Origin: Escherichia phage p000v | Sequence record: NC_055781.1 | Strand: one strand, 5' to 3' | DNA length: 64,000 bases | Shown here: piece after piece, positions 1 through 64,000 of the stretch | How positions within the stretch are numbered: the stretch's first letter is position 1 | Layout: each line of letters starts with the position of its first letter | Program-made: the position numbers and the translations under genes | The notes under the pieces: model-generated | Databases searched by the model: none | Seen by the model: the letters and a program-made list of their open reading frames with translations, nothing else | Told to the model about the DNA's origin: nothing

Positions 1-1044
1 ACGTTCGGAATATGTCGGAGATAACGGGTCTGAATCAATAGGGGCATTACTAGTTTTAATAAAACGAACTTTATCTCGAGCAGCAACATATACATAATCG
101 TCATTGCAAACGATAGCTTCTGCAATACGTGATACGTTAGCAGGTAATGATGCGTAGTTACCAAATATTTCTACATCAAATCCTAAATTTAGTTGGTCAC
201 CAATTTTAGCAAATGTTATATCTTGAGAACTAAATCTCACATCATCAGCAGACCAACGAACGTCAGATGATTTACGGCCGTAAAATAATTTATCATACCC
301 AAGAACATACGTGGTGTAATCTGTCTGGTAATACACTGTTCTTGATACAGGGTACCCTACACGGTCATTAAACAATTTAACCGATTTCCAGGTTTGTCCC
401 TTATCATTAGAGACTTTAACCACAGGCTGATACCGTTCAAACAAATAAAGAATTCCTTCAGATTCCATCAAATAAACACGGTTTATATCATGACACACCT
501 GTTGAATCGAACCTTGAATTTCATGATACTCATTTTCGCCAATAATGAAATTTTTAATAGATGAAATATCCGCATAAGCAGGGCTAAATTGGAACGATTC
601 ATTCATTAGAGCTGCCATTATAGTGTCGTTATTAAAATCGACATAAGCCATGTTGTTATTTGTAAATTTTTCTCTAATAAAAGTGTTAGCCAATTGCATT
701 TCAATCATATGTTGAAATGTATACGCGTTAGTCTGAAATGATTCAAATATTTCGGTATATACCCAATCGGATCTCTCGAAGCCTTCGGCGGCAGTTGATA
801 CACGAATAATATAAGAAGTTAATGGGTCTAAGCTACTTTCGAACCAGTTGCTATTAGGAGTATATCCTAAATTTATCCATCTGTAGCTGGCAGGGGGAAT
901 TATTTCCCCGTCTTCCGTTTTAGTCTCAGCGATTTCTACGAAATAGTAGAAATTAGCACCAACGTCATCCCAGCGTATTTGAACTTGGTTAGCGGACAAC
1001 TTGGATATTCTGAGACTTGTGACTGCTGGCGCTTTTACTGTCAT
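1..1044 (-). CDS. 7: baseplate wedge protein gp7, N-terminal portion (3' part of gene lies beyond window start)
   Basis: Reverse-strand ATG at 1044 overlaps gp6 stop (ATGA); translation begins MTVKAPAVTSLRIS, matching T4 gp7 N-terminus as recalled; frame open to position 1. Confidence 0.8.
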   Translation of the reverse strand, partial: MTVKAPAVTSLRISKLSANQVQIRWDDVGANFYYFVEIAETKTEDGEIIPPASYRWINLGYTPNSNWFESSLDPLTSYIIRVSTAAEGFERSDWVYTEIFESFQTNAYTFQHMIEMQLANTFIREKFTNNNMAYVDFNNDTIMAALMNESFQFSPAYADISSIKNFIIGENEYHEIQGSIQQVCHDINRVYLMESEGILYLFERYQPVVKVSNDKGQTWKSVKLFNDRVGYPVSRTVYYQTDYTTYVLGYDKLFYGRKSSDVRWSADDVRFSSQDITFAKIGDQLNLGFDVEIFGNYASLPANVSRIAEAIVCNDDYVYVAARDKVRFIKTSNAPIDSDPLSPTYSER

Positions 1045-3014
1045 TGTGAAATAGGCTCCAAATCTATAGTTAAGTACTGAGGACGTAAGTCATTTTCAAA
1101 TACGATTAAAGAACCATCCTTTGTAAAAATAATATCATCTGCAGGGTCGGAATAAAGTTCAATTGTTTGAACTTCAAAACGGTCTGAAGTGAGGTCAATT
1201 TTAGCAATGTTCCAATAAATCGAATCGGCAGGATAATTCACTTCACCAATTGAATAGTATTTGTTTCGTCCGTCAGTAACAGCAAGTTTATTAAAATCAT
1301 TACCTGTATAAGGTTGTATATTTTCGTTTTCAACAACATCGCCGTCTGCAAATGGGCCAATAATAACTTGACCTATGCCACGGTCATTACGGTCAGAAGA
1401 TACTATGCGAACACCGTATTTAATAGTTTCGTTTGCATTTTCTGGATTAGGTCTGTGCGAATCAAACGAGAATATATTAGATTCCATCGATCTATCTTTA
1501 ATCTGATTATTGTATTTAATACCGGCCTCAGGCGTTTTATAAAAGTTCTGTACTTCGCGAACCATTTGAATAGTAGCCGAAGAACCAATAATAGAAATAT
1601 CTGCATCATCGACATAAGTTAGCATTTTAGATTTTGCAAACGATGAGTTAAAAATTTCTACATCTTCAATATAATATCGGTCAATTTTATTAATAATCTG
1701 TCCTTCAAGGTATTGCTCTGATTCTTGAAGTTTATTCAACGCGTATGTAACTTTGATATTCATTTTGATAAACAAATAATCAGGCGAAATAACAACAGGT
1801 GTAATAGTCCCTAAGTTATAATCATTTAAATAGTTTTTGATGTCGTCGCGTTGAACAGAAGTCAAATACAATCCAGATTTAGGCTTAGCAGCAATATATG
1901 CGTACCCGGGTTTAGACGAATCTGTGAATGTTTGAACTGCTTGAATAATAGAACCAAACCGCTCAGAGACGAATGTGTCATAGTCGGAAGCGGTTACACA
2001 ACGTTGTTGAGTTTCACGTTTAATTGTGCCTAATTCTCGAATACGTTCAATATCTTCAGGGTCACCGCCACCATCAGCCCCGACAAAGTCTGGGTTATTG
2101 CTAGGGTTCTCGTTAATATCGATTACAGTGATATTAGCTAATGTATCAGCATAAGAAAATCCTACAGCACCGTTAGCATCTGCGCCATTAGTAGAAATAT
2201 ACTCAATTACGATTTTAGAACCCTGAACAGGCTTAAGGCCACCAATATAGTTGGATGTTAACGCGCCTTCTGATGTGTTAATAGAGATTTCGCCTTCACC
2301 AAAATAAAATTCGGTGTTCCCATCAACAGTTTCACGCATATAATAGATTGTTGACGTAGAACCAGCGTGAACCATCGACTTACGAGTCCAGTTAATCCAT
2401 TCTGCTCCGTCAACATACAACTTAACCAAATTACGGTCAATATTCTTATCACGAATAATGATAGGTTTTAATTTATCAAATGTTAATTCAGTGCGAACAA
2501 TACGACCCTGAGCTAATCGAAGACGTGGGAAATATTGATTATTTTTGTCTTTAACTACAATGACATCTTCAGTAGAAACAAAGTTATACGGGTTAACAGA
2601 AGTATCTTTAGCATATGCTAAGAAACGAGTGCCACGTGGAATGGTGATATAGTTTCTATTTAATGCATCTGTACATGTGAGCATAATTTCTGTTTGTGCC
2701 GCTGATTTAGATGAAGGCAGATATCCGTTATCTTGAGCCGCTTGTACAACAGAGCTACGCAAGTTTGCAGTGCGCATAAAACTTTCATACACTGCGCTAT
2801 TACTAAACTGTTGGATGTAAAGAGTGTTATATGCTAAAAGGTCGCACAATACGTTTAAGCGTGAACCTTCAAAATCATAATCAAGAAATTCATTCTGTCC
2901 ATGGAGCCATTCGATAATGTTTTGTTTGATTTCGGCAAATGTGCCCCCGATAAAAATCTCGGGAATAGCATTCGCTGTTCGGGTTAATTGATAATTTACA
3001 GGAGTGTTTGCCAT
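1041..3014 (-). CDS. 6: baseplate wedge protein gp6
   Basis: 657 aa; start set at MANTPVNYQLTRTANAIPE (ATG 3014, AGGA SD upstream) rather than longer track ORF; similarity to T4 gp6 along whole length. Confidence 0.92.
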   Translation of the reverse strand: MANTPVNYQLTRTANAIPEIFIGGTFAEIKQNIIEWLHGQNEFLDYDFEGSRLNVLCDLLAYNTLYIQQFSNSAVYESFMRTANLRSSVVQAAQDNGYLPSSKSAAQTEIMLTCTDALNRNYITIPRGTRFLAYAKDTSVNPYNFVSTEDVIVVKDKNNQYFPRLRLAQGRIVRTELTFDKLKPIIIRDKNIDRNLVKLYVDGAEWINWTRKSMVHAGSTSTIYYMRETVDGNTEFYFGEGEISINTSEGALTSNYIGGLKPVQGSKIVIEYISTNGADANGAVGFSYADTLANITVIDINENPSNNPDFVGADGGGDPEDIERIRELGTIKRETQQRCVTASDYDTFVSERFGSIIQAVQTFTDSSKPGYAYIAAKPKSGLYLTSVQRDDIKNYLNDYNLGTITPVVISPDYLFIKMNIKVTYALNKLQESEQYLEGQIINKIDRYYIEDVEIFNSSFAKSKMLTYVDDADISIIGSSATIQMVREVQNFYKTPEAGIKYNNQIKDRSMESNIFSFDSHRPNPENANETIKYGVRIVSSDRNDRGIGQVIIGPFADGDVVENENIQPYTGNDFNKLAVTDGRNKYYSIGEVNYPADSIYWNIAKIDLTSDRFEVQTIELYSDPADDIIFTKDGSLIVFENDLRPQYLTIDLEPISQ

Positions 3015-3022
3015 TTTAATTC

Positions 3023-3316
3023 CTATTTGATAAAGACTTTTGACGAGGCCTGAGAAACAGTATCCCCGCATGAAATTGGGTCAGCCATTTGAACGGCCTT
3101 TTTACCGGTGACGTATACTTTAGATGTACGAGGTTCAGTAACACCTCCATGAGTCTCGTATGGTTTTTTAATTTCTGTATGAGGTGTTATTTGGTCTCCT
3201 GCTACAAGAACAGGAATACCGCCGGTGAACACTTTAGATTGGGAAGCATTTATTACAGTAGGAGGCCATGCTTCATGACCTGTTGTAACGCACTTGTCGT
3301 AACTTAAGCCAGACAT
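3023..3316 (-). CDS. 5.4: PAAR-repeat spike-tip protein gp5.4
   Basis: 97 aa from [19 protein letters not shown]; matches T4 gp5.4 as recalled; track ORF N-terminal extension rejected. Confidence 0.85.
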
Positions 3317-3318
3317 TT

Positions 3319-3834
3319 TTATGGCCTCGCATAAACATAGTTTCGTAATTGTTGAGCCCATTTGCTCCAATTTCCTACTATAGTTTTTGTATAAACCTTA
3401 GTAAGAGTTTTTTGTACTGGAGCCGGTGGAGGTTCTGTACCAGAGTCACTTCTAGAGCCGCCTGATGAACTTTCTTCTTGGTAGTTATAAATCATTTCAA
3501 CCGTATAACTAAACACTTTACGAAGATTCTGAGGAGCTCTCCACAAATATAACTGTGTGGATTCATCTTTTGGTAAATCATCCCATGAAGATGCAGTTTT
3601 AAAATCATCATTTAATCGATATTTCAATGCATCCGAAGAAAAGCTAAACACACTTTCATATGTTCCATATAAATGATTACCATCAACAGTAATGCCTTGT
3701 GTCGGTTCATAATCTATTATATTTATTGACACTAAAGTTTCGGACGTTTCTAACTGTGGAGTAAAAAGGACGTCAATAGACGCCCCTTCCATGTCTTCTC
3801 CTAAGTCGGTATTTAAAGGAAGTATTTGTGCCAT
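3319..3834 (-). CDS. conserved protein between genes 5 and 5.4 (gp5.1-like)
   Basis: 171-aa ORF tightly packed between gp5 and gp5.4 on same strand; no motif recognised. Confidence 0.6.
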
Positions 3835-3837
3835 ATA

Positions 3838-5571
3838 TTACCCAATATCAATACGAGATCCGTCAACAGTGTATTGTCCTGAAGCTACTGAGCTCATTGT
3901 AGACATCGTTTCTGCCCAATCCCCGGCAACAGTCATATCAACATTACCATTAACAGTCCATTTAACGTTTCCGTTGACGGTGTAATCATGATTCCCTTCG
4001 ACCTGAGTTTTAGCATCACCTTTAACAAGAATATCTGCATTTCCGTCAACAACTATTTTGATATTACCCTTAACGTAAAGAGTTCCATCGCCTTCAACAG
4101 TTTTAGTTTGGTTACCACGAATAAAGATTGTGTCATTGCCGTCTATTTGATGGAGGCGATCTGCCATGTTATAATATATTTCATTAGCACCAACGTTAAC
4201 AAGCTTATCACCAGAAATCAAGAAGTTCCCATCGCCATTAGTGATGTCAAAAAGGTCTTCTACAGTTTTACGAGTACGACGCCCGGATGGAGAAACTTCC
4301 TCATATGACCCTGTTGGATGAACTAAGCGATAACGTTCATTACCTGGAGTGTCATCAAATTCTTGGATATGACCACTTTCTGTTTCCATAGCATGAACAT
4401 ATGGATACTCACCACGATAACTTGATTCCGGTTCTTTAAAAAGGATGCGTGAATCTAATGGAACAGGAGGACCGGCCGGGTCTTCTGAATCGGTATTTCT
4501 AGTAACTAAATCGGCACCAACTCCTGGTGAAGGTGGTGTTTTAACAGGAACACCGTACGATTCCATGTTACCAGTTAAAATAATTGTTGTTACGCGTGAA
4601 GCACGTCCTTTAGTCTGTTGGAACCATAATGAATCACGCCCGGATTTGTATGCAGTTTTCCAATCACCTGTGGCCATTGCTTTAAGCATAGTATTGAATT
4701 TTGCTACGCCACCAACGCCCATTTGGAAGCACATGTTTTCTAATGCCATTTGACGAGACCTGTTCATTTTAGCATAAACAGGACCTACTTTGGAATTAGA
4801 ACGAATGTCTTTCTGCATCTTAGCAAGGTCTTTCTCAAATAACGCTGTTGCTTCTTCTAATGTAATAGTTCCCGGATTTCCTGTTACTTCACGCCCTACT
4901 TGATCGGATAACAATTTATTAATTCGAGACATATCTCGGGTCTTTTCCATTACGATAAGGTGTCCAATACCTACTGTAGGATATCCGAGATGGTCCCAAT
5001 ACACTTTATCACGAAGTCCTTCGTCACGACGTAACATTTCCGTTATTGTAAAATTAGGGTCATCATCTTCTGGAATATTTGCTAAATCTGTATCGTCTGG
5101 GTTTATACCATAATCCAAGTTGTTATCTTGAATTACGTTAGAGTTTGAATAATAACCGGCTTCACCACCTTGGTTTAATACGTTAGTATCATTACCTAAA
5201 CGTCGTGGATATTGGCCTGTCGGGTCTGAAAAACCTTCAAGTCTATTAGGCTTTTCACGTACGATTCCGCCGTATGTACCAAGTACAATCCCGTTTGTTT
5301 TCCATTTGTCTAAGAAATGACCATATACTCGAGTTCCTTCAACAGGACCTGTAACAGAACCACCAATACCTGACATTGATGCGGACGTAATAGGTTGAAT
5401 AACAGTCATCCATGGAAGTTTTTCTGTAGGAATACCTTGCACATCACCTTGTGCTCTCTGTGCTGGATGAAGACCAACGACTCGAACTCGAACTCGCCCT
5501 TGTTTTAATGGGTCCATTCTGTCCTCGACAACACCCACGAACCAATTAAGGCTACTGCTAATCATTTCCAT
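3838..5571 (-). CDS. 5: baseplate hub / cell-puncturing protein gp5 with lysozyme domain
   Basis: 577 aa; T4-lysozyme-like segment (GIGHL...WFQQTKGRASRVTTIILTG) and C-terminal beta-helix repeats (VxGNxxxTV). Confidence 0.93.
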   Translation of the reverse strand: MEMISSSLNWFVGVVEDRMDPLKQGRVRVRVVGLHPAQRAQGDVQGIPTEKLPWMTVIQPITSASMSGIGGSVTGPVEGTRVYGHFLDKWKTNGIVLGTYGGIVREKPNRLEGFSDPTGQYPRRLGNDTNVLNQGGEAGYYSNSNVIQDNNLDYGINPDDTDLANIPEDDDPNFTITEMLRRDEGLRDKVYWDHLGYPTVGIGHLIVMEKTRDMSRINKLLSDQVGREVTGNPGTITLEEATALFEKDLAKMQKDIRSNSKVGPVYAKMNRSRQMALENMCFQMGVGGVAKFNTMLKAMATGDWKTAYKSGRDSLWFQQTKGRASRVTTIILTGNMESYGVPVKTPPSPGVGADLVTRNTDSEDPAGPPVPLDSRILFKEPESSYRGEYPYVHAMETESGHIQEFDDTPGNERYRLVHPTGSYEEVSPSGRRTRKTVEDLFDITNGDGNFLISGDKLVNVGANEIYYNMADRLHQIDGNDTIFIRGNQTKTVEGDGTLYVKGNIKIVVDGNADILVKGDAKTQVEGNHDYTVNGNVKWTVNGNVDMTVAGDWAETMSTMSSVASGQYTVDGSRIDIG

Positions 5572-6146
5572 TATGCAATCTCCATCTCACGAATCAAATC
5601 AGTAATAAACGAGTTTATATCTTCTTTTGCAACAATTTTTATTTTACGAAGTTTTTCATTATCTAATACTGCCGCTTCATAAGTATCTACTGCAGCTAAA
5701 GGTCCTTTATATTGCGGATACTTACGAGCTTCGTCACCTTTGTCATACCACACTAAAGGCTCATCCGGATATGAAACTAAATTGTAAAATTTCTCACGGT
5801 TCTCGTTAATATGGTAAAGAATTTGGTCTCCGCCAGCATTTGCATATTTCTGAATAGACGCTTGATACGCTGCTTCCTGAGATGTAATCCAACCATAATA
5901 TGGGTCATAGTTATCATTGCACATCAAAAGGACCCAGTATAATTGAGGGTTGCCATAAATTATGTTTGCTAGTTCTTCAGGACGCGGAGAGCCTTTAATA
6001 TAATAAGAACGTAATCTATAATTAGCAGCAACACGCTTAAAGTACTCTTTATAGTTACGAAATATGTCTGTCATAGGAATAGTAGGTGCATTCTTATCAA
6101 CTGTTTTAGCACTATATCCTATTGGGTCGAAGAATGTAAATAACAA
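5571..6146 (-). CDS. 53: baseplate wedge protein gp53
   Basis: 191 aa MLFTFFDPIGY...; first codon is TTG preceded by AGGAGA SD; 1-nt overlap with gp5 start. Confidence 0.85.
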   Translation of the reverse strand: MLFTFFDPIGYSAKTVDKNAPTIPMTDIFRNYKEYFKRVAANYRLRSYYIKGSPRPEELANIIYGNPQLYWVLLMCNDNYDPYYGWITSQEAAYQASIQKYANAGGDQILYHINENREKFYNLVSYPDEPLVWYDKGDEARKYPQYKGPLAAVDTYEAAVLDNEKLRKIKIVAKEDINSFITDLIREMEIA

Positions 6147-6173
6147 AATAGTCTCCTTCCAATATGAAATTGG

Positions 6174-6181
6174 TATAAATA
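6174..6181 (+). promoter_or_regulatory. T4-type late promoter TATAAATA, upstream of gene 4
   Basis: Exact TATAAATA about 27 nt upstream of gp4 ATG. Confidence 0.6.
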
Positions 6182-6188
6182 ATAATAC

Positions 6189-6196
6189 TATTTATA
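6189..6196 (-). promoter_or_regulatory. T4-type late promoter TATAAATA (reverse strand), upstream of gene 53
   Basis: Plus-strand TATTTATA is reverse complement of TATAAATA, about 43 nt upstream of gp53 start; divergent with the gene 4 promoter. Confidence 0.55.
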
Positions 6197-6207
6197 AGGA
6201 GGACAAC

Positions 6208-6657
6208 ATGGCCTACTCTGGTAAATGGGTCCCAAAAAATTTAAAAAAATACCGTGGAGACCATACCAAAATAACGTATCGTTCAAACTGGGAAAAATTC
6301 TTTTTCGAATGGTTAGATAAAAATCCAGAAATTATTGCATGGGGCAGCGAAACGGCAGTAATTCCATATTTCTGTAACGCAGAAGGTAAAAAACGTCGAT
6401 ACTTTATGGATATATGGATGAAAGATGCATCAGGTCAAGAGTTCTTTGTAGAAATAAAACCAAAGAAAGAAACTCAACCACCTATTAAGCCTGCAAATCT
6501 TACGACCGCAGCAAAGAAACGTTATATGAATGAAATCTACGTGTGGTCTGTGAACTGCGACAAATGGAAAGCTGCGTCAGCATTAGCGGCTAAAAGAAAT
6601 ATTAAATTCAGAATTCTCACAGAAGACGGTTTACGTCGTTTAGGATATAAGGGATGA
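6208..6657 (+). CDS. 4: head completion protein gp4
   Basis: 149 aa from MAYSGKWVPKNLKKYRGD with GGAGGA SD; matches T4 gp4 as recalled; track N-terminal extension rejected. Confidence 0.85.
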   Translation: MAYSGKWVPKNLKKYRGDHTKITYRSNWEKFFFEWLDKNPEIIAWGSETAVIPYFCNAEGKKRRYFMDIWMKDASGQEFFVEIKPKKETQPPIKPANLTTAAKKRYMNEIYVWSVNCDKWKAASALAAKRNIKFRILTEDGLRRLGYKG

Positions 6658-6658
6658 T

Positions 6659-7309
6659 ATGTATACTGTATATAAAATAACTAACATCGTAAATAATAAA
6701 ATTTATATAGGTGTTCATAAAACTAATAACCCGGATGATTCTTATAAAGGAACAGGTAAAATTATCTTAAAAGCCCATGCTAAATACGGATTAGATAATT
6801 TTGTAAAAGAAGTATTATATGTGTATGATACCGGTGACGAATTACTAAATGAAGAAATGGCTTTCCAAAAGGAAGCAGAATTAGTTGATCAATCTTTTGT
6901 GGATAGAGAAGATACATATAATATAGACCTAGGAGGAAAGGGAGGACGAGGCCGTTCTATTGATGTGCGAAAAAGAATAGGCGATTCATCCAGAGGTAGA
7001 AAATTAGGTCCTATTTCCGAAGAATCTAAAAAGAAAATGAGTTTAGCTAAGAAGGGTAAGAAATTATCCGAAGAGCATAAAGCTAAAATAGGTAAAGCAG
7101 GCCGAGGCAGGATAATGCCTAAAGAGATTAGAGACAAAATAAAAAATACTCTTACGGGACGAAATAGAACTCCTGAAGAAAAGGAAAACATGAGATTAGG
7201 ATACTTAAATACTCCTAATAAGATATGCCAATACTGCGGTATAGAATGTAAACCTGCGCCTTATAAACGTTGGCATGGTGATAATTGTAAAATGAGGAAA
7301 GTTGAATGA
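6659..7309 (+). CDS. GIY-YIG homing endonuclease (Seg-like)
   Basis: N-terminal [23 protein letters not shown] motif; basic C-terminal DNA-binding region; inserted between genes 4 and 2 with ATGA overlap onto gene 2. Confidence 0.85.
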
Positions 7310-8127
7310 GCATATTCCAAATTATATCTGAAGGCGTACAAGCCCCTAAGATTGCTCAGTCTATTAACGAAAGAAAATGGATTAAGGTGGGATTAGAGTA
7401 CAAGAAAGCTAAAGAGAAAGGAATCACTGCAAAAGCATTTGCAGAATCAAAAGGAATAAAATACTCGACGTTTAAGTCTGCAATGTCTAAATATGCATCG
7501 GCTATTAAAACTGAACAGAAAATTGAAACACTTGAATCTAAACCTAAAAATAAACTCAATAAGCAAGAACGTCAACTTCTGATGATAAACTCGTTTCGCA
7601 GTTCAATACGAGAAAAGATTAGAAATGAAGGCGCAGCAGTAAACAACAAATCATCTAAGTGGTTTGTTGAAACAATTAAGAAAAGTGTAAAAGGTCATAA
7701 AGTAGTCAAGCCTACGCCAGGCAAAATTTATACTTACGTGTATGATGCTAAACATAAAGATACTCTGCCATACTGGGACAGATATCCTTTGATTATTTAT
7801 TTAGGATTAGGTAAACATAATTTGTTGTATGGGTTAAACTTGCACTATATCCCACCTAAAGCACGACAACAGTTTCTTGAAGAATTGCTGAAGCAATATG
7901 CTAGCACAACTACTATTACTAATAACACAAAGTTGAAGATAGACTGGAGCAAGGTGAAAGGATTTCAAGGTGCTGACAAAATGATTAAAGCATACCTGCC
8001 AGGCCACATTAGAGGAACAATAACAGAAATCGCTCCTAAAGACTGGGCTAACATAATCATGTTACCTACTCAGCAGTTTATGTCAAAAGGAAAACGTTTC
8101 TCTGCGAATACTGTTTGGAAATCTTAA
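7306..8127 (+). CDS. 2: DNA end protector protein gp2
   Basis: 273 aa; size and position (between 4 and 3) as in T4; basic protein. Confidence 0.75.
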
Positions 8128-8229
8128 TTCTATTCTCTTCCGTTCTTCTGATATTCTGTTGAACCAGATTAATGGAAGAGACCTAAAACCATTATACTGC
8201 ATTTTTATTAAAGCGTTTTTGAGGTGCTT

Positions 8230-8814
8230 ATGACTCGTCCAACGAGACAGATTTTTAACCAAACAAATATAACAAACTTTGTTGTGGATATCCCGGATAG
8301 TACACGAACTTCAGGTTTTGTGCTCAATGCCCAAACGGCACCATTGCCAGGTGTGAGAATTCCTGTTGTTGAAACTGTGACAGGCACAATGGGGTTAGGA
8401 CGTGCAATGCGTGCAGGCACCACATTTGAATACGACCCTTTTGTTGTACGATTTATAGTTGATGAAGACATGACGTCCTGGATGAACATGTATAAATGGA
8501 TGCTCAGCACTAATAACTATATAACCGGACATAATACAGCCCACTCCGATGGTCCTGAGTTTGTTACTTTGCACATTTTAAATAACAATAAGACAGAAGT
8601 AGTTTTGACGGCAAATTTCTATAAACCATGGATTTCTGATTTGAGTGAAATTGAATTTAGTTACACTGAAGACTCTGACCCTGCCGTTACGTGCGTAGCA
8701 ACTATTCACTATGCGTATATGACGATAGAAAAGGATGGTGAAGTCATTGTATCTCAACAACCGCGTCAAGCGGTCGAATCTAAATCCATTTCTAGACACC
8801 CTTCCTTGCGTTAA
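8230..8814 (+). CDS. 3: tail completion and sheath stabilizer protein gp3
   Basis: ATG 8230 with GAGG SD; position between genes 2 and 1 as in T4. Confidence 0.7.
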   Translation: MTRPTRQIFNQTNITNFVVDIPDSTRTSGFVLNAQTAPLPGVRIPVVETVTGTMGLGRAMRAGTTFEYDPFVVRFIVDEDMTSWMNMYKWMLSTNNYITGHNTAHSDGPEFVTLHILNNNKTEVVLTANFYKPWISDLSEIEFSYTEDSDPAVTCVATIHYAYMTIEKDGEVIVSQQPRQAVESKSISRHPSLR

Positions 8815-8867
8815 TCGCTTCTAGCTCCGTATGTTATAATCACTTATAAATTATATGAGGAAAACCT

Positions 8868-9602
8868 ATGGAGCTAATCTTTTTAAGTGGCATCAAACGT
8901 AGTGGTAAAGACACTACTGCTGATTACATCAATTCAAACTTTAAATCCGTAAAATACCAATTAGCATATCCAATTAAAGACGCTCTAGCAATAGCCTGGG
9001 GACGTAGGCATGCTGAAAATCCTGATGTATTCACAGAGTTGAAATACGAATACTTTGAAGGCATTGGATACGACCGTGAAACACCATTAAATCTCAATAA
9101 GTTGGATGTTATTGAATTATTGGAAGAAGCGCTAATTTATTTGCAAAGTCAATATTTACCAATTAATAATGTTAAAGTATTATCATCGTTAGAAGGTGGA
9201 TATTCATATCTAGATATTAAACCATATGAAGCCCTGCGTGAAGCTATAAATAATATCAACGACACATGGTCAATCCGCCGTCTTATGCAAGCCCTCGGTA
9301 CGGATGTTGTCGTTAATTTATTTGACCGTATGTATTGGGTTAAGCTTTTTGCATTAAACTATATGGATTATATTGGAAGTGATTTCGATTACTATGTCGT
9401 AACCGATACACGCCAAGTCCATGAAATGGAAACCGCTAGAGCGATGGGTGCCACAGTTATTCATGTGGTTCGCTCTGGTACGGAATCCACCGATAAACAT
9501 ATTACAGAAGCTGGGTTGCCTATTGAAGAAGGTGATTTAGTTATTACAAACGACGGCTCTTTAGAAGAGCTTTATTCTAAAATTGAAACAATCTTAAGGT
9601 AA
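8868..9602 (+). CDS. 1: deoxynucleoside monophosphate kinase gp1
   Basis: 244 aa; MELIFLSGIKRSGKDTTADY P-loop and extended similarity to T4 gp1. Confidence 0.93.
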   Translation: MELIFLSGIKRSGKDTTADYINSNFKSVKYQLAYPIKDALAIAWGRRHAENPDVFTELKYEYFEGIGYDRETPLNLNKLDVIELLEEALIYLQSQYLPINNVKVLSSLEGGYSYLDIKPYEALREAINNINDTWSIRRLMQALGTDVVVNLFDRMYWVKLFALNYMDYIGSDFDYYVVTDTRQVHEMETARAMGATVIHVVRSGTESTDKHITEAGLPIEEGDLVITNDGSLEELYSKIETILR

Positions 9603-9606
9603 TAAA

Positions 9607-10292
<686 letters not shown>

Positions 10293-10304
10293 TTTCACAA
10301 AACA

Positions 10305-10340
10305 GTTTACATAAGGATGATGGTGTGTTACTATCATCCT
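10305..10340 (+). promoter_or_regulatory. early-type promoter (GTTTAC -35, TACTAT -10) with 8-bp inverted repeat AGGATGAT/ATCATCCT
   Basis: Sigma70-like spacing; inverted repeat brackets the -10; upstream of CTS protein gene. Confidence 0.6.
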
Positions 10341-10368
10341 ATCAAATAAACAACCTCAAGGAAATAAA

Positions 10369-10680
10369 ATGAAAACGTATCAAGAGTTTATCGCAGAAGC
10401 TACTAAAGCCGATAAAAATTTTATTATTAACACCACCGGTCCGTTAGATGATGAATACGCTAATGCTATTATTAAGTCAATTTCTAATCAAGGCGTTGAA
10501 GTAACAAATTTCGAATATAAGAAAAATGATACTTATATGGTAATTAGTATCAAAAAAGGTTCAAAGGCTAAAATTAAATCTGCATTTGGTGTTATGCGAG
10601 TCGACCAAATCGATAACCACGATTTTTCACAAACAGGGGTCAAACGCCAGAATACTATTTCATCTAAAGGCATAAAATAG
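10369..10680 (+). CDS. internal protein with capsid targeting sequence (IPI-locus protein)
   Basis: Starts MKTYQEFIAEA, the T4 internal-protein capsid-targeting leader; located next to 57B where T4 has ipI. Confidence 0.8.
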   Translation: MKTYQEFIAEATKADKNFIINTTGPLDDEYANAIIKSISNQGVEVTNFEYKKNDTYMVISIKKGSKAKIKSAFGVMRVDQIDNHDFSQTGVKRQNTISSKGIK

Positions 10681-10718
10681 TTTACATGCTGATAGGACTA
10701 TGTTATAGTAGTCCTATC
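10680..10718 (+). promoter_or_regulatory. early-type promoter with 10-bp inverted repeat GATAGGACTA/TAGTCCTATC around -10 (PeSL-like cassette)
   Basis: GTTTAC, 18-bp spacer, TATAGT; perfect inverted repeat flanks the -10. Confidence 0.6.
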
Positions 10719-10746
10719 AAAACAAATGAGTAAATGGAGAAATAAA

Positions 10747-10932
10747 ATGAAACGCGCTGAACTGATTCGTAATGTTGCTGTAGTAATTGCTTCAATGGCT
10801 TTTAGTTTTTCGATGTTTGTAGGATTCATTTGTGGACTACTGACAACAACTGAAAATTCTATCTCATTGGTAGTAGCATTTCTAATCGGCTTAATCGCTA
10901 TCGTTATGGATAAAATTGCAAAAGGTGAGTAA
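10747..10932 (+). CDS. small membrane protein
   Basis: Start set at second ATG (GGAGA SD); two hydrophobic helices. Confidence 0.55.
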   Translation: MKRAELIRNVAVVIASMAFSFSMFVGFICGLLTTTENSISLVVAFLIGLIAIVMDKIAKGE

Positions 10933-11295
10933 ATGAAATATCATGTATATGCGGATTTTGAAGCAAATCCTTCTAAAGACCCTGATTGTCGTTTGATACG
11001 CAGACCATTTGATTCGGCAGCTCAAGCCTGGGCCTGGATTAAATCTAAATCGCCTGGTTATATGTTCTTTGAAGTAGTCGATGACAATGGTACACTGCAT
11101 CCGGCCCCTACAGAAACTATTAATTTCCTTCTGTTTGCTGGTTATGAATATTATCCTTATGGCGGTATTGACGACTTATACGCTAAAGGAAAAACTGTTG
11201 AGGCTCTTCGCGAAATTTATAAAAACGCTGAAGAAAATTTTGACTGGTATCATATTGTTGATGCTCACACCTTTGAAGTGGTGGAACATTCATGA
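10933..11295 (+). CDS. hypothetical protein
   Basis: 120-aa ORF, tightly packed, no motif recognised. Confidence 0.55.
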   Translation: MKYHVYADFEANPSKDPDCRLIRRPFDSAAQAWAWIKSKSPGYMFFEVVDDNGTLHPAPTETINFLLFAGYEYYPYGGIDDLYAKGKTVEALREIYKNAEENFDWYHIVDAHTFEVVEHS

Positions 11296-11582
11296 TTCTT
11301 TATGCTAAAGTATCATCCGTCAAGAACGGTTATGAAAGCGACCAACGTGCAGCTAAAGCACTAGTTGATGACTACGGTATTCTGACCCTCTTTGAAGTTG
11401 AAAAGGTTTATATTGACCGTTCATCTTCACAGGTTAAATTACTCTGGGAAGACCGTAAATTTAATAGTGTGAACTTTGATTTCTTTATTGAAACAGAAAA
11501 AGGCCCTCTTGAATATGATATTTTCAAGAATCCTTTAAATCTTGAATGTATTGAGTATACTTACATTAATATGGTACGGTGA
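11292..11582 (+). CDS. hypothetical protein
   Basis: 96-aa ORF overlapping previous stop (ATGA). Confidence 0.55.
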   Translation: MILYAKVSSVKNGYESDQRAAKALVDDYGILTLFEVEKVYIDRSSSQVKLLWEDRKFNSVNFDFFIETEKGPLEYDIFKNPLNLECIEYTYINMVR

Positions 11583-11586
11583 GTAA

Positions 11587-12102
11587 ATGAATATTCGTTT
11601 AGGCAGTACAATTACTAAGGGCTACGTAATTGATGTCACTACCTATGAAAATGATGGTGACAACTATAAAACCAAAACATTGTTTGAAGTGGAAGAACAT
11701 GAGCTCCAACAGTTTAAATATCTCTTGAAGAAATTTAAGAGCCGTCATTCTAGCACCAAAGCCGAACGCTATTGCGGTAATACACCATTCAGTGATTGCT
11801 CGCTTATTATCTACGAATATCTGGTTGAAGGACTGTTCTCAGACCAACTCCAACCGGAATTTATTAAAAAGGTCTTTGGTATCGAAGTAGACCTTGGTGA
11901 TAAATCTGAAGAAGACGAAGCCCGCGTATTCGACCTGTTCTTTGTGAAAGGCGATGAGATATCTCAAGGACTTATTGATATTCTTGGCTATGCTTCTGAA
12001 TACTATGATTACGATTTCTTGCGTGTAGTTGAACGTGTCGAATTTGCTTATATTGAAAAAGAAATTGTTTTGCCAACAGTTAAAATGGTTGATTTGCTTT
12101 AA
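11587..12102 (+). CDS. hypothetical acidic protein
   Basis: 171-aa ORF with SD; no motif recognised. Confidence 0.55.
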   Translation: MNIRLGSTITKGYVIDVTTYENDGDNYKTKTLFEVEEHELQQFKYLLKKFKSRHSSTKAERYCGNTPFSDCSLIIYEYLVEGLFSDQLQPEFIKKVFGIEVDLGDKSEEDEARVFDLFFVKGDEISQGLIDILGYASEYYDYDFLRVVERVEFAYIEKEIVLPTVKMVDLL

Positions 12103-12181
12103 GAATTATGTGTTATTATTAATTCATACCCTCTATTACCAAAGGTGCTCTAAAGTGCCTTTCATAATAGAAAGTTATTAA

Positions 12182-12253
12182 GGCCCTGTAGCTCAATGGG
12201 AGAGCTGTCAGCTCATAACTGATAGGTAGCTGGATCGAAACCAGCCAGGGCCA
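12182..12253 (+). tRNA. tRNA with CAU anticodon (elongator Met or Ile2-type); CCA not encoded
   Basis: Hand-folded cloverleaf: acceptor GGCCCTG/CAGGGCC, D-stem GCTC/GAGC, anticodon stem GTCAG/CTGAT with loop CTCATAA, T-stem GCTGG/CCAGC; 1-72 pair is G-C so not an initiator. Confidence 0.8.
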
Positions 12254-12294
12254 TATTTTGGGAACATAAATACTCTTAGAAATAGGAGATATTT

Positions 12295-12963
12295 ATGTTC
12301 CATTACACTTATAAAATAACAAATAAAATTAATAATAAAATCTATATAGGCGCTCATTCTACCGAAAATTTAGATGATGGATATATGGGTTCTGGTAAAT
12401 TATTAAAAAGAGCCCAAGACAAGTATGGTATAGAAAATTTTAATAAAGAAATTTTAGAATTCTTTGACACTAAAGAGCAGATGTTTGAAGCCGAGAAAAA
12501 TATCGTAAACGAAGAATTTTTGAATCGTTCTGACGTATATAATTTAAAACTTGGTGGCGAAGGTGGTTGGGACCATTTAAATACTTACGAATTTAATTAT
12601 AAAAAGAAAGAAGCCTCTATTAAAGGAGCCAAAGCTTTTAAAGAGAGATTTGATTCTGATGAAGTGCTTCAAGAAAAATATCGTAAAATGGGTTCAGAGA
12701 AATTAAAGCATCTGTGGACTTTACCTGAATACAGAGAAAAATTCTCTAGCACTAAGTCGTTTTTAAATAAAAATCATACTTCCGAAACTATTGCTAAAAT
12801 GAAAGATACCCACGCCAGGAACAAACACCAACAAGGCGAGAAAAATTCCCAGTTTGGTACTATGTGGATTCATTCATTAGAAGAAAAGAAATCTAAGAAA
12901 ATTAAGAAAACCGATCCTATTCCGGAAGGTTGGATTAAAGGCTATAAACTAAAATTTAAGTGA
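12295..12963 (+). CDS. GIY-YIG homing endonuclease (SegB-like, tRNA region)
   Basis: YKITNKINNKIYIGAHS...GSGKL GIY-YIG motif; adjacent to tRNA as T4 segB. Confidence 0.85.
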   Translation: MFHYTYKITNKINNKIYIGAHSTENLDDGYMGSGKLLKRAQDKYGIENFNKEILEFFDTKEQMFEAEKNIVNEEFLNRSDVYNLKLGGEGGWDHLNTYEFNYKKKEASIKGAKAFKERFDSDEVLQEKYRKMGSEKLKHLWTLPEYREKFSSTKSFLNKNHTSETIAKMKDTHARNKHQQGEKNSQFGTMWIHSLEEKKSKKIKKTDPIPEGWIKGYKLKFK

Positions 12964-12970
12964 GGAAAAT

Positions 12971-13316
12971 ATGAAAGGTAATATTTATCTGGTAGTTCAT
13001 GATTTAACGTTTTATTTTAACGAACAGGATACAGTTATTTCGCGACCGGTTGATTAATTCATTATATCAACACGCTGATTACGTTTATTTCCAAAATGAA
13101 TTTGGCCATTGGAAGTTCCTTAAAAATCGTTCCGGGTTAACTAGTTTTGAATACTTTGACCGTAAAGACCTTTTAAACGAAATTCCATTGCAACATCGGT
13201 TCCAGAAACGCGAATCATTATATTATTGCCGTCATATACCAAACGCAGAATGTGCCAATGAAGCGATTAATCTATGGCGTAGACGTAGAGAACAAATTGA
13301 TGATATGCCAAAATAA
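12971..13316 (+). pseudogene. possible frameshifted gene (28-codon ORF with strong SD, then 88-codon frame lacking ATG)
   Basis: ATG 12971 with GAGGA SD opens a 28-codon frame ending 13057; an overlapping frame is open from 13008 to 13316 with no ATG; T-rich run at 13011-13020. Confidence 0.35.
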
Positions 13317-13617
13317 GAAGCCGGGTCGCTACCGGCAAGACGTCGGACTGATGTTCCCTGGGTAAGGACTGGTCTTAATAAATCTTTACGATTTGTTAAT
13401 ATCCCCTTACATCACAGCAGAAACGGCGCGCAGAATTATCGATTCGAGGAAATATCTTTGCCGTAAGCCGAGTAGCGTTTTTGACGGAACGTTCGGATAT
13501 GGTCGAGATATGGCCTTTTAAAAATATTGAGTAGCGTCAACTGCTTAATAACCGGGTTCGAATCCCGGCGTTTCGTACAAACACTTACCTAGTAGGTGGA
13601 AACCCCGACAAGGTATA
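13317..13617 (+). ncRNA. candidate stable small RNA(s) with tRNA-like 3' element (analogous to T4 RNA C/D region)
   Basis: 300-bp ORF-free stretch beside tRNA/seg locus; T-arm-like CCGGGTTCGAATCCCGG (13552-13568) plus acceptor-like pairing CGGAACG/CGTTTCG; ends at strong terminator. Confidence 0.3.
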
Positions 13618-13647
13618 AAGCCCCTTCCGAAAGGTTGGGGCTTTTTT
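13618..13647 (+). terminator. intrinsic terminator
   Basis: Stem AAGCCCC/GGGGCTT followed by TTTTTT. Confidence 0.8.
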
Positions 13648-13648
13648 G

Positions 13649-13656
13649 TATAAATA
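13649..13656 (+). promoter_or_regulatory. T4-type late promoter TATAAATA
   Basis: Exact TATAAATA 36 nt upstream of CTS protein gene at 13692. Confidence 0.6.
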
Positions 13657-13691
13657 TAGTAAACAATAAACCTACTTTCTAAGGACCATCG

Positions 13692-14318
13692 ATGTATACT
13701 TTTAATGAATTTTTAGCCGAAACGGAAGTAATCACCGAAGCCGGTGTACGTATGACAAAAGAGAAATGGCAAGCTGCTTACGATGCTATTTCTGGTACAA
13801 AAACTAGTACAGAGTTTTTCAAAAACGTTCAAGCCATGTACGGTATCGACACTTCCAGCCAAAAAGAATATTACAGAGCTTCTAAAGCATTCAAAGATAT
13901 TGTTAGTGGTGGTGTTTCTGCTAAATCTGGTTCGCCTAAAGTAAAACCTGCTCCTACCATTCCTAAACCTGCGACCCCTAAAGCAATAGCAAAACCTGAG
14001 CCTAAGCCTGAAGTAAAAGCAACTCCTAAAGCTCCTGCTCTTAAGTTTGATACTTCTAGCCTGGAAAAAAAATATAGACAACTATCTTCGCTTGTTCGTG
14101 ATATTGAATCCGATACATCTTCACTCGTTCGTGAATTCAATAGTCTTCGTAATGGCCAACATATCAACAACCTTGATACCCCAGACCTTTATCGTCTTTA
14201 TTTGACTATCGAAGGTTTGAAGTATACTCAACCACTTCATGATGAGATTAAAGAAAAACTTCGACAAGCAGGTCGTTTGGCTGCTGACGCTGCTCAGTAT
14301 GCAAAAACTCGTAAGTAA
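13692..14318 (+). CDS. capsid-targeted protein (CTS-like leader MYTFNEFLAE) with Pro/Lys-rich linker
   Basis: N-terminus resembles internal-protein leader; PKxKPAPTIPKPATPK repeat region; late promoter upstream. Confidence 0.7.
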   Translation: MYTFNEFLAETEVITEAGVRMTKEKWQAAYDAISGTKTSTEFFKNVQAMYGIDTSSQKEYYRASKAFKDIVSGGVSAKSGSPKVKPAPTIPKPATPKAIAKPEPKPEVKATPKAPALKFDTSSLEKKYRQLSSLVRDIESDTSSLVREFNSLRNGQHINNLDTPDLYRLYLTIEGLKYTQPLHDEIKEKLRQAGRLAADAAQYAKTRK

Positions 14319-14370
14319 AGAATGGGGACTTCGGTCCCCATTAGGGGGTCTATAACTTACTGAAAAAGTT

Positions 14371-14399
14371 GTTTACTTCTTCCCTAGATGTGTTACTAT
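14371..14399 (+). promoter_or_regulatory. early-type promoter (GTTTAC / TACTAT)
   Basis: 17-bp spacer; same cassette family as other early promoters in window. Confidence 0.55.
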
Positions 14400-14429
14400 A
14401 GAACCTATCAACAACATGAGGAAAATGTT

Positions 14430-14933
14430 ATGAGTCTTTACACTGAACTGAATAAAAAATCTGAAGAATCTGCTGAAACTATTTTTAAAAACGTGCAAAA
14501 GCGTATTTTAGAAAAGATGTATAACGCTGCATCTAAAGGTGAAAAATCTTGCCAGTTTCCGATGAGGTGTTCTTCTGATTTATGCGCAAATACTATTGAA
14601 TGGTTGGAAAGTGAAGGTCTTACAGTAGAGAAAAACCCGGCGACTTCTATTGACAGTGAATCATATATTAGTATTTCTTGGGATAAATCAAGGGTAGAAG
14701 AGAAAGATGGTGATTGGGTTGTAGATGTTAAAACTTCTGATGGTGGACGTTCTGTTGAAGTTTCAGCTGTAGTTAAAGGTACCCACGAACAAAGGACTTG
14801 GGGCTGGGGTGGTGAAGAAAAAGAAATTGTTCTTAGTGTGATTGCCAGGTCAACTAGTAATAAAATTGCACAAAGCATCATTGACGCTGCAATTGCTGAA
14901 GCAGAAAAAATTTGCAAAATTAAAAATAAATGA
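14430..14933 (+). CDS. hypothetical protein
   Basis: Start set at MSLYTELNKK (GAGGA SD, 7-nt spacing); 167 aa. Confidence 0.6.
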   Translation: MSLYTELNKKSEESAETIFKNVQKRILEKMYNAASKGEKSCQFPMRCSSDLCANTIEWLESEGLTVEKNPATSIDSESYISISWDKSRVEEKDGDWVVDVKTSDGGRSVEVSAVVKGTHEQRTWGWGGEEKEIVLSVIARSTSNKIAQSIIDAAIAEAEKICKIKNK

Positions 14934-14992
14934 TGTACAATCACCAAGGATGGTGATACTATAGACTTATCAACTACAGAGGAGTAAACAAA

Positions 14993-15157
14993 ATGACTAC
15001 TTTAATTATTTGGTTCGATGAAAATGAAGAAACATACTGTGTGAATATTGGTGAAAGCCCAATGCCTGAATTTGAATCCTCAGATAAAAACTCTGTTGTA
15101 TCTTGGGCTGAAGGTTATAAAGCAGCTAAAGGTGACGTTGAAATAATTTACATCTAA
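14993..15157 (+). CDS. small hypothetical protein (54 aa)
   Basis: Not in ORF track (<60 aa); GAGGAG SD 6 nt before ATG; preceded by promoter-like cassette. Confidence 0.45.
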   Translation: MTTLIIWFDENEETYCVNIGESPMPEFESSDKNSVVSWAEGYKAAKGDVEIIYI

Positions 15158-15203
15158 GTAAGTTTATGTTATAGTAGTTCTATCAAAACAAGAGGAAAAC
15201 AAA

Positions 15204-15431
15204 ATGGCTAAAGTTAGTATTGATGTCGTTGATTATGAATACACAGAAGAAGTTATTCGCAACCGTCACCCTGAAGTTCGTATCGATTCAGTACAAGATT
15301 CCAAGTTCTGGACAACTGAGCTTAATCTGAGTGGTCCTTATGAAGCTGTTAAGAAGTTCATGGTTGAAGAATACTGCGAAGGCATGCACCCCGAAGACGC
15401 CAAGTTTTATGTCAATTTGATTAAAAAATAA
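15204..15431 (+). CDS. hypothetical acidic protein
   Basis: 75-aa ORF with SD. Confidence 0.55.
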   Translation: MAKVSIDVVDYEYTEEVIRNRHPEVRIDSVQDSKFWTTELNLSGPYEAVKKFMVEEYCEGMHPEDAKFYVNLIKK

Positions 15432-15466
15432 TTTACAAACTCTTGAGAGCAGAGTATAATGCTCTC
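15432..15466 (+). promoter_or_regulatory. early-type promoter (TTTACA / TATAAT) with inverted repeat GAGAGCA/TGCTCTC; part of 45-bp exact repeat
   Basis: 17-bp spacer; inverted repeat flanks -10; sequence 15435-15479 recurs identically at 44500-44544. Confidence 0.6.
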
Positions 15467-15501
15467 GTTGGATAATAAACCACCAATTGAAAGGTAATAA
15501 T

Positions 15502-16095
15502 ATGAACACACTGAAGAAACTTGTTGAATTCATCCGCACTAAACTGGGTACTGCTATGGCTAAAAATCTGACTGTAGAAGAACAGTATAACGCAGCTGCA
15601 GATAAGTTGATTACCCAAATCAAAGAACTAAAAACGGCTTCTGTTAAATCTATTAACGAAGAAAAACGTATTCGCGAACTTGTTAATGAAAAGAACAAGC
15701 AAGCCGCTTCTAAGGAACGTGAAATTCGTAAGCTCCTGGCTGAAGGACAAGATGTTACCATGCATGCTAAGCTTGGTCTTCTGTATCGTCGAACTGCCGA
15801 ACAACTTAATACAAAAGCTGACGGTTATGCCGCTATGCGAATTGAAATTGCTCGTAAGGTGGTTGAACTTGATGATGCTCGTCAGAACCTGGCAATCAAA
15901 CTCGAATACATTCGTGAAACTCGAGCAGCCAATGCCCTTGGTATCTCTACGGCTGATGATGTGATTGAAATTGCTGCACTGACTAAGGTTGATATCGAAG
16001 ACACTCTGACTCGTGTCGAAACATTCAATGGCACTCCAGCCGGTGTCGAAACCACTTCTGCTGATGTACAAGAATATATTAACTCTTTGAAATAA
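15502..16095 (+). CDS. coiled-coil protein, possible PspA/IM30-like
   Basis: 197 aa, start MNTLKKL with AAAGG SD; long amphipathic heptad-rich helices; resemblance to PspA is architectural only. Confidence 0.55.
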
Positions 16096-16103
16096 AATAA
16101 TAC

Positions 16104-16125
16104 GGAGGACTCCGGTCCTCCTTTT
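16104..16125 (+). terminator. intrinsic terminator
   Basis: GGAGGAC-UCCG-GUCCUCC hairpin followed by TTTT. Confidence 0.75.
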
Positions 16126-16144
16126 GGATAATAAAGGAGTTAAC

Positions 16145-16747
16145 ATGCGAAACCAAAATAATGATATTGACTCAATGTTCGAAGAGTTCCGAGATAAGGT
16201 AAATCCACCTACGTCTTTAGTTGATTCATTACGATATGTTGCAACTGGGCGTAAATGGTACTGGTCGTCTTCTTATGAGACCACCGAGAAAACAGCTAGC
16301 CATAGCAGAAAATCTTTATTGGCCCCGGGTATTATGATTCATGATATCGGAGCTATTGCTAAACTAGTTGCAGACCATGATATTAGATTCACTGATTTCG
16401 TTGCTCCTACGTGGTCTGTTTGTTGTTTAAACACTGAATGGGAATATATCAGCGAACGCTCTGAAGATTATTATGGTTTTAGAGATAAGCTTCTGAGGTC
16501 TAATATGTTTTATATCGATACAGAAGTTCTAGTCGATAATAAAAAATATTACTTTACGTTAATCATCGATTCTGAAACTATGTATGAAGGCAAGCCTTTG
16601 CTTAAAAGAGTTGATGCTTTAAGTGCTATTGATGCGCTTTATGAAACTATGGTTGTTAGTCCTAATTTCACTAACAATTTAATCCTTGAGCAATTTATTA
16701 TGGAATGTAGAGAATATGTCAAAGCCAACCCTATACATGCCAAGTAA
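16145..16747 (+). CDS. hypothetical protein
   Basis: Start at ATG 16145 with AAGGAG SD; 200 aa. Confidence 0.6.
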   Translation: MRNQNNDIDSMFEEFRDKVNPPTSLVDSLRYVATGRKWYWSSSYETTEKTASHSRKSLLAPGIMIHDIGAIAKLVADHDIRFTDFVAPTWSVCCLNTEWEYISERSEDYYGFRDKLLRSNMFYIDTEVLVDNKKYYFTLIIDSETMYEGKPLLKRVDALSAIDALYETMVVSPNFTNNLILEQFIMECREYVKANPIHAK

Positions 16748-17108
16748 GCCCTGGGCGTATGAATACAAGCGTAAATTAATCCCAAATGAAGTACTATTTG
16801 GCCCTATTTTAGCTTTAGCATTTTTAATCTTTATGATTATAGGAGCTGTTTTAGATTCTAGTGAAGTTATATCGTCTGATGCAGCATTTTCATTAATGTT
16901 CGTCGCACCACTTATTATACCGTTTTTATTAATGCCTATTAACTGGATGGGATATTGGTACCAAGGACGTCATCACAGAGCCCGATTAAGAGAATGGAAA
17001 GTTCAGTGCGCAAAAGCCCAAGCTCAGTATGATGAAGCTGTTAAAAAGTATGAATATGAAGAAGCTATGGAATTCGTTAAGGAAATAAGATGCAAAAGCC
17101 TTAACTGA
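16716..17108 (+). CDS. small membrane protein with C-terminal EFVKEIRCK-type tail
   Basis: Two hydrophobic helices; overlaps previous gene end; start uncertain (16716 or 16737). Confidence 0.5.
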   Translation: MSKPTLYMPSKPWAYEYKRKLIPNEVLFGPILALAFLIFMIIGAVLDSSEVISSDAAFSLMFVAPLIIPFLLMPINWMGYWYQGRHHRARLREWKVQCAKAQAQYDEAVKKYEYEEAMEFVKEIRCKSLN

Positions 17109-17117
17109 ATTTATGCT

Positions 17118-17147
17118 GTTTACGCTTCTCAAATGATTAGTTATAAT
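17118..17147 (+). promoter_or_regulatory. early-type promoter (GTTTAC / TATAAT)
   Basis: 18-bp spacer; upstream of tandem paralog triplet. Confidence 0.55.
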
Positions 17148-17206
17148 GAACTCCTAGCTAAACGTGAAAATGAAACAATCGAAAACTTTATTAAGGAATG
17201 TAGAAA

Positions 17207-17512
17207 ATGAGTAAGATTATTGAAATTAAAGTACCAGAGTTTAATGATGCCAAATCCGCTTCAGATGCAATTTATAAACTTCTGAATCAAGCTGAACGTA
17301 TCGAAGAAGAAGCAACAAAGATCGCAGACCAATACGCTGTATCGTTTTCTGTAGGTGATTATGGTAGCGGTCGTACTTATTATCCTAAGGGTGAAATCGT
17401 ATCCCAGTGGATGAAAAATGAAATTGAAAATAATGGTGGCGACGTTAAGCGTGAAGGTAATGGTTACGTTATTACTGAAGGTGCTTGGGTTTCGTCTTCT
17501 GCGTTGTGCTAA
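17207..17512 (+). CDS. small protein, paralog 1 of tandem family with C-terminal GWVSSSxxC motif
   Basis: Ends GAWVSSSALC; first of three tandem ORFs with related tails. Confidence 0.65.
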   Translation: MSKIIEIKVPEFNDAKSASDAIYKLLNQAERIEEEATKIADQYAVSFSVGDYGSGRTYYPKGEIVSQWMKNEIENNGGDVKREGNGYVITEGAWVSSSALC

Positions 17513-17521
17513 GGAATCATT

Positions 17522-17794
17522 ATGTCTAAAGAACAAACCGAACTGGCTGAAGCCGTAGCAAAAATCTATGCAGCTATTGAGGCTGCCAAAGAAATTGCTA
17601 ATAAACAAAACACAACATTCGACTTGTATCCAGCTTATGGCATGGGTGGAACCTATCATTCACCAGGACATCTTAAAGCCGATCTTGAACGTTGTACAAA
17701 AAACGGCTATGCTGAATGGGCTGACGTTTACCAATACGACTACAACTTGAGCCTTGAAGATGGCGGTTGGGTTGCATCTTCTCACACTTGTTAA
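17522..17794 (+). CDS. small protein, paralog 2 (C-terminal GGWVASSHTC)
   Basis: 90 aa; shared C-terminal motif and SD context. Confidence 0.65.
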   Translation: MSKEQTELAEAVAKIYAAIEAAKEIANKQNTTFDLYPAYGMGGTYHSPGHLKADLERCTKNGYAEWADVYQYDYNLSLEDGGWVASSHTC

Positions 17795-17803
17795 GGAAAT
17801 CAT

Positions 17804-18001
17804 ATGTCTCGTGAATTAGATTGTGCTGTACGTACAGCAGTAGCTGCCCTAGAAAACCTGTTCCAGATTGCAACCGAAGAGCGTGAAGAAGTTACATTGT
17901 GGATTGAAGATAACGCAGGTCTGAATCTCCAGGACGCAATCTCGTTATCAAATAATAGTATTACTGTTCAAGGCTGGGTATCATCTAGTTATTCTTGCTA
18001 A
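17804..18001 (+). CDS. small protein, paralog 3 (C-terminal QGWVSSSYSC)
   Basis: 65 aa; shared C-terminal motif. Confidence 0.6.
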   Translation: MSRELDCAVRTAVAALENLFQIATEEREEVTLWIEDNAGLNLQDAISLSNNSITVQGWVSSSYSC

Positions 18002-18005
18002 AACA

Positions 18006-18043
18006 GTTTACAACAAGATAGGGCTATGTTATAGTAGTCCTAT
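18006..18043 (+). promoter_or_regulatory. early-type promoter with inverted repeat GATAGGGCTA/TAGTCCTATC (PeSL-like)
   Basis: GTTTAC, TATAGT; near-identical to cassettes at 10680 and 19298. Confidence 0.6.
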
Positions 18044-18063
18044 CAAATTAAATGGAGTCTACA

Positions 18064-18303
18064 ATGATTTATTATGAAAGTATCGGAACCGAAGTAGTTG
18101 CTAAAACTATTACTCGTGAAAAGTTTGCAAAGATATTCGATATGCGTTATAAAAAATCTGAACACAAAGGCATCCGATTCGAAGATGCGCACTGTACAAT
18201 TTGCCCTTATAATGAAGACATAAACGGTACAATCGTTCCATTGGTAGAGGCTTCACATGATGACCTCTGGGATGAATATAATATCGCATGTCGCGAAATT
18301 TAA
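18064..18303 (+). CDS. hypothetical protein
   Basis: Start set at MIYYESIG (GGAG SD 6 nt upstream); 79 aa. Confidence 0.55.
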   Translation: MIYYESIGTEVVAKTITREKFAKIFDMRYKKSEHKGIRFEDAHCTICPYNEDINGTIVPLVEASHDDLWDEYNIACREI

Positions 18304-18328
18304 GTAATCTAAATTCGAGGAAATTATT

Positions 18329-19285
18329 ATGATGTTAGTTATTGGTTCTCGTGCACTTCACTATCACGGCCTTATTGATTCTAGCGCTATCAAAAATAGT
18401 GATTGGGACTTTATTGCGGACCAAGGTTCTTGGAATGTATTCAAAAATCAAATGATGGGCGTATATGTTCACCAAGATAACCCTGATGTCCAAGTTTTCA
18501 AATGCTTCCATAATGGACGCGAAACTCATTTTGAAGCATACATTGTTCCGGCAATCACTAATGTCCGTGAATTAGTCGGTGAACTCACTCCTGAAGATTT
18601 CACGTCTTCTTATGACCTTTTAAAATACGCCAAGAAAAATTTGACTAAAGACCGTTTGAACGGGTTTTACTGGGCAACTCCTGAGATGTGTCTTGCAATT
18701 AAGATGTCTCATCGTTTCAAGAAAAATAATCCATTCTTTTTAAAGACTATGAACCATATTCAGTATCTTCGTGGTAAAGGTGTTACACTGAACGATGAAC
18801 TTACTGAAATTATGCTGAAACGCCAGAAAGAAACCTTGAATTATGCTCACCCGGTTCTTGACACTTCTAAAAGCGCATTCTTTAAAGATGACATCTACAC
18901 ATACGATCATGATACTATTCACGAAGCCATTGCACTAACAGACCGTCCAGCGTATACATTTTATATGAAAGATGGTTCTGAAGTCATGACCTCACGCGAG
19001 AAGTTCGAATCATTACCGGAAATGGTCAAATTGGCCGGCGTATACGAAGAATCATGTGTACTAGCATTAGAACGTTCTCAGATTCCTAATAACTTTGAAA
19101 TCCATCCACGTGATAGTTTTATGATAGCTCTTGAAAAGGTCTGTACTTCAATCACGTCAGGCTGGTTCCGTGAGTATGCCTGGGAGAACTATGGCAAAGT
19201 AGTAAGTATGTATCAAAGCTTAGGACATGACGATTATGTCAAACGTTTCAAACAAAATTTCCATATGGTAAAACCTTTCAAATAA
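18329..19285 (+). CDS. hypothetical protein (318 aa)
   Basis: Long ORF with GAGGA SD; no confident motif. Confidence 0.65.
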   Translation: MMLVIGSRALHYHGLIDSSAIKNSDWDFIADQGSWNVFKNQMMGVYVHQDNPDVQVFKCFHNGRETHFEAYIVPAITNVRELVGELTPEDFTSSYDLLKYAKKNLTKDRLNGFYWATPEMCLAIKMSHRFKKNNPFFLKTMNHIQYLRGKGVTLNDELTEIMLKRQKETLNYAHPVLDTSKSAFFKDDIYTYDHDTIHEAIALTDRPAYTFYMKDGSEVMTSREKFESLPEMVKLAGVYEESCVLALERSQIPNNFEIHPRDSFMIALEKVCTSITSGWFREYAWENYGKVVSMYQSLGHDDYVKRFKQNFHMVKPFK

Positions 19286-19297
19286 CTTCACAAAACT

Positions 19298-19334
19298 GTT
19301 TACAACAAGATAGGACTATGTTATAGTAGTCCTA
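19298..19334 (+). promoter_or_regulatory. early-type promoter with inverted repeat GATAGGACTA/TAGTCCTAT (PeSL-like)
   Basis: GTTTAC, TATAGT; same cassette family. Confidence 0.6.
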
Positions 19335-19355
19335 TTAAAACACGAGGAGAATATT

Positions 19356-19661
19356 ATGAAATTAGGCGAAACCAACCGAATTGGTCTTTTAACAATATTT
19401 GCATCACCTTTTTACGCAGCTCTTTCTGTTGCAGTATTACAAAAGGCTTACGATATGGATGGTGTTCCTGGTTGTATATTCTTATCACCATTTTTGTTAT
19501 TCGTTGGAGCACTGCTATTATACGCCACGACTAGTTTCGACCATAATGTCTGGGTTAATTATAAATGTAAATTGTCTGAAGAAGAACACGCAGAAGCTCG
19601 TAAAAAAGCTATTGAATCTACCAATCTAGAAAATTTCATTAAAGAATGTCGAGGAAAATAA
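19356..19661 (+). CDS. small membrane protein with C-terminal ENFIKECRGK tail
   Basis: Two hydrophobic helices; GAGGAG SD. Confidence 0.6.
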   Translation: MKLGETNRIGLLTIFASPFYAALSVAVLQKAYDMDGVPGCIFLSPFLLFVGALLLYATTSFDHNVWVNYKCKLSEEEHAEARKKAIESTNLENFIKECRGK

Positions 19662-19662
19662 T

Positions 19663-20349
19663 ATGAATAGTTCTAAAGTGTTTAATAGTCAAGCTCGTGC
19701 AGTAGGTGGTTTCGCTGGCCGTATCAGTAATGATAAAATTAAAAATGAGCCTATGTTCTTCAACTGCGACCTGAAGTTTGCTTTTGATAACGGCGGTCCT
19801 ATCACTCGTTCTTTCATCATGAATCTGCCTGATGACTGGAACACTAATGAAGTAGTATTCGATTCACGTGTTCATATGCTTATGCCTGGCTGGTATCCTG
19901 CTATTCCTGGATACCACCATGACGATGTTCCTCGCCCTGATATTCCAGTCGGCCAACACTTTATTACTGCAGGACAACCTGACTATGATAACCCTCGTTA
20001 CCATTCTGAACATATTCTTGGTCTTGTTAACGCTGACGTGTGTCCTACTCATTTTGCAACAGGAACTGCAGAGTTCAGTCAGATTCCTGATGGCGAACTT
20101 ATCTATCGCCAGTGGCACAAAGAAGTCCTCGAAAAAATCGAAAAAGGCGAACTAGAGAAATGGGAAGCTCCAGACCGTACTCTTCTTCAGTTTGATTGGC
20201 AAACATGGCACACTGGTTCTCGTGCAATTAGTAATGGATGGCGTTGGTTCGGGCGTGTATCTCGTAATACAGACCGAGTTAAAAAGATTACCAATGAAAT
20301 TCGTGTCAACGCTCAAGTTTATCTAGAATTCCCTATGGAAGGCTGGTAA
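19663..20349 (+). CDS. hypothetical protein (228 aa)
   Basis: ORF immediately following previous stop; Trp/His-rich; no motif recognised. Confidence 0.6.
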   Translation: MNSSKVFNSQARAVGGFAGRISNDKIKNEPMFFNCDLKFAFDNGGPITRSFIMNLPDDWNTNEVVFDSRVHMLMPGWYPAIPGYHHDDVPRPDIPVGQHFITAGQPDYDNPRYHSEHILGLVNADVCPTHFATGTAEFSQIPDGELIYRQWHKEVLEKIEKGELEKWEAPDRTLLQFDWQTWHTGSRAISNGWRWFGRVSRNTDRVKKITNEIRVNAQVYLEFPMEGW

Positions 20350-20840
20350 TGATTAACAAAACATATTGGTCTAATATTGACGACGGCAATGAAGGTATTT
20401 CGTACTATTCAGTGGATTGGACAGGATGTCCATCCTACTTAGTGAAACGTATTTGCCAAGAATTTAAAATCGACCAGCCAGCAGGTATTATCGTGAACAG
20501 ATACATTAATGGATATCAACCTATCGATGAAGTAATACGAACAACTCAAGCTGATCTTGAAAAGTTTTTCAATAAGTGCCAATGGATAACAGGATGGATT
20601 ATATTTGTACCGTCGGTATGGTTTTTTAGTACTAAGGTGAGTTCTTTCGGTTTTGTTGATATTATTGCTATCTTATTAGCATCTACTATCGTAAGTATAA
20701 TTGGTGGTATAATTGGTGGAGGTACTATAGGCATCATTATTAATCTTGTTAAAAGTAGTTTACAGGAACGTAAAGACAAGATAAAGGCCAAGAATAACGA
20801 AGTTGAACGTTTTATTACCGAATGCAGGAATTTGAGATGA
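20349..20840 (+). CDS. membrane protein with Gly/Ile-rich segment and C-terminal ERFITECRNLR tail
   Basis: Hydrophobic core IIGGIIGGGTIGIII; overlaps previous stop. Confidence 0.6.
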   Translation: MINKTYWSNIDDGNEGISYYSVDWTGCPSYLVKRICQEFKIDQPAGIIVNRYINGYQPIDEVIRTTQADLEKFFNKCQWITGWIIFVPSVWFFSTKVSSFGFVDIIAILLASTIVSIIGGIIGGGTIGIIINLVKSSLQERKDKIKAKNNEVERFITECRNLR

Positions 20841-21073
20841 GTATAGCAATTTACATTAAATCAGAATCATGCGATAGTTATCTGTACACGTATGATAAAG
20901 ATGTGTCAGAAGAAAAAATCAAAGACGATCTTAATATGGACCTTGATATGTTCTGTCCTATTGCAGATTACAAACTTGCGGTCTCTAATAGTGAAAGTCC
21001 ATCTAAAGAAACGCGTATTGAAGAATTTATGTCCGAATTAATGGCCAAATCATGGGACCGAGATGATGAGTAA
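20837..21073 (+). CDS. hypothetical acidic protein
   Basis: Start at ATG 20837 overlapping upstream stop (ATGA); 78 aa. Confidence 0.5.
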   Translation: MSIAIYIKSESCDSYLYTYDKDVSEEKIKDDLNMDLDMFCPIADYKLAVSNSESPSKETRIEEFMSELMAKSWDRDDE

Positions 21074-21521
21074 GAAAAATAAAGTGAAAGAACTATCAGC
21101 CGGTATTATCTTCATGACAAAAGATAAAGAATTATTCATGGGACGTGTAACTGGTTCTCGTCCTAAAGGTTCTTTAGCTCATCGGTGGGATATTCCTAAA
21201 GGACGTGTCGAGCCCGGTGAATCGCCTATTGAAGCTGCTATTCGTGAATGCGAAGAAGAAACTGGGTTTACACAATATGACCCTGCCTTCCTGAAAGACC
21301 TAGGTGAACATCATTACTCAGACAATAAGAATATTCATCTGTTCCTATATACCATCCCTGTAGAGCACGAGCAATTCAGAAACAGTGTTTGTAATTCCTA
21401 TCATACATTCCAAGACGGACGACAGATTCCTGAATTTGATGCATTCGCTTTAATTAAACCTTCTCAATGGGAATATGTGATGGGCAAATCATTATATAAG
21501 GTGCTCACTACCATCCTATAA
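21063..21521 (+). CDS. nudE: Nudix hydrolase NudE
   Basis: Nudix box GRVEPGESPIEAAIRECEEETG; located just upstream of e as T4 nudE (e.1). Confidence 0.88.
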   Translation: MMSKKNKVKELSAGIIFMTKDKELFMGRVTGSRPKGSLAHRWDIPKGRVEPGESPIEAAIRECEEETGFTQYDPAFLKDLGEHHYSDNKNIHLFLYTIPVEHEQFRNSVCNSYHTFQDGRQIPEFDAFALIKPSQWEYVMGKSLYKVLTTIL

Positions 21522-21529
21522 GTAATAAA

Positions 21530-21553
21530 TACCTCCTATAAACGTGGGAGGTA
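21530..21553 (+). promoter_or_regulatory. RBS-sequestering hairpin of lysozyme gene with late-promoter-like AATAAATA just upstream
   Basis: Stem TACCTCC/GGAGGTA pairs anti-SD with SD of gene e; AATAAATA at 21524-21531 would start late transcripts inside the hairpin. Confidence 0.5.
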
Positions 21554-21555
21554 TT

Positions 21556-22044
21556 ATGAATATATTTGAAATGCTTCGTAATGACGAAGGTCTTAGACTG
21601 ACTTTATACAAAGACACCGAAGGCTTTTGGACGATTGGCATAGGCCATTTGGTAACAAAGAACCCGTCTTTAGCCGTAGCTAAAGCTGAACTTGACAGAA
21701 TGATCGGTCGTAAATGCAACGGCACAATTACCCTTGATGAGGCTGAAAAGCTATTTAATGAAGACGTTGATAAAGCCGTTCGTGGAATCTTGGGTAATGC
21801 TAAACTTAAACCAGTGTATGATTCTTTAGACGCGGTTCGTCGATGTGCATTAGTCAATATGGTCTTCCAAATGGGTGTAGCAGGCGTCGCAGGTTTTACT
21901 AATTCTCTTCGTATGCTTCAACAGAAACGTTGGGATGAAGCGGCAGTAAATCTAGCCCAATCTAAATGGTATCGTCAGACACCTAATCGCGCGAAACGCG
22001 TAATCTCAACATTTAAAACAGGAACTTGGAAAGCGTATATATGA
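21556..22044 (+). CDS. e: endolysin (T4 lysozyme E)
   Basis: [32 protein letters not shown]...; near-colinear with T4 lysozyme; start ATG 21556 with GGGAGG SD. Confidence 0.95.
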
Positions 22045-22322
22045 AAACATATAGTGAATTTTTATCAGAATCTATTCTTAACGAAGCTACCGACACATTT
22101 GCAACTAAGCTAGGTGCAGCTTTGGTTGAAGCGGAAAGTCTATTAGCACGTATTTCTGAACTTGCCAGTAAGATAGATACTCGCAAATTTGAACGTACCA
22201 GTGATATCGTTAAGCTTGAAGCCTTGTTGCGTATGTGCGATAAACCGGAAGAAATCGCTAAGAACGGCTCGTTAATGAAACAACGTCTTGAAAAATATAT
22301 TTCAGGCGCTTCAGAAAAATAG
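22041..22322 (+). CDS. capsid-targeted internal protein (CTS leader [10 protein letters not shown])
   Basis: ATG overlaps e stop (ATGA); N-terminal leader matches internal-protein CTS. Confidence 0.7.
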
Positions 22323-22323
22323 T

Positions 22324-22377
22324 GTTTACTTCCTCCAAGGACTTTGATACTATACATTCATCAACTACTTGGAGGAA
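22324..22377 (+). promoter_or_regulatory. early-type promoter embedded in RBS-sequestering hairpin upstream of denV
   Basis: GTTTAC then 10-bp TTCCTCCAAG pairing with CTTGGAGGAA (the denV SD); TACTAT -10 lies in the loop. Confidence 0.6.
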
Positions 22378-22380
22378 ATT

Positions 22381-22794
22381 ATGACTCGTATCAATTTAAC
22401 ACTTGTTTCTGAACTGACCGACCAACATCTTATGGCTGAGTATCGTGAATTACCACGCGTATTTGGTGCAGTCCGTAAACATGTTCAAAATGGTAAACGT
22501 GTAAAGGATTTTAAAATCTCTCCAACATTTATCTTAGGCACAGGTCACGTAACATTCTTTTACGACAAACTTGAATTTTTACGTTTACGTCAAATCGAGC
22601 TAATCGTGGAATGTTTAAAACGCGGTTTCAAAATCAAGGACACGACAGTCCAGGATATTTCCGACATTCCTGTAGAATTTCGTAATAATTATGTCCCGTC
22701 CGAAGCGTCCATTGCGATAAGTCAAGCACGCTTAGATGAAAAAATTGCTCAACGTCCGACTTGGTACAAATACTATGGTAAATCAATTTACTAA
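22381..22794 (+). CDS. denV: endonuclease V (pyrimidine dimer DNA glycosylase)
   Basis: [34 protein letters not shown]...; near-colinear with T4 endonuclease V. Confidence 0.95.
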
Positions 22795-22806
22795 GGAAAA
22801 ACGAAA

Positions 22807-23061
22807 ATGTATCAAGAATTTACCGCTGAAGCAGATGCCAAAGGCCCAAAGTTTAAAGTTAAAGCTTTCATTGGTGATGCGGAAGACTTTGGCTCATTAA
22901 AATGTAATGGGTATTCTTTCTTAGGTGGCGATGGTAAAGAAATCAACACCTATGCAAAACGTAGTGAAATTGCTTATGTTGTAGCAAGTCCTAAAGTAGA
23001 TGTTGACGATATTGAATACGATTTTAACAACTTCGGAATTATTTCTGGCGGTAAAGCTTAA
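22807..23061 (+). CDS. capsid-targeted internal protein (CTS variant MYQEFTAEA)
   Basis: 84 aa; leader related to MKTYQEFIAE. Confidence 0.65.
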   Translation: MYQEFTAEADAKGPKFKVKAFIGDAEDFGSLKCNGYSFLGGDGKEINTYAKRSEIAYVVASPKVDVDDIEYDFNNFGIISGGKA

Positions 23062-23065
23062 AATT

Positions 23066-23095
23066 GTTTACGCTTAAGTATTAATATGGTATAAT
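23066..23095 (+). promoter_or_regulatory. early-type promoter (GTTTAC / TATAAT)
   Basis: 18-bp spacer; followed by CTATCAAAAC motif common to cassettes. Confidence 0.6.
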
Positions 23096-23125
23096 TACTC
23101 TATCAAAACAAACAAGGAAACAAAA

Positions 23126-23440
23126 ATGAAAACGTATAAAGAATTTATTGCAGAATCCGCCAACCAACGCGTTGAAGGTGGTTATATTTGGATTGAACAA
23201 GTTGAGCCACCGAGCCGCACTTCTACAGGTAAATGGAAAATTACCGTTGATGGTCCTGGTGGTAAACGTAGGACTCTTAAAGAAATTAACGGGTACTATG
23301 AAGAAGCTCTTTCGGATGCAGGAACTTACATGATGCAAATCATGATTAAAAACCCTGAAAACCGTTTTGCAGCTAAAGTCTTCCGCCGCATCGGTAATAA
23401 ACTTTATGATGCATACTCTAAAAACTTCCCTAAAGAATAA
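23126..23440 (+). CDS. internal protein (IPII-position, CTS leader MKTYKEFIAE)
   Basis: 104 aa basic protein with canonical CTS; position after denV as T4 ipII. Confidence 0.8.
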   Translation: MKTYKEFIAESANQRVEGGYIWIEQVEPPSRTSTGKWKITVDGPGGKRRTLKEINGYYEEALSDAGTYMMQIMIKNPENRFAAKVFRRIGNKLYDAYSKNFPKE

Positions 23441-23465
23441 CATAAATTAAAACAATAGGAACAAA

Positions 23466-24044
23466 ATGAAAACTTATAAAGAATTTATCGCCGAGGCCTT
23501 TGCAGGAAAAGCTCAAGGCATTAATAAGGACGAGTGGAATTATCGTGGCGGAAACGGCTTTGACCCTAAAACTGCTCCACTTGAACGATATCTAGCCACA
23601 AAAGCTTCTGATTTTAAAGCATTCGCTTGGGAAGGACTTCGCTGGCGTAACGATCTAAATATTGAAGTTGACGGACTCAAATTTGCTCATATTGAAGATG
23701 TTGTTGCTAGTAACTTAGATGCAGCTTTTGTTAAAGCCGACAGCGACCTTCGTCGCTGGAATTTAAAACTGTTCTCTAAACAAAAAGGCCCGAAGTTTGT
23801 GCCTAAAGCAGGTAAATGGGTTATTGATAATAAATTGGCTAAAGCTGTCAACTACGCTGGGCTTGAATTTGCCAAGCATAAATCATCATGGAAAGGTCTT
23901 GATGCAATGACTTTCCGTAAAGAATTTGCCGATGTTATGGCTAAAGGCGGCTTTAAGGCAGAAATAGATACCTCTAAAGGTACGTTTAAAGACGCTAATG
24001 TTCAGTACGCTTACGCCGTTGCTAATGCAGCCCGTGGTAATTAA
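23466..24044 (+). CDS. internal protein (IPIII-position, CTS leader MKTYKEFIAEA)
   Basis: 192 aa with canonical CTS; size and position as T4 ipIII. Confidence 0.8.
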   Translation: MKTYKEFIAEAFAGKAQGINKDEWNYRGGNGFDPKTAPLERYLATKASDFKAFAWEGLRWRNDLNIEVDGLKFAHIEDVVASNLDAAFVKADSDLRRWNLKLFSKQKGPKFVPKAGKWVIDNKLAKAVNYAGLEFAKHKSSWKGLDAMTFRKEFADVMAKGGFKAEIDTSKGTFKDANVQYAYAVANAARGN

Positions 24045-24046
24045 TA

Positions 24047-24068
24047 AGGCCTAAGTATAGGCCTATTT
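24047..24068 (+). terminator. terminator-like hairpin
   Basis: AGGCCT-aagtat-AGGCCT hairpin followed by ATTT. Confidence 0.45.
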
Positions 24069-24222
24069 ACATTTAAATAAAATGGGAACAACCTGGACCT
24101 CATGATTCTATGAGGGATTCCCGCCAACCTGTAATAAGGTCGAGCCCAAGTGCGGTAATGGGTAAATACAGAAATGGACAATTCATGCGCCACGGAATGG
24201 CCCAAACCTTAAGAGAAATAAT

Positions 24223-24762
24223 ATGAGAACATTTTTAACTGGACCTTATCTATCCCTGATGAATGCTTTTACACACCATTCTGATGCTAGAGTAGAAGAA
24301 ATTTGTAAGAACGGTTATATCCCACCGTTTGAAGACGTACTCAAGCAGTACTGTACACTTCGTTTAGACGGCGGCCGACAATCAGGTAAATCAATTGCTG
24401 TGACTAACTTTGCTGCTAATTGGCTGTATGATGGTGGAACAGTTATTGTTCTTTCTAATACTTCAGCTTATGCTAAAATTTCTGCTGGCAACATTGAAAA
24501 AGAATTTTCTCGTTATTCTAGCGACGATATTCGATTCCGTTTATTTACTGATTCTGTCCGTAGTTTTATTGGCAATGAAGGTTCTAAATTCCGTGGATTA
24601 ACGCTTTCTCGTATTCTGTACATAATTGACGAGCCTATTAAAGCTCCTGATATGGATAAGATTTACGACATACATATTAAAACAGTCCAACACTGTTGCA
24701 AAAGCAAATATTGCAACGGCGGTAATGCTCGTCCTCAATTTTTTGTGATTGGAATGCAATGA
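24223..24762 (+). CDS. P-loop NTPase-like protein
   Basis: Walker A-like GGRQSGKS and Walker B-like LYIIDE; 179 aa. Confidence 0.6.
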   Translation: MRTFLTGPYLSLMNAFTHHSDARVEEICKNGYIPPFEDVLKQYCTLRLDGGRQSGKSIAVTNFAANWLYDGGTVIVLSNTSAYAKISAGNIEKEFSRYSSDDIRFRLFTDSVRSFIGNEGSKFRGLTLSRILYIIDEPIKAPDMDKIYDIHIKTVQHCCKSKYCNGGNARPQFFVIGMQ

Positions 24763-25067
24763 TGACCACTATTGAAGTTTTTGAGTATTGTTATAACAGC
24801 TCAGTATGCAATAAAAGGGCTCTTGTAGAAAATTACGAGATTTACCATTTTAAACCTAAACGATATCGTTTGACTAAAGGTCCGTTCGCAGGGCAGCAGG
24901 TTCTTTGTACTGCTCCTAATGCACGACTGATGACTAGTATTCCGCATTTCAAAATGGAATTTATTGATGGACCATTTAAGGGATTAATCACTCAAAGTTT
25001 AATGGCGTTTAATTCTGACCCATTTTTGATTAAAGAAAAAACTTGGATAAATTTATTTTCTAATTGA
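24759..25067 (+). CDS. hypothetical protein
   Basis: 102-aa ORF overlapping upstream stop. Confidence 0.55.
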   Translation: MMTTIEVFEYCYNSSVCNKRALVENYEIYHFKPKRYRLTKGPFAGQQVLCTAPNARLMTSIPHFKMEFIDGPFKGLITQSLMAFNSDPFLIKEKTWINLFSN

Positions 25068-25073
25068 GGTTAT

Positions 25074-25436
25074 ATGAAAGCATATCAAATTCTTGAAGGT
25101 GTACATAAAGGCACTATTTATTTTGAAGACGGTACTCAAGCCCGGATTATTGTCTCTAAGACTTTTAAAGAAGACACTATTGTAGACCCTGAAATTTTCT
25201 ACGGTTTGAATGCCCGTGAAATTGAAATTGAACATCAACCTAAAGTTAAAATTGAAGGTGGTCAACATTTGAACGTTAACGTTCTGCGTCGTGAAACTCT
25301 GGAAGATGCAGTTAAGCATCCGGAAAAATATCCGCAGCTGACCATCCGTGTATCCGGTTATGCAGTTCGCTTTAACTCTCTGACTCCAGAACAGCAACGC
25401 GACGTTATCGCTCGTACCTTTACTGAGAGCCTATAA
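25074..25436 (+). CDS. grcA: autonomous glycyl radical cofactor (GrcA/YfiD-like)
   Basis: C-terminal 60 residues ([59 protein letters not shown]) match E. coli GrcA/PflB glycyl-radical tail as recalled. Confidence 0.9.
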
Positions 25437-25660
25437 TGGCTAAATTGATTATAGAAGGGTCTGAAGATGTTTTAAAATGTTTTGCCGCCTGGTTTAGTTG
25501 CTCAGGCGAGCAATCATTCATTGAAGCATTTAGAATGGGTGATATTACTGGAAGCTATCCGACAACTGATATCACTGTACGTGGATATGGTATTAATGAG
25601 CCTATCCAATTGGTCGAATATGACCTTGCCACTGATGAGGAAATTCCTTATGTCGATTGA
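25436..25660 (+). CDS. hypothetical protein
   Basis: 74-aa ORF, ATGA-coupled to grcA. Confidence 0.5.
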   Translation: MAKLIIEGSEDVLKCFAAWFSCSGEQSFIEAFRMGDITGSYPTTDITVRGYGINEPIQLVEYDLATDEEIPYVD

Positions 25661-25916
25661 AGACATCAAAGGCTACAAGCCGCATACCGATGATAAAATC
25701 GGTAAAGTGAACGCTATTAAAGATGCAGAAGTCCGTCTTGGATTGTTGTTTGATGCTCTGATTGAAGAAGCCTATATCTTGAAAGAAAATGAAACAGAGC
25801 AACAAACCAAAGAAGATATGGATGCAGTGCAGGCTCTTAAGTACGCTAAGCAACATTTAAAAGAAGCCAGCATGTGGGCCTGTCGTGCAGTATTTCGACC
25901 TGAGGAAAAATACTAA
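25650..25916 (+). CDS. hypothetical protein
   Basis: Start set at MSIEDIKGYK; overlaps previous gene end. Confidence 0.5.
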   Translation: MSIEDIKGYKPHTDDKIGKVNAIKDAEVRLGLLFDALIEEAYILKENETEQQTKEDMDAVQALKYAKQHLKEASMWACRAVFRPEEKY

Positions 25917-26131
25917 TGGCTTCTACTATTACTGGGTTATTGGACTTTCAAGAAAAGGTCAACAAAATTTGTAGTGAATACTTAAAGTATCTTGAAGAAG
26001 ACCTTGAAGATTGTAAGGAAGAAGGCGAAGAAGATTATGCTGACCAGCGTCGTCGCCAAATCGAAGAGATGAGGCATTTTGCCAATATGGTATCTAAAGA
26101 ATCTTGGGCTTTAACTCCATTTTATCAATAA
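25916..26131 (+). CDS. hypothetical acidic protein
   Basis: 71-aa ORF coupled to upstream gene. Confidence 0.5.
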   Translation: MASTITGLLDFQEKVNKICSEYLKYLEEDLEDCKEEGEEDYADQRRRQIEEMRHFANMVSKESWALTPFYQ

Positions 26132-26135
26132 AGTA

Positions 26136-26186
26136 GTTTACTTCTCCTCTAGTTGTGTTACTATAGACCTGTCAACTAGAGGAGAA
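26136..26186 (+). promoter_or_regulatory. early-type promoter embedded in 14-bp RBS-sequestering inverted repeat
   Basis: GTTTAC; TTCTCCTCTAGTTG pairs with CAACTAGAGGAGAA (SD of gene at 26193); TACTAT -10 in loop. Confidence 0.6.
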
Positions 26187-26192
26187 ATCAAA

Positions 26193-26651
26193 ATGACTAT
26201 CAATTCGGAAGTTTTTATCCGTCGCAATAAACTCCGTCGAATCTTTGAAACGGAGTTTCGTCAAATCAACGCCAGTATAAAAGATGCTGCAAAGTCTCTT
26301 GGACTACCAGGCTTTCATATAAAGTATTCTCAACATCTCTTAGATCGTGCCATCCAGAGAGAAATAGATGAGAATTACGTTTTTGAATTATTTCATAAAG
26401 TAAAAAATCATGTTAAAGAAGTTGCAGAATTTTTATCAATGCCGGCACGTCCAGATGTTGATGAAGATTTTGTCGAAGGTGTCGAATATCGCCCAGGCCG
26501 TTTAGAAATAACTGACGGAAATCTTTGGTTAGGACTTACAGTCTGTCGCGAAAATCCAGCATTCAAAATGAAGACTCTTCAATGCAGAATGGCTATTATT
26601 AACAGTAAACGACTACCAGGAAAAGCTTCTAAAGCAGTGATTAAAATCTAG
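26193..26651 (+). CDS. hypothetical protein
   Basis: 152-aa ORF with sequestered SD. Confidence 0.6.
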   Translation: MTINSEVFIRRNKLRRIFETEFRQINASIKDAAKSLGLPGFHIKYSQHLLDRAIQREIDENYVFELFHKVKNHVKEVAEFLSMPARPDVDEDFVEGVEYRPGRLEITDGNLWLGLTVCRENPAFKMKTLQCRMAIINSKRLPGKASKAVIKI

Positions 26652-26659
26652 AGGTAAAC

Positions 26660-27202
26660 ATGAGAAAAGCACTACTCGCTGGTCTATTTGCTCTTTCGTT
26701 ATCAGCACATAGCTCCGAGCATACTTTTAGTAATGTCCAACTCGATAACTTGAATTATGCTTATCAGTTTGGGGAACAGTTTTCTAAGGATGGAAAATTT
26801 AAAACGCATGAAAATATGCATAAGAAAGGACTTGGATACATAATGGCCGCAATACTATGGCAGGAATCATCTGCCGGTATTAATCTTAAAGATAAGAAAG
26901 GTCACCATGCGTATGGAATGTTCCAAAACTATCTACCAACAATGAGGGCAAGAATTAACCAGCTCGGTTATAATATGACTGATGCCCAAATTAAGAAAAT
27001 GCTATCTAAGCGGTCTAATTCAGCAAGATGGGCTTATATCGAATTTTCTTATTGGTTAAATATACATAACGGGGATATAAGAAAAGCTATATCCTCATAT
27101 AATGCGGGATGGAAGACAAGTGCTGGAAGTAAATATGCTTCTGAAGTCCTAGAAAAGGCTAATTACCTTAAATCAAATAAACTACTGGAAATAAAAGAAT
27201 GA
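26660..27202 (+). CDS. secreted lytic-transglycosylase-like (SLT domain) protein
   Basis: Signal peptide MRKALLAGLFALSLSAHS; SLT motifs QESS, YGMFQ, SSYNAG. Confidence 0.75.
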   Translation: MRKALLAGLFALSLSAHSSEHTFSNVQLDNLNYAYQFGEQFSKDGKFKTHENMHKKGLGYIMAAILWQESSAGINLKDKKGHHAYGMFQNYLPTMRARINQLGYNMTDAQIKKMLSKRSNSARWAYIEFSYWLNIHNGDIRKAISSYNAGWKTSAGSKYASEVLEKANYLKSNKLLEIKE

Positions 27203-27546
27203 CCAAAATGTTGGCTTTAATAGTTGGCTTGGTTTCATTTAACGCTCTTGCTAATACTACATATACTGATGTAACGGAGTATACAAACAGAACGGCGTCT
27301 GATTATTGTGGTAAAAGTCAAGAGTGTAAAGTAGATTTTTCACAAAAATTGTTATATGCATATAAAGACGGAGAAAAAGATGGGGCGTCTAGTAGGTTCA
27401 AGGCGTCTACCTTAATTAAAAGATACTATAAAAAATGGCAAATATTAGAATGCTCGGTGGCGGAACCTAAAGATAAGGCAGCATGCAATTCTATGGTGGA
27501 CCGTCTAGTTGACTCTTATACTAGAGGACTTGCAGCAAGTGATTAA
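27199..27546 (+). CDS. secreted small Cys-containing protein
   Basis: Signal peptide MTKMLALIVGLVSFNALA; four Cys; ATGA-coupled to SLT gene. Confidence 0.6.
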   Translation: MTKMLALIVGLVSFNALANTTYTDVTEYTNRTASDYCGKSQECKVDFSQKLLYAYKDGEKDGASSRFKASTLIKRYYKKWQILECSVAEPKDKAACNSMVDRLVDSYTRGLAASD

Positions 27547-28006
27547 AAACTATATCAAGGGCGATATTGTCGCCCTGTTTTCTGAAGGTAAAAATGTTGC
27601 TCATGGTTGTAACTGTTTCCATACAATGGGCGCAGGAGTAGCCGGGCAATTAGCGAAGGCCTTTCCAAAGATTTTAGAAGCCGATAAACTTCAAACCGAA
27701 TTCGGAGACGAGTCTAAACTTGGGTCTTATTCGGTTTATGAAAAATATTTTAAGACCCATAAAGCTTATTGCTTTAATCTTTATACACAGTTTGAGCCGG
27801 GACCTAATTTTGAGTACTCTGCTTTAATGAATTGTATAATAGAATTAAATGAATTCGGAAAAAATAAGATAACAAAGCCTGTAATTTATATGCCAAGAAT
27901 TGGTGTAGGTATAGGTGGTGGAAACTGGGATATCATTGAAGAAATTCTTGATACATATTCCACTAAACTAGAAATTGTGATTGTTGATTGGGAACCATTG
28001 CTATGA
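27539..28006 (+). CDS. macrodomain protein (TARG1/OARD1-DarG-like), non-ATG start
   Basis: GDIVALF...VAHGCNCFHTMGAGVAGQLAKAF and MPRIGVGIGGGNW motifs; no in-frame ATG before the GDI strand; GTG 27539 proposed (TTG 27509/27530 alternatives). Confidence 0.65.
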   Translation: MIKNYIKGDIVALFSEGKNVAHGCNCFHTMGAGVAGQLAKAFPKILEADKLQTEFGDESKLGSYSVYEKYFKTHKAYCFNLYTQFEPGPNFEYSALMNCIIELNEFGKNKITKPVIYMPRIGVGIGGGNWDIIEEILDTYSTKLEIVIVDWEPLL

Positions 28007-28215
28007 AAGTACATTACCCACATCCGTTTGATCCTAAAAATAAAGCAGTAATTATTCGTCAATGGGAACGCATTTGTCGTACTAAATGTCCAATTAATAG
28101 TCCACATGACGTAGATAAAGACTACATCGGAACATTCGTTGAATATACCTTTATTGATAAGAAAGGTCGTAAACAACATGTAGAAGAATATTGCTTAAAG
28201 GTGACATGGTTATGA
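28003..28215 (+). CDS. hypothetical protein
   Basis: Start at MKVHYPH, ATGA overlap with macrodomain stop. Confidence 0.5.
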   Translation: MKVHYPHPFDPKNKAVIIRQWERICRTKCPINSPHDVDKDYIGTFVEYTFIDKKGRKQHVEEYCLKVTWL

Positions 28216-28243
28216 GTCAAACAAAAATTCTTACAGGTGCTAA

Positions 28244-28426
28244 ATGAAATTGACTAAAGAAGAGAAAACTAAACTGTTCGAACTTATCCATGACCTATTG
28301 GATGAGCAAGCAGCCACCAATGCGTACGATGAATATGCTCCTTTAACAGATGAAGAATATCAAGCATTGTTGGAATCATTTGACAGGAAAGAACAAGAAC
28401 TCATTGACTACGTGAATTCACTATAA
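28244..28426 (+). CDS. hypothetical acidic protein
   Basis: 60-aa ORF. Confidence 0.45.
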   Translation: MKLTKEEKTKLFELIHDLLDEQAATNAYDEYAPLTDEEYQALLESFDRKEQELIDYVNSL

Positions 28427-28435
28427 GGGACTCTT

Positions 28436-29017
28436 ATGGCTAGTTTAATTTTTACCTATGCCGCTATGAACGCTGGTAAGTCTGCTTCATTACTTACTGC
28501 CGCACATAACTATAAAGAACGTGGCATGGGTGTATTAGTTCTTAAACCGGCTATTGATACTCGCGATTCAAAAGGTGAAATAGTCTCTCGTATCGGTATT
28601 CGTCAGGATGCCAATATAATTACAAAAGACATGGATATCTTTGAATTTTATAAATGGGCAGCAGCACAAAAGGATATTCATTGTGTATTTGTTGACGAAG
28701 CTCAGTTCTTAACTACTGAAAAGGTGTATCAACTTAGTCGTATTGTTGACGTATACAATGTGCCAGTAATGGCATATGGACTACGAACAGATTTTAAAGG
28801 TAATCTATTTGAAGGTTCTCAAGCATTAATGGCTATTGCCGATAAGCTTGTTGAACTTAAAGGTGTCTGTCATTGCGGTAAAAAAGCCACAATGGTAGCT
28901 AGAGTCACGGAAGACGGACTTCCAATTACAGATGGCAGTCAAATTGAAATTGGTGATACCGATAGATACGTGTCATTATGCCGGAAGCATTGGAATGATT
29001 TGACAGGGTTGTTATAA
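28436..29017 (+). CDS. tk: thymidine kinase
   Basis: MASLIFTYAAMNAGKSASLL P-loop; colinear with T4 Tk including CHCGKKA zinc motif. Confidence 0.95.
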   Translation: MASLIFTYAAMNAGKSASLLTAAHNYKERGMGVLVLKPAIDTRDSKGEIVSRIGIRQDANIITKDMDIFEFYKWAAAQKDIHCVFVDEAQFLTTEKVYQLSRIVDVYNVPVMAYGLRTDFKGNLFEGSQALMAIADKLVELKGVCHCGKKATMVARVTEDGLPITDGSQIEIGDTDRYVSLCRKHWNDLTGLL

Positions 29018-29044
29018 ATACTAATATCTAACCAAGAGGTATAT

Positions 29045-29257
29045 ATGCAGCAATTAAACGAAAGACAACTTCGTAATCTTACTGTAACCCAATTGGATGA
29101 AATCCGAAGAGAATTAGGACATTCTATTTCTCATTTAAACGAGGATATCCGTCAAACTGGTTCTAAAGCTGATTATACACGCAAGCGCAAGCTGGAAAAA
29201 TACCTCACAGATGTTAAGGCCGTCCAAAGGCGAAAAATAAATACTGGCCAAAATTAA
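29045..29257 (+). CDS. hypothetical basic protein
   Basis: 70-aa ORF with SD. Confidence 0.5.
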
Positions 29258-29269
29258 CAGGAGGCCTAT

Positions 29270-29572
29270 ATGGCCTTAAGAGCGATAGCTGTCATGGCGA
29301 TGCTGGGTTTTTTTGCAGCAACAACTCCTATCGTTGGTACTGCACGTATTGACCCATATTTTGATAACTTTATGGAATCAGGGATTAAAAACGTATATAC
29401 TTTGTTCGAAATTCAAAATGTTGAGAATTCTGAAAAATTCTATAAGTATATGGCAAAGCATTACAAAAATAGCCCCTGTGATGATGCATTTGAATGTCAT
29501 GAACAAGGCATAAAAACTGCCAGACAATTTGCTGAGTTCATGAAAATAAAATTAGAGCCTACATCTATCTAA
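29270..29572 (+). CDS. rI: lysis inhibition regulator RI (antiholin)
   Basis: MALRAIAVMAMLGFFAA signal-anchor then IDPYFDNFMESGIKNVYTLFE...; matches T4 RI as recalled. Confidence 0.85.
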   Translation: MALRAIAVMAMLGFFAATTPIVGTARIDPYFDNFMESGIKNVYTLFEIQNVENSEKFYKYMAKHYKNSPCDDAFECHEQGIKTARQFAEFMKIKLEPTSI

Positions 29573-29578
29573 TTTACT

Positions 29579-29607
29579 AGCCCCTTCCTTATGGTTGGGG
29601 CTTTTTT
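29579..29607 (+). terminator. intrinsic terminator
   Basis: AGCCCC/GGGGCT stem followed by TTTTTT; near-duplicate of terminator at 13618. Confidence 0.8.
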
Positions 29608-29617
29608 GTATCTATCA

Positions 29618-29669
29618 GTTTACTTCTCCGCAGGTTGTGTTATAGTAGTCTTTACTTACTAGAGGAGAA
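29618..29669 (+). promoter_or_regulatory. early-type promoter with anti-SD (TTCTCC) in spacer pairing to downstream SD
   Basis: GTTTAC, 17-bp spacer, TATAGT; TTCTCC 29625-29630 complementary to GGAGAA 29664-29669. Confidence 0.55.
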
Positions 29670-29673
29670 CGTT

Positions 29674-29853
29674 ATGTCACGTAAAGAAAAAATTTCTAAG
29701 TTAATGTTTTTGATTGAAGAGTACGCTAATGCCGTATCTGATTGGGAGAATGCCCACGGGTGCGAAGATGGCGATATTGATATCAATAAGGCAATGAAAA
29801 AGATGGCTGACGCCCACACCGAATTGCAAATGTATGTTAACGAGATTATGTGA
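29674..29853 (+). CDS. hypothetical protein
   Basis: Start at MSRKEK (AGAGGAG SD); 59 aa. Confidence 0.5.
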   Translation: MSRKEKISKLMFLIEEYANAVSDWENAHGCEDGDIDINKAMKKMADAHTELQMYVNEIM

Positions 29854-29860
29854 GGACATT

Positions 29861-30067
29861 ATGCTTTACGATTATACTGGAAAATCTGAAGACGGTGTAC
29901 TTGAACTTTTACCTGAAAGCGCTGAAGATGATGATACGGTGGTGATGTTTTGTAAAAATGGTCCTGGGGATAAGGGATGGATTTATCTTCGTCAAGAAAA
30001 TGATCTAATTGTTTTGGACCCAAAACAAGTTGAAGAACTTTATCAACATTTAAAACATAATCGGTAG
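29861..30067 (+). CDS. hypothetical acidic protein
   Basis: Start at MLYDYTGK; 68 aa. Confidence 0.5.
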   Translation: MLYDYTGKSEDGVLELLPESAEDDDTVVMFCKNGPGDKGWIYLRQENDLIVLDPKQVEELYQHLKHNR

Positions 30068-30105
30068 TTTACATCTTGGTAGGATTATGTTATAGTAGTC
30101 CTACC
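30067..30105 (+). promoter_or_regulatory. early-type promoter with inverted repeat GGTAGGATTA/TAGTCCTACC (PeSL-like)
   Basis: GTTTAC, TATAGT; same cassette family. Confidence 0.6.
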
Positions 30106-30124
30106 AAAACGAACGGAGAACAAA

Positions 30125-30235
30125 ATGAAACTTTTGCTTATCGCTTATGTTGTAGTACAATACAATTATCCGATGTTTACTTATAACATGGTAAACGGCA
30201 TAGTGAATCTTATTGAAACGAGTATGGTAAAATGA
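30125..30235 (+). CDS. small hydrophobic peptide (36 aa)
   Basis: Not in track; GGAGA SD; MKLLLIAYVVVQYNYPMF...; ATGA-coupled to next ORF. Confidence 0.4.
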   Translation: MKLLLIAYVVVQYNYPMFTYNMVNGIVNLIETSMVK

Positions 30236-30411
30236 CCCGTGAACAAGCTATTAAATTGATGGAACTTATCCGTAACTTACGTGAAGCCGATTCAGATTTG
30301 AATGATGTAGCTTATCATGCAGTAAATGATAACGAAGACTTTTATGAAAAACAGGTTGATGCTTGTCTGAATGATTTGGTGAATTTTGTTGAAACTTTAA
30401 TTGGTGAATAA
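30232..30411 (+). CDS. small acidic protein (59 aa)
   Basis: Not in track (<60 aa); open frame ending 2 nt before next gene. Confidence 0.4.
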   Translation: MTREQAIKLMELIRNLREADSDLNDVAYHAVNDNEDFYEKQVDACLNDLVNFVETLIGE

Positions 30412-30412
30412 T

Positions 30413-30943
30413 ATGAAAATTGTAATTGAAACAACCGAGTTGTTTGGTGATTTATGTATCGAAAAACGTGGTTATGTGTATGTTCTGACACAAGAAGATG
30501 ATTCTGTTACTATTCTTCCTATGGAACTGGACAAGATTTTGAAACTCAATCCGCCTGGCCATGCATCTGTAATTAACATCGATGAAGACCTTCAAGTTCG
30601 TTTTTATCACGGTCTTTATAGTGGGGTTAATATCGAAACAGAAGATGAATGCCTTTCTATTAATAATTGGAAAACATTCGTCACTAAGGTGAAAGAATTA
30701 ATGGAATCTGAAACAGCCAAAAAGGCCAAACTTCAATGGGCTAAATGCCGTAATGCTTTTATTACAAATCAGGACCGCCCTGACTATACAACAGTCCTAG
30801 GTGTTAATCCTTCTTATGAAGATGGCGATGTTGTAGTTATTCGTCAAATTGATGACCTTCGTCAGCATATCGTTACATTAGACAAAGATGAAGCAGTTGC
30901 TCTTAAAGCTTATCTCGATTCTATTATCCCAACTTTGAAATAA
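30413..30943 (+). CDS. hypothetical protein
   Basis: Start at MKIVIET; 176 aa. Confidence 0.6.
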   Translation: MKIVIETTELFGDLCIEKRGYVYVLTQEDDSVTILPMELDKILKLNPPGHASVINIDEDLQVRFYHGLYSGVNIETEDECLSINNWKTFVTKVKELMESETAKKAKLQWAKCRNAFITNQDRPDYTTVLGVNPSYEDGDVVVIRQIDDLRQHIVTLDKDEAVALKAYLDSIIPTLK

Positions 30944-30952
30944 GGAATTATT

Positions 30953-31426
30953 ATGATTATCAATGAAAACTCTTGGCACTTTAAAATTTATGCCGCGTTT
31001 AATAGTACATGGAATCGCCCGAAAACGTTGTGTGCTTATTTTTGGAAAACGTTAATCCCGGTATTGGCTGTTTCAATTATTGGATTTGCGATTTTAGCCG
31101 CAGTCACAATCATTGGCCAGGAAATTTTAACTAAATTCTTTGTTTTTAGCAGTCTATGGACATTAGTTCCAGCCTCAATTGGTGTAGGTGTTTTATTCAT
31201 TGCATTATGTGTTGGTATTTCTATAGTTTTAGTATTAGGCATACCGTGGCTAATCGACTTATACAGAGAGCGGAAGTATTATAAAGAAGTTGAGCTCATT
31301 GCACAAAACCAAGAACGAATTAAAAATGGACTTGAGCCTATTGAACGTAAGAAATCATTAATAGGTGAATACCTTAAAGCTCGTAAAGAAAAAGTCTGTC
31401 CTACTCTTGAATATAAGGCTAAATGA
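30953..31426 (+). CDS. membrane protein
   Basis: Multiple hydrophobic helices; 157 aa. Confidence 0.6.
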   Translation: MIINENSWHFKIYAAFNSTWNRPKTLCAYFWKTLIPVLAVSIIGFAILAAVTIIGQEILTKFFVFSSLWTLVPASIGVGVLFIALCVGISIVLVLGIPWLIDLYRERKYYKEVELIAQNQERIKNGLEPIERKKSLIGEYLKARKEKVCPTLEYKAK

Positions 31427-32412
31427 TGAAAACGATTGTTAAGGCTTACTTTGGTAGCCACCTTTATGGAACGTCTACTCCTGAATCTGACGTCGATTTT
31501 AAAGAAATTTATGTCCCTCATGCTCGTGATATCTTGACCGGTAACGTTAAAGAACACATGAGCAAGAACACGAATAACACATCTTCTAAGAACACAAAAG
31601 ACGACGTGGACCATGAGTTGTATAGTCTCAAATATTTCTTTAAACTAGCTGCGGATGGTGAAACCGTCGCATTAGACATGCTTCACACTCCACCAAGTCT
31701 AGTAGTTAAATCTGATTTGCCTGATGTATGGAAGTATATTCAAGATAACAGGTCTCGTTTCTATACCACTAACATGAAATCTTATTTAGGGTACGTCCGT
31801 AAGCAAGCTTCTAAATACGGTGTCAAGGGTTCTCGACTGGCTGTTCTTCGTCAAGCCCTTAAACGTTCTAATGAATGGGGACAATACTTTGATAACGGTG
31901 CAGTAATTCGTTTATCACATATGAAGAATGTTCTGCCTGTAGGTGAATTTGCTTCGTGGGTTGAAACCGAAAACGAGAAAACAGGTAAGCAAACATTCTA
32001 TAGTCTGTTAGACCGTAAATTCCAAGATACGTTAACTAACAAAGAGTTCAATGCCATCCTGGTTAAACTGGAAGAGAACTACGGTGAACGTGCTCGTAAG
32101 GCGGAAGCCAACGAAGGTATTGACTGGAAAGCATTGAGTCATGCATGTCGTGGTGGACTTCAATTATTAGAAATTTACAAAACAGGCGACCTGGTTTACC
32201 CACTTCAGGATGCTCCATTTATTCTCGATGTTAAGCTTGGTAAACATACGTTTAAAACTGTACAAGAATTCCTAGAAGATATCGTTGACCAAGTTGAACA
32301 TGCGTCAGAACAAGCTGCCAAGAACGGTATGCAACAAAAAGTAGATATGAGTTTCTGGGATGACTTCCTTGAACAAGTCTATCTCGAAAATCATAATTCT
32401 TACTATAAATAA
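31423..32412 (+). CDS. nucleotidyltransferase-fold protein (GS...DVD motif)
   Basis: N-terminal FGSHLYGTSTPESDVDF fits pol-beta-like NTase signature; 329 aa. Confidence 0.6.
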   Translation: MMKTIVKAYFGSHLYGTSTPESDVDFKEIYVPHARDILTGNVKEHMSKNTNNTSSKNTKDDVDHELYSLKYFFKLAADGETVALDMLHTPPSLVVKSDLPDVWKYIQDNRSRFYTTNMKSYLGYVRKQASKYGVKGSRLAVLRQALKRSNEWGQYFDNGAVIRLSHMKNVLPVGEFASWVETENEKTGKQTFYSLLDRKFQDTLTNKEFNAILVKLEENYGERARKAEANEGIDWKALSHACRGGLQLLEIYKTGDLVYPLQDAPFILDVKLGKHTFKTVQEFLEDIVDQVEHASEQAAKNGMQQKVDMSFWDDFLEQVYLENHNSYYK

Positions 32413-32443
32413 GTAGATAAATAACCCTTAACTTGAGGTAAAT

Positions 32444-32710
32444 ATGAAAAAATTAGTAATTGGTTTATTCGCAGTAATGATGACATTCTCTGTTGGTGCT
32501 ACCACGGGTGCAGGAGCTGGTGGTGGCCAGTCTTCTGCGCCTTCTAACGGTTCGGTAAATGCATCACATTCTCAGGGTATTGAGAACATTAAATCAAGCT
32601 ATATTAATAGCACGGCCGGACAAGCAACTGAAGCATGGTCAAAGGGTCGAGTAGTTACTCGCTCTGTATTCTGTGATATGCCTAATTATGTTGCTAAGTG
32701 TGATAAGTAA
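32444..32710 (+). CDS. secreted small protein
   Basis: Signal peptide MKKLVIGLFAVMMTFSVGA; Gly/Ser-rich; two Cys near C-terminus. Confidence 0.6.
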   Translation: MKKLVIGLFAVMMTFSVGATTGAGAGGGQSSAPSNGSVNASHSQGIENIKSSYINSTAGQATEAWSKGRVVTRSVFCDMPNYVAKCDK

Positions 32711-32761
32711 ATGTGGGGACCTTCGGGTCCCTTTAGGGGGTTAAAATATTTTTAAAAAGTA

Positions 32762-32790
32762 GTGTACATGCTTTTAGGATATGATACTAT
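32762..32790 (+). promoter_or_regulatory. early-type promoter (GTGTAC / TACTAT)
   Basis: 17-bp spacer; follows terminator-like hairpin. Confidence 0.5.
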
Positions 32791-32828
32791 AGACCTATCG
32801 AAACGAAATGAGTAAATTGGAGAATAAA

Positions 32829-33809
32829 ATGTTCAACGTTCAAATCAAAAAAGGTATCTATCGTAATAACGAAATCTCTGGTTCTTATGTTGCCACAAAG
32901 ACCTGGTTCCCGGCAAAGCTTAATCCTGAATGTTCCCACTTAGGTGACGGTAAAATTTTCGTTATGATTGATGGTTCTGAACGTGGAGTATGGGTCTTCA
33001 AATCAGACATCGTAATGGAAGGAGTTGAGACATCACCAGTTGCAGTTGTTGAAAGCACTGAAGATATGAAAACTCGTATCAACAAACGCTTTAAAGTAAT
33101 GAACATGATGACGAATGGCATTATTGATGGCAAAATTCGTTCACTCATTATTTCAGGTGCAGCTGGTATTGGTAAGACGTATTCTCTGGATAAAGCACTT
33201 AATAATGCTAATGATAATGGTTTCATCAAATACAAAAGCATTAATGGTAAAATCTCCGGTATTGGCCTTTACGAACAACTTTGGCTCAACCGTGATGCAG
33301 ACAGCGTTCTCTTAATCGATGACGTTGACGTATTCTCAGATATGGACATCCTGAACCTTCTTAAAGCCGCATTAGATACCGGCGATAAACGCAAAGTTTG
33401 CTGGAGCACTGCATCATCTTATCTTGATGATAAGGGTATCGATAAAGAATTTGAGTTTGAAGGTACTATCGTTTTCATTACAAACGTTGATATTGATAAA
33501 GAGTTAGAACGCGGTTCGAAACTTGCTCCGCACCTTCAAGCTCTAGTATCTCGTTCAGTGTATCTCGACCTTGGAGTACACTCTAATGAAGAGATTATGG
33601 TTCGAGTTGAAGATGTAATATTATCTACTGACATGATGCAGAAACGTGGCTTGACTGATGCTGAAACGTACAAAGCATTGTCCTGGATGAAGGCTAACGT
33701 ATCTCGTCTTCGCAATGTATCATTACGTACGGCTCTTTATGTAGCAGATTTTATTTCAACTGATAAAGATGGTTGGGAAGAAATCTCGGAAGTTACTTTA
33801 CTGAAATAA
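32829..33809 (+). CDS. AAA+ ATPase (initiator/DnaC-IstB-like motif pattern)
   Basis: Walker A GAAGIGKT, Walker B VLLIDDVD, sensor-1-like IVFITN; start at second ATG with GGAGA SD. Confidence 0.65.
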   Translation: MFNVQIKKGIYRNNEISGSYVATKTWFPAKLNPECSHLGDGKIFVMIDGSERGVWVFKSDIVMEGVETSPVAVVESTEDMKTRINKRFKVMNMMTNGIIDGKIRSLIISGAAGIGKTYSLDKALNNANDNGFIKYKSINGKISGIGLYEQLWLNRDADSVLLIDDVDVFSDMDILNLLKAALDTGDKRKVCWSTASSYLDDKGIDKEFEFEGTIVFITNVDIDKELERGSKLAPHLQALVSRSVYLDLGVHSNEEIMVRVEDVILSTDMMQKRGLTDAETYKALSWMKANVSRLRNVSLRTALYVADFISTDKDGWEEISEVTLLK

Positions 33810-33947
33810 GCTTATAGGAAGTTCTTAGGTAACAAAAGCCATAAAGATGAATAATCATATGGCTTACCTCAAAGAAGGACACCAGGAACCTACTGAGGGC
33901 ATAGAAATATTTAAAAATAATGATGTACAAATCAAAGAGGATATGTT

Positions 33948-34235
33948 ATGGATTTTATGCAAAAAATTAAAGCCGCAGTCGAACTCTATGCACATCGTAT
34001 GGTTAGTTCTACGATGCAATATAGCGAGGAAGTTCGCCAGGACTCTTCCTTGAAAGGAAAAACTAAAGCCTTAATTACCTTAGATCATTTGCAAAAGAAT
34101 GCCATAGAGATGCTCCAGTACGACAAGAGTGTATATAAGAAAGAACAGGAAGAGAAACTTAAATCTGAAAAATTACAAAAAATCCCGAAGTCTGTTTGGT
34201 TCAGTGGAAAAAATACCGAAAAAAGTTTCTTTTAG
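33948..34235 (+). CDS. hypothetical protein
   Basis: 95-aa ORF with AGAGGA SD. Confidence 0.5.
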   Translation: MDFMQKIKAAVELYAHRMVSSTMQYSEEVRQDSSLKGKTKALITLDHLQKNAIEMLQYDKSVYKKEQEEKLKSEKLQKIPKSVWFSGKNTEKSFF

Positions 34236-34237
34236 TT

Positions 34238-34272
34238 GTTTACAAGGTCTATGGTTATGTTATTATAGACCT
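34238..34272 (+). promoter_or_regulatory. early-type promoter with inverted repeat AGGTCTAT/ATAGACCT
   Basis: GTTTAC, 17-bp spacer, TATTAT. Confidence 0.55.
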
Positions 34273-34293
34273 ATCAACTACTGGAGGTAAAAC

Positions 34294-34821
34294 ATGAACG
34301 CTAAAGATATTTTCAACCTGGTAAATTATAACGACGGTAAATTTAAATCTGAAGCACAGAGCAAGTTCTTTAATGACGTTGCTTATGGTAACGAGATTAC
34401 CGTGGATGGAGGTCAGATTTTCAAATCTCGCTGGAATTGGATTGTTATCATCGATTCAGTTGGAATTGTGGAAGTCTACAAAAACACTAACAAAAAACGT
34501 ACATTATTCTGGTCTCGTGAAACTAACGAGCAGTACAAAAAGGATAAAGCATCTCGTTTATCCAAAGTAACCCAGGAAGATATCGAGTTCATTAAGAAAG
34601 ATATCGAGATGTATGAAAATTTAATCGCTGAAGACCAGGCAGTACTCGATAAGTTTGATGAAATTAAAGCTTCTCGTGAAATCCCTGACTTCATGAAAGA
34701 AACAGTAAACGAACGATACGCTCTCACTTCAGAACGTATTGCAAACTATACAAAACAGAAAGCAGAACGTATTAGTACTCTTCGGAAATTTGAAGAACGT
34801 TTAAAGACGGTTCACGCATAA
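34294..34821 (+). CDS. hypothetical protein
   Basis: 175-aa ORF with GGAGG SD. Confidence 0.6.
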   Translation: MNAKDIFNLVNYNDGKFKSEAQSKFFNDVAYGNEITVDGGQIFKSRWNWIVIIDSVGIVEVYKNTNKKRTLFWSRETNEQYKKDKASRLSKVTQEDIEFIKKDIEMYENLIAEDQAVLDKFDEIKASREIPDFMKETVNERYALTSERIANYTKQKAERISTLRKFEERLKTVHA

Positions 34822-34883
34822 ACGCTTTACCCAAGGACGGGTTATAATGGTTTTGAGTTCCAATTCAATCTGAGGAAATAGTT

Positions 34884-35879
34884 ATGAGCATTACATCTGA
34901 TGCGGTAAAACATGAAATTAACGGTTTATGTGCTTCACAGATTAAAGTGTGGTTTAAAGACCATAACGATCGCAGAGCACTTAATTATGAGCAAATTGCT
35001 ATCCAAGTTCATCAATTACTGACTAGTAAATTTGATTTTCATATGCCGTCTGAAATCTATACTAATCTGCCGCGAGCACTTATTAAAGCGTGTAAAGGTT
35101 ATGGAAAATCAATGGCTGACGGAATCTTCAGCGCGCTGAATAAACTTAACGTTCTGTCGATGATTAACTCTAACAATATCCTGCGTAATCTAGGACGTAC
35201 TGATTTGTTCGGTCGTGAACAGTGTAAAATGCCTTTGAAATGGATTGTTGCTCATCTTAACGAGAACCAAACACGTTTTATGGCCGTAACAGCACGTTTA
35301 CAAATGGGCCTAGATCGTCAGATGAACTTTAAAACTCATCCACGTTATTCAGGTTCAACAGACTTTTATAAATGTGAGCTTCAAAAGGTTGGTGGTAAAA
35401 CTGTCTTAGTAGTTCGTGTAACGTTTGAAGGACGACGTCAAGGATATTTTGACATAATCGGCTCTGGTCTTAAACATTGTGGATTTATCGACGAAGTTGA
35501 TATCAAGCGAGACGGCATTGGATACCGTATTGGGTATGTTTGTACTCTTAAAGAAGAGATTTCAGGACCAGCTCCAGGACTAAAAGACGTTAGATATAAA
35601 GACGAGCTCGTTGAAGAAATAAAAGAAGTTGAATATGATATCAACCAAGAAGATGCTCTTAAAGACCTTATTGATGAACTGAACCAAGATGTTATTCCTG
35701 TTCAGAAATTTGAATCAAAACATGCTGAGCAAATCAAATACTTTGAAGCTTTGATTAACGAACTTAATGTAACTATTCAACAGACTGACGATGAAATCTC
35801 ACGATTAGCAGGCTTAAACGGTAAAAATAAAACAGAACGAGCTAATCTTATTCAAGTAGTAAAACTTCTTAAGGAATGA
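34884..35879 (+). CDS. hypothetical protein with C-terminal coiled coil
   Basis: 331-aa ORF, GAGGA SD. Confidence 0.65.
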   Translation: MSITSDAVKHEINGLCASQIKVWFKDHNDRRALNYEQIAIQVHQLLTSKFDFHMPSEIYTNLPRALIKACKGYGKSMADGIFSALNKLNVLSMINSNNILRNLGRTDLFGREQCKMPLKWIVAHLNENQTRFMAVTARLQMGLDRQMNFKTHPRYSGSTDFYKCELQKVGGKTVLVVRVTFEGRRQGYFDIIGSGLKHCGFIDEVDIKRDGIGYRIGYVCTLKEEISGPAPGLKDVRYKDELVEEIKEVEYDINQEDALKDLIDELNQDVIPVQKFESKHAEQIKYFEALINELNVTIQQTDDEISRLAGLNGKNKTERANLIQVVKLLKE

Positions 35880-35908
35880 TGTACAACCAAGGATGGTTGG
35901 AGTATAAT
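35880..35908 (+). promoter_or_regulatory. promoter-like cassette (TGTACA / TATAAT) with CAACC-AAGGAT-GGTTG hairpin in spacer
   Basis: Related to cassette at 14934-14962 (TGATGTACAA...CCAAGGATGG). Confidence 0.45.
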
Positions 35909-35936
35909 GAATCTATCTTAACTAGAGGAAAATATT

Positions 35937-36887
35937 ATGACACGTTCACATTACATTGAATACTTTGCCGGTCTTATCGCTAACGTTCATGCTCAGCGCG
36001 CTTCTGGTGCACTAGGATTTGATGTTCCACACCGAGATGTAGTAAGTGGTATTCTTCGCGATTTTGGTACATACACAGGCCAAGAAAATCATATCTGTAA
36101 AGATACTCAGAATGCATATTCTCATTCATTAGGGACACTGCTTCAATGGTTCAAACGTTCTCGTTTATTATCTTCTACTGTAGCTCGCGATAACATTAAA
36201 AACTTTATGAAACCGAGCTTTATTAAATCTGTGACATCTAAAACCGATTTGGTTGAATTCACTATTGTTAATGATGTTAAAAAGACTCATTTAGCTGATT
36301 GGTTATCTACCATTCCTGAAACTAAATTTGCTGATAAATTTGCTTGTGAATTCAATAACCAAGTGAATATGCTTTTTAAACATTCTCGTAAATTATTCAC
36401 AGGCGGCGATGATCGTACAAATAAAGTTCATGTTAAAGATTGGGTTACTGCAGTATTCAAACCAACAGGTAATGGTAACGCATCATTGTCAATTGATATT
36501 CAGGTTCCTTATTACTACTCACGTAATCTCGGCACCATGAAAGCCGAAGAAATTAATAAGCGCAACAAAACCATTCGTTCGCTGTCTTATAAACTTCGCA
36601 TGATGTTAAGAATCATGGACGTGGTAGAAATGTATGATGAAACCGAAGATAATGGTTCAATGTTATACAGTTCTCGCATTCAAATTAAGTTGAAGAACCC
36701 TAACGAGTATAAGCCTAAGCCTATTAAAGAGCCTAAAGCAGAAAAAGTTGATAACTTAAGAGAAGAACGCGAATATCTCAAATCTCGTCTGAAAGAAGTC
36801 GAAGCCCAGATTAAAGAACAGACTAAATCGTTAAAAGCTCTGAATGCGAAAGCGGATGGTTTACGAAATGCCATTGAGGTGTTATAA
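35937..36887 (+). CDS. hypothetical protein with C-terminal coiled coil
   Basis: 316-aa ORF, GAGGA SD. Confidence 0.65.
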   Translation: MTRSHYIEYFAGLIANVHAQRASGALGFDVPHRDVVSGILRDFGTYTGQENHICKDTQNAYSHSLGTLLQWFKRSRLLSSTVARDNIKNFMKPSFIKSVTSKTDLVEFTIVNDVKKTHLADWLSTIPETKFADKFACEFNNQVNMLFKHSRKLFTGGDDRTNKVHVKDWVTAVFKPTGNGNASLSIDIQVPYYYSRNLGTMKAEEINKRNKTIRSLSYKLRMMLRIMDVVEMYDETEDNGSMLYSSRIQIKLKNPNEYKPKPIKEPKAEKVDNLREEREYLKSRLKEVEAQIKEQTKSLKALNAKADGLRNAIEVL

Positions 36888-37192
36888 TGAAACTACGTCT
36901 TTTAGAGGATATTGATATGAGCACTAATCATGGCTTGGTTAAGTTTATTGACGATAGTTCAAAGATTGAATTTGTTCAGCGAGATAAAATCCACGGTGAA
37001 GAAGAGTTCGTTCCTCCAGCATGGAACGAAATAATGAAAATGGTTGAACGACGTGAAAATGCCGCCAAATCGGCAGCAAAACATCCGTGTCCGGAATGTG
37101 GAACTATCCAAGTCCAACTGGTTAACTGGACCAGTGATAACTTGAAATTGAAATGCCGTAAATGCTTCCACAAATTTGAGAGAACATTATAA
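36887..37192 (+). CDS. zinc-ribbon protein
   Basis: CPEC...CRKC four-Cys motif; 101 aa. Confidence 0.6.
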   Translation: MKLRLLEDIDMSTNHGLVKFIDDSSKIEFVQRDKIHGEEEFVPPAWNEIMKMVERRENAAKSAAKHPCPECGTIQVQLVNWTSDNLKLKCRKCFHKFERTL

Positions 37193-37605
37193 TGAGATAT
37201 AGCCTTCGTTGTTTTATCGCAGCTTTAGTTTTTGCCATTATTCCATTCATTTGGAACAGCCAGAATACTTACATGGAAACTAAAGTAATTCCTGTGGAGG
37301 TAGTGGAATTAATCTCAGGCCAATCTACAGGAAAATATTCTAAATTAGAATTTATTGCAGTCTATAAAGATGAGCAAGGACGAGTTTTTGACAGGCGTGT
37401 ATCACCTTCGTTTTATACGCTTCTGAATAAAGGTGATACGATAGCTATAGAAATTCGTGAGATGGATATCAAACAAACTACTAAAGATAACTTGATTTGG
37501 TTCTTTGGTACAGTGTTGTTGGTTTCTATCTGTATCACAGGTTTTATTACATGTATTGTATTTGGCATTGCATATTTAATCGATGAAAGGAAAAATAATG
37601 TTTAA
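37192..37605 (+). CDS. membrane protein
   Basis: N- and C-terminal hydrophobic helices; 137 aa. Confidence 0.6.
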   Translation: MRYSLRCFIAALVFAIIPFIWNSQNTYMETKVIPVEVVELISGQSTGKYSKLEFIAVYKDEQGRVFDRRVSPSFYTLLNKGDTIAIEIREMDIKQTTKDNLIWFFGTVLLVSICITGFITCIVFGIAYLIDERKNNV

Positions 37606-37861
37606 AGTGTACGGGTATGACTCTACTATTCATAAATGCATTTATTGTGATAATGCGAAACGATTGCTGACTGTTAAGAAACAGCCGTTCGAATTCATTA
37701 ATGTTATGCCAGAAAAAGGTGTTTTTGATGATGAGAAAATTGCTGAGCTTCTGGTTAAGCTTGGACGTGAATCACAAGTCGGATTGACTATGCCTCAAGT
37801 GTTTGCTCCTGACGGAAGTCACATTGGTGGATTTGACCAACTACGAGAATATTTTAAATGA
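37598..37861 (+). CDS. nrdC: glutaredoxin NrdC
   Basis: MFKVYGYDSTIHKCIYCDNAKRLL...; colinear with T4 NrdC (87 aa). Confidence 0.93.
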   Translation: MFKVYGYDSTIHKCIYCDNAKRLLTVKKQPFEFINVMPEKGVFDDEKIAELLVKLGRESQVGLTMPQVFAPDGSHIGGFDQLREYFK

Positions 37862-38154
37862 GTATTGATTTAACTTTCCCTGGCCCTTATGACCAGGGTG
37901 AATTAGAAGCTTTATTATATCAAGAAATGTGCTCTCGTGCCAAGAACGATATTCAGTATGCTATCGATAATCCATGGGGCGAATTTCGAGTAATGATGGG
38001 TAATCGAATCATCGGTGTCCAATGGCGATTCGTTGGCCTTGAGCCTGAGGACTATGAAGAAAACGAGCACGGTGACTGGATTCCTGTTGGTGAATATCAC
38101 TGGGAATACGGTGGTCCTGATTTTGAAGTCTCTTGTTCATGGGTAGAACAATAA
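37858..38154 (+). CDS. hypothetical acidic protein
   Basis: 98-aa ORF coupled to nrdC. Confidence 0.55.
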   Translation: MSIDLTFPGPYDQGELEALLYQEMCSRAKNDIQYAIDNPWGEFRVMMGNRIIGVQWRFVGLEPEDYEENEHGDWIPVGEYHWEYGGPDFEVSCSWVEQ

Positions 38155-38172
38155 CCTGCGAGAAAATTTTAA

Positions 38173-38529
38173 ATGACATATTCATTAAATCTTAAAGATT
38201 TCCAGGATGTATACGAAGTTTGTGCCAACGAACTTGGTCCTGATGCTCCAACTATTATTGAAGTTTTAAATGTGCTCCCTTCATCATTAGCTTACGAAGC
38301 CAAATCATGGGGATGGAACGACACTGTCGTTCGTGATGACCTTTACGTCCTGATGAACGACATGATGGTTAAAAAGGCAGAACCGGTTGCACCAATGGTT
38401 ACCATTACCATTGAAGAATATAATCGCCTGCAAGCCATTGAAGAGCTTCTGTGGAACATTGAATGTGACCTGCCGTCAGGGCTAGAATCCTGGATTGATT
38501 ATGAAGAGCTCAATAAACTCCGGGGTTAA
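38173..38529 (+). CDS. hypothetical protein
   Basis: 118-aa ORF. Confidence 0.55.
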   Translation: MTYSLNLKDFQDVYEVCANELGPDAPTIIEVLNVLPSSLAYEAKSWGWNDTVVRDDLYVLMNDMMVKKAEPVAPMVTITIEEYNRLQAIEELLWNIECDLPSGLESWIDYEELNKLRG

Positions 38530-38657
38530 ACCGTGGTATTCTGCTCGATGGGAGACTGTCGAGCCAGACGTCGAAACAGTTTACAACGACGAAGAAACGT
38601 GTTATGATGAACCTACAGTAAACGATATGATTGATTTGGAAATGGGAAGAGATTATT

Positions 38658-38828
38658 ATGCAAGTTAAATTATTGTACCGTTTATTAAAAAGTGGCAAGC
38701 ATGATTGGTATTTGCTTATTAAAACCGATCCGAATTTTTTCTCTGGACAACCATTTACAGTTCGTCCTACTAAACGTCAGCTTCGCAAAGCTAAACGTTC
38801 TCATCGTAACTTTTATAGAGAATATTGA
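38658..38828 (+). CDS. small basic protein (56 aa)
   Basis: Start at internal ATG MQVKLLY with GGAAGAG upstream; Arg/Lys-rich. Confidence 0.4.
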   Translation: MQVKLLYRLLKSGKHDWYLLIKTDPNFFSGQPFTVRPTKRQLRKAKRSHRNFYREY

Positions 38829-38829
38829 T

Positions 38830-39243
38830 ATGAATATTTCTGAAACTCGCGGTAAATGGTTCAAGATTGTTAAAGAAGACGAAGAACTACAAGTCAAGTT
38901 TCCTGAATTAAAGAAAGGAACAATCATCAAGGTAATTGGTACTACTACCGAAGATGGTTATGGCGACCATGGCATTATCGAAGTGATGTTGAACACAGGT
39001 GAGAAACTTTGCATCTATGACCGTGATACTTCTCTTTGGTGCTTCTGGGAATCCCATTCAATAGATGAACTCGAAGAAATTGACCAAGTAGTTTGTGATG
39101 GTGGACTTGGTGAATTCGAAGGTGAACGTATTTCTTATGCTTTAGCTAAATTAGCTGGTCAAGAAAATAATGACGGTTATGAAGGTAATCTGATGCAAGC
39201 CGCAGCGGAATACATTGAATATTTAGAAAGACGTTTAAGTTAA
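38830..39243 (+). CDS. hypothetical acidic protein
   Basis: Start at MNISETRGKWF; 137 aa. Confidence 0.55.
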   Translation: MNISETRGKWFKIVKEDEELQVKFPELKKGTIIKVIGTTTEDGYGDHGIIEVMLNTGEKLCIYDRDTSLWCFWESHSIDELEEIDQVVCDGGLGEFEGERISYALAKLAGQENNDGYEGNLMQAAAEYIEYLERRLS

Positions 39244-39278
39244 TAAATACCCTTATCTATTTAAGGTAAGGGTTTATT

Positions 39279-39752
39279 ATGTTATTATCTGGCAAATTAT
39301 ACAAAGAAGAAAAACAAAAATTTTATGATGCACAGAACGGTAAGTGTCCTATTTGCCACCGTGAATTAGACCCTGATGTTCAAGGTAACCATCTTGACCA
39401 CGACCACGAGTTAAACGGGCCAAAAGCCGGTAGAGTTCGTGGATTACTCTGTAATCTGTGCAACGCAGCAGAAGGCCAAATGAAGCATAAGTTCAACCGT
39501 TCTGGTCTTAAAGGTCAAAACGTTGATTACCTCGAATGGCTTGAAGCTCTTCTTGCTTATTTGAAACAAGATTATTCTGATAATAATATCCATCCTAATT
39601 TTGTTCCAGACAAAACTAAAGAGTTCTCAAGACTAGGTAAAGAGGAAATGATGGCTGAGATGCTTCAAAGAGGATTTGAATATAATGAATCTGATACTAA
39701 AACACAATTAATAGCTTCATTCAAAAAGCAGCTTAGAAAGAGTTTAAAATGA
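39279..39752 (+). CDS. 49: recombination endonuclease VII (gp49)
   Basis: MLLSGKLYKEEKQKFYDAQNGKCPICHREL...; colinear with T4 endo VII. Confidence 0.95.
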   Translation: MLLSGKLYKEEKQKFYDAQNGKCPICHRELDPDVQGNHLDHDHELNGPKAGRVRGLLCNLCNAAEGQMKHKFNRSGLKGQNVDYLEWLEALLAYLKQDYSDNNIHPNFVPDKTKEFSRLGKEEMMAEMLQRGFEYNESDTKTQLIASFKKQLRKSLK

Positions 39753-41566
39753 AAATTGAAAAAGAAATTGAAGGATTAATTTATAAAACTAATAAAGATC
39801 TTTTGAACGAGAATGCTAATAAAGATTCTCGTGTTTTTCCAACTCAACGGGACCTTATGGCTGGTATTGTGTCTAAGCACATTGCCAAAAATATGGTCCC
39901 GTCTTTTATTATGAATGCGCATGAAAGTGGAATTATCCACATGCATGATATTGATTATTCTCCTGCTCTTCCGTTTACTAATTGTTGTTTAGTCGATTTA
40001 AAGGGGATGCTTGAGAACGGATTTAAATTAGGCAATGCTCAAATTGAAACGCCTAAATCGATTGGTGTTGCTACTGCAATTATGGCACAAATTACTGCAC
40101 AAGTTGCTTCACATCAGTATGGCGGAACTACATTTGCAAATGTCGATAAAGTTCTTTCTCCTTATGTTAAACGTACATACGCTAAACATGTTGAAGATGC
40201 AGAAAAATGGCAAATCGCTGATGCGTTGAATTATGCTCAATCTAAAACAGAAAAAGACGTATACGATGCATTCCAAGCTTATGAATATGAAGTAAATACT
40301 CTCTTTAGTTCAAACGGACAAACGCCTTTTGTAACAATTACATTTGGTACGGGAACCGATTGGACTGAACGAATGATTCAGAAGGCAATTCTGAAAAATC
40401 GGATTAAAGGTCTTGGTCGTGATGGGATAACTCCTATTTTTCCTAAACTTGTTATGTTTGTTGAAGAAGGTGTTAATCTTTATAAAGATGATCCAAACTA
40501 TGATATTAAACAACTTGCGTTAGAATGTGCAAGCAAAAGAATGTATCCTGACATTATTTCGGTTAAGAATAATAAAGCTATTACCGGTTCTTCAGTTCCT
40601 GTTTCTCCAATGGGTTGCCGTAGTTTCTTGAGCGTATGGAAAGATTCAACTGGAAATGAAATTCTTGACGGTCGTAATAATCTCGGTGTTGTAACACTGA
40701 ATCTTCCTCGCATCGCATTAGATTCTTATATTGGAACACAGTTCAATGAACAGAAATTTGTTGAATTATTCAATGAACGAATGGATTTATGTTTTGAAGC
40801 TTTGATGTGTAGAATTAGTTCCTTAAAAGGAGTTAAAGCGACTGTTGCTCCTATTCTTTACCAAGAAGGTGCATTCGGGGTTCGTCTTAAACCTGATGAC
40901 GATATAATTGAGTTATTTAAAAACGGTAGAAGTTCAGTGTCTTTAGGATACATCGGTATTCATGAATTGAATATTCTTGTTGGTCGTGATATTGGACAAG
41001 AAATTTTAACTAAAATGAATGCTCATCTTAAACAGTGGACTGAAAGAACTGGTTTTGCTTTTAGTTTGTATTCTACTCCTGCTGAAAACCTTTGTTATCG
41101 CTTCTGTAAACTCGATACAGAAAAATATGGAAGTGTAAAAGATGTTACCGATAAAGGCTGGTACACTAACAGTTTCCACGTTTCAGTAGAAGAAAATATT
41201 ACTCCGTTTGAAAAGATTTCTCGTGAAGCGCCATATCATTTCATTGCGACAGGTGGTCACATTTCTTATGTTGAACTTCCAGATATGAAAAACAATTTAA
41301 AGGGACTTGAGGCCGTCTGGGATTATGCTGCACAACATTTAGATTATTTTGGTGTTAATATGCCAGTGGATAAATGTTTTACATGTGGAAGTACCCATGA
41401 AATGACTCCTACTGAAAACGGATTTGTTTGTTCAGTTTGCGGAGAAACTGATCCTAAAAAGATGAACACCATAAGAAGAACATGCGGTTATTTGGGAAAT
41501 CCGAACGAACGCGGATTTAATCTCGGTAAAAATAAAGAAATCATGCATAGGGTTAAACACCAATGA
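39749..41566 (+). CDS. nrdD: anaerobic ribonucleoside-triphosphate reductase NrdD
   Basis: 605 aa; C-terminal glycyl radical motif RRTCGYLGN; uninterrupted ORF. Confidence 0.93.
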   Translation: MKIEKEIEGLIYKTNKDLLNENANKDSRVFPTQRDLMAGIVSKHIAKNMVPSFIMNAHESGIIHMHDIDYSPALPFTNCCLVDLKGMLENGFKLGNAQIETPKSIGVATAIMAQITAQVASHQYGGTTFANVDKVLSPYVKRTYAKHVEDAEKWQIADALNYAQSKTEKDVYDAFQAYEYEVNTLFSSNGQTPFVTITFGTGTDWTERMIQKAILKNRIKGLGRDGITPIFPKLVMFVEEGVNLYKDDPNYDIKQLALECASKRMYPDIISVKNNKAITGSSVPVSPMGCRSFLSVWKDSTGNEILDGRNNLGVVTLNLPRIALDSYIGTQFNEQKFVELFNERMDLCFEALMCRISSLKGVKATVAPILYQEGAFGVRLKPDDDIIELFKNGRSSVSLGYIGIHELNILVGRDIGQEILTKMNAHLKQWTERTGFAFSLYSTPAENLCYRFCKLDTEKYGSVKDVTDKGWYTNSFHVSVEENITPFEKISREAPYHFIATGGHISYVELPDMKNNLKGLEAVWDYAAQHLDYFGVNMPVDKCFTCGSTHEMTPTENGFVCSVCGETDPKKMNTIRRTCGYLGNPNERGFNLGKNKEIMHRVKHQ

Positions 41567-42033
41567 ATTATGATAGATTTTATCCTTGCGATTTTGTGAA
41601 TGGCCCGGGATGCAGGGTCGTTCTTTTCGTTACGGGTTGTTTGCATAAATGCGAAGGGTGTTATAATAAATCAACATGGAATGCTAGAAATGGTATTCCA
41701 TTCACTGGTGAAACACTAGAACAATTAATTGAATGTTTGAATAATGATTATATAGAAGGATTAACTATAACCGGAGGTGACCCTCTCTATCCTGATAACC
41801 GAGATGTTATTCATTGCATTGCTCAAACAGTAAAAAATCTTTATCCCAATAAAAGCATTTGGTTGTGGACAGGATATAAGTTTGAAGATATTAAACAACT
41901 AGAAATGCTTAAATATGTTGATGTTATTATTGATGGGAAGTATGAGAAAAATCTTCCGACTAAAAAGCTGTGGCGAGGATCAGATAATCAGCGACTTTGG
42001 TCAAATACCGATGGGGTGTGGAAACATGATTAA
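41563..42033 (+). CDS. nrdG: anaerobic ribonucleotide reductase activating protein NrdG
   Basis: Radical SAM CxxxCxxC (CLHKCEGCYN); follows nrdD with overlap. Confidence 0.9.
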   Translation: MNYDRFYPCDFVNGPGCRVVLFVTGCLHKCEGCYNKSTWNARNGIPFTGETLEQLIECLNNDYIEGLTITGGDPLYPDNRDVIHCIAQTVKNLYPNKSIWLWTGYKFEDIKQLEMLKYVDVIIDGKYEKNLPTKKLWRGSDNQRLWSNTDGVWKHD

Positions 42034-42143
42034 ATTGAATTACATTATGGATACTATAAATGATATGATTTTTCGTTTTGGTCCAGAATTTTATTCGCAA
42101 TATAGTTTAATGATTATCAATGCTTAGTTAATTAAGGGTAAAT

Positions 42144-42359
42144 ATGTACAAATTTCGTAAAGGTTTAGCTGATTTTCTTACAACTGTAACGTTCTTTTTG
42201 TTTATGGCAGTTGGAGCTATTTTTCTTATTCCTTTTACTGGTGTATTTTTCGTGATTAGTTTAATTTCTCCAGAAAAGGGTTTATCCTCCAGCGAATTCA
42301 ATGAACGTTTGGACAAAATTACTAATAAACTGAATTCTGTTCTTGATAAAAAGGCTTAA
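42144..42359 (+). CDS. small membrane protein
   Basis: 71 aa, two hydrophobic helices. Confidence 0.55.
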   Translation: MYKFRKGLADFLTTVTFFLFMAVGAIFLIPFTGVFFVISLISPEKGLSSSEFNERLDKITNKLNSVLDKKA

Positions 42360-42361
42360 TT

Positions 42362-42679
42362 ATGATTAGTTTTGAGCGGTATGTAGTAGAGAGTTGGAAT
42401 GGTTTTGATATGTTCGGTAATGACTATTATTTCTATGAATGTAGTCTGAACCCAAGCTTCTGGGCTGGACGTGAACAAGACCTCGAAGAAATCAACGCTC
42501 GTGCCGATTTGTTAGGTGAACTGCCTACGGTTTATTTTACCTTTGATGAATCCGGCTTCGTTATCCAGGTTTATTTTCCTGAAGAAAACTCTGGTGAGGA
42601 TTCTGTTAATCCTCCTTATTGGGCTTACCAAGGAATTATTTCTCGTGGAACAAAACTCGAACTTAAAGAACAAGATTGA
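42362..42679 (+). CDS. hypothetical protein
   Basis: 105-aa ORF. Confidence 0.55.
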   Translation: MISFERYVVESWNGFDMFGNDYYFYECSLNPSFWAGREQDLEEINARADLLGELPTVYFTFDESGFVIQVYFPEENSGEDSVNPPYWAYQGIISRGTKLELKEQD

Positions 42680-42968
42680 AATTTATGGCATCCCTGAAGA
42701 AGTTGGACGTTGTCCAGGATGTTATACTGTTACAAAACTTTTAAAGGAGCTCAATGCTCCTTATACATTTTATAAAGTCCTCACTAATAATGGTAAGATT
42801 GAATATGACCGTCCTTTAATCGTATCTCTTGCTAAACGTGCAGGATTCACTTCACTTAATATTCGTTATCCTGTCATATTTTTAAATGATAAGAAACAAA
42901 AGAATATTGCAGAGTTTAAAAAGTCCTTGATTTCATTAGGATATGACTCTGATATCATAGAAGATTGA
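42645..42968 (+). CDS. glutaredoxin-like protein (NrdH-position), probable GTG start
   Basis: KIEIYGIPEEVGRCPGCY thioredoxin-fold CxxC resembling NrdC N-terminus; no in-frame ATG near domain start; GTG 42645 with AAGGA upstream. Confidence 0.55.
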   Translation: MEQNSNLKNKIEIYGIPEEVGRCPGCYTVTKLLKELNAPYTFYKVLTNNGKIEYDRPLIVSLAKRAGFTSLNIRYPVIFLNDKKQKNIAEFKKSLISLGYDSDIIED

Positions 42969-43133
42969 CCAGGTGCCGCCTGGTCTTCTTTATCCCATTT
43001 CCAATATAATCTATTGGAATCTTCACTTCACTATCTCCTTGTGCCCCTCTCAAACCAAAAATATTTTCATAAAACAGTTTACATCCTCAATAGTTGTGTT
43101 AAGATTAAACCATCTACTATAGAGGAAAATAAA

Positions 43134-43316
43134 ATGACAATTGAAGATAAAGAAATTAAGGTTGACCAGTACTATTCTGTCAACGGTAATGCAGTACAGA
43201 TAACCAGAGTTTCAAGCCTGGATGTTTGGTACCGTTCAATCAAATATCCAGAAATTGGTGAAATGCTTTGTGACCGTGGTATCTTCTGTTCAATTGCAAA
43301 GGAAATTAAGCCATGA
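43134..43316 (+). CDS. hypothetical protein
   Basis: Start at MTIEDKEIK with GAGGA SD; 60 aa. Confidence 0.5.
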   Translation: MTIEDKEIKVDQYYSVNGNAVQITRVSSLDVWYRSIKYPEIGEMLCDRGIFCSIAKEIKP

Positions 43317-43561
43317 TTAGTTTAGACTCAAAGAAAGTTGTTCTAACCCTTAAAGTTAATGACGAGCGACTGGTATTCATTACCATTTCCGATTTACATG
43401 TTGAAATTGCTAATGGCGTCCGTACTTATCAAGCAAATAAAACTCATTGGGATTATATCCCGATGTTGACGCTTACTCAGCGTTTAGAATCAATCGGTCT
43501 TAAAGACCTTTCAGTAAGTGAAGTGAATTTTATCAAACGTGTCGTATCAATCAACCTCTGA
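43313..43561 (+). CDS. hypothetical protein
   Basis: 82-aa ORF, ATGA-coupled. Confidence 0.5.
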   Translation: MISLDSKKVVLTLKVNDERLVFITISDLHVEIANGVRTYQANKTHWDYIPMLTLTQRLESIGLKDLSVSEVNFIKRVVSINL

Positions 43562-43568
43562 GGTACTT

Positions 43569-43862
43569 ATGGGTAAAACATATCGTCGTAAAGATTTGAA
43601 AGTTCGCGATTATGACTATTTTGGTAAGCGTAAAGCTCCTGACGGTGTTAGCCACAAGGACATGGTTGAAAACATTTTCCGCTCAGATAAATGGAAACGT
43701 ATGAAAGGAGTTGATTCTGAAGTCAAGAATGAAATGAATCGACAACTCCGCAAAGAAGTTCGTAAGTTGAAAAAAGATGTTTACAGTAAAGAAGAGTATG
43801 ATTATAATACTTCTCATACTGAAGCCAAACGTAAAGCTAACGAATGTTATCGTTACAGTTGA
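43569..43862 (+). CDS. hypothetical basic protein
   Basis: Start at MGKTYRRKDL with GAGGT SD. Confidence 0.55.
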   Translation: MGKTYRRKDLKVRDYDYFGKRKAPDGVSHKDMVENIFRSDKWKRMKGVDSEVKNEMNRQLRKEVRKLKKDVYSKEEYDYNTSHTEAKRKANECYRYS

Positions 43863-43869
43863 GGAAATT

Positions 43870-44004
43870 ATGAATATCAAACGAATGCTTTTTAAGCAGG
43901 GATTATATACTTTAAATGTTAATCCAAAGGGTGATACAACTAAATGGTCTGTAAATGACTGGATTAAGTTCATCGATGAAAATGGGGCGTGGAACACAAA
44001 ATGA
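43870..44004 (+). CDS. small hypothetical protein (44 aa)
   Basis: Start MNIKRMLFK with GAGGA SD; upstream part of track ORF is in overlap with preceding gene. Confidence 0.4.
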   Translation: MNIKRMLFKQGLYTLNVNPKGDTTKWSVNDWIKFIDENGAWNTK

Positions 44005-44201
44005 ATCCTGAAAATATTGTGTCATGGCAACTTCGTGAAGAACGTGCCGAATTCTTTGCCAATATGAAACTCAACGGTGTTGAGGATGAAGACTTTTTAC
44101 GCTGGTTCTGGATTTACAAATACAAAGAATGCCAACATGCTGTGCTATTGACTTGCGCAATTATGTACGAAGGCTGGAAAGGCGCTAAAAAGTTCGGTTA
44201 A
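44001..44201 (+). CDS. hypothetical protein
   Basis: Start at MNPENIV, ATGA-coupled. Confidence 0.5.
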   Translation: MNPENIVSWQLREERAEFFANMKLNGVEDEDFLRWFWIYKYKECQHAVLLTCAIMYEGWKGAKKFG

Positions 44202-44203
44202 TA

Positions 44204-44239
44204 GTTTATGATGGTAGGAAGAAGTGTTATCTTCCTACC
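44204..44239 (+). promoter_or_regulatory. promoter-like cassette with 10-bp inverted repeat GGTAGGAAGA/TCTTCCTACC
   Basis: GTTTAT then perfect inverted repeat; upstream of gene at 44257. Confidence 0.45.
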
Positions 44240-44256
44240 AATTTGAGGAGAATATC

Positions 44257-44496
44257 ATGGAACAAGAATTAGACATTATTACATCGAAAAAACGTCTTGA
44301 AGTTGTAGTGAACGGCTCAACTATTAAGTTTGTATATGACACTTTAACTGATGCTATTACCGTTAGTTGTGGCGGAAAGGCTTTTAGTCTAGATTCTACT
44401 GAAAACAAATACCCGTTCTATAAAGGTATCTTTGATATGGGTGTTGATATCAGTGTTCGTCAAGCAAACTATTTACATTATCTTATCACGAAATAA
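44257..44496 (+). CDS. hypothetical protein
   Basis: Start at MEQELDII with GAGGAG SD. Confidence 0.55.
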   Translation: MEQELDIITSKKRLEVVVNGSTIKFVYDTLTDAITVSCGGKAFSLDSTENKYPFYKGIFDMGVDISVRQANYLHYLITK

Positions 44497-44499
44497 CGC

Positions 44500-44544
44500 A
44501 CAAACTCTTGAGAGCAGAGTATAATGCTCTCGTTGGATAATAAA
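44500..44544. repeat. 45-bp exact direct repeat of promoter cassette at 15435-15479
   Basis: ACAAACTCTTGAGAGCAGAGTATAATGCTCTCGTTGGATAATAAA present identically at both sites; contains TATAAT flanked by GAGAGCA/TGCTCTC. Confidence 0.85.
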
Positions 44545-44562
44545 ATAACAGAGGAAAATAAT

Positions 44563-44895
44563 ATGTCTACTAAAATCAAAAACGTAGTGAACTCTTTCGC
44601 TTTCGATAAAGTTGTTAGTCTTCTAGAAAAAGGTGGTATTGTTACTCCTCAAGTTCTTGACGCGTGGGAATTCCGTCTTTATGAAATCATGCAAAAACAC
44701 GACCAGAAAATTGGACGTAATTCTATTCGTGAAATTCTAGTACAATATATTCTTTCTGAATTTGACGTTGCCGCATTTGGTGTTGAATCTAAAGCTTATC
44801 AGAAACATGAAATCTCTGAAAAAACTATCCGTCGTATGAAAAATCAACGTAAGAAAAAATTCGCTGACTTGAAAATTGTTAAGGCGGTAAAATGA
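44563..44895 (+). CDS. hypothetical protein
   Basis: Start at MSTKIKNV with GAGGAAA SD; 110 aa. Confidence 0.6.
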   Translation: MSTKIKNVVNSFAFDKVVSLLEKGGIVTPQVLDAWEFRLYEIMQKHDQKIGRNSIREILVQYILSEFDVAAFGVESKAYQKHEISEKTIRRMKNQRKKKFADLKIVKAVK

Positions 44896-45119
44896 GCATA
44901 CTAACAGAAACTTTGATTAATGATCTGCGTCTAGCTGGTTACGAAGTTGGTACAAATAGTCTAGGTCTTCCTCAGATCGAAGGTCCTGGATTTATTCTAG
45001 AATACGAATTCAAACAATGGTGGTTATATGCTACGGTTGACGATGCGTTGAATATTGATTTCGTTGACCAATTTGATTCATTGGATGCTGCCTTATTTGC
45101 AGCAAAGGAACTAGAATGA
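44892..45119 (+). CDS. hypothetical acidic protein
   Basis: 75-aa ORF, ATGA-coupled. Confidence 0.55.
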   Translation: MSILTETLINDLRLAGYEVGTNSLGLPQIEGPGFILEYEFKQWWLYATVDDALNIDFVDQFDSLDAALFAAKELE

Positions 45120-45385
45120 AATTAACTCGAATCAGTATAACTGAAGAAAAGCTGGGCGAATTTTACGTCGACAACTTTATGAAAGTTACGTATTTTCCAT
45201 TTGTTAAAGGTGTCGGTTTTTGGGAAACTCATGTATCTCAATTAAACGAAGGCGACTATAACGAAACACATGAGAACTTTTTAGATTTTCTTTATGGAGC
45301 TGGATTAACCGAGCTTTATATTGATATACATGAGTTCAAACGTTTAATGGAAAAAGTATTCCAGGCGTATTGTTTGCTCCGATAG
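45116..45385 (+). CDS. hypothetical protein
   Basis: 89-aa ORF, ATGA-coupled. Confidence 0.55.
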   Translation: MKLTRISITEEKLGEFYVDNFMKVTYFPFVKGVGFWETHVSQLNEGDYNETHENFLDFLYGAGLTELYIDIHEFKRLMEKVFQAYCLLR

Positions 45386-45457
45386 TATCTCGTGCTTTAA
45401 GATAGGTCTCTAAATATTATGATATAATAGACCTATGAATTGAGCCAAGAGGTACTT

Positions 45458-46015
45458 ATGACTGAACAAAAACCTAAAAATAACTATGTGAATAATAAAG
45501 AGCTTCTCGCCGCTATAATCGAGTGGAAAAAGGAGCTCTTAAATAATAAAGACCCAAACAAAATTATTCGTCAGAATGATACCATCGGTTTAGCAATTAT
45601 GCTTATCGCCGAAGGCCTGTCCAAACGTTTCAACTTTTCAGGATATACCCAGTCTTGGAAGCAGGAGATGATTGCAGATGGGATTGAAGCCTCTATTAAG
45701 GGACTTCATAATTTCGACGAAACTAAGTACAATAACCCACATGCATACATAACTCGAGCTTGTTTTAATGCTTTTGTCCAACGTATCAAAAAAGAACGTA
45801 AGGAAGTTGCAAAGAAATATAGTTACTTCGTTCATAATGTCTACGACAGTCATGACGATGATATGGTAGCGTTGGTAGATGAAACGTTTATTCAAGACAT
45901 CTACGATAAAATGACGCATTATGAAGAATCCGCTTATAAAGCTCCTGGGGCTGAAAAGAAGGAAGTTGTTAGCGATTCGCCTAGTTTGGATTTTTTATAT
46001 GAGGATGACAATTGA
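45458..46015 (+). CDS. 55: late-transcription sigma factor gp55
   Basis: 185 aa from [26 protein letters not shown]...; near-colinear with T4 gp55; AGAGG SD. Confidence 0.95.
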
Positions 46016-46214
46016 CATCTCTAACTACTTAGAAGAACCTTTTGACGAAGCAATCCCTTATTTGGTAAAACTGTTGGGTCGTGAATTTAAAATTAATTTT
46101 GACATCGACCCTTTGAACCCACATGACGTGTCATTTTCAATAAATGGGACTCCAGTTGAGTACGAGTTCTGTATTGAAGAGGATGGACGTTTTTATTTTA
46201 ATTTAATGAGATAA
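46005..46214 (+). CDS. hypothetical protein overlapping end of gene 55
   Basis: 69-aa frame [15 protein letters not shown]...; start uncertain (45999 or 46005). Confidence 0.35.
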
Positions 46215-46215
46215 T

Positions 46216-46539
46216 ATGACTACCGAGATTATTGAAAATAAAGAAGCAGAAGATGCAGTAGCTAAAATGCTACAAGAAATCCAAAAGAAAAATGAAGCTG
46301 AAGCACGTAAAAAATCCGAAAAGATTCTTAAAAAGAATCGTTTTGAACTAAACCGTCTTTATGCACATGCTCAAGAAGCAGCAATTCAAAACAACTTCGA
46401 AGCTTACGAATATGCTATTAAGAAATCTCGGGATATTCTACGACAACCATATAATGACAAGTTAATTAAAATCCAGTGGATTACTACTCGTCAGGCTATT
46501 GAGGACATCATTAATGGCGCTAGTTCAAACAAAGTTTAA
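46216..46539 (+). CDS. hypothetical protein
   Basis: 107-aa ORF. Confidence 0.55.
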   Translation: MTTEIIENKEAEDAVAKMLQEIQKKNEAEARKKSEKILKKNRFELNRLYAHAQEAAIQNNFEAYEYAIKKSRDILRQPYNDKLIKIQWITTRQAIEDIINGASSNKV

Positions 46540-46720
46540 ACGTCTGAAGCTGAACGCAGGGTTCTCTCTTAAATTGGGAGGTCCTCTTTGTGTTAAAATT
46601 TCTGAAAAGGAATATCACGACGGTTCTATTACAGAAATTTGTCCGCCTATTGTAAAGGCAGACCCAAAACAACTCGTATGGGTCGATTCATTTCAAGTTA
46701 AGAAATGGTGGAAACGATGA
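46514..46720 (+). CDS. hypothetical protein
   Basis: Start at MALVQTKFK with GAGGA SD; overlaps previous gene end. Confidence 0.45.
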   Translation: MALVQTKFKRLKLNAGFSLKLGGPLCVKISEKEYHDGSITEICPPIVKADPKQLVWVDSFQVKKWWKR

Positions 46721-46759
46721 GAGAAATTGATTTAGGCATTTTCTGAGAGGTGCTTATGC

Positions 46760-46933
46760 ATGACGAACATCCCGACTTCTGAAAATTTCGATAAAATCCG
46801 TAAAGGCAAAGCAGAAAGAATGAGACGTTTTAAAGAGTCTTATGATAAAGCTAAAGCCGAAGGAACTATTACGTACAAGCCCATTCGATTTAAAAGTTCA
46901 AATGAGCCTTTGTACGGTGTACTATGTGGATAG
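46760..46933 (+). CDS. small basic protein (57 aa)
   Basis: Not in track; MTNIPTSENFDKIRKGKAERMRRF...; ends at terminator stem. Confidence 0.4.
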   Translation: MTNIPTSENFDKIRKGKAERMRRFKESYDKAKAEGTITYKPIRFKSSNEPLYGVLCG

Positions 46934-46956
46934 GAACTCTTCGGAGTTCCTTTTTT
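46933..46956 (+). terminator. intrinsic terminator
   Basis: GGAACUC-UUCG-GAGUUCC hairpin followed by TTTTTT. Confidence 0.8.
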
Positions 46957-46979
46957 GCTTTATAAACGGATGATAGAAT
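46956..46979 (+). promoter_or_regulatory. possible MotA-dependent middle promoter (TGCTTTA box, TAGAAT -10)
   Basis: MotA-box-like TGCTTTA 11 nt upstream of TAGAAT; upstream of gene 47. Confidence 0.4.
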
Positions 46980-47002
46980 GAATTAACTAATGAGGAAATA
47001 AT

Positions 47003-48022
47003 ATGAAAATTTTGCACTTAGGCGACTTCCATATCGGAGTCAAACAAGACGACCCATGGGTCCAAGATATTCAACGTGATGGTATTCGTCAAGCAATTGA
47101 ATACTCTAAGAAACACGGGATTAAAACTTGGATTCAGTACGGTGATTGGTTTGACGTCCGTAAAGCAATAACACATCGTACAATGGAATTCAATCGTGAA
47201 ATCGTTGATATGATTTCTAAAGCAGGCATTCACGTTCATGTCACGATAGGAAACCATGACATGGCGTTTAAGAATACAATAACACCTAACACTGTTTCTG
47301 AATTGTTAACTCAATTTGAAAACTTTACTATTTACGAACATCCAACTACTGTAGATTTTGACGGATGTCTGATTGATATCGTTCCGTGGATGTGTGAAGA
47401 AAATACAGGTGAAATCTTAGAGCACATCAAGACTTCTTCTGCTGCGTATTGCGTTGGTCACTGGGAACTGAACGGCTTTTATTTCTATAAAGGAATGAAG
47501 TCTCATGGGCTTGAACCTGATTTCTTAAAGACCTATAAACAAGTCTGGTCTGGCCACTTCCACACAATCTCTGAAGCTGCTAACGTCAAATATATTGGGA
47601 CACCATGGACCCTTACTGCAGGTGACGAGAACGACCCACGTGGATTCTGGGTATTTGACACTGATGTTGAACGTATGGAATTTATTCCTAATGAAACAAC
47701 ATGGCATCGACGAATCACTTATCCATTTAAAGGCAAAATCAATTATTCTGATTATACTAATCTAGCCGTACGTGTTATAGTATCAGAAATTGATTCAGAG
47801 TTGACTAAATTTGAATCTGAACTTGAAAAAGTAGTTCACTCTCTTCGTATGGTTTCTAAAGTTGATAACAGTGTTGAATCTGATGACGACCAGGAAATCG
47901 AGATTAAATCACTTCAAGATATCATTAAAGAATATATTGACGCGATTCCAGATATCTCAGACGAAGACAGAGAAGCGCTGGTCAAATATTCCAACGAACT
48001 TTATATTGAGGCAACACAATGA
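47003..48022 (+). CDS. 47: recombination endonuclease subunit gp47 (Mre11-like)
   Basis: MKILHLGDFHIGV...GNHD calcineurin-like phosphoesterase motifs; 339 aa as T4 gp47. Confidence 0.93.
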   Translation: MKILHLGDFHIGVKQDDPWVQDIQRDGIRQAIEYSKKHGIKTWIQYGDWFDVRKAITHRTMEFNREIVDMISKAGIHVHVTIGNHDMAFKNTITPNTVSELLTQFENFTIYEHPTTVDFDGCLIDIVPWMCEENTGEILEHIKTSSAAYCVGHWELNGFYFYKGMKSHGLEPDFLKTYKQVWSGHFHTISEAANVKYIGTPWTLTAGDENDPRGFWVFDTDVERMEFIPNETTWHRRITYPFKGKINYSDYTNLAVRVIVSEIDSELTKFESELEKVVHSLRMVSKVDNSVESDDDQEIEIKSLQDIIKEYIDAIPDISDEDREALVKYSNELYIEATQ

Positions 48023-48276
48023 CTTTAGATGAATTTAACAATGCTGGGCTAGGGCTTGAAGTTGAAATAGACGTTAAAGATGATGATGGATTCGAGAACA
48101 CTATCAAGTATTGGATTGAGCCATTACGTGTTGAAGGCAATGAAGTTAAAGCAGTTCATGTCTACACCGACTGGGCTATTGAATTTAGCTTTAATATAAT
48201 GGACAACGATACTCCTGGCTCTATTCTTAAAATGGCTGAAGCATGTATCAAGGATGCGTATAATGACGAAGACTGA
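48019..48276 (+). CDS. hypothetical acidic protein
   Basis: 85-aa ORF between 47 and 46. Confidence 0.55.
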   Translation: MTLDEFNNAGLGLEVEIDVKDDDGFENTIKYWIEPLRVEGNEVKAVHVYTDWAIEFSFNIMDNDTPGSILKMAEACIKDAYNDED

Positions 48277-48502
48277 CTATGAAATCCATCGTCACGAATT
48301 TAGTATTGGTGACGGTTATATTGGTATCGTTGAATGGACTGAGAATTACGAGGAATCAACTCCTCGTTTCTTTGGAACAATGTATGTTACCTGTGAGTAC
48401 GCACCAGGTGTTGTTATGTATGCAGAACTAGATGAATATTTTTCTGATAGGGATGACATGTTAAAATATGTAGAGGACTTCATTCGAAGAGAATACATAT
48501 GA
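48263..48502 (+). CDS. hypothetical protein
   Basis: Start at ATG 48263 with AAGGA SD. Confidence 0.5.
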   Translation: MTKTDYEIHRHEFSIGDGYIGIVEWTENYEESTPRFFGTMYVTCEYAPGVVMYAELDEYFSDRDDMLKYVEDFIRREYI

Positions 48503-50187
48503 AATCATTTAAATTAAATCGTGTTCGTTATCAAAACATCATGTCGGTAGGTGGGAATCCTATTGATATCCAATTAGATAAAGTCCAAAAGACATTAATC
48601 ACTGGTAAAAATGGTGGTGGTAAATCTACGATGTTAGAAGCCATTACTTTCGGACTTTTCGGTAAACCATTTCGTGATGTTAAGAAAGGACAAATCATTA
48701 ATAGCACGAACAAGAAAGAGCTCTTAGTTGAGCTTTGGATGGAATTCGATGATAAAAAATACTTCATTAAACGTGGCCAAAAGCCCAATATTTTCGAAAT
48801 CTCCGTTGACGGTGTTCGTCTTGATGAATCTGCCAGCAGTCGTGACTTCCAAGAAGAATTTGAACGTAGCATCGGAATGTCATACGCGTCTTTTAAACAG
48901 ATCGTTGTGCTTGGGACGGCAGGGTATACCCCTTTCATGGCTCTTAGCACCCCTGCTCGTAGAAAACTTGTCGAAGACCTTTTAGAAGTCGGCACACTCG
49001 CTGAAATGGATAAAATCAATAAGTCTCAAGTTCGAGAACTTAATTCCCAGGGGCAAGTTCTCGATGCCAAGAAAGATGGTATTATCCAACAAATTAAGAT
49101 TTATAACGAGAATATCGAACGCCAAAAGAAATTATCTGGCGATAATGTAGCACGTCTACAGAATATGTATGACGACCTAGCCAAAGAAGCTCGTTCATTA
49201 AAAGCAGAAATTGAAGAAGCTAATGAGCGTCTACTTAATATCGTTCTTGACGAAGACCCTACTGAGGCATTCAACAAGATCGGACAAGAAGCATTCTTGA
49301 TTAAATCTAAAATCGACTCATATAACAAAGTTATTAAGATGTATCATGACGGTGGCACATGTCCTACTTGTGCATCACAGTTGCACCAGGGTGATCCTAT
49401 TGTCTCTAAGATTACCGATAAGCTTCATGAATGTAATCACTCATTCGAGCAACTTACCTGTCACAGAGATAATCTGAGTGTCCTAGTGGACGAATATAGA
49501 GCTAATGTTAAGACTAAACAGGACCTTGCATCTGATATTCGTACCAAGAAACAAGCAATGATTGCCACTATTGATAAAGCTAAGAAAGTTAAAGCTGCAA
49601 TAGAACAAGCCTCGGCGGAATTTATCGACCATGCCGATGAGATAGCTTTGCTTCAAAAAGAACTTGATAAAATCATTAAAACAAAATCGGATAACGTTCT
49701 TGAAAAATACCATCGTGGTATTATAACAGATATGTTAAAAGATTCTGGTATTAAAGGTGCTATCATTAAAAAATATGTGCCTCTGTTCAACAAGCAGATT
49801 AACCATTACCTTAAAATCATGGAAGCTGATTATGTGTTTTCTATTGACGAAGAATTCAATGAATCTATAAAATCACGTGGTCGTGAAGATTTTAGTTATG
49901 CTTCATTTAGTCAAGGTGAAAAGGCACGTATCGATATCGCATTGTTGTTTACATGGCGAGATATTGCTGAAAAAGTTTCTGGTGTTAAAATCAACACGTT
50001 GATTCTTGATGAGGTTTTTGACGGCGCTGTAGATTCTGAAGCTGTTAAGGCTATAGATACCATTCTTGGAAGTTTACAAAATACTAACGTGTTCATTATC
50101 TCTCATCGAGACCATGACCCTCAACGTTATGGACAACATCTTCAGATGAGTAAAGTTGGACGATTTACTGTAATGACTGTTTCATAA
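48499..50187 (+). CDS. 46: recombination endonuclease subunit gp46 (Rad50/SbcC-like ATPase)
   Basis: Walker A GKNGGGKST, central coiled coil with CPTC zinc hook, C-terminal ABC signature region; 562 aa. Confidence 0.93.
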   Translation: MKSFKLNRVRYQNIMSVGGNPIDIQLDKVQKTLITGKNGGGKSTMLEAITFGLFGKPFRDVKKGQIINSTNKKELLVELWMEFDDKKYFIKRGQKPNIFEISVDGVRLDESASSRDFQEEFERSIGMSYASFKQIVVLGTAGYTPFMALSTPARRKLVEDLLEVGTLAEMDKINKSQVRELNSQGQVLDAKKDGIIQQIKIYNENIERQKKLSGDNVARLQNMYDDLAKEARSLKAEIEEANERLLNIVLDEDPTEAFNKIGQEAFLIKSKIDSYNKVIKMYHDGGTCPTCASQLHQGDPIVSKITDKLHECNHSFEQLTCHRDNLSVLVDEYRANVKTKQDLASDIRTKKQAMIATIDKAKKVKAAIEQASAEFIDHADEIALLQKELDKIIKTKSDNVLEKYHRGIITDMLKDSGIKGAIIKKYVPLFNKQINHYLKIMEADYVFSIDEEFNESIKSRGREDFSYASFSQGEKARIDIALLFTWRDIAEKVSGVKINTLILDEVFDGAVDSEAVKAIDTILGSLQNTNVFIISHRDHDPQRYGQHLQMSKVGRFTVMTVS

Positions 50188-50241
50188 ACGCTTTAACACG
50201 ATGTGGTTATAATGACCACATCAAATTAAATGGAGAACAAC

Positions 50242-50430
50242 ATGGAGTATTCAACCGGACAACATCTTCTTGTTGTCCCTGAAATTAAAAAATATGTTTT
50301 GACCAATACGTTTTCAGGTGAAGAACATATTGTTACTGAACAAATGCTCAAATCTGCTTTTAAAGATGAGTATAATAAAATAATGTCTAATCGCAATTCC
50401 GCATGGACAGTTACTGACTTCTACGAATAA
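50242..50430 (+). CDS. hypothetical protein
   Basis: Start at MEYSTGQ with GGAGA SD. Confidence 0.5.
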   Translation: MEYSTGQHLLVVPEIKKYVLTNTFSGEEHIVTEQMLKSAFKDEYNKIMSNRNSAWTVTDFYE

Positions 50431-50442
50431 GAGAGAAATAAT

Positions 50443-50859
50443 ATGTTTACTACTGCTAAAGGTTTCACTGCTGCTGATCTGAAAGTTACTTCTATCCGTA
50501 CTGACGCTAACCCGCATAACCATAATCGTGTTCGTAAAGCATGGGTCCTGCATTGTGATGACGCAAGTGCTAAAAAGCTTCAATCTTTGCCACAAGAAAC
50601 TCGTTTTATGATTTATGGTTTTATTGATAACGATGTATCTGATATGTGGATTCATCTGATGCGTAAGCACTATAAAGATTCTATTGAAGCAGGTGGAAAA
50701 ATCGTTCTTGATAAAGATGGTTCTGAGCGCCTGGAAGATTTCTACTGTGTTGATGCTGACGAACAACTAATTGCAGCTGGCGAAATTGTTGCTTCTAAAA
50801 TTCCAGAATATATTGAATCACTGCCTGAAGCTATTAAAAAGCAGATGGTTGCTGCATAA
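50443..50859 (+). CDS. rpbA: RNA polymerase-binding protein RpbA-like
   Basis: 138-aa ORF immediately upstream of gene 45, as rpbA in T4; assignment by position. Confidence 0.55.
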   Translation: MFTTAKGFTAADLKVTSIRTDANPHNHNRVRKAWVLHCDDASAKKLQSLPQETRFMIYGFIDNDVSDMWIHLMRKHYKDSIEAGGKIVLDKDGSERLEDFYCVDADEQLIAAGEIVASKIPEYIESLPEAIKKQMVAA

Positions 50860-50901
50860 TAAATTTGTTATAAACTTTGAATTGTCTTGAAAGGAAATAA
50901 A

Positions 50902-51588
50902 ATGAAACTGTCTAAAGATACTATCGCTATTCTGAAAAACTTTGCCTCTATTAACTCCGGTATTCTGCTGAGTCAAGGTAAATTTATTATGACCCGTGCA
51001 GTTAATGGCACCACTTATGCGGAAGCAAATATCTCTGATGAAATTGATTTTGACGTAGCACTTTATGATTTGAATAGCTTCTTAAGCATTTTGAGTCTAG
51101 TGTCTGATGATGCTGAAATTTCAATGCACACCGATGGCAATATTAAAATTGCAGATACACGTTCCACAGTTTATTGGCCTGCTGCCGACAAGAGCACCAT
51201 TGTTTTTCCTAATAAGCCAATTCAATTCCCGGTGGCTTCTGTGATTACTGAAATTAAAGCTGAAGACCTTCAACAATTGCTTCGAGTTTCACGTGGTCTT
51301 CAGATTGATACAATTGCTATTACAAATAAAGATGGTAAAATTGTTATCAACGGTTACAATAAAGTTGAAGATTCTGGCTTGACCCGTCCTAAGTATTCTT
51401 TGACTCTTACAGATTATGATGGTTCTAACAACTTTAACTTCGTAATCAATATGGCTAATATGAAAATCCAGCCAGGTAACTATAAAGTAATGTTGTGGGG
51501 AGCTGGTGATAAAGTTGCAGCCAAGTTTGAAAGCTCTCAAGTAAGTTATGTTATTGCAATGGAAGCCGATTCTACTCACGACTTCTAA
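50902..51588 (+). CDS. 45: sliding clamp gp45
   Basis: MKLSKDTIAILKNFASINSGILL...; near-colinear with T4 gp45. Confidence 0.95.
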   Translation: MKLSKDTIAILKNFASINSGILLSQGKFIMTRAVNGTTYAEANISDEIDFDVALYDLNSFLSILSLVSDDAEISMHTDGNIKIADTRSTVYWPAADKSTIVFPNKPIQFPVASVITEIKAEDLQQLLRVSRGLQIDTIAITNKDGKIVINGYNKVEDSGLTRPKYSLTLTDYDGSNNFNFVINMANMKIQPGNYKVMLWGAGDKVAAKFESSQVSYVIAMEADSTHDF

Positions 51589-51663
51589 GTCAAAGCTTTA
51601 CGTTTAATGTAGTACGATTATGGAGGAGAAATCCTCCAGTTTAATGATAATGAGGAAAATTAC

Positions 51664-52626
51664 ATGATTACTATCAATTCCAAAGAACACATTCTAGAAC
51701 AGAAATATCGTCCTTCTTCCATTGACGAATGTATTCTGCCTGCGTATGACCATGAAACATTCAAGTCTTTAGTATCTAAAGGAAAACTTCCTCATATTAT
51801 TTTGCACTCTCCTTCTCCTGGTACAGGTAAAACAACCGTAGCAAAAGCATTATGTAATGATATCAATGCCGAAATGATGTTCGTCAACGGTTCTGATTGT
51901 AAGATTGATTTTGTGCGTGGTCCGTTAACTGCATTCGCTCGTTCAGTCTCAATGGAAGGCAAGCCTAAAGTTATTGTTATTGATGAATTCGACCGTAGTG
52001 GCCTCGCCGAATCACAACGCCATCTTCGTACGTTTATGGAAGAATTCTCTAGTAACTGCTCTATTGTTATTACTGCTAACAACATCGATGGAATTATTGA
52101 ACCATTACGTAGCCGTTGTCGAGTTATCGAATTCGGTCGTCCAACCGAAGAAGATAAAATCTCGATGATGAAGAAAATGATTCATCGTATGGTTGAAATC
52201 TGTAAGAACGAAAATATCGAAATCGCTGATATGAAAGTTGTTGCAGCTCTTGTTAAAAAGAACTTCCCAGACTTTCGTCGTACAATTGGACAATTAGACC
52301 AGTACTCGTCTAAAGGTGTTCTTGATGCGGGTATTCTGTCTATCGTAACTAATGACCGTGGCACAGTCTCTGATGTTATCGAAGCAATGAAGAACAAAGA
52401 TATAAAACAGCTTCGTGCATTAGCTCCAAAATATGCTGCAGATTATTCATGGTTCATCGATAAATTAGTTTCAGAATGTTATGACCAAGTTGCACCTGGT
52501 AAAAGTATTATTTCGCTTTACGAAATTGCAGGCGAAAATAATAAGTTTCATGGATTAGCAAGTAATATTGAATTACATGTTATGTATATGCTTCTTCAAC
52601 TGACCTGCGAACTGACTTGGAAATAA
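51664..52626 (+). CDS. 44: clamp loader large subunit gp44
   Basis: AAA+ Walker [11 protein letters not shown]; colinear with T4 gp44. Confidence 0.95.
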
Positions 52627-52627
52627 T

Positions 52628-53191
52628 ATGAACTTATTCGATGATGACGTCCAGCTTAACGAGCACCAAATTGCATGGAAGTCTAATGACGCTGATGCGA
52701 TTCAAAAATGTGCTGATATGTTTAAAGAAAAACCTGAGAATGAATTCTTTAAAATCATTAATGCTATTAATGAAAAGAAATCTATGTCAATTGCTCAGGT
52801 CGACTACTCAAAATTTATGGTTGAGAACTCATTATCCCAGTTTCCAGAATGTATGCCAGCCGTTTACATGATGAACTTAGTCGGTTCTGAATTAAGTGAT
52901 GAAGCGCACTTCAACTATATGATGGCGGCAATTCCACGTGGTCGTCGATTCTCTAAATGGGCTAAACTAGTCGAAGACACTTCAGAGTTACTAGTTATCA
53001 AACTGTTGATGAAACATTACACAATCAACATGAATGATGCCACCGAGTATAAACGGCTCCTTGAAAAAAATAACAAGCTGCCAATAGTCCTTAAAGAACT
53101 GAAGGCCATGGTCACTGATGAATTTCTCAAAGAAGTTACTAAAAACGTAAAAGAACAAAAACAATTTAAAAAATTAGCATTGGAATGGTAA
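52628..53191 (+). CDS. 62: clamp loader small subunit gp62
   Basis: 187 aa directly after gene 44. Confidence 0.9.
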
Positions 53192-53193
53192 AA

Positions 53194-53562
53194 ATGATTG
53201 AAATTAAATTGAAGAACCCTGAAGATTTTCTGAAAGTCAAAGAGACTCTGACCCGTATGGGCATCGCTAATAACAAGGATAAAGTTCTTTATCAGTCCTG
53301 TCATATCCTCCAAAAGCAAGGTAAATACTACATCGTCCACTTTAAAGAAATGCTGCGTATGGACGGACGTCAGGTTGATATTGATGGTGAAGACTATCAG
53401 CGACGTGATTCGATTGCTCAGTTGCTTGAAGACTGGGGATTAATTGTTATTGAAGACTCTGCTCGTGAAGATCTATTTAGCCTGACTAATAACTTCCGAG
53501 TTATCTCTTTTAAACAGAAAGATGACTGGACTTTGAAAGCAAAATATACAATTGGTAATTAA
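53194..53562 (+). CDS. regA: translational repressor RegA
   Basis: MIEIKLKNPEDFLKVKETLTRMGIANNKDKVLYQSCHILQK...; colinear with T4 RegA. Confidence 0.93.
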   Translation: MIEIKLKNPEDFLKVKETLTRMGIANNKDKVLYQSCHILQKQGKYYIVHFKEMLRMDGRQVDIDGEDYQRRDSIAQLLEDWGLIVIEDSAREDLFSLTNNFRVISFKQKDDWTLKAKYTIGN

Positions 53563-53567
53563 AGCAA

Positions 53568-53588
53568 TGGGACTTCGGTCCCATTTGG
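53568..53588 (+). terminator. terminator-like hairpin (UUCG tetraloop)
   Basis: TGGGAC-TTCG-GTCCCA followed by TTTGG; weak U-tract. Confidence 0.5.
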
Positions 53589-53643
53589 AGTATAATAAGT
53601 TCATCAACAAACAAAAGACAATAACTCGTCTAAAGGAAATTAA

Positions 53644-56355
53644 ATGAAAGAATTTTACTTAACGGTTGAACAGATTGGTGATTCAATTTTTGAACGTTAC
53701 ATCGATTCTAATGGCCGTGAACGTACTCGTGAAGTAGAATATAAACCATCACTGTTTGCTCATTGTCCGGAAAGTCAGGCTACGAAATATTTTGATATCT
53801 ACGGTAAGCCGTGTACTCGTAAACTATTCGCTAACATGCGTGATGCGTCTCAATGGATTAAACGCATGGAAGATATCGGACTTGAAGCACTTGGCATGGA
53901 CGATTTCAAATTAGCGTATTTGTCTGACACTTATAACTATGAAATCAAATACGACCATACAAAAATTCGTGTGGCTAACTTCGACATCGAAGTAACATCT
54001 CCGGATGGGTTCCCTGAGCCGTCACAAGCAAAACATCCTATTGATGCTATCACCCATTATGACTCAATTGACGACAGGTTCTACGTATTTGATCTATTGA
54101 ATTCTCCATATGGTAATGTAGAAGAATGGTCTATTGAAATCGCTGCTAAGCTTCAAGAACAAGGTGGTGATGAAGTTCCATCTGAAATTATCGATAAAAT
54201 CATTTATATGCCGTTCGATAACGAAAAAGAATTGTTGATGGAATATCTCAACTTCTGGCAACAGAAAACTCCTGTCATTTTGACTGGATGGAACGTTGAG
54301 TCATTTGATATTCCATATGTGTATAACAGAATCAAGAATATTTTTGGCGAATCTACTGCGAAACGTTTATCACCACATCGTAAAACTCGTGTTAAAGTTA
54401 TCGAAAACATGTATGGTTCTCGTGAAATCATTACATTGTTCGGTATCTCTGTTCTTGATTACATTGACCTTTACAAAAAATTCTCTTTTACCAATCAACC
54501 GTCGTATTCTCTGGATTACATTTCAGAATTTGAATTGAACGTTGGTAAACTGAAATATGACGGCCCTATTTCTAAGCTTCGTGAAAGCAATCACCAACGA
54601 TATATTTCTTATAACATCATCGACGTGTATCGTGTATTGCAAATTGATGCTAAGCGCCAGTTCATCAACTTGAGTTTGGACATGGGTTATTATGCTAAGA
54701 TACAGATTCAATCTGTGTTCAGCCCAATTAAAACATGGGATGCTATTATTTTTAATAGCCTTAAAGAGCAGAACAAGGTGATTCCACAAGGTCGTTCTCA
54801 CCCGGTTCAACCTTATCCTGGCGCTTTTGTTAAGGAACCTATTCCAAATCGATACAAATATGTAATGAGTTTCGACCTTACATCTCTGTATCCAAGTATT
54901 ATTCGCCAAGTGAATATTAGCCCAGAAACAATAGCAGGAACGTTTAAAGTAGCTCCATTGCATGATTATATTAACGCAATCGCTGAACGTCCTTCAGATG
55001 TGTACAGCTGCTCTCCTAATGGCATGATGTATTATAAAGACCGTGATGGTGTAGTTCCAACTGAAATCACTAAGGTCTTTAATCAACGTAAAGAACATAA
55101 AGGTTACATGCTTGCAGCTCAACGTAATGGTGAAATAATTAAAGAGGCATTGCATAATCCTAATCTTTCTGTTGACGAACCATTAGATGTTGATTATCGT
55201 TTCGACTTCACTGATGAGATTAAAGAAAAGATTAAAAAGTTGTCTGCTAAATCTCTTAATGAAATGTTGTTCAGAGCTCAACGTACTGAAGTTGCAGGTA
55301 TGACTGCACAAATTAACCGTAAATTGCTTATCAACTCACTTTATGGTGCACTTGGAAACGTTTGGTTCCGTTATTACGATTTGCGTAATGCAACTGCAAT
55401 CACAACATTTGGTCAAATGGCTTTACAGTGGATTGAACGTAAAGTTAATGAATATCTGAATGAAGTTTGTGGTACAGAAGGTGAAGCTTTCGTTCTTTAT
55501 GGTGATACAGACTCTATTTACGTATCTGCAGATAAAATTATTGATAAGGTTGGTGAATCTAAATTCCGTGATACCAACCATTGGGTGGACTTTTTAGATA
55601 AGTTTGCACGTGAACGTATGGAACCGGCTATTGATAGAGGTTTCCGTGAAATGTGTGAATACATGAACAATAAACAACACTTAATGTTCATGGACCGAGA
55701 AGCTATCGCTGGTCCTCCGCTCGGTTCTAAAGGTATTGGTGGATTCTGGACTGGTAAGAAACGTTATGCATTAAACGTGTGGGATATGGAAGGTACTCGT
55801 TACGCTGAGCCTAAACTCAAAATCATGGGTCTAGAGACTCAGAAATCTTCGACCCCTAAAGCAGTACAGAAAGCTCTTAAAGAATGTATTCGTCGTATGC
55901 TTCAAGAAGGTGAAGAATCATTACAAGAATATTTTAAAGAGTTTGAAAAAGAATTCCGTCAATTGAATTATATTAGCATCGCGTCGGTATCTTCTGCGAA
56001 TAACATTGCTAAATATGACGTTGGTGGATTCCCTGGTCCTAAATGCCCGTTCCATATTCGTGGAATTCTGACATATAACAGAGCTATCAAAGGTAATATT
56101 GATGCTCCACAAGTTGTAGAAGGCGAAAAGGTATACGTTCTGCCTTTACGTGATGGAAACCCGTTCGGTGATAAATGTATCGCATGGCCTTCTGGTACTG
56201 AAATCACAGATTTAATTAAAGACGACGTACTTCATTGGATGGACTACACTGTTCTCCTTGAGAAGACATTTATTAAACCACTTGAAGGATTCACATCAGC
56301 AGCGAAACTCGATTACGAGAAGAAAGCATCTCTGTTCGATATGTTCGATTTTTGA
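53644..56355 (+). CDS. 43: DNA polymerase gp43
   Basis: 903 aa; B-family motifs (DIEV exo, SLYPS, KKRYA, YGDTDS); length as recalled for RB69-type polymerase. Confidence 0.97.
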   Translation: MKEFYLTVEQIGDSIFERYIDSNGRERTREVEYKPSLFAHCPESQATKYFDIYGKPCTRKLFANMRDASQWIKRMEDIGLEALGMDDFKLAYLSDTYNYEIKYDHTKIRVANFDIEVTSPDGFPEPSQAKHPIDAITHYDSIDDRFYVFDLLNSPYGNVEEWSIEIAAKLQEQGGDEVPSEIIDKIIYMPFDNEKELLMEYLNFWQQKTPVILTGWNVESFDIPYVYNRIKNIFGESTAKRLSPHRKTRVKVIENMYGSREIITLFGISVLDYIDLYKKFSFTNQPSYSLDYISEFELNVGKLKYDGPISKLRESNHQRYISYNIIDVYRVLQIDAKRQFINLSLDMGYYAKIQIQSVFSPIKTWDAIIFNSLKEQNKVIPQGRSHPVQPYPGAFVKEPIPNRYKYVMSFDLTSLYPSIIRQVNISPETIAGTFKVAPLHDYINAIAERPSDVYSCSPNGMMYYKDRDGVVPTEITKVFNQRKEHKGYMLAAQRNGEIIKEALHNPNLSVDEPLDVDYRFDFTDEIKEKIKKLSAKSLNEMLFRAQRTEVAGMTAQINRKLLINSLYGALGNVWFRYYDLRNATAITTFGQMALQWIERKVNEYLNEVCGTEGEAFVLYGDTDSIYVSADKIIDKVGESKFRDTNHWVDFLDKFARERMEPAIDRGFREMCEYMNNKQHLMFMDREAIAGPPLGSKGIGGFWTGKKRYALNVWDMEGTRYAEPKLKIMGLETQKSSTPKAVQKALKECIRRMLQEGEESLQEYFKEFEKEFRQLNYISIASVSSANNIAKYDVGGFPGPKCPFHIRGILTYNRAIKGNIDAPQVVEGEKVYVLPLRDGNPFGDKCIAWPSGTEITDLIKDDVLHWMDYTVLLEKTFIKPLEGFTSAAKLDYEKKASLFDMFDF

Positions 56356-56395
56356 TATAATGCCATGGACGGTAAACTAATTAAATGAGAGAAAT

Positions 56396-57031
56396 ATGAA
56401 AACTACACCAATCACTATCGCTATTGACGCAATCGTAAAACAAGCTTCATCTCTTGCCACTATGGCTAAAGTAATTAGTCAAAACTCTGCCCGATATAAT
56501 GCTATTCTTGAAACTCTTCGTCGCCCTGGACTGAGTAATTATGAAAGCCGAGTAATTATTACAGGTGTTGGTAAGAACGCTAATATCGCAACTAAAGCTT
56601 CCGAGACTTTTGCTTCACTAGGTATTCCTAGCATGTATTTGAACACCGGGCATTATTCTCATGGCGACGCAGGATTTATTGCACCTAATGATGTATTAGT
56701 TCACATCAGTCGTTCTGGTAAGACTGAAGAAATGATAGGTGTTGCTAAACATCTTCGTATGATTCGTCCTCAGGTTAAACAGATTCTGTTACATTGTAAC
56801 CCTGACATTCCGCAAGAATACGAAGCTCTTTTTGATTATACGTTCTGTACAGGCATCGCGGTAGAGGTTGATGAGAATTCTCTGGCTCCGACCATGTCCA
56901 CTACATTGTTGTTAGCGCTTATCGATACGTTTGCTATCAACCTTTCGTCTGAACGTGGATTTACCTCTAATGACTTCCTTAAGTTCCACCCTGGTGGTGC
57001 ACTAGGTGCCATGTTACGAGGCGAACAATGA
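56396..57031 (+). CDS. SIS-domain sugar-phosphate isomerase (KdsD/GutQ-like, no CBS domains)
   Basis: VIITGVGKNANIATKASETFASLGIPS, HGDAGF, ISRSGKTEE, HPGGALGAM motifs parallel arabinose-5-phosphate isomerase SIS domain. Confidence 0.8.
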   Translation: MKTTPITIAIDAIVKQASSLATMAKVISQNSARYNAILETLRRPGLSNYESRVIITGVGKNANIATKASETFASLGIPSMYLNTGHYSHGDAGFIAPNDVLVHISRSGKTEEMIGVAKHLRMIRPQVKQILLHCNPDIPQEYEALFDYTFCTGIAVEVDENSLAPTMSTTLLLALIDTFAINLSSERGFTSNDFLKFHPGGALGAMLRGEQ

Positions 57032-57171
57032 AAGCAATAACAATAGGACTTTTACTATTGATGCTTGTCATGACTATCTACTGGAGCTTAACGGCTCCAG
57101 TAATGATTCCGACTCTTATAATCGGATGGATTATGATTGGACTACAAGCAAAGTATGAATGCTTTAACTAG
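57028..57171 (+). CDS. small membrane peptide (47 aa)
   Basis: Not in track; ATGA-coupled to SIS gene; two hydrophobic segments; position recalls T4 imm. Confidence 0.4.
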   Translation: MKAITIGLLLLMLVMTIYWSLTAPVMIPTLIIGWIMIGLQAKYECFN

Positions 57172-57212
57172 AATAGTGTACAATACACCTACTTACCAAT
57201 GAGGACTTCAAC

Positions 57213-58898
57213 ATGAAAAAAGCTGTTATTCTTGGTGCTGGACTGGCAACTCGTTTGTATCCAATAACGCACCATATTCCTAAGGTGCTTGTTAACTATA
57301 AACAAGACACTATTCTGAGCAATTTGTATACAATTTATTCTGACCTTGGCGCAGATGAAATTATTGTAGTAGTTCATTCAAAATTTGCTGAAACTGTTCG
57401 AGCTTATTGCGAGCAAGAAGGGTTCAATGTGACTATTCGTACAGTTGATGAAGCGTATGGTTCTGCTTATGCTCTTGCTAAATTATACAAAGATTTAGAT
57501 GGCCATAACGTAATTGTTAACTGGTGTGATATTATTCCTGACTTTGGTTCATGGTCTTGGAATGTTAACGCAATCTATGTTAAGGGTGATGAATGTCGAT
57601 ATAATTTCGATGGTGAAAATATCACTAACGTAGGTTCAACAGGTGGTAATGTTGTAGGAATTTATCAGTTCAAAGACTGGGAATTCTACATGGGTTCTAC
57701 TGATGAGGAAATTCACGAATACTGCAAAGGTCGTGATTTCGTAGAATTCCTTTACGGCAGTGCATTCAATAAATCAGAGCTTATGAATCTAATTGATTTA
57801 GGTGATATGCCTAAACTTGAAAAGGCTCATGAAGTTCGTGAACTGAATCGTAGTTTTAATGCAGTTGAAATTGGCGAAGAAACTGTAACTAAATTCGCGT
57901 TAACCGAACAAGGTCGAGCTCTTCAAAAAGATGAGATTTCATGGTATTTGAAAGTGAAATCAGATTCAGTTCCTCAGTTAGTTTCGGTAAATGAAAATAA
58001 TTTTGAAATGGAACGTATTAAAGGTAAGCCGGCATTTGAATATATTAAATCCAAATCAAGTCTTGCTCGTCCACAAATTGTTGATGCAATTTTAGATGCA
58101 CTGAAATTCAGCACGGACACTTATTTTGTAAGTCCTGAAACTGTTCGCCGTGATTTCACTAAAGAGTTCTATACGAAAGTTATTGATCGTTGTGAAAGCA
58201 TTCAGCCATTGATTGATTCATTTGGTAAAATCACACGTGTGAACTACACTAAGATTGGACGTCTGAAGCCAATGTTGAAACAAGCTTTAGAACATCTTAT
58301 TCGTTATCATAACCGTTCTCAGGGACAGTACTCTGTTATTCATGGTGACCCGAACTTCAGTAATACTATGATTACCGATAACGGCGAAGTCAAGTTTATC
58401 GACCCTCGTGGATATTTTGGTGAAACCAAGATTTACGGGCCAAAATTGTATGATGAAGCTAAAGTGCTTTATGCTGTTTCAGGTTATGATGAATTCAATG
58501 CTAATCCGACCTGGGGTCAGTTTACTATTGATGAAACAACTTGTAATGTGACTATTAACATCAATCCATTAGTTTACAAATATGGAAAGATGAGTTCGTT
58601 TAACGAGTATCATCATTTGGCAGTAGCAATTATCTGGATTGCATTAGGTGGTTATTTCAAGAATAATCCACTTAAAGCGGTTGCCGCATATTATAAAGGT
58701 ATGGAACTTCTGACTAAGCAATTACGTAACATGGGCCGTGTACTTCAAGACGGCTCTATTAGTTATGACGTAGCAGAACCTGTAACGGCTACTCTGATTA
58801 CAAAAAATCCTGGTAAATGGGTACTAACTGATAAAGAAACTGGTGTTTCCTATCGTCCAATCGGCGGCGATATCACTCATCAATGGGAACGAATCTAA
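57213..58898 (+). CDS. bifunctional sugar-1-phosphate nucleotidyltransferase / APH-like sugar kinase
   Basis: N-terminal ILGAGLATRLYPIT (RmlA/GalU-type); C-terminal HGDPNFSNTMI...VKFIDPRG (aminoglycoside/choline-kinase fold); 561 aa. Confidence 0.8.
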   Translation: MKKAVILGAGLATRLYPITHHIPKVLVNYKQDTILSNLYTIYSDLGADEIIVVVHSKFAETVRAYCEQEGFNVTIRTVDEAYGSAYALAKLYKDLDGHNVIVNWCDIIPDFGSWSWNVNAIYVKGDECRYNFDGENITNVGSTGGNVVGIYQFKDWEFYMGSTDEEIHEYCKGRDFVEFLYGSAFNKSELMNLIDLGDMPKLEKAHEVRELNRSFNAVEIGEETVTKFALTEQGRALQKDEISWYLKVKSDSVPQLVSVNENNFEMERIKGKPAFEYIKSKSSLARPQIVDAILDALKFSTDTYFVSPETVRRDFTKEFYTKVIDRCESIQPLIDSFGKITRVNYTKIGRLKPMLKQALEHLIRYHNRSQGQYSVIHGDPNFSNTMITDNGEVKFIDPRGYFGETKIYGPKLYDEAKVLYAVSGYDEFNANPTWGQFTIDETTCNVTININPLVYKYGKMSSFNEYHHLAVAIIWIALGGYFKNNPLKAVAAYYKGMELLTKQLRNMGRVLQDGSISYDVAEPVTATLITKNPGKWVLTDKETGVSYRPIGGDITHQWERI

Positions 58899-59284
58899 TG
58901 CACCGTGTAGAAAACATGCTTAATCTTTGTTTTGATGTCGATGATTGTATAACAGAGTGGAATAACAATCGTGATTACGTGAACTTCAAACCAGACGTCG
59001 AAATGGTGTCTGCCATTAATGCCCTGTATGATGCAGGGCATACCATAACGCTTTACACTGCCCGTGGTATGAAGTCGGTAGGTCCTGGTCGTATAGCAAT
59101 TGACATTCTCCCAAGTCTGATTCAGAACTTGGAAAACATTGGTTTGAAGTACCATAATTTGCTAACACATAAACCAGTATATGATTGGATTATCGACGAC
59201 AAAGCTATGCGTCCTGACGAATTCAAAGCTCTTATGAATAAAGGCGAATTCGAAACATTTAAATCATATAAACCAAATCTATAA
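58898..59284 (+). CDS. HAD-superfamily phosphatase-like protein
   Basis: N-terminal FDVDDCIT (DxD motif I) and later K...DD; start taken at ATG overlapping upstream stop (TAATG). Confidence 0.55.
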   Translation: MHRVENMLNLCFDVDDCITEWNNNRDYVNFKPDVEMVSAINALYDAGHTITLYTARGMKSVGPGRIAIDILPSLIQNLENIGLKYHNLLTHKPVYDWIIDDKAMRPDEFKALMNKGEFETFKSYKPNL

Positions 59285-59341
59285 TAATTTAAGTAAGACC
59301 TGCAAAAACCATCGCATCAATTAACGCGAGATGCAAAAAAA

Positions 59342-60502
59342 ATGAATACTTTTAAAATCGGAACGAATTTTGATTTAGCTCTTCTTGATAAAATCGTAGA
59401 GCTCAATAAAACCTATCCTAATAGCTTGATAAACGAAGTATATGGCTCTACAAGAGAAATGGCTTTTGTAGCAGCCAGACCTGATTTTAGGCTTCCTGAC
59501 GTTGACAAAAAGATGTTAGAAGACTACGTTAAACGTTGTAACGAATTAGGTATTTGCTTTAACTATACACTCAACACGATAAATCCTGGTTCAAAAAGAG
59601 AACTAGTTGAGTGGAAGAAGAAAGCTATTCAGGATTATGTTCAGTATCTTTGGTCAATAGGCGTATGGCGTATTACTATCGCTAACCCTGTTGTTATGGA
59701 AATTGTTCGTGAAGTCAATAAAGATATTGAGATTGAAGTTTCAACAATTCTACATGTCGATGCGGTAACTCAAATCAAATACTTACATGACCAATATAAC
59801 ATCAAAAAGGTCTGTTGCGGAATTCATAAGAACCGTTCAGTTTCTTTCCTGAAGCGTGCAGCAGAGTTTTGCAATAAGAACAATATAATATTTGAAGTTC
59901 TTGTAAATGAGTTCTGTTCTAATGCTGGTAAAGGGTATACAACACATTGTAGTTATCGTGACTCTTGCTATATTTTCCATAGTACTGATGTTACCGCTGA
60001 TGATGCTAAATCCTTAAATGGATATCCTATGCAGCACTGTATTAAAGCTCGTGATACAGACCCATTTAACTGGTTGAGAACTCGTTTTGTTCGTCCTCAA
60101 GATTTGAAACTTTATAATGATATTGGTATCACTCAATTCAAAGTTTCAGGACGTACAGGTAGCACAGACTACATTTTGAAAGTTCTTGAAGCATACGCTT
60201 CTGAAAAGTTTGAAGGTAATTTGTTAGAACTGTGGAAGCCTTTAGAGACTATTTTCACTCTTGAAAATGAGACTGAGTTTTCACATACAGTAAATATTGA
60301 AACCTCTTTGTTAGATGGCTTTTTAGAAAAAAGGTGGTTCAGACATCCAGATTTTGATTGTGCTAATGAAATCTGTGGGTCAACGTGTACATATTGTGAA
60401 AGGTATTATAAACGTCAATTATCTAAAAACGGGTTAGCAGAAAACTCCATATCTATTATTGATATAACTAACTCTGATGACGCTTTGAGGTACCCGGAAT
60501 GA
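59342..60502 (+). CDS. Cys-rich protein, possible peptidase-U32-like Fe-S enzyme
   Basis: EVLVNEFCSNAGKGYTTHCSYRDSCYIF and C-terminal CANEICGSTCTYC clusters; resemblance to U32 signature is partial. Confidence 0.6.
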   Translation: MNTFKIGTNFDLALLDKIVELNKTYPNSLINEVYGSTREMAFVAARPDFRLPDVDKKMLEDYVKRCNELGICFNYTLNTINPGSKRELVEWKKKAIQDYVQYLWSIGVWRITIANPVVMEIVREVNKDIEIEVSTILHVDAVTQIKYLHDQYNIKKVCCGIHKNRSVSFLKRAAEFCNKNNIIFEVLVNEFCSNAGKGYTTHCSYRDSCYIFHSTDVTADDAKSLNGYPMQHCIKARDTDPFNWLRTRFVRPQDLKLYNDIGITQFKVSGRTGSTDYILKVLEAYASEKFEGNLLELWKPLETIFTLENETEFSHTVNIETSLLDGFLEKRWFRHPDFDCANEICGSTCTYCERYYKRQLSKNGLAENSISIIDITNSDDALRYPE

Positions 60503-60738
60503 TTTCTAGAAAAAGTTTTAATTATAAACTTAACGAAGAGATTTTGACTATGAAACTGAACACTAACGAACAAATTCTTAAAAAGGCCCTTATGGGCCTG
60601 TTTGAAACCAAAGCGGCTAAAGTGATTAAAGAACCTGTTCAATTGGAATACTACGCTGATGCATTTCTTCATAGTGTTCTTGGAAGTATCGATGCTGAAG
60701 CTTTACGTTATATCAACATTGTCAAGAAATTCAAATAA
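60499..60738 (+). CDS. hypothetical protein
   Basis: 79-aa ORF, ATGA-coupled. Confidence 0.5.
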   Translation: MISRKSFNYKLNEEILTMKLNTNEQILKKALMGLFETKAAKVIKEPVQLEYYADAFLHSVLGSIDAEALRYINIVKKFK

Positions 60739-60780
60739 GCTTTACGAATTGAGTATATAATAAATTGTATTGAGGTAAAC

Positions 60781-61497
60781 ATGGGAAAACATAACACAAT
60801 GAAATATATCAAAGCCGCAGATTTTCAAACCGCATTTAAAGCAGTCAATCGTGAAATTTTAGAAAACCCGGAATTCGTAACTGATTCTCGTATTGGACGT
60901 TGTAATGAAATTGGGTCTATGACAGTAGTTGTTGACACTCCATCATCATTCAAAATGACCGACCCACGTATTAACCGCATCTCTTATGAATATGCCGAAG
61001 ACTTCTGGAAGTTTATGATTTCTGGTGGTACCAACGCAGAAGAAGCGTTTAAGGCATATCCTAATGTCGCTAAATTTATTTCTAAACCAAAATCAGATGT
61101 TTTGCCGGCGAACTTCAACACTTTCTATGGTCCTCGCATTGCGGCCCAATTACCAACTCTTCTAAAAGAACTTAAAGAGAAGCCTAACTCCCGAAGAGTT
61201 GTGTTCCAAATTCTAGAAAGTTCTGATCAGGCTTTGCTTGATTCGGACGAAACACTTGAATATCCATGTACTGACTCAGTAACTTATTATATTCGTGATG
61301 GTAAGCTTTATACCCACTGTCATATGCGTTCTCAGAACTGTGCTGTTGTTATGCAGTTGGATTTTTATCTCCAAGGAAAATTACTTCATTATATCGCTAA
61401 CGAATGCGGTGTAGAAGTTGGTGATTATACTCATACCATGGTAAGTGCCCATGTGTTTGAACGTGATTTTGATTATGTTAAAGGATTCCTTGACTAA
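60781..61497 (+). CDS. 42: pyrimidine hydroxymethylase, dCMP hydroxymethylase gp42-like (thymidylate synthase fold)
   Basis: YPCTDSVTYYIRDGKL and HMRSQNCAVVMQLDFY align with T4 gp42 catalytic Cys region and Asp specificity residue as recalled. Confidence 0.75.
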   Translation: MGKHNTMKYIKAADFQTAFKAVNREILENPEFVTDSRIGRCNEIGSMTVVVDTPSSFKMTDPRINRISYEYAEDFWKFMISGGTNAEEAFKAYPNVAKFISKPKSDVLPANFNTFYGPRIAAQLPTLLKELKEKPNSRRVVFQILESSDQALLDSDETLEYPCTDSVTYYIRDGKLYTHCHMRSQNCAVVMQLDFYLQGKLLHYIANECGVEVGDYTHTMVSAHVFERDFDYVKGFLD

Positions 61498-62396
61498 TGG
61501 CTATTTTCCGCGTACCAATCTTGAGTATGCGGTCTTATGAAACTGGACAGTATGCTATCCTTAAGGATGGCAACTTCCAACTTCATTTGCACCGTGCTAA
61601 TCCGGGTGATGTGATTACATATCCACGTAATGCATCTGATATTAAAGAATGCGAACGTCTTTTCCCAGAATTTAAGTTTGTTCCATTATGGTATAAAGAT
61701 AACGCGTATAACACTCGTAAATATTTCTGGACTGAAAATGAATTTGTGGTTGATTCATTAATTGATTATTATGATTGTGATTTTCTAATCACAGATATCA
61801 CTGGTTATGGTGGCGCTTTTGATGTGGAATTCAATTTCAATATCACTGCAGACCCTAATAAACCACGTTTTTATATTGATGAATTCTTAAAAACCGACAT
61901 GTTGTCTGTTAATCGTTCACTTCAAACTACTGTGTTGAATGAACGTCAAAAAGAAGTGCTGGTTAACGCAGGTGCAGATGGTAATAAGATTATCGTAACG
62001 CAGAAAGTTATACGTCCTTCCATCATGCAGCGTCTTGTAGGTGATTTGGCTCCTATTCATCTAGATGGTATTTTTCATCCATTTCGAATTAGTGACCCAT
62101 GTTATCGTTTTGAACAAGTGGTTGAATGTGCAATTCAATTAGGTCAACCGCTTTATATAACCGATCCAAATAATAGCTTCGACAGAAATAAGTATCCTGA
62201 AGAAGCGCTGATTCGAATTTTTAAACCAACTAAAACTGAGTACTATCAAATTCTTAAAGGACGTCCGAAAATTCAATATTTCGAAAATCCTGAAGAAGTA
62301 TTCCATCCAGGTCTTGGTGAGTTCATCTACTTTAATGCTTTAATTTCTTCGCCGTATAATATACCTAAATACGAAGATGTCGTAATCGAGGAATAA
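61497..62396 (+). CDS. hypothetical protein in beta-glucosyltransferase position (candidate DNA glycosyltransferase)
   Basis: 299-aa ORF between gp42-like gene and uvsX; no motif recognised; function inferred from synteny only. Confidence 0.6.
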   Translation: MAIFRVPILSMRSYETGQYAILKDGNFQLHLHRANPGDVITYPRNASDIKECERLFPEFKFVPLWYKDNAYNTRKYFWTENEFVVDSLIDYYDCDFLITDITGYGGAFDVEFNFNITADPNKPRFYIDEFLKTDMLSVNRSLQTTVLNERQKEVLVNAGADGNKIIVTQKVIRPSIMQRLVGDLAPIHLDGIFHPFRISDPCYRFEQVVECAIQLGQPLYITDPNNSFDRNKYPEEALIRIFKPTKTEYYQILKGRPKIQYFENPEEVFHPGLGEFIYFNALISSPYNIPKYEDVVIEE

Positions 62397-62397
62397 A

Positions 62398-62946
62398 ATG
62401 GCTAAAATTATTTTAGTAGATGGCCCGGATAATGCCGGTAAAACAACTTTCATTAATGACATAATGGAAATTAGTGAAAGATATGTAAAGATTGATTTCC
62501 CTAAACGAACAGTTGATGGACGTTTCGATGTTAAGTCTCGAAATGAAGTTGGCTGTTTCGAAACGATGTTGAATTATTTAGACCCTACTAAGATTTATCT
62601 GTTAGACCGTGGATATATTAGTAACTGGGTTTATGGACGTATTCGACAAGATGCGGACTCGATTCTTGACGTTTATGAACAGGACTATGTTCGTCTTTGC
62701 CAAAACCATGATGTGTTCACAATTATTTTAACACGTAACGAAATGACTGAAAGTTTTGAAGACGACCTTATTACTTTGTCTTCATTCGGTTTTAATACAG
62801 TCATTTCACATTTTGAAGAGTTTGCAATTCATAACAAAATCCAAACATATCAATTACTTAATCATGATGGTGCTAACAAAGTTATAGGATTTAATGCAAG
62901 CGAACGTAATGGTTTGATTACAGAAATCATCAAATGGGCTCGTTAA
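62398..62946 (+). CDS. P-loop kinase-like protein
   Basis: Walker A GPDNAGKTT near N-terminus; 182 aa; dNK/thymidylate-kinase-like size. Confidence 0.65.
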   Translation: MAKIILVDGPDNAGKTTFINDIMEISERYVKIDFPKRTVDGRFDVKSRNEVGCFETMLNYLDPTKIYLLDRGYISNWVYGRIRQDADSILDVYEQDYVRLCQNHDVFTIILTRNEMTESFEDDLITLSSFGFNTVISHFEEFAIHNKIQTYQLLNHDGANKVIGFNASERNGLITEIIKWAR

Positions 62947-63045
62947 GAGCCTGTTTAAAGTTTTAAATGCTGTATAACCCTTAGTATATAATCGTTTTAT
63001 CTTTTAAACATGAGTAAAATATAATGATGCCTATGGAAAAATACA

Positions 63046-64000
63046 ATGTCTGATTTAAAATCTCGTCTGATTAAAGCTTCTACTTCTAAAATGACTGCAG
63101 ACTTGACTAAGTCTAAGCTGTTTAATAATCGTGATGAAGTCCCTACTCGTATTCCGATGTTGAATATTGCACTAGGTGGTGCTCTGAATGCAGGATTGCA
63201 ATCAGGCTTGACTATTTTTGCTGCACCTTCTAAACACTTTAAAACGCTGTTTGGACTAACTATGGTTGCAGCGTATATGAAGAAATATAAAGATGCAATC
63301 TGTTTGTTCTATGACTCAGAATTTGGTGCTTCAGAATCTTATTTTCGTTCAATGGGTGTTGATTTAGACCGTGTAGTTCATACACCAATTCAGTCCGTCG
63401 AACAACTTAAAGTTGATATGACTAATCAGCTTGACGCGATTGAACGCGGTGATAAAGTTATTATCTTTATCGATTCAATCGGTAATACTGCATCTAAGAA
63501 AGAAACCGAAGATGCATTGAATGAGAAAGTCGTAGGTGATATGTCTCGTGCTAAGGCACTTAAATCTCTGTTCCGTATTGTGACCCCGTATCTGACTATT
63601 AAAGATATTCCGTGTGTTGCAATCAACCATACAGCAATGGAAATCGGCGGACTATATCCTAAAGAGATTATGGGTGGTGGTACAGGTATTCTTTATTCTG
63701 CCAACACGGTATTTTTTATCTCTAAACGTCAGGTTAAAGAAGGTACAGAATTGACCGGTTATGACTTCACGTTGAAAGCAGAAAAATCTCGTACAGTTAA
63801 AGAGAAATCTACTTTCCCGATCACGGTTAATTTCGATGGTGGTATCGACCCATTCAGTGGCTTGCTAGAAATGGCAACTGAAATCGGTTTTGTGGTTAAG
63901 CCTAAAGCTGGTTGGTATGCTCGTGAATTCCTTGACGAAGAAACAGGTGAAATGATTCGTGAAGAAAAATCATGGCGTGCTAAAGCTACTGATTGTGTAG
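63046..64000 (+). CDS. uvsX: RecA-like recombinase UvsX, N-terminal portion (continues beyond window)
   Basis: MSDLKSRLIKASTSKMTADLTKSKLFNN...; colinear with T4 UvsX; Walker A GLTIFAAPSKHFKT. Confidence 0.93.
   Translation, partial: MSDLKSRLIKASTSKMTADLTKSKLFNNRDEVPTRIPMLNIALGGALNAGLQSGLTIFAAPSKHFKTLFGLTMVAAYMKKYKDAICLFYDSEFGASESYFRSMGVDLDRVVHTPIQSVEQLKVDMTNQLDAIERGDKVIIFIDSIGNTASKKETEDALNEKVVGDMSRAKALKSLFRIVTPYLTIKDIPCVAINHTAMEIGGLYPKEIMGGGTGILYSANTVFFISKRQVKEGTELTGYDFTLKAEKSRTVKEKSTFPITVNFDGGIDPFSGLLEMATEIGFVVKPKAGWYAREFLDEETGEMIREEKSWRAKATDCV

Follow-up and report, generated by a model that had tools for sequence, protein, structure and literature searches.

A tandem array of small, C-terminally tagged proteins and an adjoining putative nucleotidyltransferase gene: a candidate two-part module of large lytic phages

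Nucleotidylation of a small partner protein is known from the bacterial toxin-antitoxin (TA) system MNT-HEPN (MntA-HepT), in which a minimal Pol-beta nucleotidyltransferase (NTase) AMPylates the partner at an internal Tyr, and from GlnD-PII, in which a uridylyltransferase/uridylyl-removing enzyme with NTase and HD domains acts on the T-loop Tyr of a small protein substrate. In NTase toxin pairs of the AbiE/MenAT type the antitoxin gene precedes the toxin gene, and bacterial chromosomes and plasmids are the home of TA systems. Epidermin-type S-aminovinyl-cysteine (AviCys) requires S-x-x-C spacing with Cys necessarily as the last residue, and labionin cores are defined by Ser/Ser/Cys triads. RlaP NTases (PF10127) extend damaged RNA 3' ends by 1-2 NMPs (bioRxiv 10.64898/2025.12.29.696909; PMC7824862).

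The locus considered here shares individual traits with each of these systems. It is located in the window, i.e. the whole analysed stretch of 64,000 nucleotides from Escherichia phage p000v (NC_055781.1), which is of the RB69-like Mosigvirus type. An initial annotation had singled out three consecutive ORFs of 101, 90 and 65 aa with a common C-terminal tail; their positions, lengths and tails proved exact when re-read from the sequence (Table 1). An AAGGAA Shine-Dalgarno sequence (SD) is present 5' of each of ORF1-3, the ORF1-ORF2 and ORF2-ORF3 spacers both measure 9 nt, and the SD of the downstream gene overlaps the preceding stop codon (TG[CT]TAAGGAA). ORF1-3 are real, translationally coupled genes. 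The promoter-like site sits inside a 98-nt gap 5' of ORF1, and early expression of the triplet appears probable. The cassette of repeat family D1 that follows the triplet has further copies at 15140-15207 and 19292-19359 and would start the next transcription unit. Yersinia phage fHe-Yen9-01, like the majority of the other loci, has no 83-aa ORF between array and partner gene, and this ORF does not count among the conserved components of the module described below.

Table 1 Features of the tail-gene triplet and adjoining genes (positions refer to the window)
Feature	Position	Strand	Basis or remark
Promoter-like site, sigma-70/T4-early type (TTTACG-17-TATAAT)	17119..17147	+	Consensus scan 10/12; predicted
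ORF1, 101 aa, pI 4.7, full-length family member	17207..17512	+	ATG start; phrog_899 match
ORF1 tail tag WVSSSALC	17486..17509	+	Direct sequence reading
ORF2, 90 aa, pI 4.8, full-length family member	17522..17794	+	ATG start; YGMGGTYH motif, tail GGWVASSHTC
ORF2 tail tag WVASSHTC	17768..17791	+	Direct sequence reading
ORF3, 65 aa, pI 4.05, short family member	17804..18001	+	ATG start; phrog_4882 match
ORF3 tail tag WVSSSYSC	17975..17998	+	Direct sequence reading
Repeated 68-nt cassette: early-promoter-like TTTACA-17-TATAGT, stem-loop, SD	18000..18067	+	Repeat family D1
Intervening 83-aa ORF, RB69ORF135c type, phrog_3723	18052..18303	+	Tail-less
Partner gene, 318-aa DUF7277 + DUF7275 protein, phrog_2141	18329..19285	+	Pfam E 3e-27, 3.5e-78

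The paralogy proposed for the triplet was borne out by pairwise BLASTP comparison (E-values of 1e-4, 6e-4 and 2e-3), similarity being weak outside the tail. ORF1 and ORF2 match phrog_899 (E 1.8e-22 and 2.2e-18, respectively), and ORF3 matches phrog_4882 (E 1.1e-36). After removal of the last 10 residues, ORF1-3 and other tail-bearing ORFs still formed one single-linkage BLASTP cluster, held together by a common N-terminal helix. An exhaustive profile search (E <= 1e-3) yielded a family of 582 clusters at 50% identity, nearly all members of which comprise 70-110 aa (median 85 aa) and are matched by the profile up to the last residue. Among 256 retrieved proteins the median pI is 4.5 and the median net charge -8. 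The family to which ORF1-3 belong is large and confined to phages, and its members are small acidic proteins. At the N-terminus they carry an amphipathic helix, which may be followed by a small beta domain (F..YGMGGTYYP); the C-terminus is an invariant hairpin-plus-tail, G-x-W-x-x-S-(S)-x0-2-Cys-COOH. In ORF1 all three elements are present, the beta domain with the motif F..YGxGxTYYP and the tail as GAWVSSSALC, and ORF3 is reduced to the N-terminal helix and the tail hairpin ending QGWVSSSYSC.

The view that the tails are attached to diverged helical bodies holds with respect to divergence, which extends to loss of the central domain in ORF3, but the bodies are not simply helical: the confident AF2 model of ORF1 (pLDDT 91.6) shows a small beta-sheet against which a single long helix packs. 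Trp94 of ORF1 is positioned in the terminal beta-strand (local pLDDT ~87), and conservation of the tail could therefore be partly structural. According to this model, the tail of ORF1 would be in part an integral hairpin rather than a free appendage. Fold searches of the PDB and BFVD with the ORF1 model revealed no relative outside its own family, scans of ORF1-3 against Pfam, NCBIfam and PADLOC gave nothing significant, and a PDB sequence-profile search with the small family retrieved only chance matches to designed helical proteins. Weak matches of ORF1 to Peptidase_S78_2 and E217_Gp32 (E 0.004-0.009, below the cut-off) were attributed to chance. A secretion or lipidation signal was rejected, since the proteins possess no signal peptide and are acidic and soluble.

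The tail occurs more selectively than chance would allow. Out of 354 six-frame ORFs (>= 40 aa) in the window, ORF1-3 alone carry the pattern, and in 78 related loci (7120 ORFs) it recurs 232 times, almost always within the homologous arrays and about six times elsewhere. Conservation in homologs from other phages, on which the initial annotation had staked its case for the tail, was evident in 249 of the 256 retrieved homologs, which stem from very different phages; Cys is the last residue in 240 of them (~94%). The universal core reads W-x-x-S-(S)-x0-2-C-COOH. Of 179 unique array ORFs, 134 bear the 8-mer WxxSSxxC, which with its terminal Cys has the S-x-x-C-COOH form of an AviCys core, and 36 bear the 6-mer WxxSSC. 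A few members extend 1-11 residues past the Cys (CN, CS, CR and, in locus L080, 'WDSSTDQCNLDPDYMDYL'), so that a free Cys carboxylate is not absolutely required. Extra internal copies of [DE]WxSS or WxxSxC occur within an acidic linker of 42 members; such copies are typical of a recognised linear motif rather than of a fold element.

The two invariant Ser positions draw on the full set of six Ser codons (TCN, AGY), both Cys codons are used, and 104 distinct 24-nt tails encode the motif. This pattern points to a constraint that acts on the protein and not on the DNA. Codon usage ruled out the tail as a DNA-level repeat and as a coding 'shadow' of a downstream SD; the ORF3 tail, moreover, is without a coupled downstream gene.

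The partner gene begins 328 nt downstream of the triplet and had been missed in the initial annotation. Its product scores 95.5 bits with DUF7277 and 262.3 bits with DUF7275 in Pfam, against a cut-off of 27, and both domains were matched in 24 of 24 diverse homologs. Enzymes from a Mosigvirus and from a Xanthomonas jumbo phage share 46% identity. In an alignment (A6) of 18 diverse sequences, the sole invariant columns of the N-terminal domain are G6, S7, D25, D27 and E69. The resulting pattern G6-S7...D25-x-D27...E69 corresponds to the Pol-beta NTase signature hG[GS]...[DE]h[DE]h...h[DE]h, and based on these five signature residues the protein probably belongs to the Pol-beta NTase superfamily. 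The highly conserved C-terminal domain (190 aa) has K125, H128, K139, D193, H194, D195, H198, E240, E241, E248, R249 and K270 invariant, and from its motifs DUF7275 may be HD-like. Neither an NTase nor a second family was recovered for the 24 diverse homologs in Pfam at E <= 5, and no NTase family was matched in NCBIfam; PDB profile searches with the whole enzyme (A4) and the N-terminal domain (A6) as well as PADLOC-DB (E >= 0.007) gave chance-level matches only. The AF2 model of the enzyme, computed from a single sequence, was unusable (pLDDT 37.6). Some GenBank records label homologs 'putative nucleotidyltransferase'. The enzyme is phage-restricted, with 732 phage records versus 3 MAG contigs among 185,579 bacterial and archaeal genomes.

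Linkage between tail genes and enzyme gene was observed from both directions. Starting from the enzyme (72 IMG/VR loci, 71 with a called enzyme ORF), 67 of the 71 called-enzyme loci harbour 1-5 tail ORFs, without exception on the enzyme's strand and no more than ~4.5 kb upstream of it. Two additional loci fit, one with the enzyme ORF cut by the contig end (L066) and one with a variant tail (L077), bringing the count to 69 of 72. The 72 loci included no contig of T4 size. Starting from the small proteins, a DNA pattern back-translated from YGMGGTY was used to fetch loci, 25 of which had 2 kb or more of sequence downstream; the enzyme was located within 1.4 kb on the same strand in all 25, and accompanied none of the approximately 20 unrelated ORFs that matched the pattern by chance. 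Individual contig look-ups agreed on array plus enzyme in six out of six cases. The pairing spans at least six unrelated genome contexts, the neighbours of which vary (RNR/glutaredoxin, Rnl1/PNKP, SIR2, RNA polymerase/PTH2, DsbA, DNA ligase); no other ORF family is present in more than two of seven synteny groups, and none co-travels with the pair. Representatives were found in T4-type, rV5-like/Phapecoctavirus, phiPsa374-like, Acinetobacter, Aeromonas, Stenotrophomonas and jumbo Xanthomonas/Ralstonia phages, and also in RB69 relatives and BASEL phage Bas47. A distant enzyme clade (KVP40, Streptomyces and Gordonia phages) is devoid of tail genes and has a different small neighbour instead. From their shared distribution, the tail genes and the DUF7277-DUF7275 gene appear to constitute a two-part module travelling together between unrelated large lytic phages, with tail genes directly 5' of the enzyme gene in hundreds of widely differing phages. 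The notion of a shared binding or modification tag had been put forward from the triplet itself; the genetic coupling of array and enzyme, established by comparative genomics, is what such a tag predicts.

Compared with MNT-HEPN, the module likewise has a small domain with NTase signature (G-S...D-x-D...E) adjoining small partner gene(s), and covalent protein nucleotidylation is the link in the former and the proposed link in the latter. In contrast to HEPN partners, however, the module partners lack a HEPN domain and the Rx4-6H motif (ORF1 is without any His), number 1-5 diverged copies per enzyme, and would be modified at a Ser in a C-terminal tag; moreover, the module enzyme carries the conserved 190-aa extra domain, the module is phage-restricted, and no profile similarity between its proteins and MNT-HEPN was found. 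The enzyme resembles GlnD in that an N-terminal NTase signature is followed by an all-helical domain with invariant H128, D193-H194-D195, H198 and E240/E241, and in being paired with a small protein as putative substrate. Pfam HD was absent even at E <= 5, though, and in contrast to GlnD-PII the module has neither ACT domains nor a PII-like partner, its proposed site being located in the C-terminal tail. RlaP is also a phage-borne, stand-alone NTase (~250-320 aa) that is sometimes encoded close to RNA ligase/PNKP genes; in contrast to RlaP, the module enzyme does not match PF10127, and its constant neighbour is the tail-gene array, an RNA ligase occurring within 5 kb in XbC2 and Annadreamy only. 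With lanthipeptide/AviCys systems the module shares tandem precursor-like genes with variable bodies, an invariant C-terminal Ser-Ser...Cys core with Cys last, and a single conserved enzyme gene adjoining. It differs from them by lacking a known RiPP maturase, protease or exporter, by 'leaders' that are folded, conserved domains of 60-170 aa, by cytoplasmic, acidic products and by 6-mer tails which misfit known ring sizes. Finally, the order of small gene(s) before an NTase-signature gene is shared with AbiEii/MenT toxins, but DUF1814 is not matched, the module was not found in bacterial genomes, and its upstream gene is multi-copy, C-terminally tagged and without a DNA-binding antitoxin domain.

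Taken as a whole, the data are best explained by the tail being a docking or modification tag for the NTase-like partner, with one enzyme serving the array; we rate the chance of this explanation as about even. The partner enzyme would be a Pol-beta-type NTase, the conserved helical C-terminal domain of which might recognise the W-x-x-S-S-x-x-C end of the array proteins, and which could then move a nucleotidyl (or other phospho-linked) group onto an invariant tail Ser. In a minimal version the tail would be used by the enzyme as a docking handle. A single enzyme would thereby serve 1-5 diversifying tagged proteins, and their variable bodies may engage different targets in the infected cell. 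Tail-enzyme recognition, the Ser acceptor, nucleotidyl-transfer chemistry and the biological role are what we infer. Pairing of enzyme Cys272 with the tail Cys was discarded, as the L065-L071 clade has no Cys272 and yet carries tail genes. A wider proposal, which we consider less likely than not, is a tag-directed protein-modification system in many large lytic phage lineages, in which an expandable set of fast-diversifying small folded effectors, marked by the encoded W-x-x-S-S-x-x-C tag, is served by one dedicated NTase-like enzyme through Ser nucleotidylation, protein-primed nucleotide addition or a Ser-Cys crosslink in host takeover or counter-defence. Such a system would represent, at the protein level, the equivalent of a RiPP precursor/maturase cassette.

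The same array-enzyme linkage would also be expected if the NTase acted elsewhere (on RNA ends, a host protein or a small molecule) and the acidic proteins served as its inhibitors, chaperones or specificity subunits, their tail docking unmodified. Such a regulator- or antitoxin-like role is in keeping with the gene order (small genes first, NTase second) of antitoxin-toxin pairs, with the acidity of the small proteins and with the presence of a small, though different, partner next to the distant enzyme clade. It is nevertheless considered unlikely: up to five diverged copies per enzyme would be unusual for a stoichiometric inhibitor, the internal motif repeats and the invariant Ser-Ser near a terminal Cys have more resemblance to a substrate site, and the module is absent from the chromosomes and plasmids of bacteria. 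Several genomic neighbourhoods point to RNA instead, namely Rnl1 and PNKP within 5 kb in Xanthomonas phage XbC2, an RNA ligase two genes upstream in Streptomyces phage Annadreamy, tRNA clusters nearby in the p000v phage type and Gordonia phage Yvonnetastic, and PTH2 close by in L080. The enzyme would then be an RlaP-like RNA-end NTase in phage tRNA/RNA repair or tRNA metabolism, and the tail proteins would be accessory or target host components independently. We deem this quite unlikely, given that the enzyme matches neither PF10127 nor another NTase model, that RNA-repair neighbours vary across contexts while the tail genes are constant, and that the invariant, terminal tail is left unexplained.

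The S-x-x-C-COOH ending of the 8-mer has epidermin-type spacing, and with Cys terminal in most members the tail could itself be a core peptide, in which the invariant Ser would be converted to dehydroalanine by activation and elimination, whereupon addition of the terminal Cys would yield a lanthionine/AviCys-type C-terminal macrocycle on a folded protein. Little credence is given to such a RiPP-like fate, however: the window genes between 15487 and 20349 include no LanB/LanC/LanM/LanKC dehydratase-cyclase, LanD-type flavoprotein, radical-SAM enzyme, leader protease or exporter according to Pfam, the called genes of six other loci are likewise without RiPP enzymes (precomputed Pfam hits), and the 6-mer variants WxPSSC and WNTSYC leave just an i,i+1 or i,i+2 ring. 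Nucleotidylation-driven elimination is, to our knowledge, without precedent, which also counts against this route. The smallest weight of all falls to an absence of functional coupling, i.e. the tail being just a conserved last strand with its cap, passed on to all paralogs from an old fold, and the enzyme a chance syntenic neighbour. This would agree with the position of Trp94 in the ORF1 model (AF2) and with the clustering of tail-clipped ORFs, by virtue of which common descent explains the common tail. It is opposed by the two-way linkage over at least six contexts that have nothing else in common, by the strictly terminal cytoplasmic Cys and the internal motif repeats, which folding needs do not explain, and by the retention of the tail in short members after loss of the entire central domain.

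Literature searches retrieved no published description of the tail family, the motif, DUF7275/DUF7277 or the module. The novelty lies in the module as an organisation, and its chemistry may prove to be a variant of protein nucleotidylation. If the tail is indeed a substrate or docking tag, a very widespread, previously unrecognised phage module would emerge, in which a short C-terminal recognition motif and a small fold, both of them new, are combined with an uncharacterised enzyme. PHROGs 899, 4882 and 2141 as well as Pfam DUF7275 and DUF7277 would gain a functional handle, the tandem multiplication of the small genes would be explained, and the field might obtain a new chemistry for protein modification, or a tag-and-enzyme pair with a portable tag of 8 residues. 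The annotation 'sulfurtransferase' for a neighbouring membrane protein in JK45 was found unsupported and dropped as a lead. Dynamic tandem diversification, as initially suggested for the triplet, fits the copy number of 1 to 5 among related phages; a role of the locus in the phage-host arms race, suggested along with it, is a conjecture. The RB69 version of ORF1 is truncated and has no tail, and individual copies are therefore dispensable.

That the triplet forms part of a two-component phage module, in which an array of genes for tagged small acidic proteins is paired with a single enzyme, is the best-supported reading of the sequence data. Coordinates and tails of the three ORFs agreed exactly with those of the initial annotation when the sequence was re-read. 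The window region shares 97–98 % identity with RB69-like T4-type phages of the genus Mosigvirus (e.g., Shigella phage Shf125875 and Escherichia phage CCU7), and the triplet is located in a variable early-gene region between a tRNA cluster and nudE/e (lysozyme); all genes of the locus are annotated as hypothetical in all records inspected. An AAGGAA ribosome-binding site precedes each of ORF1–3, which are probably translationally coupled, since both spacers measure 9 nt and the stop codon sits inside the SD of the next gene. The tail ending is confined to these three genes; the remaining 351 six-frame ORFs (≥40 aa) of the window all lack it. Beyond the tail, similarity among ORF1–3 is weak yet significant (BLASTP E 1e-4 to 2e-3); ORF1 and ORF2 belong to phrog_899 and ORF3 to phrog_4882, both without assigned function. 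The 25-codon remnant ORF overlapping the ATG of ORF1 corresponds in position to an intact 119-aa membrane-protein gene in JK45 and phage 55, indicating an internal deletion just 5' of the triplet in the present phage. The RB69 homolog of ORF1 (P0002, RB69ORF139c) is shortened to 71 aa, ends ...SQWYEK and has lost the tail, so that single array copies appear dispensable or decaying.

Features of the locus in the window and of related phage loci (L numbers denote fetched loci)
Feature	Position	Strand	Remarks
Promoter-like site	17119-17147		TTTACG-17-TATAAT, directly 5' of triplet
ORF1	17207-17512	+	101 aa, tail GAWVSSSALC
ORF2	17522-17794	+	90 aa, tail GGWVASSHTC
ORF3	17804-18001	+	65 aa, tail QGWVSSSYSC
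83-aa ORF	18052-18303		between triplet and enzyme; called as 79 aa in most relatives (RB69ORF135c)
Enzyme gene	18329-19285		318 aa
Remnant ORF	17133-17210		MISYNELLAKRENETIENFIKECRK, then stop; contains F-I-(K/M)-E-C-R
Intact 119-aa gene	L001 7091-7450; L002 4091-4450
~68-nt cassette	15140-15207; 18000-18067; 19292-19359		three copies
F-I-(K/M)-E-C-R ORFs	16124-16747; 19356-19661		...QFIMECREYV...; ...ENFIKECRGK
ORF with looser version	16686-17108		...EFVKEIRCKSLN
F-I-(K/M)-E-C-R / DNA repeat sites	16694-16715; 17187-17208
72–74-aa subtype	L003 3388-3612; L086 3413-3631		short tag twice
Distant-clade enzyme loci	L083 3878-4968; L084 3818-4962; L085 3360-4417
Sir2-like genes	L079 7568-8134; L085 6555-7295; L086 8603-8933		RsoM2USA, KVP40, phage nepoznato
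RNA ligase and PNKP genes	L006 1-2571; L083 2064-2723		XbC2, Annadreamy

For the ORF1–3 family, word-indexed searches returned few relatives; an exhaustive profile search yielded 582 clusters at 50 % identity (E <= 1e-3), nearly all of 70–110 aa and with the profile match reaching the final residue. The family (medians: length 85 aa, pI 4.5, net charge -8) has a consensus consisting of an N-terminal amphipathic helix, F-x5-YGMGGTYYP, an acidic variable linker and G-x-W-x-[SAP]-S-S-x-x-C. The tail, proposed in the initial annotation to be a shared tag, is conserved among homologs, so that the refuting observation named there (loss of the motif in homologs from other phages) did not arise. A C-terminal Cys is present in 240 of 256 retrieved proteins; a few possess one extra residue past it (CN, CS, CR). 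Among 179 unique array ORFs of related loci, 134 carry the 8-mer W-x-x-S-S-x-x-C and 36 the 6-mer W-x-x-S-S-C, the truly universal elements being Trp, the Ser three residues on and the terminal Cys. At the invariant positions, Ser is encoded by all six of its codons and Cys by both, so that selection acts on the peptide rather than on a DNA repeat. Further degenerate motif copies are found in the linker of 42 members, e.g., ...RWESSSEGWESSSEGWVSSSSQC and ...DWDSSGCEWDNSGC...GWNASSAHC. The 72–74-aa subtype shows internal tag duplication (internal DWLSSSC or DWQSSSC, terminal IWESSSC or VWHSSSC). An AlphaFold2 model of ORF1, built with a 9-sequence alignment, is confident (pLDDT 91.6) and predicts a 29-residue helix packed on a five-stranded sheet, with Trp94 in the last strand and SSALC as short terminal turn. 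ORF3-type members lack the YGxG domain and retain the helix and terminal hairpin.

The tail-gene array is linked to the enzyme gene, which starts 328 nt downstream of the triplet. The pairing was present in every distant relative looked up, namely Pseudomonas phage UNO-G1W1, Xanthomonas jumbo phage XbC2, Ralstonia jumbo phage RsoM2USA, Yersinia phage fHe-Yen9-01 (four consecutive tail genes) and three metagenomic phage contigs that differ from each other in their surroundings. Of 72 IMG/VR loci fetched by the enzyme, 71 had a called enzyme ORF and 67 of these contained one (10 loci), two (17), three (15), four (8) or five (17) tail ORFs, in every case upstream of the enzyme, in the same orientation and within ~4.5 kb. 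Two further loci are consistent: L066, where the contig end cuts the enzyme ORF, and L077, with three residues after the tail. Outside arrays, the tail pattern occurred in only ~6 of 7120 ORFs of related loci. Conversely, among 73 loci retrieved by a back-translated YGMGGTY DNA pattern, all 25 small-family loci with 2 kb or more of sequence downstream contained the enzyme in the same orientation and no more than 1.4 kb away, the sole seeming exception (L114) being an ORF-boundary artefact; it was never found beside the ~20 unrelated proteins matching the pattern by chance. After removal of module genes and overlapping ORFs, no other ORF family was common to more than two of seven synteny groups, so that the pair moves as a unit whatever its context. 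The Sir2-like genes 1.5–4 kb downstream of the enzyme and the RNA ligase and PNKP genes a few kb upstream were too weakly conserved to be counted as module parts.

The enzyme matches DUF7277 (E 3e-27) and DUF7275 (E 3.5e-78) and belongs to phrog_2141; its sequence is identical to the corresponding protein of Escherichia phage p000v. It occurs in 732 records of phages infecting Escherichia, Klebsiella, Enterobacter, Aeromonas, Acinetobacter, Pseudomonas, Stenotrophomonas, Vibrio, Streptomyces, Gordonia and others, and in bacterial and archaeal genomes only in 3 MAG contigs among 185,579. Conservation is unusually high (46 % identity between the Mosigvirus and Xanthomonas jumbo-phage proteins), with long invariant blocks (IKxSHRYxxNxPxFxKT, YxHPxL, YxYDHDxIHxA, VMTSxEKF, GVYEExCVLALERSQIP, KVCTSITSGWFREYAWEN). 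Pol-beta-type nucleotidyltransferases are defined by the signature hG[GS]...[DE]h[DE]h...h[DE]h; as judged from an alignment of 18 diverse sequences, the only invariant N-domain columns (G6, S7, D25, D27, E69) are this signature. A few GenBank records of Acinetobacter phage homologs are labelled putative nucleotidyltransferase. The C-domain may hold a second functional site, as suggested by a dozen invariant residues that are charged or His, and an H...HD...H...E pattern there may be HD-like; no profile supporting the latter was found. Pfam, NCBIfam, PADLOC and PDB profiles linked neither domain to a characterised family, and a single-sequence model (pLDDT 37.6) was unusable.

The gene linkage is demonstrated by these loci. 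From it we infer a tail that would be recognised by the enzyme, with the invariant Ser probably nucleotidylated and a single enzyme servicing tagged proteins as they diversify. Conservation of the tail supports the tag idea, and the partner enzyme, missed in the initial annotation, strengthens it; the phage-host arms race also proposed there is conjecture. Counting most against the proposed relation of tail and enzyme are the predicted place of Trp in the ORF1 fold, the extra residues after a few tails, the truncated ORF1 of RB69 and the absence of tail genes beside a distant clade of shorter enzymes (KVP40.0037, Annadreamy gp196, Yvonnetastic gp16). The small proteins might instead inhibit the enzyme or act as its specificity subunits. 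Nearby RNA ligase, PNKP and tRNA genes in some phages would suit an RlaP-like RNA-end transferase, although the module has no PF10127 match. A RiPP-like Ser-Cys crosslink is conceivable given that the S-x-x-C-COOH spacing equals that of epidermin-type AviCys cores, but known maturases are lacking. A tail that is purely structural, with the enzyme as coincidental neighbour, is hard to reconcile with a bidirectional, context-independent linkage.

With nucleotidylation of tagged partners, the module would work most like MntA-HepT and GlnD-PII, Pol-beta nucleotidyltransferases that act on proteins and have small partners of their own, and it resembles RiPP precursor/maturase cassettes in organisation. 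However, it lacks a HEPN partner, a DUF1814 match, lanthipeptide enzymes and residence in bacterial genomes, and no published mention of these families, Pfam DUFs or the tail motif was found in the literature; it therefore appears new in kind, although its enzyme half is probably a divergent branch of a known superfamily. Specialists should be surprised that a terminal tag is this conserved and that the genes pair so tightly in unrelated phages.

The distant enzyme clade (~250 aa; Streptomyces, Gordonia and Vibrio (KVP40) phages) has KKTITSLTKGW in place of KVCTSITSGW and always adjoins another conserved small protein of 98–120 aa (...RYFxKT..Y...FVEVxPxQKTIxxY), which may be an alternative partner. 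A homolog of the 83-aa ORF is labelled major capsid protein in one record (phage HX01), evidently a mis-annotation. This ORF and the enzyme gene are flanked by two of the three ~68-nt cassette copies (69–100 % identical), in each of which TTTACA-17-TATAGT, resembling an early promoter, is combined with a stem-loop (ATAGGRCTATGTTATAGTAGTCCTAT) and an SD. Promoter/stem-loop (PeSL) cassettes are reported to mediate gene shuffling in T4-type phages, and the present copies resemble them. The F-I-(K/M)-E-C-R string near several C-termini (compare ...EFVTYCRGNK ending Yersinia gp147) resembles the translation of a sequence conserved at gene junctions; the DNA repeat TTTATTAWGGAATGTAGARAAT includes the SD of the next gene.

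Follow-up and report, generated by a model that had tools for sequence, protein, structure and literature searches.

Early promoters nested within hairpins predicted to mask the ribosome-binding site in the T4-type phage p000v

The Shine-Dalgarno sequences of three early genes of Escherichia phage p000v, namely denV, regB (the gene at 26193) and the open reading frame (ORF) that starts at 43134, are complementary to the spacer just 3' of the -35 hexamer of each gene's own predicted sigma-70-type promoter. In a 64,000-nucleotide stretch of the genome of this Mosigvirus, a T4-type phage (NC_055781.1; hereinafter, the window), we show the resulting helices, their placement relative to the promoter hexamers, the energy gap between long and short RNAs and the conservation of the pairing in related phages; from these, we infer the transcription start sites, the read-through RNA in p000v and the effect on translation. 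A polymerase starting at the internal promoter would begin about 7 nt past the -10 hexamer, 3' of the 5' arm, and in the short mRNA made in this way the helix could not form and the ribosome site would be free, whereas RNA from promoters farther upstream would contain both arms and form a helix of 10-14 bp that hides the ribosome site. Synthesis of each protein would then be confined to the period in which its own immediate-early promoter is active, and the cistron would be silent when carried on the long transcripts of the delayed-early, middle or late phase. We consider it fairly likely that the position of the transcript start sets such a translation switch at denV, regB and ORF 43134. At gene e, the same design with a late promoter would yield the reverse timing, silent early and translated late, as documented for T4; the early-gene masks would extend this switch, known for T4 late genes, to a different phase of the infection cycle.

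Table 1. Positions of the promoter elements and helix arms in the window (predicted starts are approximate).
Feature	Position	Strand	Details
e late-promoter-like element, AATAAATA	21524..21531	+	7/8 match to TATAAATA; overlaps the start of the e hairpin 5' arm
e hairpin	21529..21554	+	5' arm ATACCTCCTAT 21529-21539; loop AAAC; 3' arm GTGGGAGGTAT 21544-21554
denV early promoter -35, GTTTAC	22324..22329	+	
denV 5' (anti-Shine-Dalgarno) arm, TTCCTCCAAG	22330..22339	+	in promoter spacer
denV promoter -10, TACTAT	22348..22353	+	preceded by TGa; in hairpin loop; predicted start ~22360
denV 3' arm, CTTGGAGGAA	22368..22377	+	with Shine-Dalgarno GGAGG; ATG 22381
regB early promoter -35, GTTTAC	26136..26141	+	
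regB 5' arm, TTCTCCTCTAGTTG	26142..26155	+	in promoter spacer
regB promoter -10, TACTAT	26159..26164	+	preceded by TGt; in loop; predicted start ~26171
regB 3' arm, CAACTAGAGGAGAA	26173..26186	+	with Shine-Dalgarno; ATG 26193
ORF 43134 cassette	43077..43126	+	-35 43077-82; -10 TAAGAT 43100-05
ORF 43134 arms		+	5' arm TCCTCAATAGT 43084-94; 3' arm ACTATAGAGGA 43116-26

The initial annotation of this DNA had proposed that, upstream of denV, regB and e, an anti-Shine-Dalgarno arm pairs with the Shine-Dalgarno sequence. All three hairpins are found where they had been placed (Table 1), the interval given for e, 21530-21553, being the core of the 21529-21554 helix. The pairing comprises 10 bp at denV and 14 bp at regB, in both cases joining the early-promoter spacer to the Shine-Dalgarno sequence, and 11 bp, two G.U pairs among them, at e, where the Shine-Dalgarno sequence lies in the 3' arm and the ATG is at 21556. 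The accompanying claim that a promoter -10 lies in the loop or just upstream is accurate for the loops of denV and regB; at e, the relevant late-promoter-like element is AATAAATA, immediately 5' of the hairpin rather than in the loop, whose own motif, TATAAACG, matches TATAAATA at only 6/8 positions. T4 carries TATAAATA at the position in the e leader that is equivalent to AATAAATA, and (T/A/G)ATAAATA occupies this position in ~28 distinct e leaders. The denV and regB promoters belong to the GTTTAC-N17/18-TACTAT early type, not to the late (gp55) type defined by TATAAATA; judged by consensus position only, transcription is predicted to start 8 nt 5' of the 3' arm at denV and 2 nt 5' of it at regB, with the -35 hexamer abutting the 5' arm at both loci. 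An Rfam scan of the 64-kb window yielded a single match, one tRNA at 12182-12253, and the hairpins have no Rfam family; the T4 GenBank records contain no promoter or stem-loop features for the region in question.

None of the 200 dinucleotide shuffles made for each hairpin folds as well as the native sequence, which has a minimum free energy (MFE) of -17.8 kcal/mol at denV (z -5.2), -21.6 kcal/mol at regB (z -4.9) and -16.3 kcal/mol at e (z -5.9). For long RNA, which includes the 5' arm, the predicted energy required to open the ribosome site (-18 to +3) of these genes is 12-19 kcal/mol, compared to 1-3 kcal/mol for short RNA that starts ~7 nt after the -10 (12.0 versus 2.7 for denV, 19.0 versus 3.0 for regB and 17.7 versus 0.8 for e), as expected in the annotation, where read-through transcripts were proposed to have the site occluded and transcripts from the internal promoter were not. 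The third early locus, located outside the range that the annotation covered, is an ORF of 60 aa with its ATG at 43134 (phrog_2283), for which the predicted opening energies are 12.6 kcal/mol in long RNA and 1.2 kcal/mol in short RNA. When only the upstream sequence of these four genes was shuffled, the observed opening energy was attained in 0/300 cases for regB, 0/300 for ORF 43134 (with an MFE z-score that, taken alone, is only -2.2), 4/300 for e and 6/300 for denV, where the helix of 10 bp may provide incomplete masking.

Among the 98 starts of the window that were scanned for opening energy (median 6.4 kcal/mol), regB ranks 1st, e 2nd and denV 9th, and the scan also picks up gene 49 and segB, which are known cases in T4. 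The annotation had described the arrangement as generalised to early genes, which holds for a subset and fails for most early promoters: predicted masking was found at 3 of the 13 gene-adjacent early-type promoters of the window, those of denV, regB and ORF 43134, and at 9/32 early promoters of T4, those of alc, alt.-3, regB, modB, nrdC.8, 30.8, motB.2, e.8 and denV. The denV and regB arrangement is not special to p000v. In the T4 scan, 9/32 early-promoter-proximal genes exceed the 90th percentile versus 12/178 others (Fisher p=0.0012), and 8 of those 12 are known late-promoter cases or middle-promoter cases. Some promoter-spanning inverted repeat is present at 11 of the 13 early promoters in the window, and at 6 of the 13, the hairpin ends at the +1 region and the ribosome site stays accessible, which implies at least one further role for hairpins of the promoter-spanning kind. 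Two additional candidates with TTCTCC-type spacers, at 29618-29676 (6.4 versus 5.9 kcal/mol, z +0.46) and at 14371-14432 (5.5 versus 3.5 kcal/mol), showed no significant masking and were rejected.

The pairing was further compared among leaders of regB and denV (73 distinct sequences in 40 classes) in a register-free test, in which cognate duplexes of promoter core and ribosome site have a mean energy of -15.4 kcal/mol versus -9.8 kcal/mol for non-cognate ones (permutation p<5e-5; 0/20,000). What is kept in the arms of the regB and denV homologues is complementarity alone, with no conserved sequence beyond the Shine-Dalgarno core. Thus, the regB stem is formed by CTCTAGTTG/CAACTAGAG in p000v, by CTCTTGACTG/CAGTTAAGAG in T4, and by CTCTTTATG/CATAAAGAG, TTTTAGT/ACTAAAA or ATTTG/CAAAT in other phages. 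In some lineages, the 5' arm has left the spacer and occupies the -10/+1 region, where it, too, precedes the predicted start. Among the enterobacterial T4-type homologues, opening the ribosome site mostly costs 9-24 kcal/mol in long RNA, compared to 2-6 kcal/mol in short RNA. Taken at face value, the comparative data show that the pairing of the arm with the ribosome site is, in all probability, under selection. In one phage lineage, denV and regB are preceded by identical cassettes, as are alc and alt.-3 in T4; given that cassettes can move as units, part of the apparent covariation may represent cassette exchange rather than stepwise compensation. Column-wise covariation in a MAFFT alignment of the regB leaders was tried and discarded, the helices being out of register, with stem length and offsets that vary by lineage. 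The more distant Aeromonas and jumbo phages that have no helix possess instead an intrinsic terminator immediately next to the promoter or overlapping with it, which is a different route to block read-through expression.

So could the stem-loops be explained without any role in translation? The window contains 13 promoters with the anatomy of the PeSL cassettes (Arbiol et al. 2010; Comeau et al. 2014), that is, a sigma-70-like early promoter, an A/T-rich upstream sequence, a stem-loop, a Shine-Dalgarno sequence and an ATG. As in our case, the PeSL stem-loops are located between the -35 and -10 or overlap the -10 of T4-type early promoters, are followed by the Shine-Dalgarno sequence and ATG, and are repeated through the genome, sometimes duplicated before different genes, and one such stem-loop of RB49 ended transcription in a reporter (PMC2839356, PMC4122927). 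PeSL stem-loops have been described as terminators and recombination sites, and if the helices studied here were likewise the terminator/attenuator half of promoter-terminator cassettes, halting transcription from upstream and offering recombination sites for gene shuffling, the overlap with the Shine-Dalgarno sequence would be incidental; the promoter-confined hairpins at 6 of the 13 early promoters and the identical cassettes before different genes are compatible with this possibility. We nevertheless consider it unlikely. Here, the Shine-Dalgarno sequence itself serves as the 3' arm. At denV and regB, the helices enclose loops of 17-28 nt and have A-rich 3' flanks (AAATTATG, ATCAAAATG) with no U-tract; a terminator scan produced no match at either helix, neither of which conforms to the pattern of an intrinsic terminator, a G+C-rich stem with a short loop before a U-run. 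Furthermore, the 3' arm follows the Shine-Dalgarno sequence or AUG in dozens of versions, even where the 5' arm has moved, and a terminator has no reason for such tracking; the masking helix is missing from the phages with true promoter terminators. A quite improbable alternative is that the helix hides intergenic GGAG from the RegB nuclease, or stabilises downstream cistrons, with the translation block as a side effect. Indeed, the GGAG of Shine-Dalgarno sequences is a RegB cleavage site and secondary structure inhibits the enzyme, 16 GGAG-bearing T4 RNAs with potential stable structures resist it, and the GGAG of denV escapes cleavage in vivo (PMC3014915, PMC1702504); moreover, all helix-bearing phages encode RegB. 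According to Durand et al., however, denV owes its resistance to the sequence on the 3' side of GGAG and not to structure; several masked sites have no GGAG (e.g., GAGGA) or pair mainly with the AUG region, and the late genes e, 49 and segB, the RNAs of which are not RegB targets, use the same helix type. A shielding role could, in any case, coexist with masking.

The proximity of the upstream ORF stops to the 5' arms (TAG 22320-22322, 8 nt 5' of the denV arm, and TAA 26129-26131, 11 nt 5' of the regB arm) evokes translational coupling, whereby translation of denV and regB on the long RNA would depend on a ribosome that finishes the upstream ORF and melts the stem, and there would be no silencing. 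Such coupling is highly unlikely, considering that a terminating ribosome would get no farther into the stem than its first few bases and that in T4, where e has a similar spacing, lysozyme synthesis from long transcripts is still 100-fold lower (PMC3014915). Finally, the inverted repeat might act entirely at the DNA level and tune promoter activity by binding a protein or forming a cruciform. Most of the stems are perfect Watson-Crick palindromes and both strands fold about equally well; the whole-segment comparison of sense and antisense folding energies, in which no difference was detected (p=0.28), is uninformative for the very reason that most stems are such palindromes. We find this explanation barely credible: it is the complementarity of the arms, not their sequence, that is conserved, a separation of 17-28 nt between the arms disfavours a cruciform, and one arm coincides with the ribosome site in every case. 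Within the helices, G.T oppositions outnumber A.C oppositions 18 to 6, a count that is only suggestive, the sequences being related.

The reading that we favor, in which the promoter of origin determines whether the ribosome site is accessible, has a precedent in the late hairpins of T4 (e, soc, 49, I-TevI/II/III and segB), known since McPheeters et al. 1986 and later work (reviewed in PMC3014915, PMC2988022). The T4 lysozyme arrangement, to which the annotation likened these hairpins, has its direct homologue in the e hairpin of p000v. In the T4 late hairpins, as here, the helix includes the Shine-Dalgarno sequence or AUG and the 5' arm lies upstream of, or overlaps, the internal promoter, such that the long RNA is masked and the short one is free. 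In contrast, the internal promoter of denV and regB is of the sigma-70-type early variety (-35/-10), with the arm in the spacer, and the timing would be reversed, with translation restricted to the first minutes instead of being postponed to the late phase. The genes regulated by such hairpins, it has been stated, 'are all late genes' (PMC2988022), and late-promoter cases are the only ones named in the T4 reviews of 2010 (PMC3014915, PMC2988022); in the 2010 PeSL paper, the words 'translation' and 'ribosome' are absent (Arbiol et al. 2010). We found no earlier description of early-promoter masks in the literature searched; an older mention, from the 1980s-90s or in the 2003 T4 genome review (PMC150520), is possible, especially from the Mosig or Rueger laboratories.

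Outside the phage world, the transposons IS10 and IS50 have a sigma-70 promoter in a hairpin: transcripts that enter from outside carry a stretch able to pair with the ribosome site and remain untranslated, whereas those from the element's own promoter are translated. This 'fold-back inhibition' of transposase translation was reportedly described by Davis, Simons and Kleckner in 1985 and by Schulz and Reznikoff in 1991. The promoter inside the hairpin is the shared feature; the transposon device is one of self-protection against outside activation, not part of a phage temporal programme, and no sequence relationship between the two is known.

In T4, the regB promoter ceases to be active at 2-3 min, and the production of RegB 'must be tightly regulated' (PMC3014915), early transcripts run on into downstream genes (PMC2988021), and a 2022 transcriptome and proteome study reported that the timing of mRNA and protein is uncoupled, listing translational signals for future study (PMC9697503). 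If the masks work as predicted, they would explain the short burst of certain immediate-early proteins despite continued transcription in longer RNAs. Several of these proteins, such as the RegB nuclease, Alc, which inhibits host transcription, and the ModB ADP-ribosyltransferase, could be harmful if overproduced. The masks would add a second and testable function to the published PeSL stem-loops, and suggest a compact design to insulate a gene from read-through expression; with the -10 in the loop and the distal stem separate from the Shine-Dalgarno sequence, they lend themselves to clean mutational tests. A broader proposition, which we put forward tentatively and with more doubt than confidence, is that T4-type phages generally employ 'licensing by promoter of origin', whereby RNA from a gene's own promoter alone is translated and the long polycistronic RNA, dominant later on, is silent. 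If true, this rule would cover about a quarter to a third of the early promoters and some middle ones (genes 55, 45.2 and 1), with the masking strand located within the promoter core or beside it, and the translational shut-off of Alc, ModB and RegB would be independent of mRNA decay. Combined with the mobility of the PeSL cassettes, it would make the promoter, the mask and the Shine-Dalgarno sequence a portable, self-insulating expression unit.

The 21000-27000 stretch shares 95-97% identity with the PhAPEC2 group of Mosigvirus phages. In the best-matching annotated record the genes, which all lie on the + strand, follow in the order nudE, e, one small ORF, denV, several small ORFs in a row and a 'site-specific RNA endonuclease'. 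The gene at 26193 is accordingly regB, an identity confirmed by matches to regB of RB and T-even phages; the ORF at 22041-22322, between e and denV, matches internal head proteins. A perfect palindrome in this stretch has a terminator-like score on both strands and is followed by ATTTAC, a possible -35 heading the gene run that leads to regB. The sole tRNA gene of the 64 kb window, which is also its sole Rfam match, lies directly upstream of a segB-like homing endonuclease gene; the equivalent T4 locus has eight tRNAs.

The initial annotation proposed that hairpins with nested promoters sequester the ribosome-binding sites of denV, the gene at 26193 and e. Sequence reading, folding and shuffles show these hairpins to be present and non-random: the denV, regB and e segments fold at -17.8, -21.6 and -16.3 kcal/mol (z -5.2, -4.9 and -5.9), and for each of them 0 of 200 dinucleotide shuffles were as stable. 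At denV and regB, the 5' arm (the anti-Shine-Dalgarno strand) adjoins the -35 hexamer and, as proposed, the internal promoter -10 lies in the loop, with TG two bases upstream of it. The e hairpin is the homologue of that of T4 e (lysozyme), for which the nested arrangement is indeed documented, with a 100-fold effect, along with inhibitory structures at soc, 49 and I-TevI (PMC3014915); a review on mobile elements extends the list to 25, 26, segB and intron endonucleases, and states that the genes so regulated 'are all late genes' (PMC2988022). The arms covary among ~28 distinct e leaders, all of which have (T/A/G)ATAAATA overlapping the beginning of the 5' arm; the loop copy of this late-promoter-like element, the second in T4 e, is degenerate in the window (TATAAACG).

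Features of the window (denV, regB and e elements by sequence reading with coordinate check; promoter-confined hairpins by early promoter scan)
Feature	Position	Strand	Sequence or detail
denV -35	22324-29	+	GTTTAC
denV 5' arm	22330-39	+	TTCCTCCAAG
denV -10	22348-53	+	TACTAT
denV 3' arm	22368-77	+	CTTGGAGGAA; ATG 22381
regB -35	26136-41	+	GTTTAC
regB 5' arm	26142-55	+	TTCTCCTCTAGTTG
regB -10	26159-64	+	TACTAT
regB 3' arm	26173-86	+	CAACTAGAGGAGAA; ATG 26193
e late-type element	21524-31	+	AATAAATA
e 5' arm	21529-39	+	ATACCTCCTAT; loop AAAC
e 3' arm	21544-54	+	GTGGGAGGTAT; ATG 21556
Gene 49 (endonuclease VII) mask	39235-39284		16.8 kcal/mol; hairpin preceded by AATAAATA
segB-like mask	12250-12300		15.3 kcal/mol; hairpin preceded by CATAAATA
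Mask before 60-aa ORF	43077-43126	+	ORF start 43134
Promoter-confined hairpins	10305-10345, 10680-10720, 18006-18046, 19298-19338, 30067-30107, 34238-34275	+	at 10680: GATAGGACTA tgtta TAGTCCTATC
Gene 55 region	45385-45460		
Gene 55 upstream strand	45385-91		GTATCTC
Gene 55 MotA-box-like	45393-99		TGCTTTA
Gene 55 -10-like	45423-28		TATAAT
Gene 55 Shine-Dalgarno region	45449-55		GAGGTAC
Palindrome	24047-24064		AGGCCTAAGTATAGGCCT
tRNA gene	12182-12253		

The opening energy, that is, the free energy needed to unpair positions -18 to +3, was compared between long RNAs (60-250 nt upstream) and short ones from the predicted +1 (base 7 past the -10). It falls from 12 to 2.2-2.7 kcal/mol for denV, from 18-19 to 3.0 for regB and from 16-18 to 0.8 for e, and leaders of 24-25 nt from the predicted starts fold without any structure. 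Shuffling confined to the region upstream of -21 gave values as high as the observed one in 0 (regB), 6 (denV) and 4 (e) of 300 trials. The further proposal, that read-through RNA would be occluded and RNA from the internal promoter free, is supported by folding and, together with the overall interpretation of the nested hairpins, by covariation.

This covariation is apparent in regB and denV loci collected from viral contigs. T4 shares the architecture of the window with other stems (TCTCCTGTAG/CTACAGGAGA at denV, TTTTCCTCTTGACTG/CAGTTAAGAGGAGAA at regB), and the regB leaders comprise at least 10 distinct stems, such as CTCTTTATG/CATAAAGAG, TCTCCTTTTAGT/ACTAAAAGGAGA, TCTCCTGTAAG/CTTACAGGAGA, ATCCTCATTTG/CAAATGAGGAT and CTCCTCTTG/CAAGAGGAG. 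The denV leaders display two geometries: the 5' arm lies either in the spacer (e.g. CTCCGTTTG/CAAACGGAG and the 14 bp TTCTCCTGTAGATG/CATCTACAGGAGAA) or over the -10, to ~+1, with the 3' arm covering Shine-Dalgarno and AUG (ATGTCCTCCTA/TAGGAGGACAT, GATGTCTTCC/GGAGGACATC); in both, the predicted start is downstream of the 5' arm. Homologues above ~57% protein identity mostly give 9-24 kcal/mol long and 2-6 short. In a register-free test, in which 40 leader classes were represented by one member each, cognate promoter-core/ribosome-site duplexes averaged -15.4 kcal/mol against -9.8 for non-cognate ones (Wilcoxon p=2e-7), an advantage matched by 0 of 20,000 permutations; because the Shine-Dalgarno core is common to non-cognate pairs too, the excess comes from lineage-specific extensions. 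The most distant regB loci (L139-L142, ~40% identity) have no mask, and directly before their promoter stands a canonical terminator (GGGCTCCTAGGAGCCC and then a T-run); at denV loci L041, L045, L048 and L049 (345-378 kb contigs), also without a masking helix, the promoter -35 is inside a terminator hairpin. These terminators (form GGGTTGAC ttcg GTCAGCCC TTTTT) look like an alternative block on read-through expression. Nearly identical cassettes of promoter, hairpin and Shine-Dalgarno precede genes of a single genome that are unrelated to each other, denV and regB in one 170.5 kb phage (L021/L119) and alc and alt.-3 in T4 (L145), which suggests duplication or exchange, as proposed for the promoter-early stem-loop (PeSL) cassettes of T4-type phages.

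Among 98 + strand starts in the window (median opening energy 6.4 kcal/mol, 90th percentile 11.5), regB ranks 1, e 2 and denV 9. Ranks 3 and 5, each with NATAAATA upstream, are homologues of T4 gene 49 and the segB-like gene, both published T4 cases of promoter-nested ribosome-site hairpins (PMC3014915, PMC2988022), and the scan therefore picks up known examples. Gene 55, the late sigma factor, is fourth (15.5 kcal/mol, z -4.2). Its Shine-Dalgarno region pairs with a segment just upstream of a MotA-box-like sequence, an apparent counterpart of the switch at a middle promoter; T4 genes 55, 45.2 and 1 score similarly.

How widespread are such masks at early promoters? The pattern GTTTAC-N16-19-TAnnnT has 17 sites on the + strand of the window, 13 of which have a called start no more than 120 nt away. 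Strong masking is found at three of the 13, namely regB, denV and the ORF at 43134 (12.6 kcal/mol long, 1.2 short; 0/300 shuffles), so that the suggested generalisation to early genes holds for only some of them. Six others possess a different hairpin, an 8-12 bp inverted repeat with the 5' arm in the spacer and the 3' arm inside the -10 to ~+1; two (29618, 14371) have nothing beyond a TTCTCC-type remnant and mask the ribosome site to no significant degree, and two have no hairpin. TTTCC or TTCTCC opens the spacer of many early promoters, even where there is no extended helix to the ribosome site (T4 mobD.5 and mrh.2), giving partial anti-Shine-Dalgarno complementarity that may be a seed for the evolution of full masks or part of the promoter consensus. 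Across 215 minus-strand T4 genes (median 5.7 kcal/mol, 90th percentile 11.6), strong masks occur at 9/32 early-promoter-proximal genes versus 12/178 others (Fisher p=0.0012). The nine are (long to short, kcal/mol) alc (21.7 to 3.3), alt.-3 (21.3 to 1.2), motB.2 (21.0 to 9.6), regB (19.0 to 4.9), nrdC.8 (15.9 to 3.3), modB (15.8 to 2.8), denV (12.3 to 3.7), 30.8 (12.1 to 0.3) and e.8 (11.8 to 2.6); among the 12 are five late cases known from the literature (segB, 49, e, I-TevI, I-TevII) and three genes with middle promoters (55, 45.2, 1).

For the denV/regB type, the best-supported reading of the sequences is a switch by transcript origin, whereby RNA from the gene's own promoter would lack the 5' arm and leave the ribosome site free, and RNA started upstream would form the helix and hide it. 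The PeSL papers place stem-loops over the -10 of T4-type early promoters or in the stretch that separates it from the -35, and read them as sites of termination and recombination, with translation not brought in (PMC2839356, PMC4122927). The terminator reading better fits the six promoter-confined hairpins, which match the published stem-loops, form in read-through RNA only, have folding energies of -13 to -19 kcal/mol, do not involve the ribosome site and lack a U-tract; at denV and regB the loops are long, no U-tract follows the helix, and the 3' arm has stayed with the ribosome site while the sequence changed many times. Protection of GGAG against RegB is plausible as an added benefit, given that RNA structure blocks RegB (PMC3014915) and that the denV GGAG is RegB-resistant in vivo (PMC1702504), but would leave unexplained the masks without GGAG, the AUG-centred masks and the recurrence of the identical design in late genes. 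A translational coupling device is unlikely considering the distance from upstream stop codons and the precedent of e. A purely DNA-level role of the inverted repeat is disfavoured because complementarity alone is conserved, the ribosome site is one arm in every case, and G.T exceeds A.C inside the helices (18 to 6, a count that is not phylogenetically independent).

The mechanism of switching by transcript origin is itself already known; its use with early sigma-70-type promoters is absent from the T4 reviews PMC3014915, PMC2988022 and PMC2988021 (on prereplicative transcription), which make no mention of early-promoter masks. RegB is said to need tight regulation, and the regB promoter is off at 2-3 min (PMC3014915); a proteome study of 2022 places ModB and RegB among the early proteins (PMC9697503). 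Compared with the published T4 late-gene hairpins, the timing would be reversed at early sigma-70-type promoters of the denV/regB type, and the predicted foldings place such masks at between a quarter and a third of early promoters, those of T4 alc, modB and regB included.

Follow-up and report, generated by a model that had tools for sequence, protein, structure and literature searches.

Internal head protein genes of T4 and non-T4 families at the polymorphic e-to-vs.8 locus of an RB69-like phage

The four leader-bearing open reading frames (ORFs) clustered around denV in an RB69-like Mosigvirus are, in our reading, true internal protein (IP) genes of the T-even type, situated in the polymorphic e-to-vs.8 locus, and their products would be delivered into the host and act there as proposed below; we put the probability of this reading at roughly 70%. 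The stretch of phage DNA that we analysed (the window, 64 kb) was 97% identical to phage Bas46 across the IP region. The four ORFs start at 22041, 22807, 23126 and 23466 on the plus strand, where the first-pass annotation had placed them, and are called IP-A to IP-D here. All of them lie between gene e (21556-22044) and vs.8 (24223-24762). Gene e, the upstream border of the internal-protein locus, is a plus-strand ORF for a T4-type lysozyme, named endolysin e in the annotations of Bas46, RB69 and T4. The plus-strand gene denV (22381-22794) encodes the pyrimidine-dimer glycosylase endonuclease V (phrog_1183, E = 1e-61; Pfam Pyr_excise). It does not belong to the internal protein genes but lies within the cassette array, between the first and second IP ORFs.

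Translated in six frames, the 64-kb window contained five matches to the strict leader motif M(KT)?Y.EF..E, where 200 second-order Markov simulations gave a mean of 0.0; the fifth match was at 10369. A relaxed leader scan returned seven matches, of which six were true ORF N-termini (10369, 13692, 22041, 22807, 23126 and 23466) and one was internal to gene 46. Leader-coding DNA (30 nt) was 63-90% identical between IP genes, while identity over the next 60 nt fell to 17-38%, which is background. Chance or an ORF artefact as the source of the four leader ORFs was ruled out by the motif statistics together with conservation.

The leader is sufficient for packaging, with residues 4 and 7 as targeting and residues 8 and 10 as processing determinants (PMC9026906), and the L/I-x-E cleavage motif of the prohead protease gp21 was taken from the same source. 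The full set of targeting determinants (an aromatic residue 4 and Phe at residue 7) was present in IP-A, IP-C and IP-D, and these three of the four ORFs carried an L/I-x-E site at residues 8-10 (LSE in IP-A, IAE in both IP-C and IP-D). None of the four contained a Pfam domain. Families were assigned with PHROGs, tblastn against annotated phages and pairwise BLAST against T4; the word-indexed protein search was shallow, with 3, 10 and 20 matches. The clustering of four leader ORFs around denV, as first described, was borne out by coordinates, leaders and motif count, the leader of IP-B being truncated, and the identification of the ORFs as capsid-targeting-sequence genes was upheld by the leaders, the PHROGs and annotated relatives.

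IP-A (22041-22322, plus strand, 93 aa) fell in phrog_3499, 'internal head protein' (E = 1e-46). Its ATG overlaps the stop codon of gene e (ATGA); IP-A lacks a separate promoter, and its translation is coupled to that of gene e. The leader ends in LSE followed by S, and a second site, LNE, is followed by A. The protein was found at 99% identity or more in 131 phage records, its positional homologue in VR25 is annotated ip5, and an exhaustive HMMER search among 1.84 billion proteins gave just 4 representative clusters. Identity to Ip5 of T2, PP01 and wV7 was 48-51% over 84 of 93 residues (E = 1e-13 to 2e-17), and identity to bas37_0261 of Bas37 was 47.6%. With Ip5 of T2, T6 and PP01 it shares helical character and a similar length as well as this level of identity. 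However, Ip5 of those phages adjoins 57B (the ipI locus) whereas IP-A lies between e and denV, and Tequatrovirus Ip5 has ATE or TKT at residues 8-10 with a later site, ITE before S, whereas IP-A retains the canonical LSE. Judged by these alignments, IP-A is a divergent Ip5 member at a different locus. The mature parts of IP-A (pI about 6.3) and IP-B (pI about 4.9) are not basic, unlike those of classical IPs, and this counts against our preferred reading.

IP-B (22801-23061, plus strand; 84 aa from 22807) belongs to the RB69ORF125c family of internal head proteins (phrog_2667, phrog_35655) and was 92-96% identical to the copies in RB69, phage 132 and HMD-9, where an 'internal head protein' of the RB69ORF125c type occupies the same position after denV. 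This type is distantly related to Ip7, both being within phrog_2667. The leader in the window is truncated to MYQEFTAE followed by A, so that the Tyr and Phe are kept and the first two residues are gone. All 16 homologues start two codons upstream, with MK(M/T)YQEFIxE, at the place where the ancestral ATG (22801) reads ACG in the window. The window copy also has Thr for Ile8 at P3 of the gp21 site (22822-22824) and Cys for Arg35 at an invariant position, and all three departures, which are specific to the window, affect columns at which 13 homologues and 3 IMG/VR contigs agree without exception. TAE stands in place of the L/I-x-E site and no such site occurs anywhere in the protein, while I-x-E was present in 16/16 homologues; the exact leader variant was not found in IMG/VR. 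The AF2 model (pLDDT 78.5) showed a beta-alpha-beta-beta-alpha-beta order, and a fold search with it matched nothing known, inhibitors included.

Processing of IP-B is doubtful because the canonical L/I-x-E protease site is missing, and its sequence suggests that in this phage IP-B is probably poorly processed or may be decaying. At a little under even odds, we consider that it is no longer a functional internal protein, either as a decaying cassette or because its product is mistargeted or misprocessed. The three changes at unanimous columns point this way, as do the status of residue 8 as a processing determinant (PMC9026906), the existence of short remnants of the gene in PhAPEC2, JS09 and HEMP5, and the comparison with the closest relative, phage 132, which differs at only one other position. 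However, the frame is open through 84 codons, the new ATG has a Shine-Dalgarno sequence (AAGGA) at workable spacing, the Tyr and Phe targeting residues are retained, and three changes are too few for statistics and may be accounted for by sequencing error. As a natural leader-defective allele, the gene could serve to probe the rules of targeting and processing.

IP-C (23126-23440, plus strand, 104 aa; leader MKTYKEFIAE followed by S) was 96% identical to the PP01 'Ip10 internal head protein', although its PHROG (phrog_3966) is listed as 'unknown function'. It was found at 99% identity or more in 62 records, at 72% identity in SP18 and VR25 Ip10, and at 53-57% in Karamvirus and Kanagawavirus phages. 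Ip10 as annotated in PP01, SP18, VR25 and JK36 occupies the same e-to-vs.8 locus without material difference, and IP-C is the same gene. An alignment of seven sequences from five genera (Mosigvirus, Tequatrovirus, Gaprivervirus, Karamvirus and Kanagawavirus) contained 44 invariant columns. Such conservation across five genera suits a fixed (for example structural) role better than a fast arms race. The mature part has a pI of about 9.6. The AF2 model of Ip10 (pLDDT 84, pTM 0.76), searched with Foldseek against BFVD, retrieved its own orthologue only and matched no known inhibitor.

IP-D (23466-24044, plus strand, 192 aa; leader MKTYKEFIAE followed by A) is the IpIII orthologue (phrog_5341, E = 4e-117), with 91% identity to T4 IpIII over the full 192 aa (E = 2e-134), a mature pI of about 9.6 and homologues in 259 phage records. 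PDB sequence searches with IpIII, an Ip10 profile and IP-A returned nothing below E = 0.7. T4 IpIII (Ip3) inhibits GmrS1/GmrSD2, a type IV restriction system of E. coli ECOR17 that consists of two genes. It is needed on ECOR17, and the leaderless form works when expressed in the host (PMC9391042). IP-D presumably keeps the ECOR17-type GmrSD target, a function established for the T4 allele only.

Two promoters serve the locus. A T4 early-type sigma-70 promoter (GTTTAC-18 nt-TACTAT; 22324-22353, plus strand) precedes denV and IP-B, and the same GTTTAC...TA..TAT layout occurs upstream of T4 denV, ipI, ipII and ipIII. A strong sigma-70/T4 early-type promoter (TTTACG-17-TATAAT with an upstream TG; 23067-23095, plus strand) precedes IP-C and IP-D; with 10/12 matches it was the top promoter-like site in 20.8-24.8 kb. 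The IP-C/IP-D transcription unit is ended by an intrinsic-terminator-like hairpin, AGGCCTAAGTATAGGCCT, with a T-rich tail (24047-24064, plus strand). The T4 late promoter TATAAATA was not found before the four IP genes within 20.5-25.5 kb, which is normal because T4 ip genes also use early-type promoters. The spacer at 24045-24222 gave no Rfam match and a fold z-score of -0.93 when examined as a structured RNA, and a small ORF there is disfavoured by an indel that separates variants.

The two remaining N-terminal leader matches, outside the locus, belong to further genes. IP-E (10369-10680, plus strand, 103 aa; MKTYQEFIAE followed by A) is of the Ip7 family (phrog_2667, E = 2e-38), with 66% identity to the T2 'Ip7 internal head protein', and lies at the classical ipI locus directly 3' of 57B behind its own GTTTAC...TACTAT promoter. 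The other, at 13692-14318, is a candidate sixth leader gene (13649-14318, plus strand, with its promoter; phrog_2280, 'unknown function'), and the late promoter TATAAATA was found upstream of it at 13649-13656. It encodes 208 aa with the N-terminus MYTFNEFLAE followed by T, a second site, ITE before A, and a central Pro/Lys/Ala-rich linker. The N-terminal pattern M..[YFV].[ED][FI][LI].E was present in 16/16 family members (the window and 15 homologues), MKTYNEFLNE being the Dhakavirus form, and an ATAAATA motif lay 33-44 nt upstream in 16/16. Among the 25 records listed, the family is called 'hypothetical protein' wherever annotated, and the gene is a candidate for an unannotated leader-bearing protein family.

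The first-pass annotation read the locus as T4 ipII and ipIII with two additional members. Only IP-D proved to be a T4 orthologue. No ipII homologue was found in the window, T4 IpII matches being limited to residues 1-14 (E = 3e-4 to 0.16); the relative phi25-307 does have a true ipII (93%). By sequence, the other three are Ip5-like, RB69ORF125c-like and Ip10, all non-T4 families. The gene order is e-ipIII-ipII-denV in T4 and e-Ip5like-denV-IPB-Ip10-IpIII in the window.

Nor are these members new, since public genomes hold IP-A and IP-C at 99% identity or more and IP-B at 92-96%. The 2.8-kb region is covered to 80% or more in at least 63 records, and RefSeq/GenBank already label several of the non-T4 copies internal head protein or Ip10. 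The finding holds but is unremarkable, because the genes are present, and mostly annotated, in dozens of RB69-like phages, and the four flagged genes add no new family. Different IP combinations occupy the same locus in T4, PP01, RB69, phi25-307, PhAPEC2, NicPhage, VR25, STP4-a and phage 132. The comparison with related phages for presence and absence, which had been proposed as a check, showed a patchy distribution: NicPhage is without Ip10 and IpIII, PP01 is without IpIII and denV at the e-to-vs.8 locus, and in PhAPEC2 IP-B is reduced to a remnant.

In the preferred reading, a capsid-targeting sequence of about 10 residues would dock each protein onto the gp22 scaffolding core during prohead assembly, and gp21 would then cut the leader off after L/I-x-E. 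The mature protein would be retained in the head in up to a few hundred copies, would be ejected into the cell together with the DNA, and would act ahead of any phage gene expression. The IPs would most likely act stoichiometrically, inhibiting the modification-dependent (type IV) restriction enzymes for which the sugar-modified cytosines of these phages are targets. The presence of gp21 and gp22 in this phage rests on relatives because their genes are outside the window, which spans roughly genes 3/1/57 through 43/42; both are core genes of T4 relatives (PMC9026906). Our literature search found no virion proteomics for the four proteins in RB69-like phages.

That such proteins are injected anti-defence effectors stands as the leading hypothesis for the class, but it is not a new one: it is in print and tested for Ip1-3 (PMC12373910). 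Of the T4 proteins Ip1, Ip2 and Ip3, each blocks its own GmrSD variant among the type IV restriction enzymes, and ip4-ip10, an ip10 included, gave no reproducible target against 15 GmrSD groups (PMC12373910). Leader-bearing bas37_0260 inhibits McrBC (bioRxiv 10.1101/2025.11.20.689424). By analogy, IP-A, IP-B and IP-C may have comparable restriction targets.

The negative ip4-10 screen is also consistent with packaged proteins that serve the virion itself, as scaffold-core accessory or DNA-condensing proteins that would aid assembly of the head or offset the charge of the DNA and whose injection is incidental. Such a role fits the basic character of mature Ip10, IpIII and Ip7-like proteins (pI 9.5-9.6, net charge +4.5 to +9) and the 44 invariant Ip10 columns. 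In T4, moreover, polyheads build up in IpIII-minus and triple-IP mutants, and IPs are purified together with gp22 (PMC9026906). We nevertheless think it improbable, as the IP genes are non-essential and patchily distributed (NicPhage, PP01, PhAPEC2), IP-A and IP-B range from neutral to acidic, each of the three T4 IPs, like bas37_0260, proved to be a restriction inhibitor, and leaderless IpIII works from the host (PMC9391042).

We rate it as still less probable that the proteins, once injected, act on something other than restriction enzymes, either by aiding host takeover at the level of transcription, translation, the nucleoid or the envelope or by countering non-nuclease defences. Alt offers an analogue, since this packaged, gp21-processed ADP-ribosyltransferase acts on host RNA polymerase (PMC9026906), and Alt contributes to Mokosh evasion; the same negative screen can be read in this direction. 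The HIDEN-SEQ tables show that insertions in bas37_0261, the Ip5 homologue of Bas37 with 47.6% identity to IP-A, were depleted on the uropathogen CFT073 relative to K-12 (log2 fold change -2.09, adjusted p printed as 0.00000), with no target assigned. However, this signal may be polar because the neighbouring 57B was also depleted. Pfam, PDB sequence and fold searches showed no enzymatic domain, the processed size of 76-94 residues is typical of stoichiometric binders, and every IP of known function blocks a type IV restriction enzyme.

Returning to restriction inhibition, a more specific proposal concerns the DNA chemistry. In Mosigvirus the DNA is arabinosylated, and the GmrSD-family enzymes BrxU, CT596 and UTI89 cleave it (PMC13390438, PMC6024577), and the window carries the arabinosylation cluster, with arabinose-5-phosphate isomerase-like, U32 and thymidylate-synthase-like genes. 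We tentatively propose, as possible but on the unlikely side, that the Ip5-like, RB69ORF125c-like, Ip10 and phrog_2280 (13692) proteins are injected inhibitors of arabinosylated-cytosine-sensing or non-GmrSD first-response defences (McrBC-like, on the model of bas37_0260), with phrog_2280 as an unrecognised late-expressed IP family. The published ip4-10 screen was blind to such targets, as its phages were T-even phages with glucosyl-hmC DNA and its enzymes were confined to GmrSD (PMC12373910). The IPs known so far to inhibit type IV restriction are three T4 IPs and one Bas37 IP; the arabinosylated Mosigviruses have their own IP repertoire. Because internal proteins act before phage gene expression, they help to determine which hosts can be infected by T4-like phages, a group in wide use for therapy.

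T4 IpIII and IP-D are alike in the 10-residue leader type, the IAE site followed by A and the basic character. They differ in setting: T4 IpIII lies between e and ipII, whereas IP-D follows denV and Ip10, 25 nt 3' of Ip10 and without its own promoter, and T4 has glucosyl-hmC DNA whereas the phage of IP-D has arabinosylated DNA. T4 IPI*, the GmrSD-CT596 inhibitor, and bas37_0260, the McrBC inhibitor, follow the same delivery logic of leader, gp21 processing and co-injection and serve as the model of mechanism for the class. However, only their leaders align with the window proteins, no homologue of the mature parts being found there, and an Ip7-family gene stands in place of ipI at the ipI locus of the window. 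The Dar head proteins of phage P1 are also head-internal, injected and anti-restriction, but they are unrelated proteins with unrelated packaging signals that act against type I restriction, so the likeness to T4-type IPs is one of analogy only (PMC12810830).

The window comes from an RB69-like T-even phage of the genus Mosigvirus. The 2.8 kb around four internal protein (IP) genes showed 97.2% identity to Escherichia phage ChristianSchoenbein (Bas46), and at least 80% of this region was covered in 63 phage records. All genes of the locus lie on the + strand, in the order nudE (21063-21521), lysozyme e (21556-22044), IP-A (22041-22322), denV (22381-22794), IP-B (22807-23061), IP-C (23126-23440) and IP-D (23466-24044), followed by a terminator hairpin (24047-24064, +), vs.8 (24223-24762), vs.7 (24759-25067) and vs.6/grcA (25074-25436). 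Upstream of vs.8, about 150 nt of GC-rich non-coding DNA (24065-24222) is kept among Mosigviruses whatever IP cassette precedes it. This spacer has two sequence variants in its 5' part and an almost invariant core (CCAACCTGTAATAAGGTCGAGCCCAAGTGCGGTAATGGGT...GCCACGGAATGGCCC); as a structured RNA it gave no Rfam match and a fold z-score of only -0.93, and an indel speaks against a small ORF. Rfam found a single tRNA gene in the window (12182-12253), against eight in the corresponding region of T4; a 222-aa ORF directly 3' of it (stretch 12182-12963, +) looks GIY-YIG/segB-like by eye.

The first-pass annotation had placed a T4 capsid-targeting leader at the N-terminus of all four ORFs, and motif statistics and leader-DNA identity bore this out. 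Six-frame translation of the window gave five matches to the strict leader motif, compared with a mean of 0.0 in 200 second-order Markov simulations; a relaxed scan gave seven, six of them true ORF N-termini on the + strand. The leader of IP-D reads MKTYKEFIAE. Identity between the IP genes was 63-90% over the 30 leader-coding nucleotides and fell to background over the next 60. The four-gene feature is genuine, and its assignment to the T4-type internal proteins was right.

The comparison with T4, namely ipII and ipIII plus two extra members, was wrong in detail, because IpIII was found together with three non-T4 families, ipII was absent and the order around denV differed. IP-D is the T4 IpIII orthologue (91% identity over the full length; phrog_5341), with homologues in 259 phage records. 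T4 IpII aligned with the window proteins over the leader alone. IP-C is Ip10, with 96% identity to the PP01 gene annotated 'Ip10 internal head protein', at least 99% identity in 62 records and 53-57% in Karamvirus and Kanagawavirus phages. IP-A showed at least 99% identity in 131 records and 48-51% to Ip5 of T2, PP01 and wV7, and its positional homologue in VR25 was named ip5 by the authors of that genome. IP-B belongs to the RB69ORF125c family (RefSeq label 'internal head protein'), distant kin of Ip7. A fifth leader gene (10369-10680, +), of the Ip7 family (MKTYQEFIAE|A; 66% identity to T2 Ip7), fills the classical ipI locus downstream of 57B; the window phage has no IPI homologue, though one was reported for RB69. 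The relative phi25-307 carries a true ipII and one further leader gene between ipIII and vs.8. That extra ORF (4503-4832 of comparison record L002) and RB69ORF123c (1950-2279 of L005) both fall in phrog_3966, as does Ip10, and some Mosigviruses therefore have two divergent paralogues of the Ip10 family.

In T4, an early-type GTTTAC-N17/18-TA..TAT promoter, not the late TATAAATA type, lies upstream of each of ipI, ipII, ipIII and denV. Matching promoters were found in the window upstream of denV (22324-22353), IP-C (23067-23095, the best sigma-70 match of the region) and the Ip7-like gene. The IP-A start overlaps the e stop codon (ATGA), the gaps from denV to IP-B and from IP-C to IP-D are 12 and 25 nt, and the transcription unit ends at the terminator at 24047-24064.

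The IP-B copy departs from its family in the leader itself. The homologues (13, and three IMG/VR contigs) start MK(M/T)YQEFIxE. In the window, the stretch 22801-22824 has the ancestral first ATG changed to ACG and Ile8, P3 of the site for the prohead protease gp21, changed to Thr, and at 22903-22905 the invariant Arg of a K/M-R-N-G-Y motif is Cys. Only at these columns does the window break the unanimity of the 16 aligned homologues, and the exact variant was not found in IMG/VR. Since leader residue 8 is a processing determinant (PMC9026906) and the gene is cut down to remnants in PhAPEC2, JS09 and HEMP5, these three losses make it probable that the copy is decaying or poorly processed, though its reading frame is intact. 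Bas46 (L001 2737-3063 against window 22736-23061) has one extra G right after the denV stop (ctaaggg vs ctaagg); the 109-aa ORF that its annotation shows overlapping denV, in place of the 86-aa IP-B gene, probably reflects an artefact of annotation.

For packaging into the prohead core, residues 1-10 of IpIII are enough; leader residues 4 and 7 serve targeting, and 8 and 10 serve gp21 cleavage after L/I-x-E (PMC9026906). Each head contains about 300 copies of every IP, which are ejected along with the DNA (PMC9026906). Ip1 inhibits GmrSD of strain CT596. T4 needs IpIII on ECOR17, and the protein still acts in the cytoplasm when the leader is missing (PMC9391042). Ip2 and Ip3 each inhibit one distinct GmrSD system without cross-protection (PMC12373910). 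A further leader protein, from phage Bas37, inhibits McrBC (bioRxiv 10.1101/2025.11.20.689424). A screen of ip4-ip10 with 15 GmrSD groups, which used glucosyl-hmC phages, yielded no reproducible hit.

The window carries the Mosigvirus cytosine-arabinosylation gene set. This neighbourhood (56396-62396, +), downstream of DNA polymerase (53644-56355), includes, all on the + strand, an arabinose-5-phosphate isomerase-like gene (56396-57031), a gene of the U32 'peptidase' family (59342-60502), a homologue of gene 42 that is thymidylate-synthase-like (60781-61497) and two ORFs for proteins of unknown type, one of 561 aa (57213-58898) and one of 299 aa (61497-62396). In Mosigvirus DNA, both mono- and di-arabinosylated cytosines occur. 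BrxU, of the GmrSD family, cleaves this DNA, and the CT596 and UTI89 GmrSD enzymes restrict RB69 DNA (PMC13390438, PMC6024577).

Given the known T4 and Bas37 activities and GmrSD-family cleavage of Mosigvirus DNA, the four IPs would most likely be injected with the DNA as stoichiometric inhibitors of type IV restriction, a role suggested for IP-D by orthology; for IP-A, IP-B and IP-C we infer it as the most likely one. In their mature form, Ip10 and IpIII are basic (pI 9.6), unlike IP-A (pI 6.3) and IP-B (pI 4.9). Pfam returned no domain for the four proteins, and PDB sequence searches with IpIII, an Ip10 profile and IP-A returned no relative. A search of 1.84 billion proteins gave only four representative clusters for the IP-A family. 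An alignment of Ip10 from five genera has 44 invariant columns; this conservation exceeds expectation for a fast arms-race gene, and Ip10 may have a structural role. The Bas37 Ip5 homologue (L017, MZ501089, 1364-1621) is 47.6% identical to IP-A. In the HIDEN-SEQ data (Extended Data Table 7, sheet S3), its transposon insertions are significantly depleted on uropathogenic CFT073 relative to K-12 (log2 fold change -2.09; adjusted p printed as 0.00000); the adjoining 57B is likewise depleted (-1.56), so polarity is possible.

A sixth candidate is the 208-aa ORF at 13692-14318 (+; phrog_2280, 'unknown function'), with MYTFNEFLAE|T at its N-terminus, ITE|A as a second site and a Pro/Lys/Ala-rich central linker. 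A canonical late promoter, TATAAATA (13649-13656), preceded by a terminator-like hairpin, lies 36 nt upstream. The window copy and the 15 homologues examined, 16 family members in all, share a leader-like N-terminus, MKTYNEFLNE in the Dhakavirus copies, and an ATAAATA motif 33-44 nt upstream. In the records listed, every annotated copy is labelled 'hypothetical protein'. The family makes a plausible candidate for a gp21-processed internal or head protein that has gone unrecognised.

In annotated relatives, IP combinations vary between the same flanks. From e to vs.8, T4 has e, ipIII, ipII and denV; PP01 has e, ip10 and ipIV, with no denV; RB69 has e, an Ip5-like gene, denV, ORF125c, ORF124c (Ip10) and ORF123c; NicPhage has e, an Ip5-like gene, denV and only IP-B; PhAPEC2 has an IP-B remnant, then IpIII; VR25 has ip5, denV, ip10, an IP-B-like gene and ip7; and the Tequatrovirus phage 132 has IP-A, denV, IP-B, IpIII and IpII. 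This locus is a known cassette array, and ip polymorphism with a common leader has been on record from 1994 onwards (Repoila et al., cited in PMC12373910). The four genes, the way they are arranged and the hypothesis of an anti-defence role are already known; existing annotation is extended only by the IP-B allele with its defective leader and by the phrog_2280 candidate.
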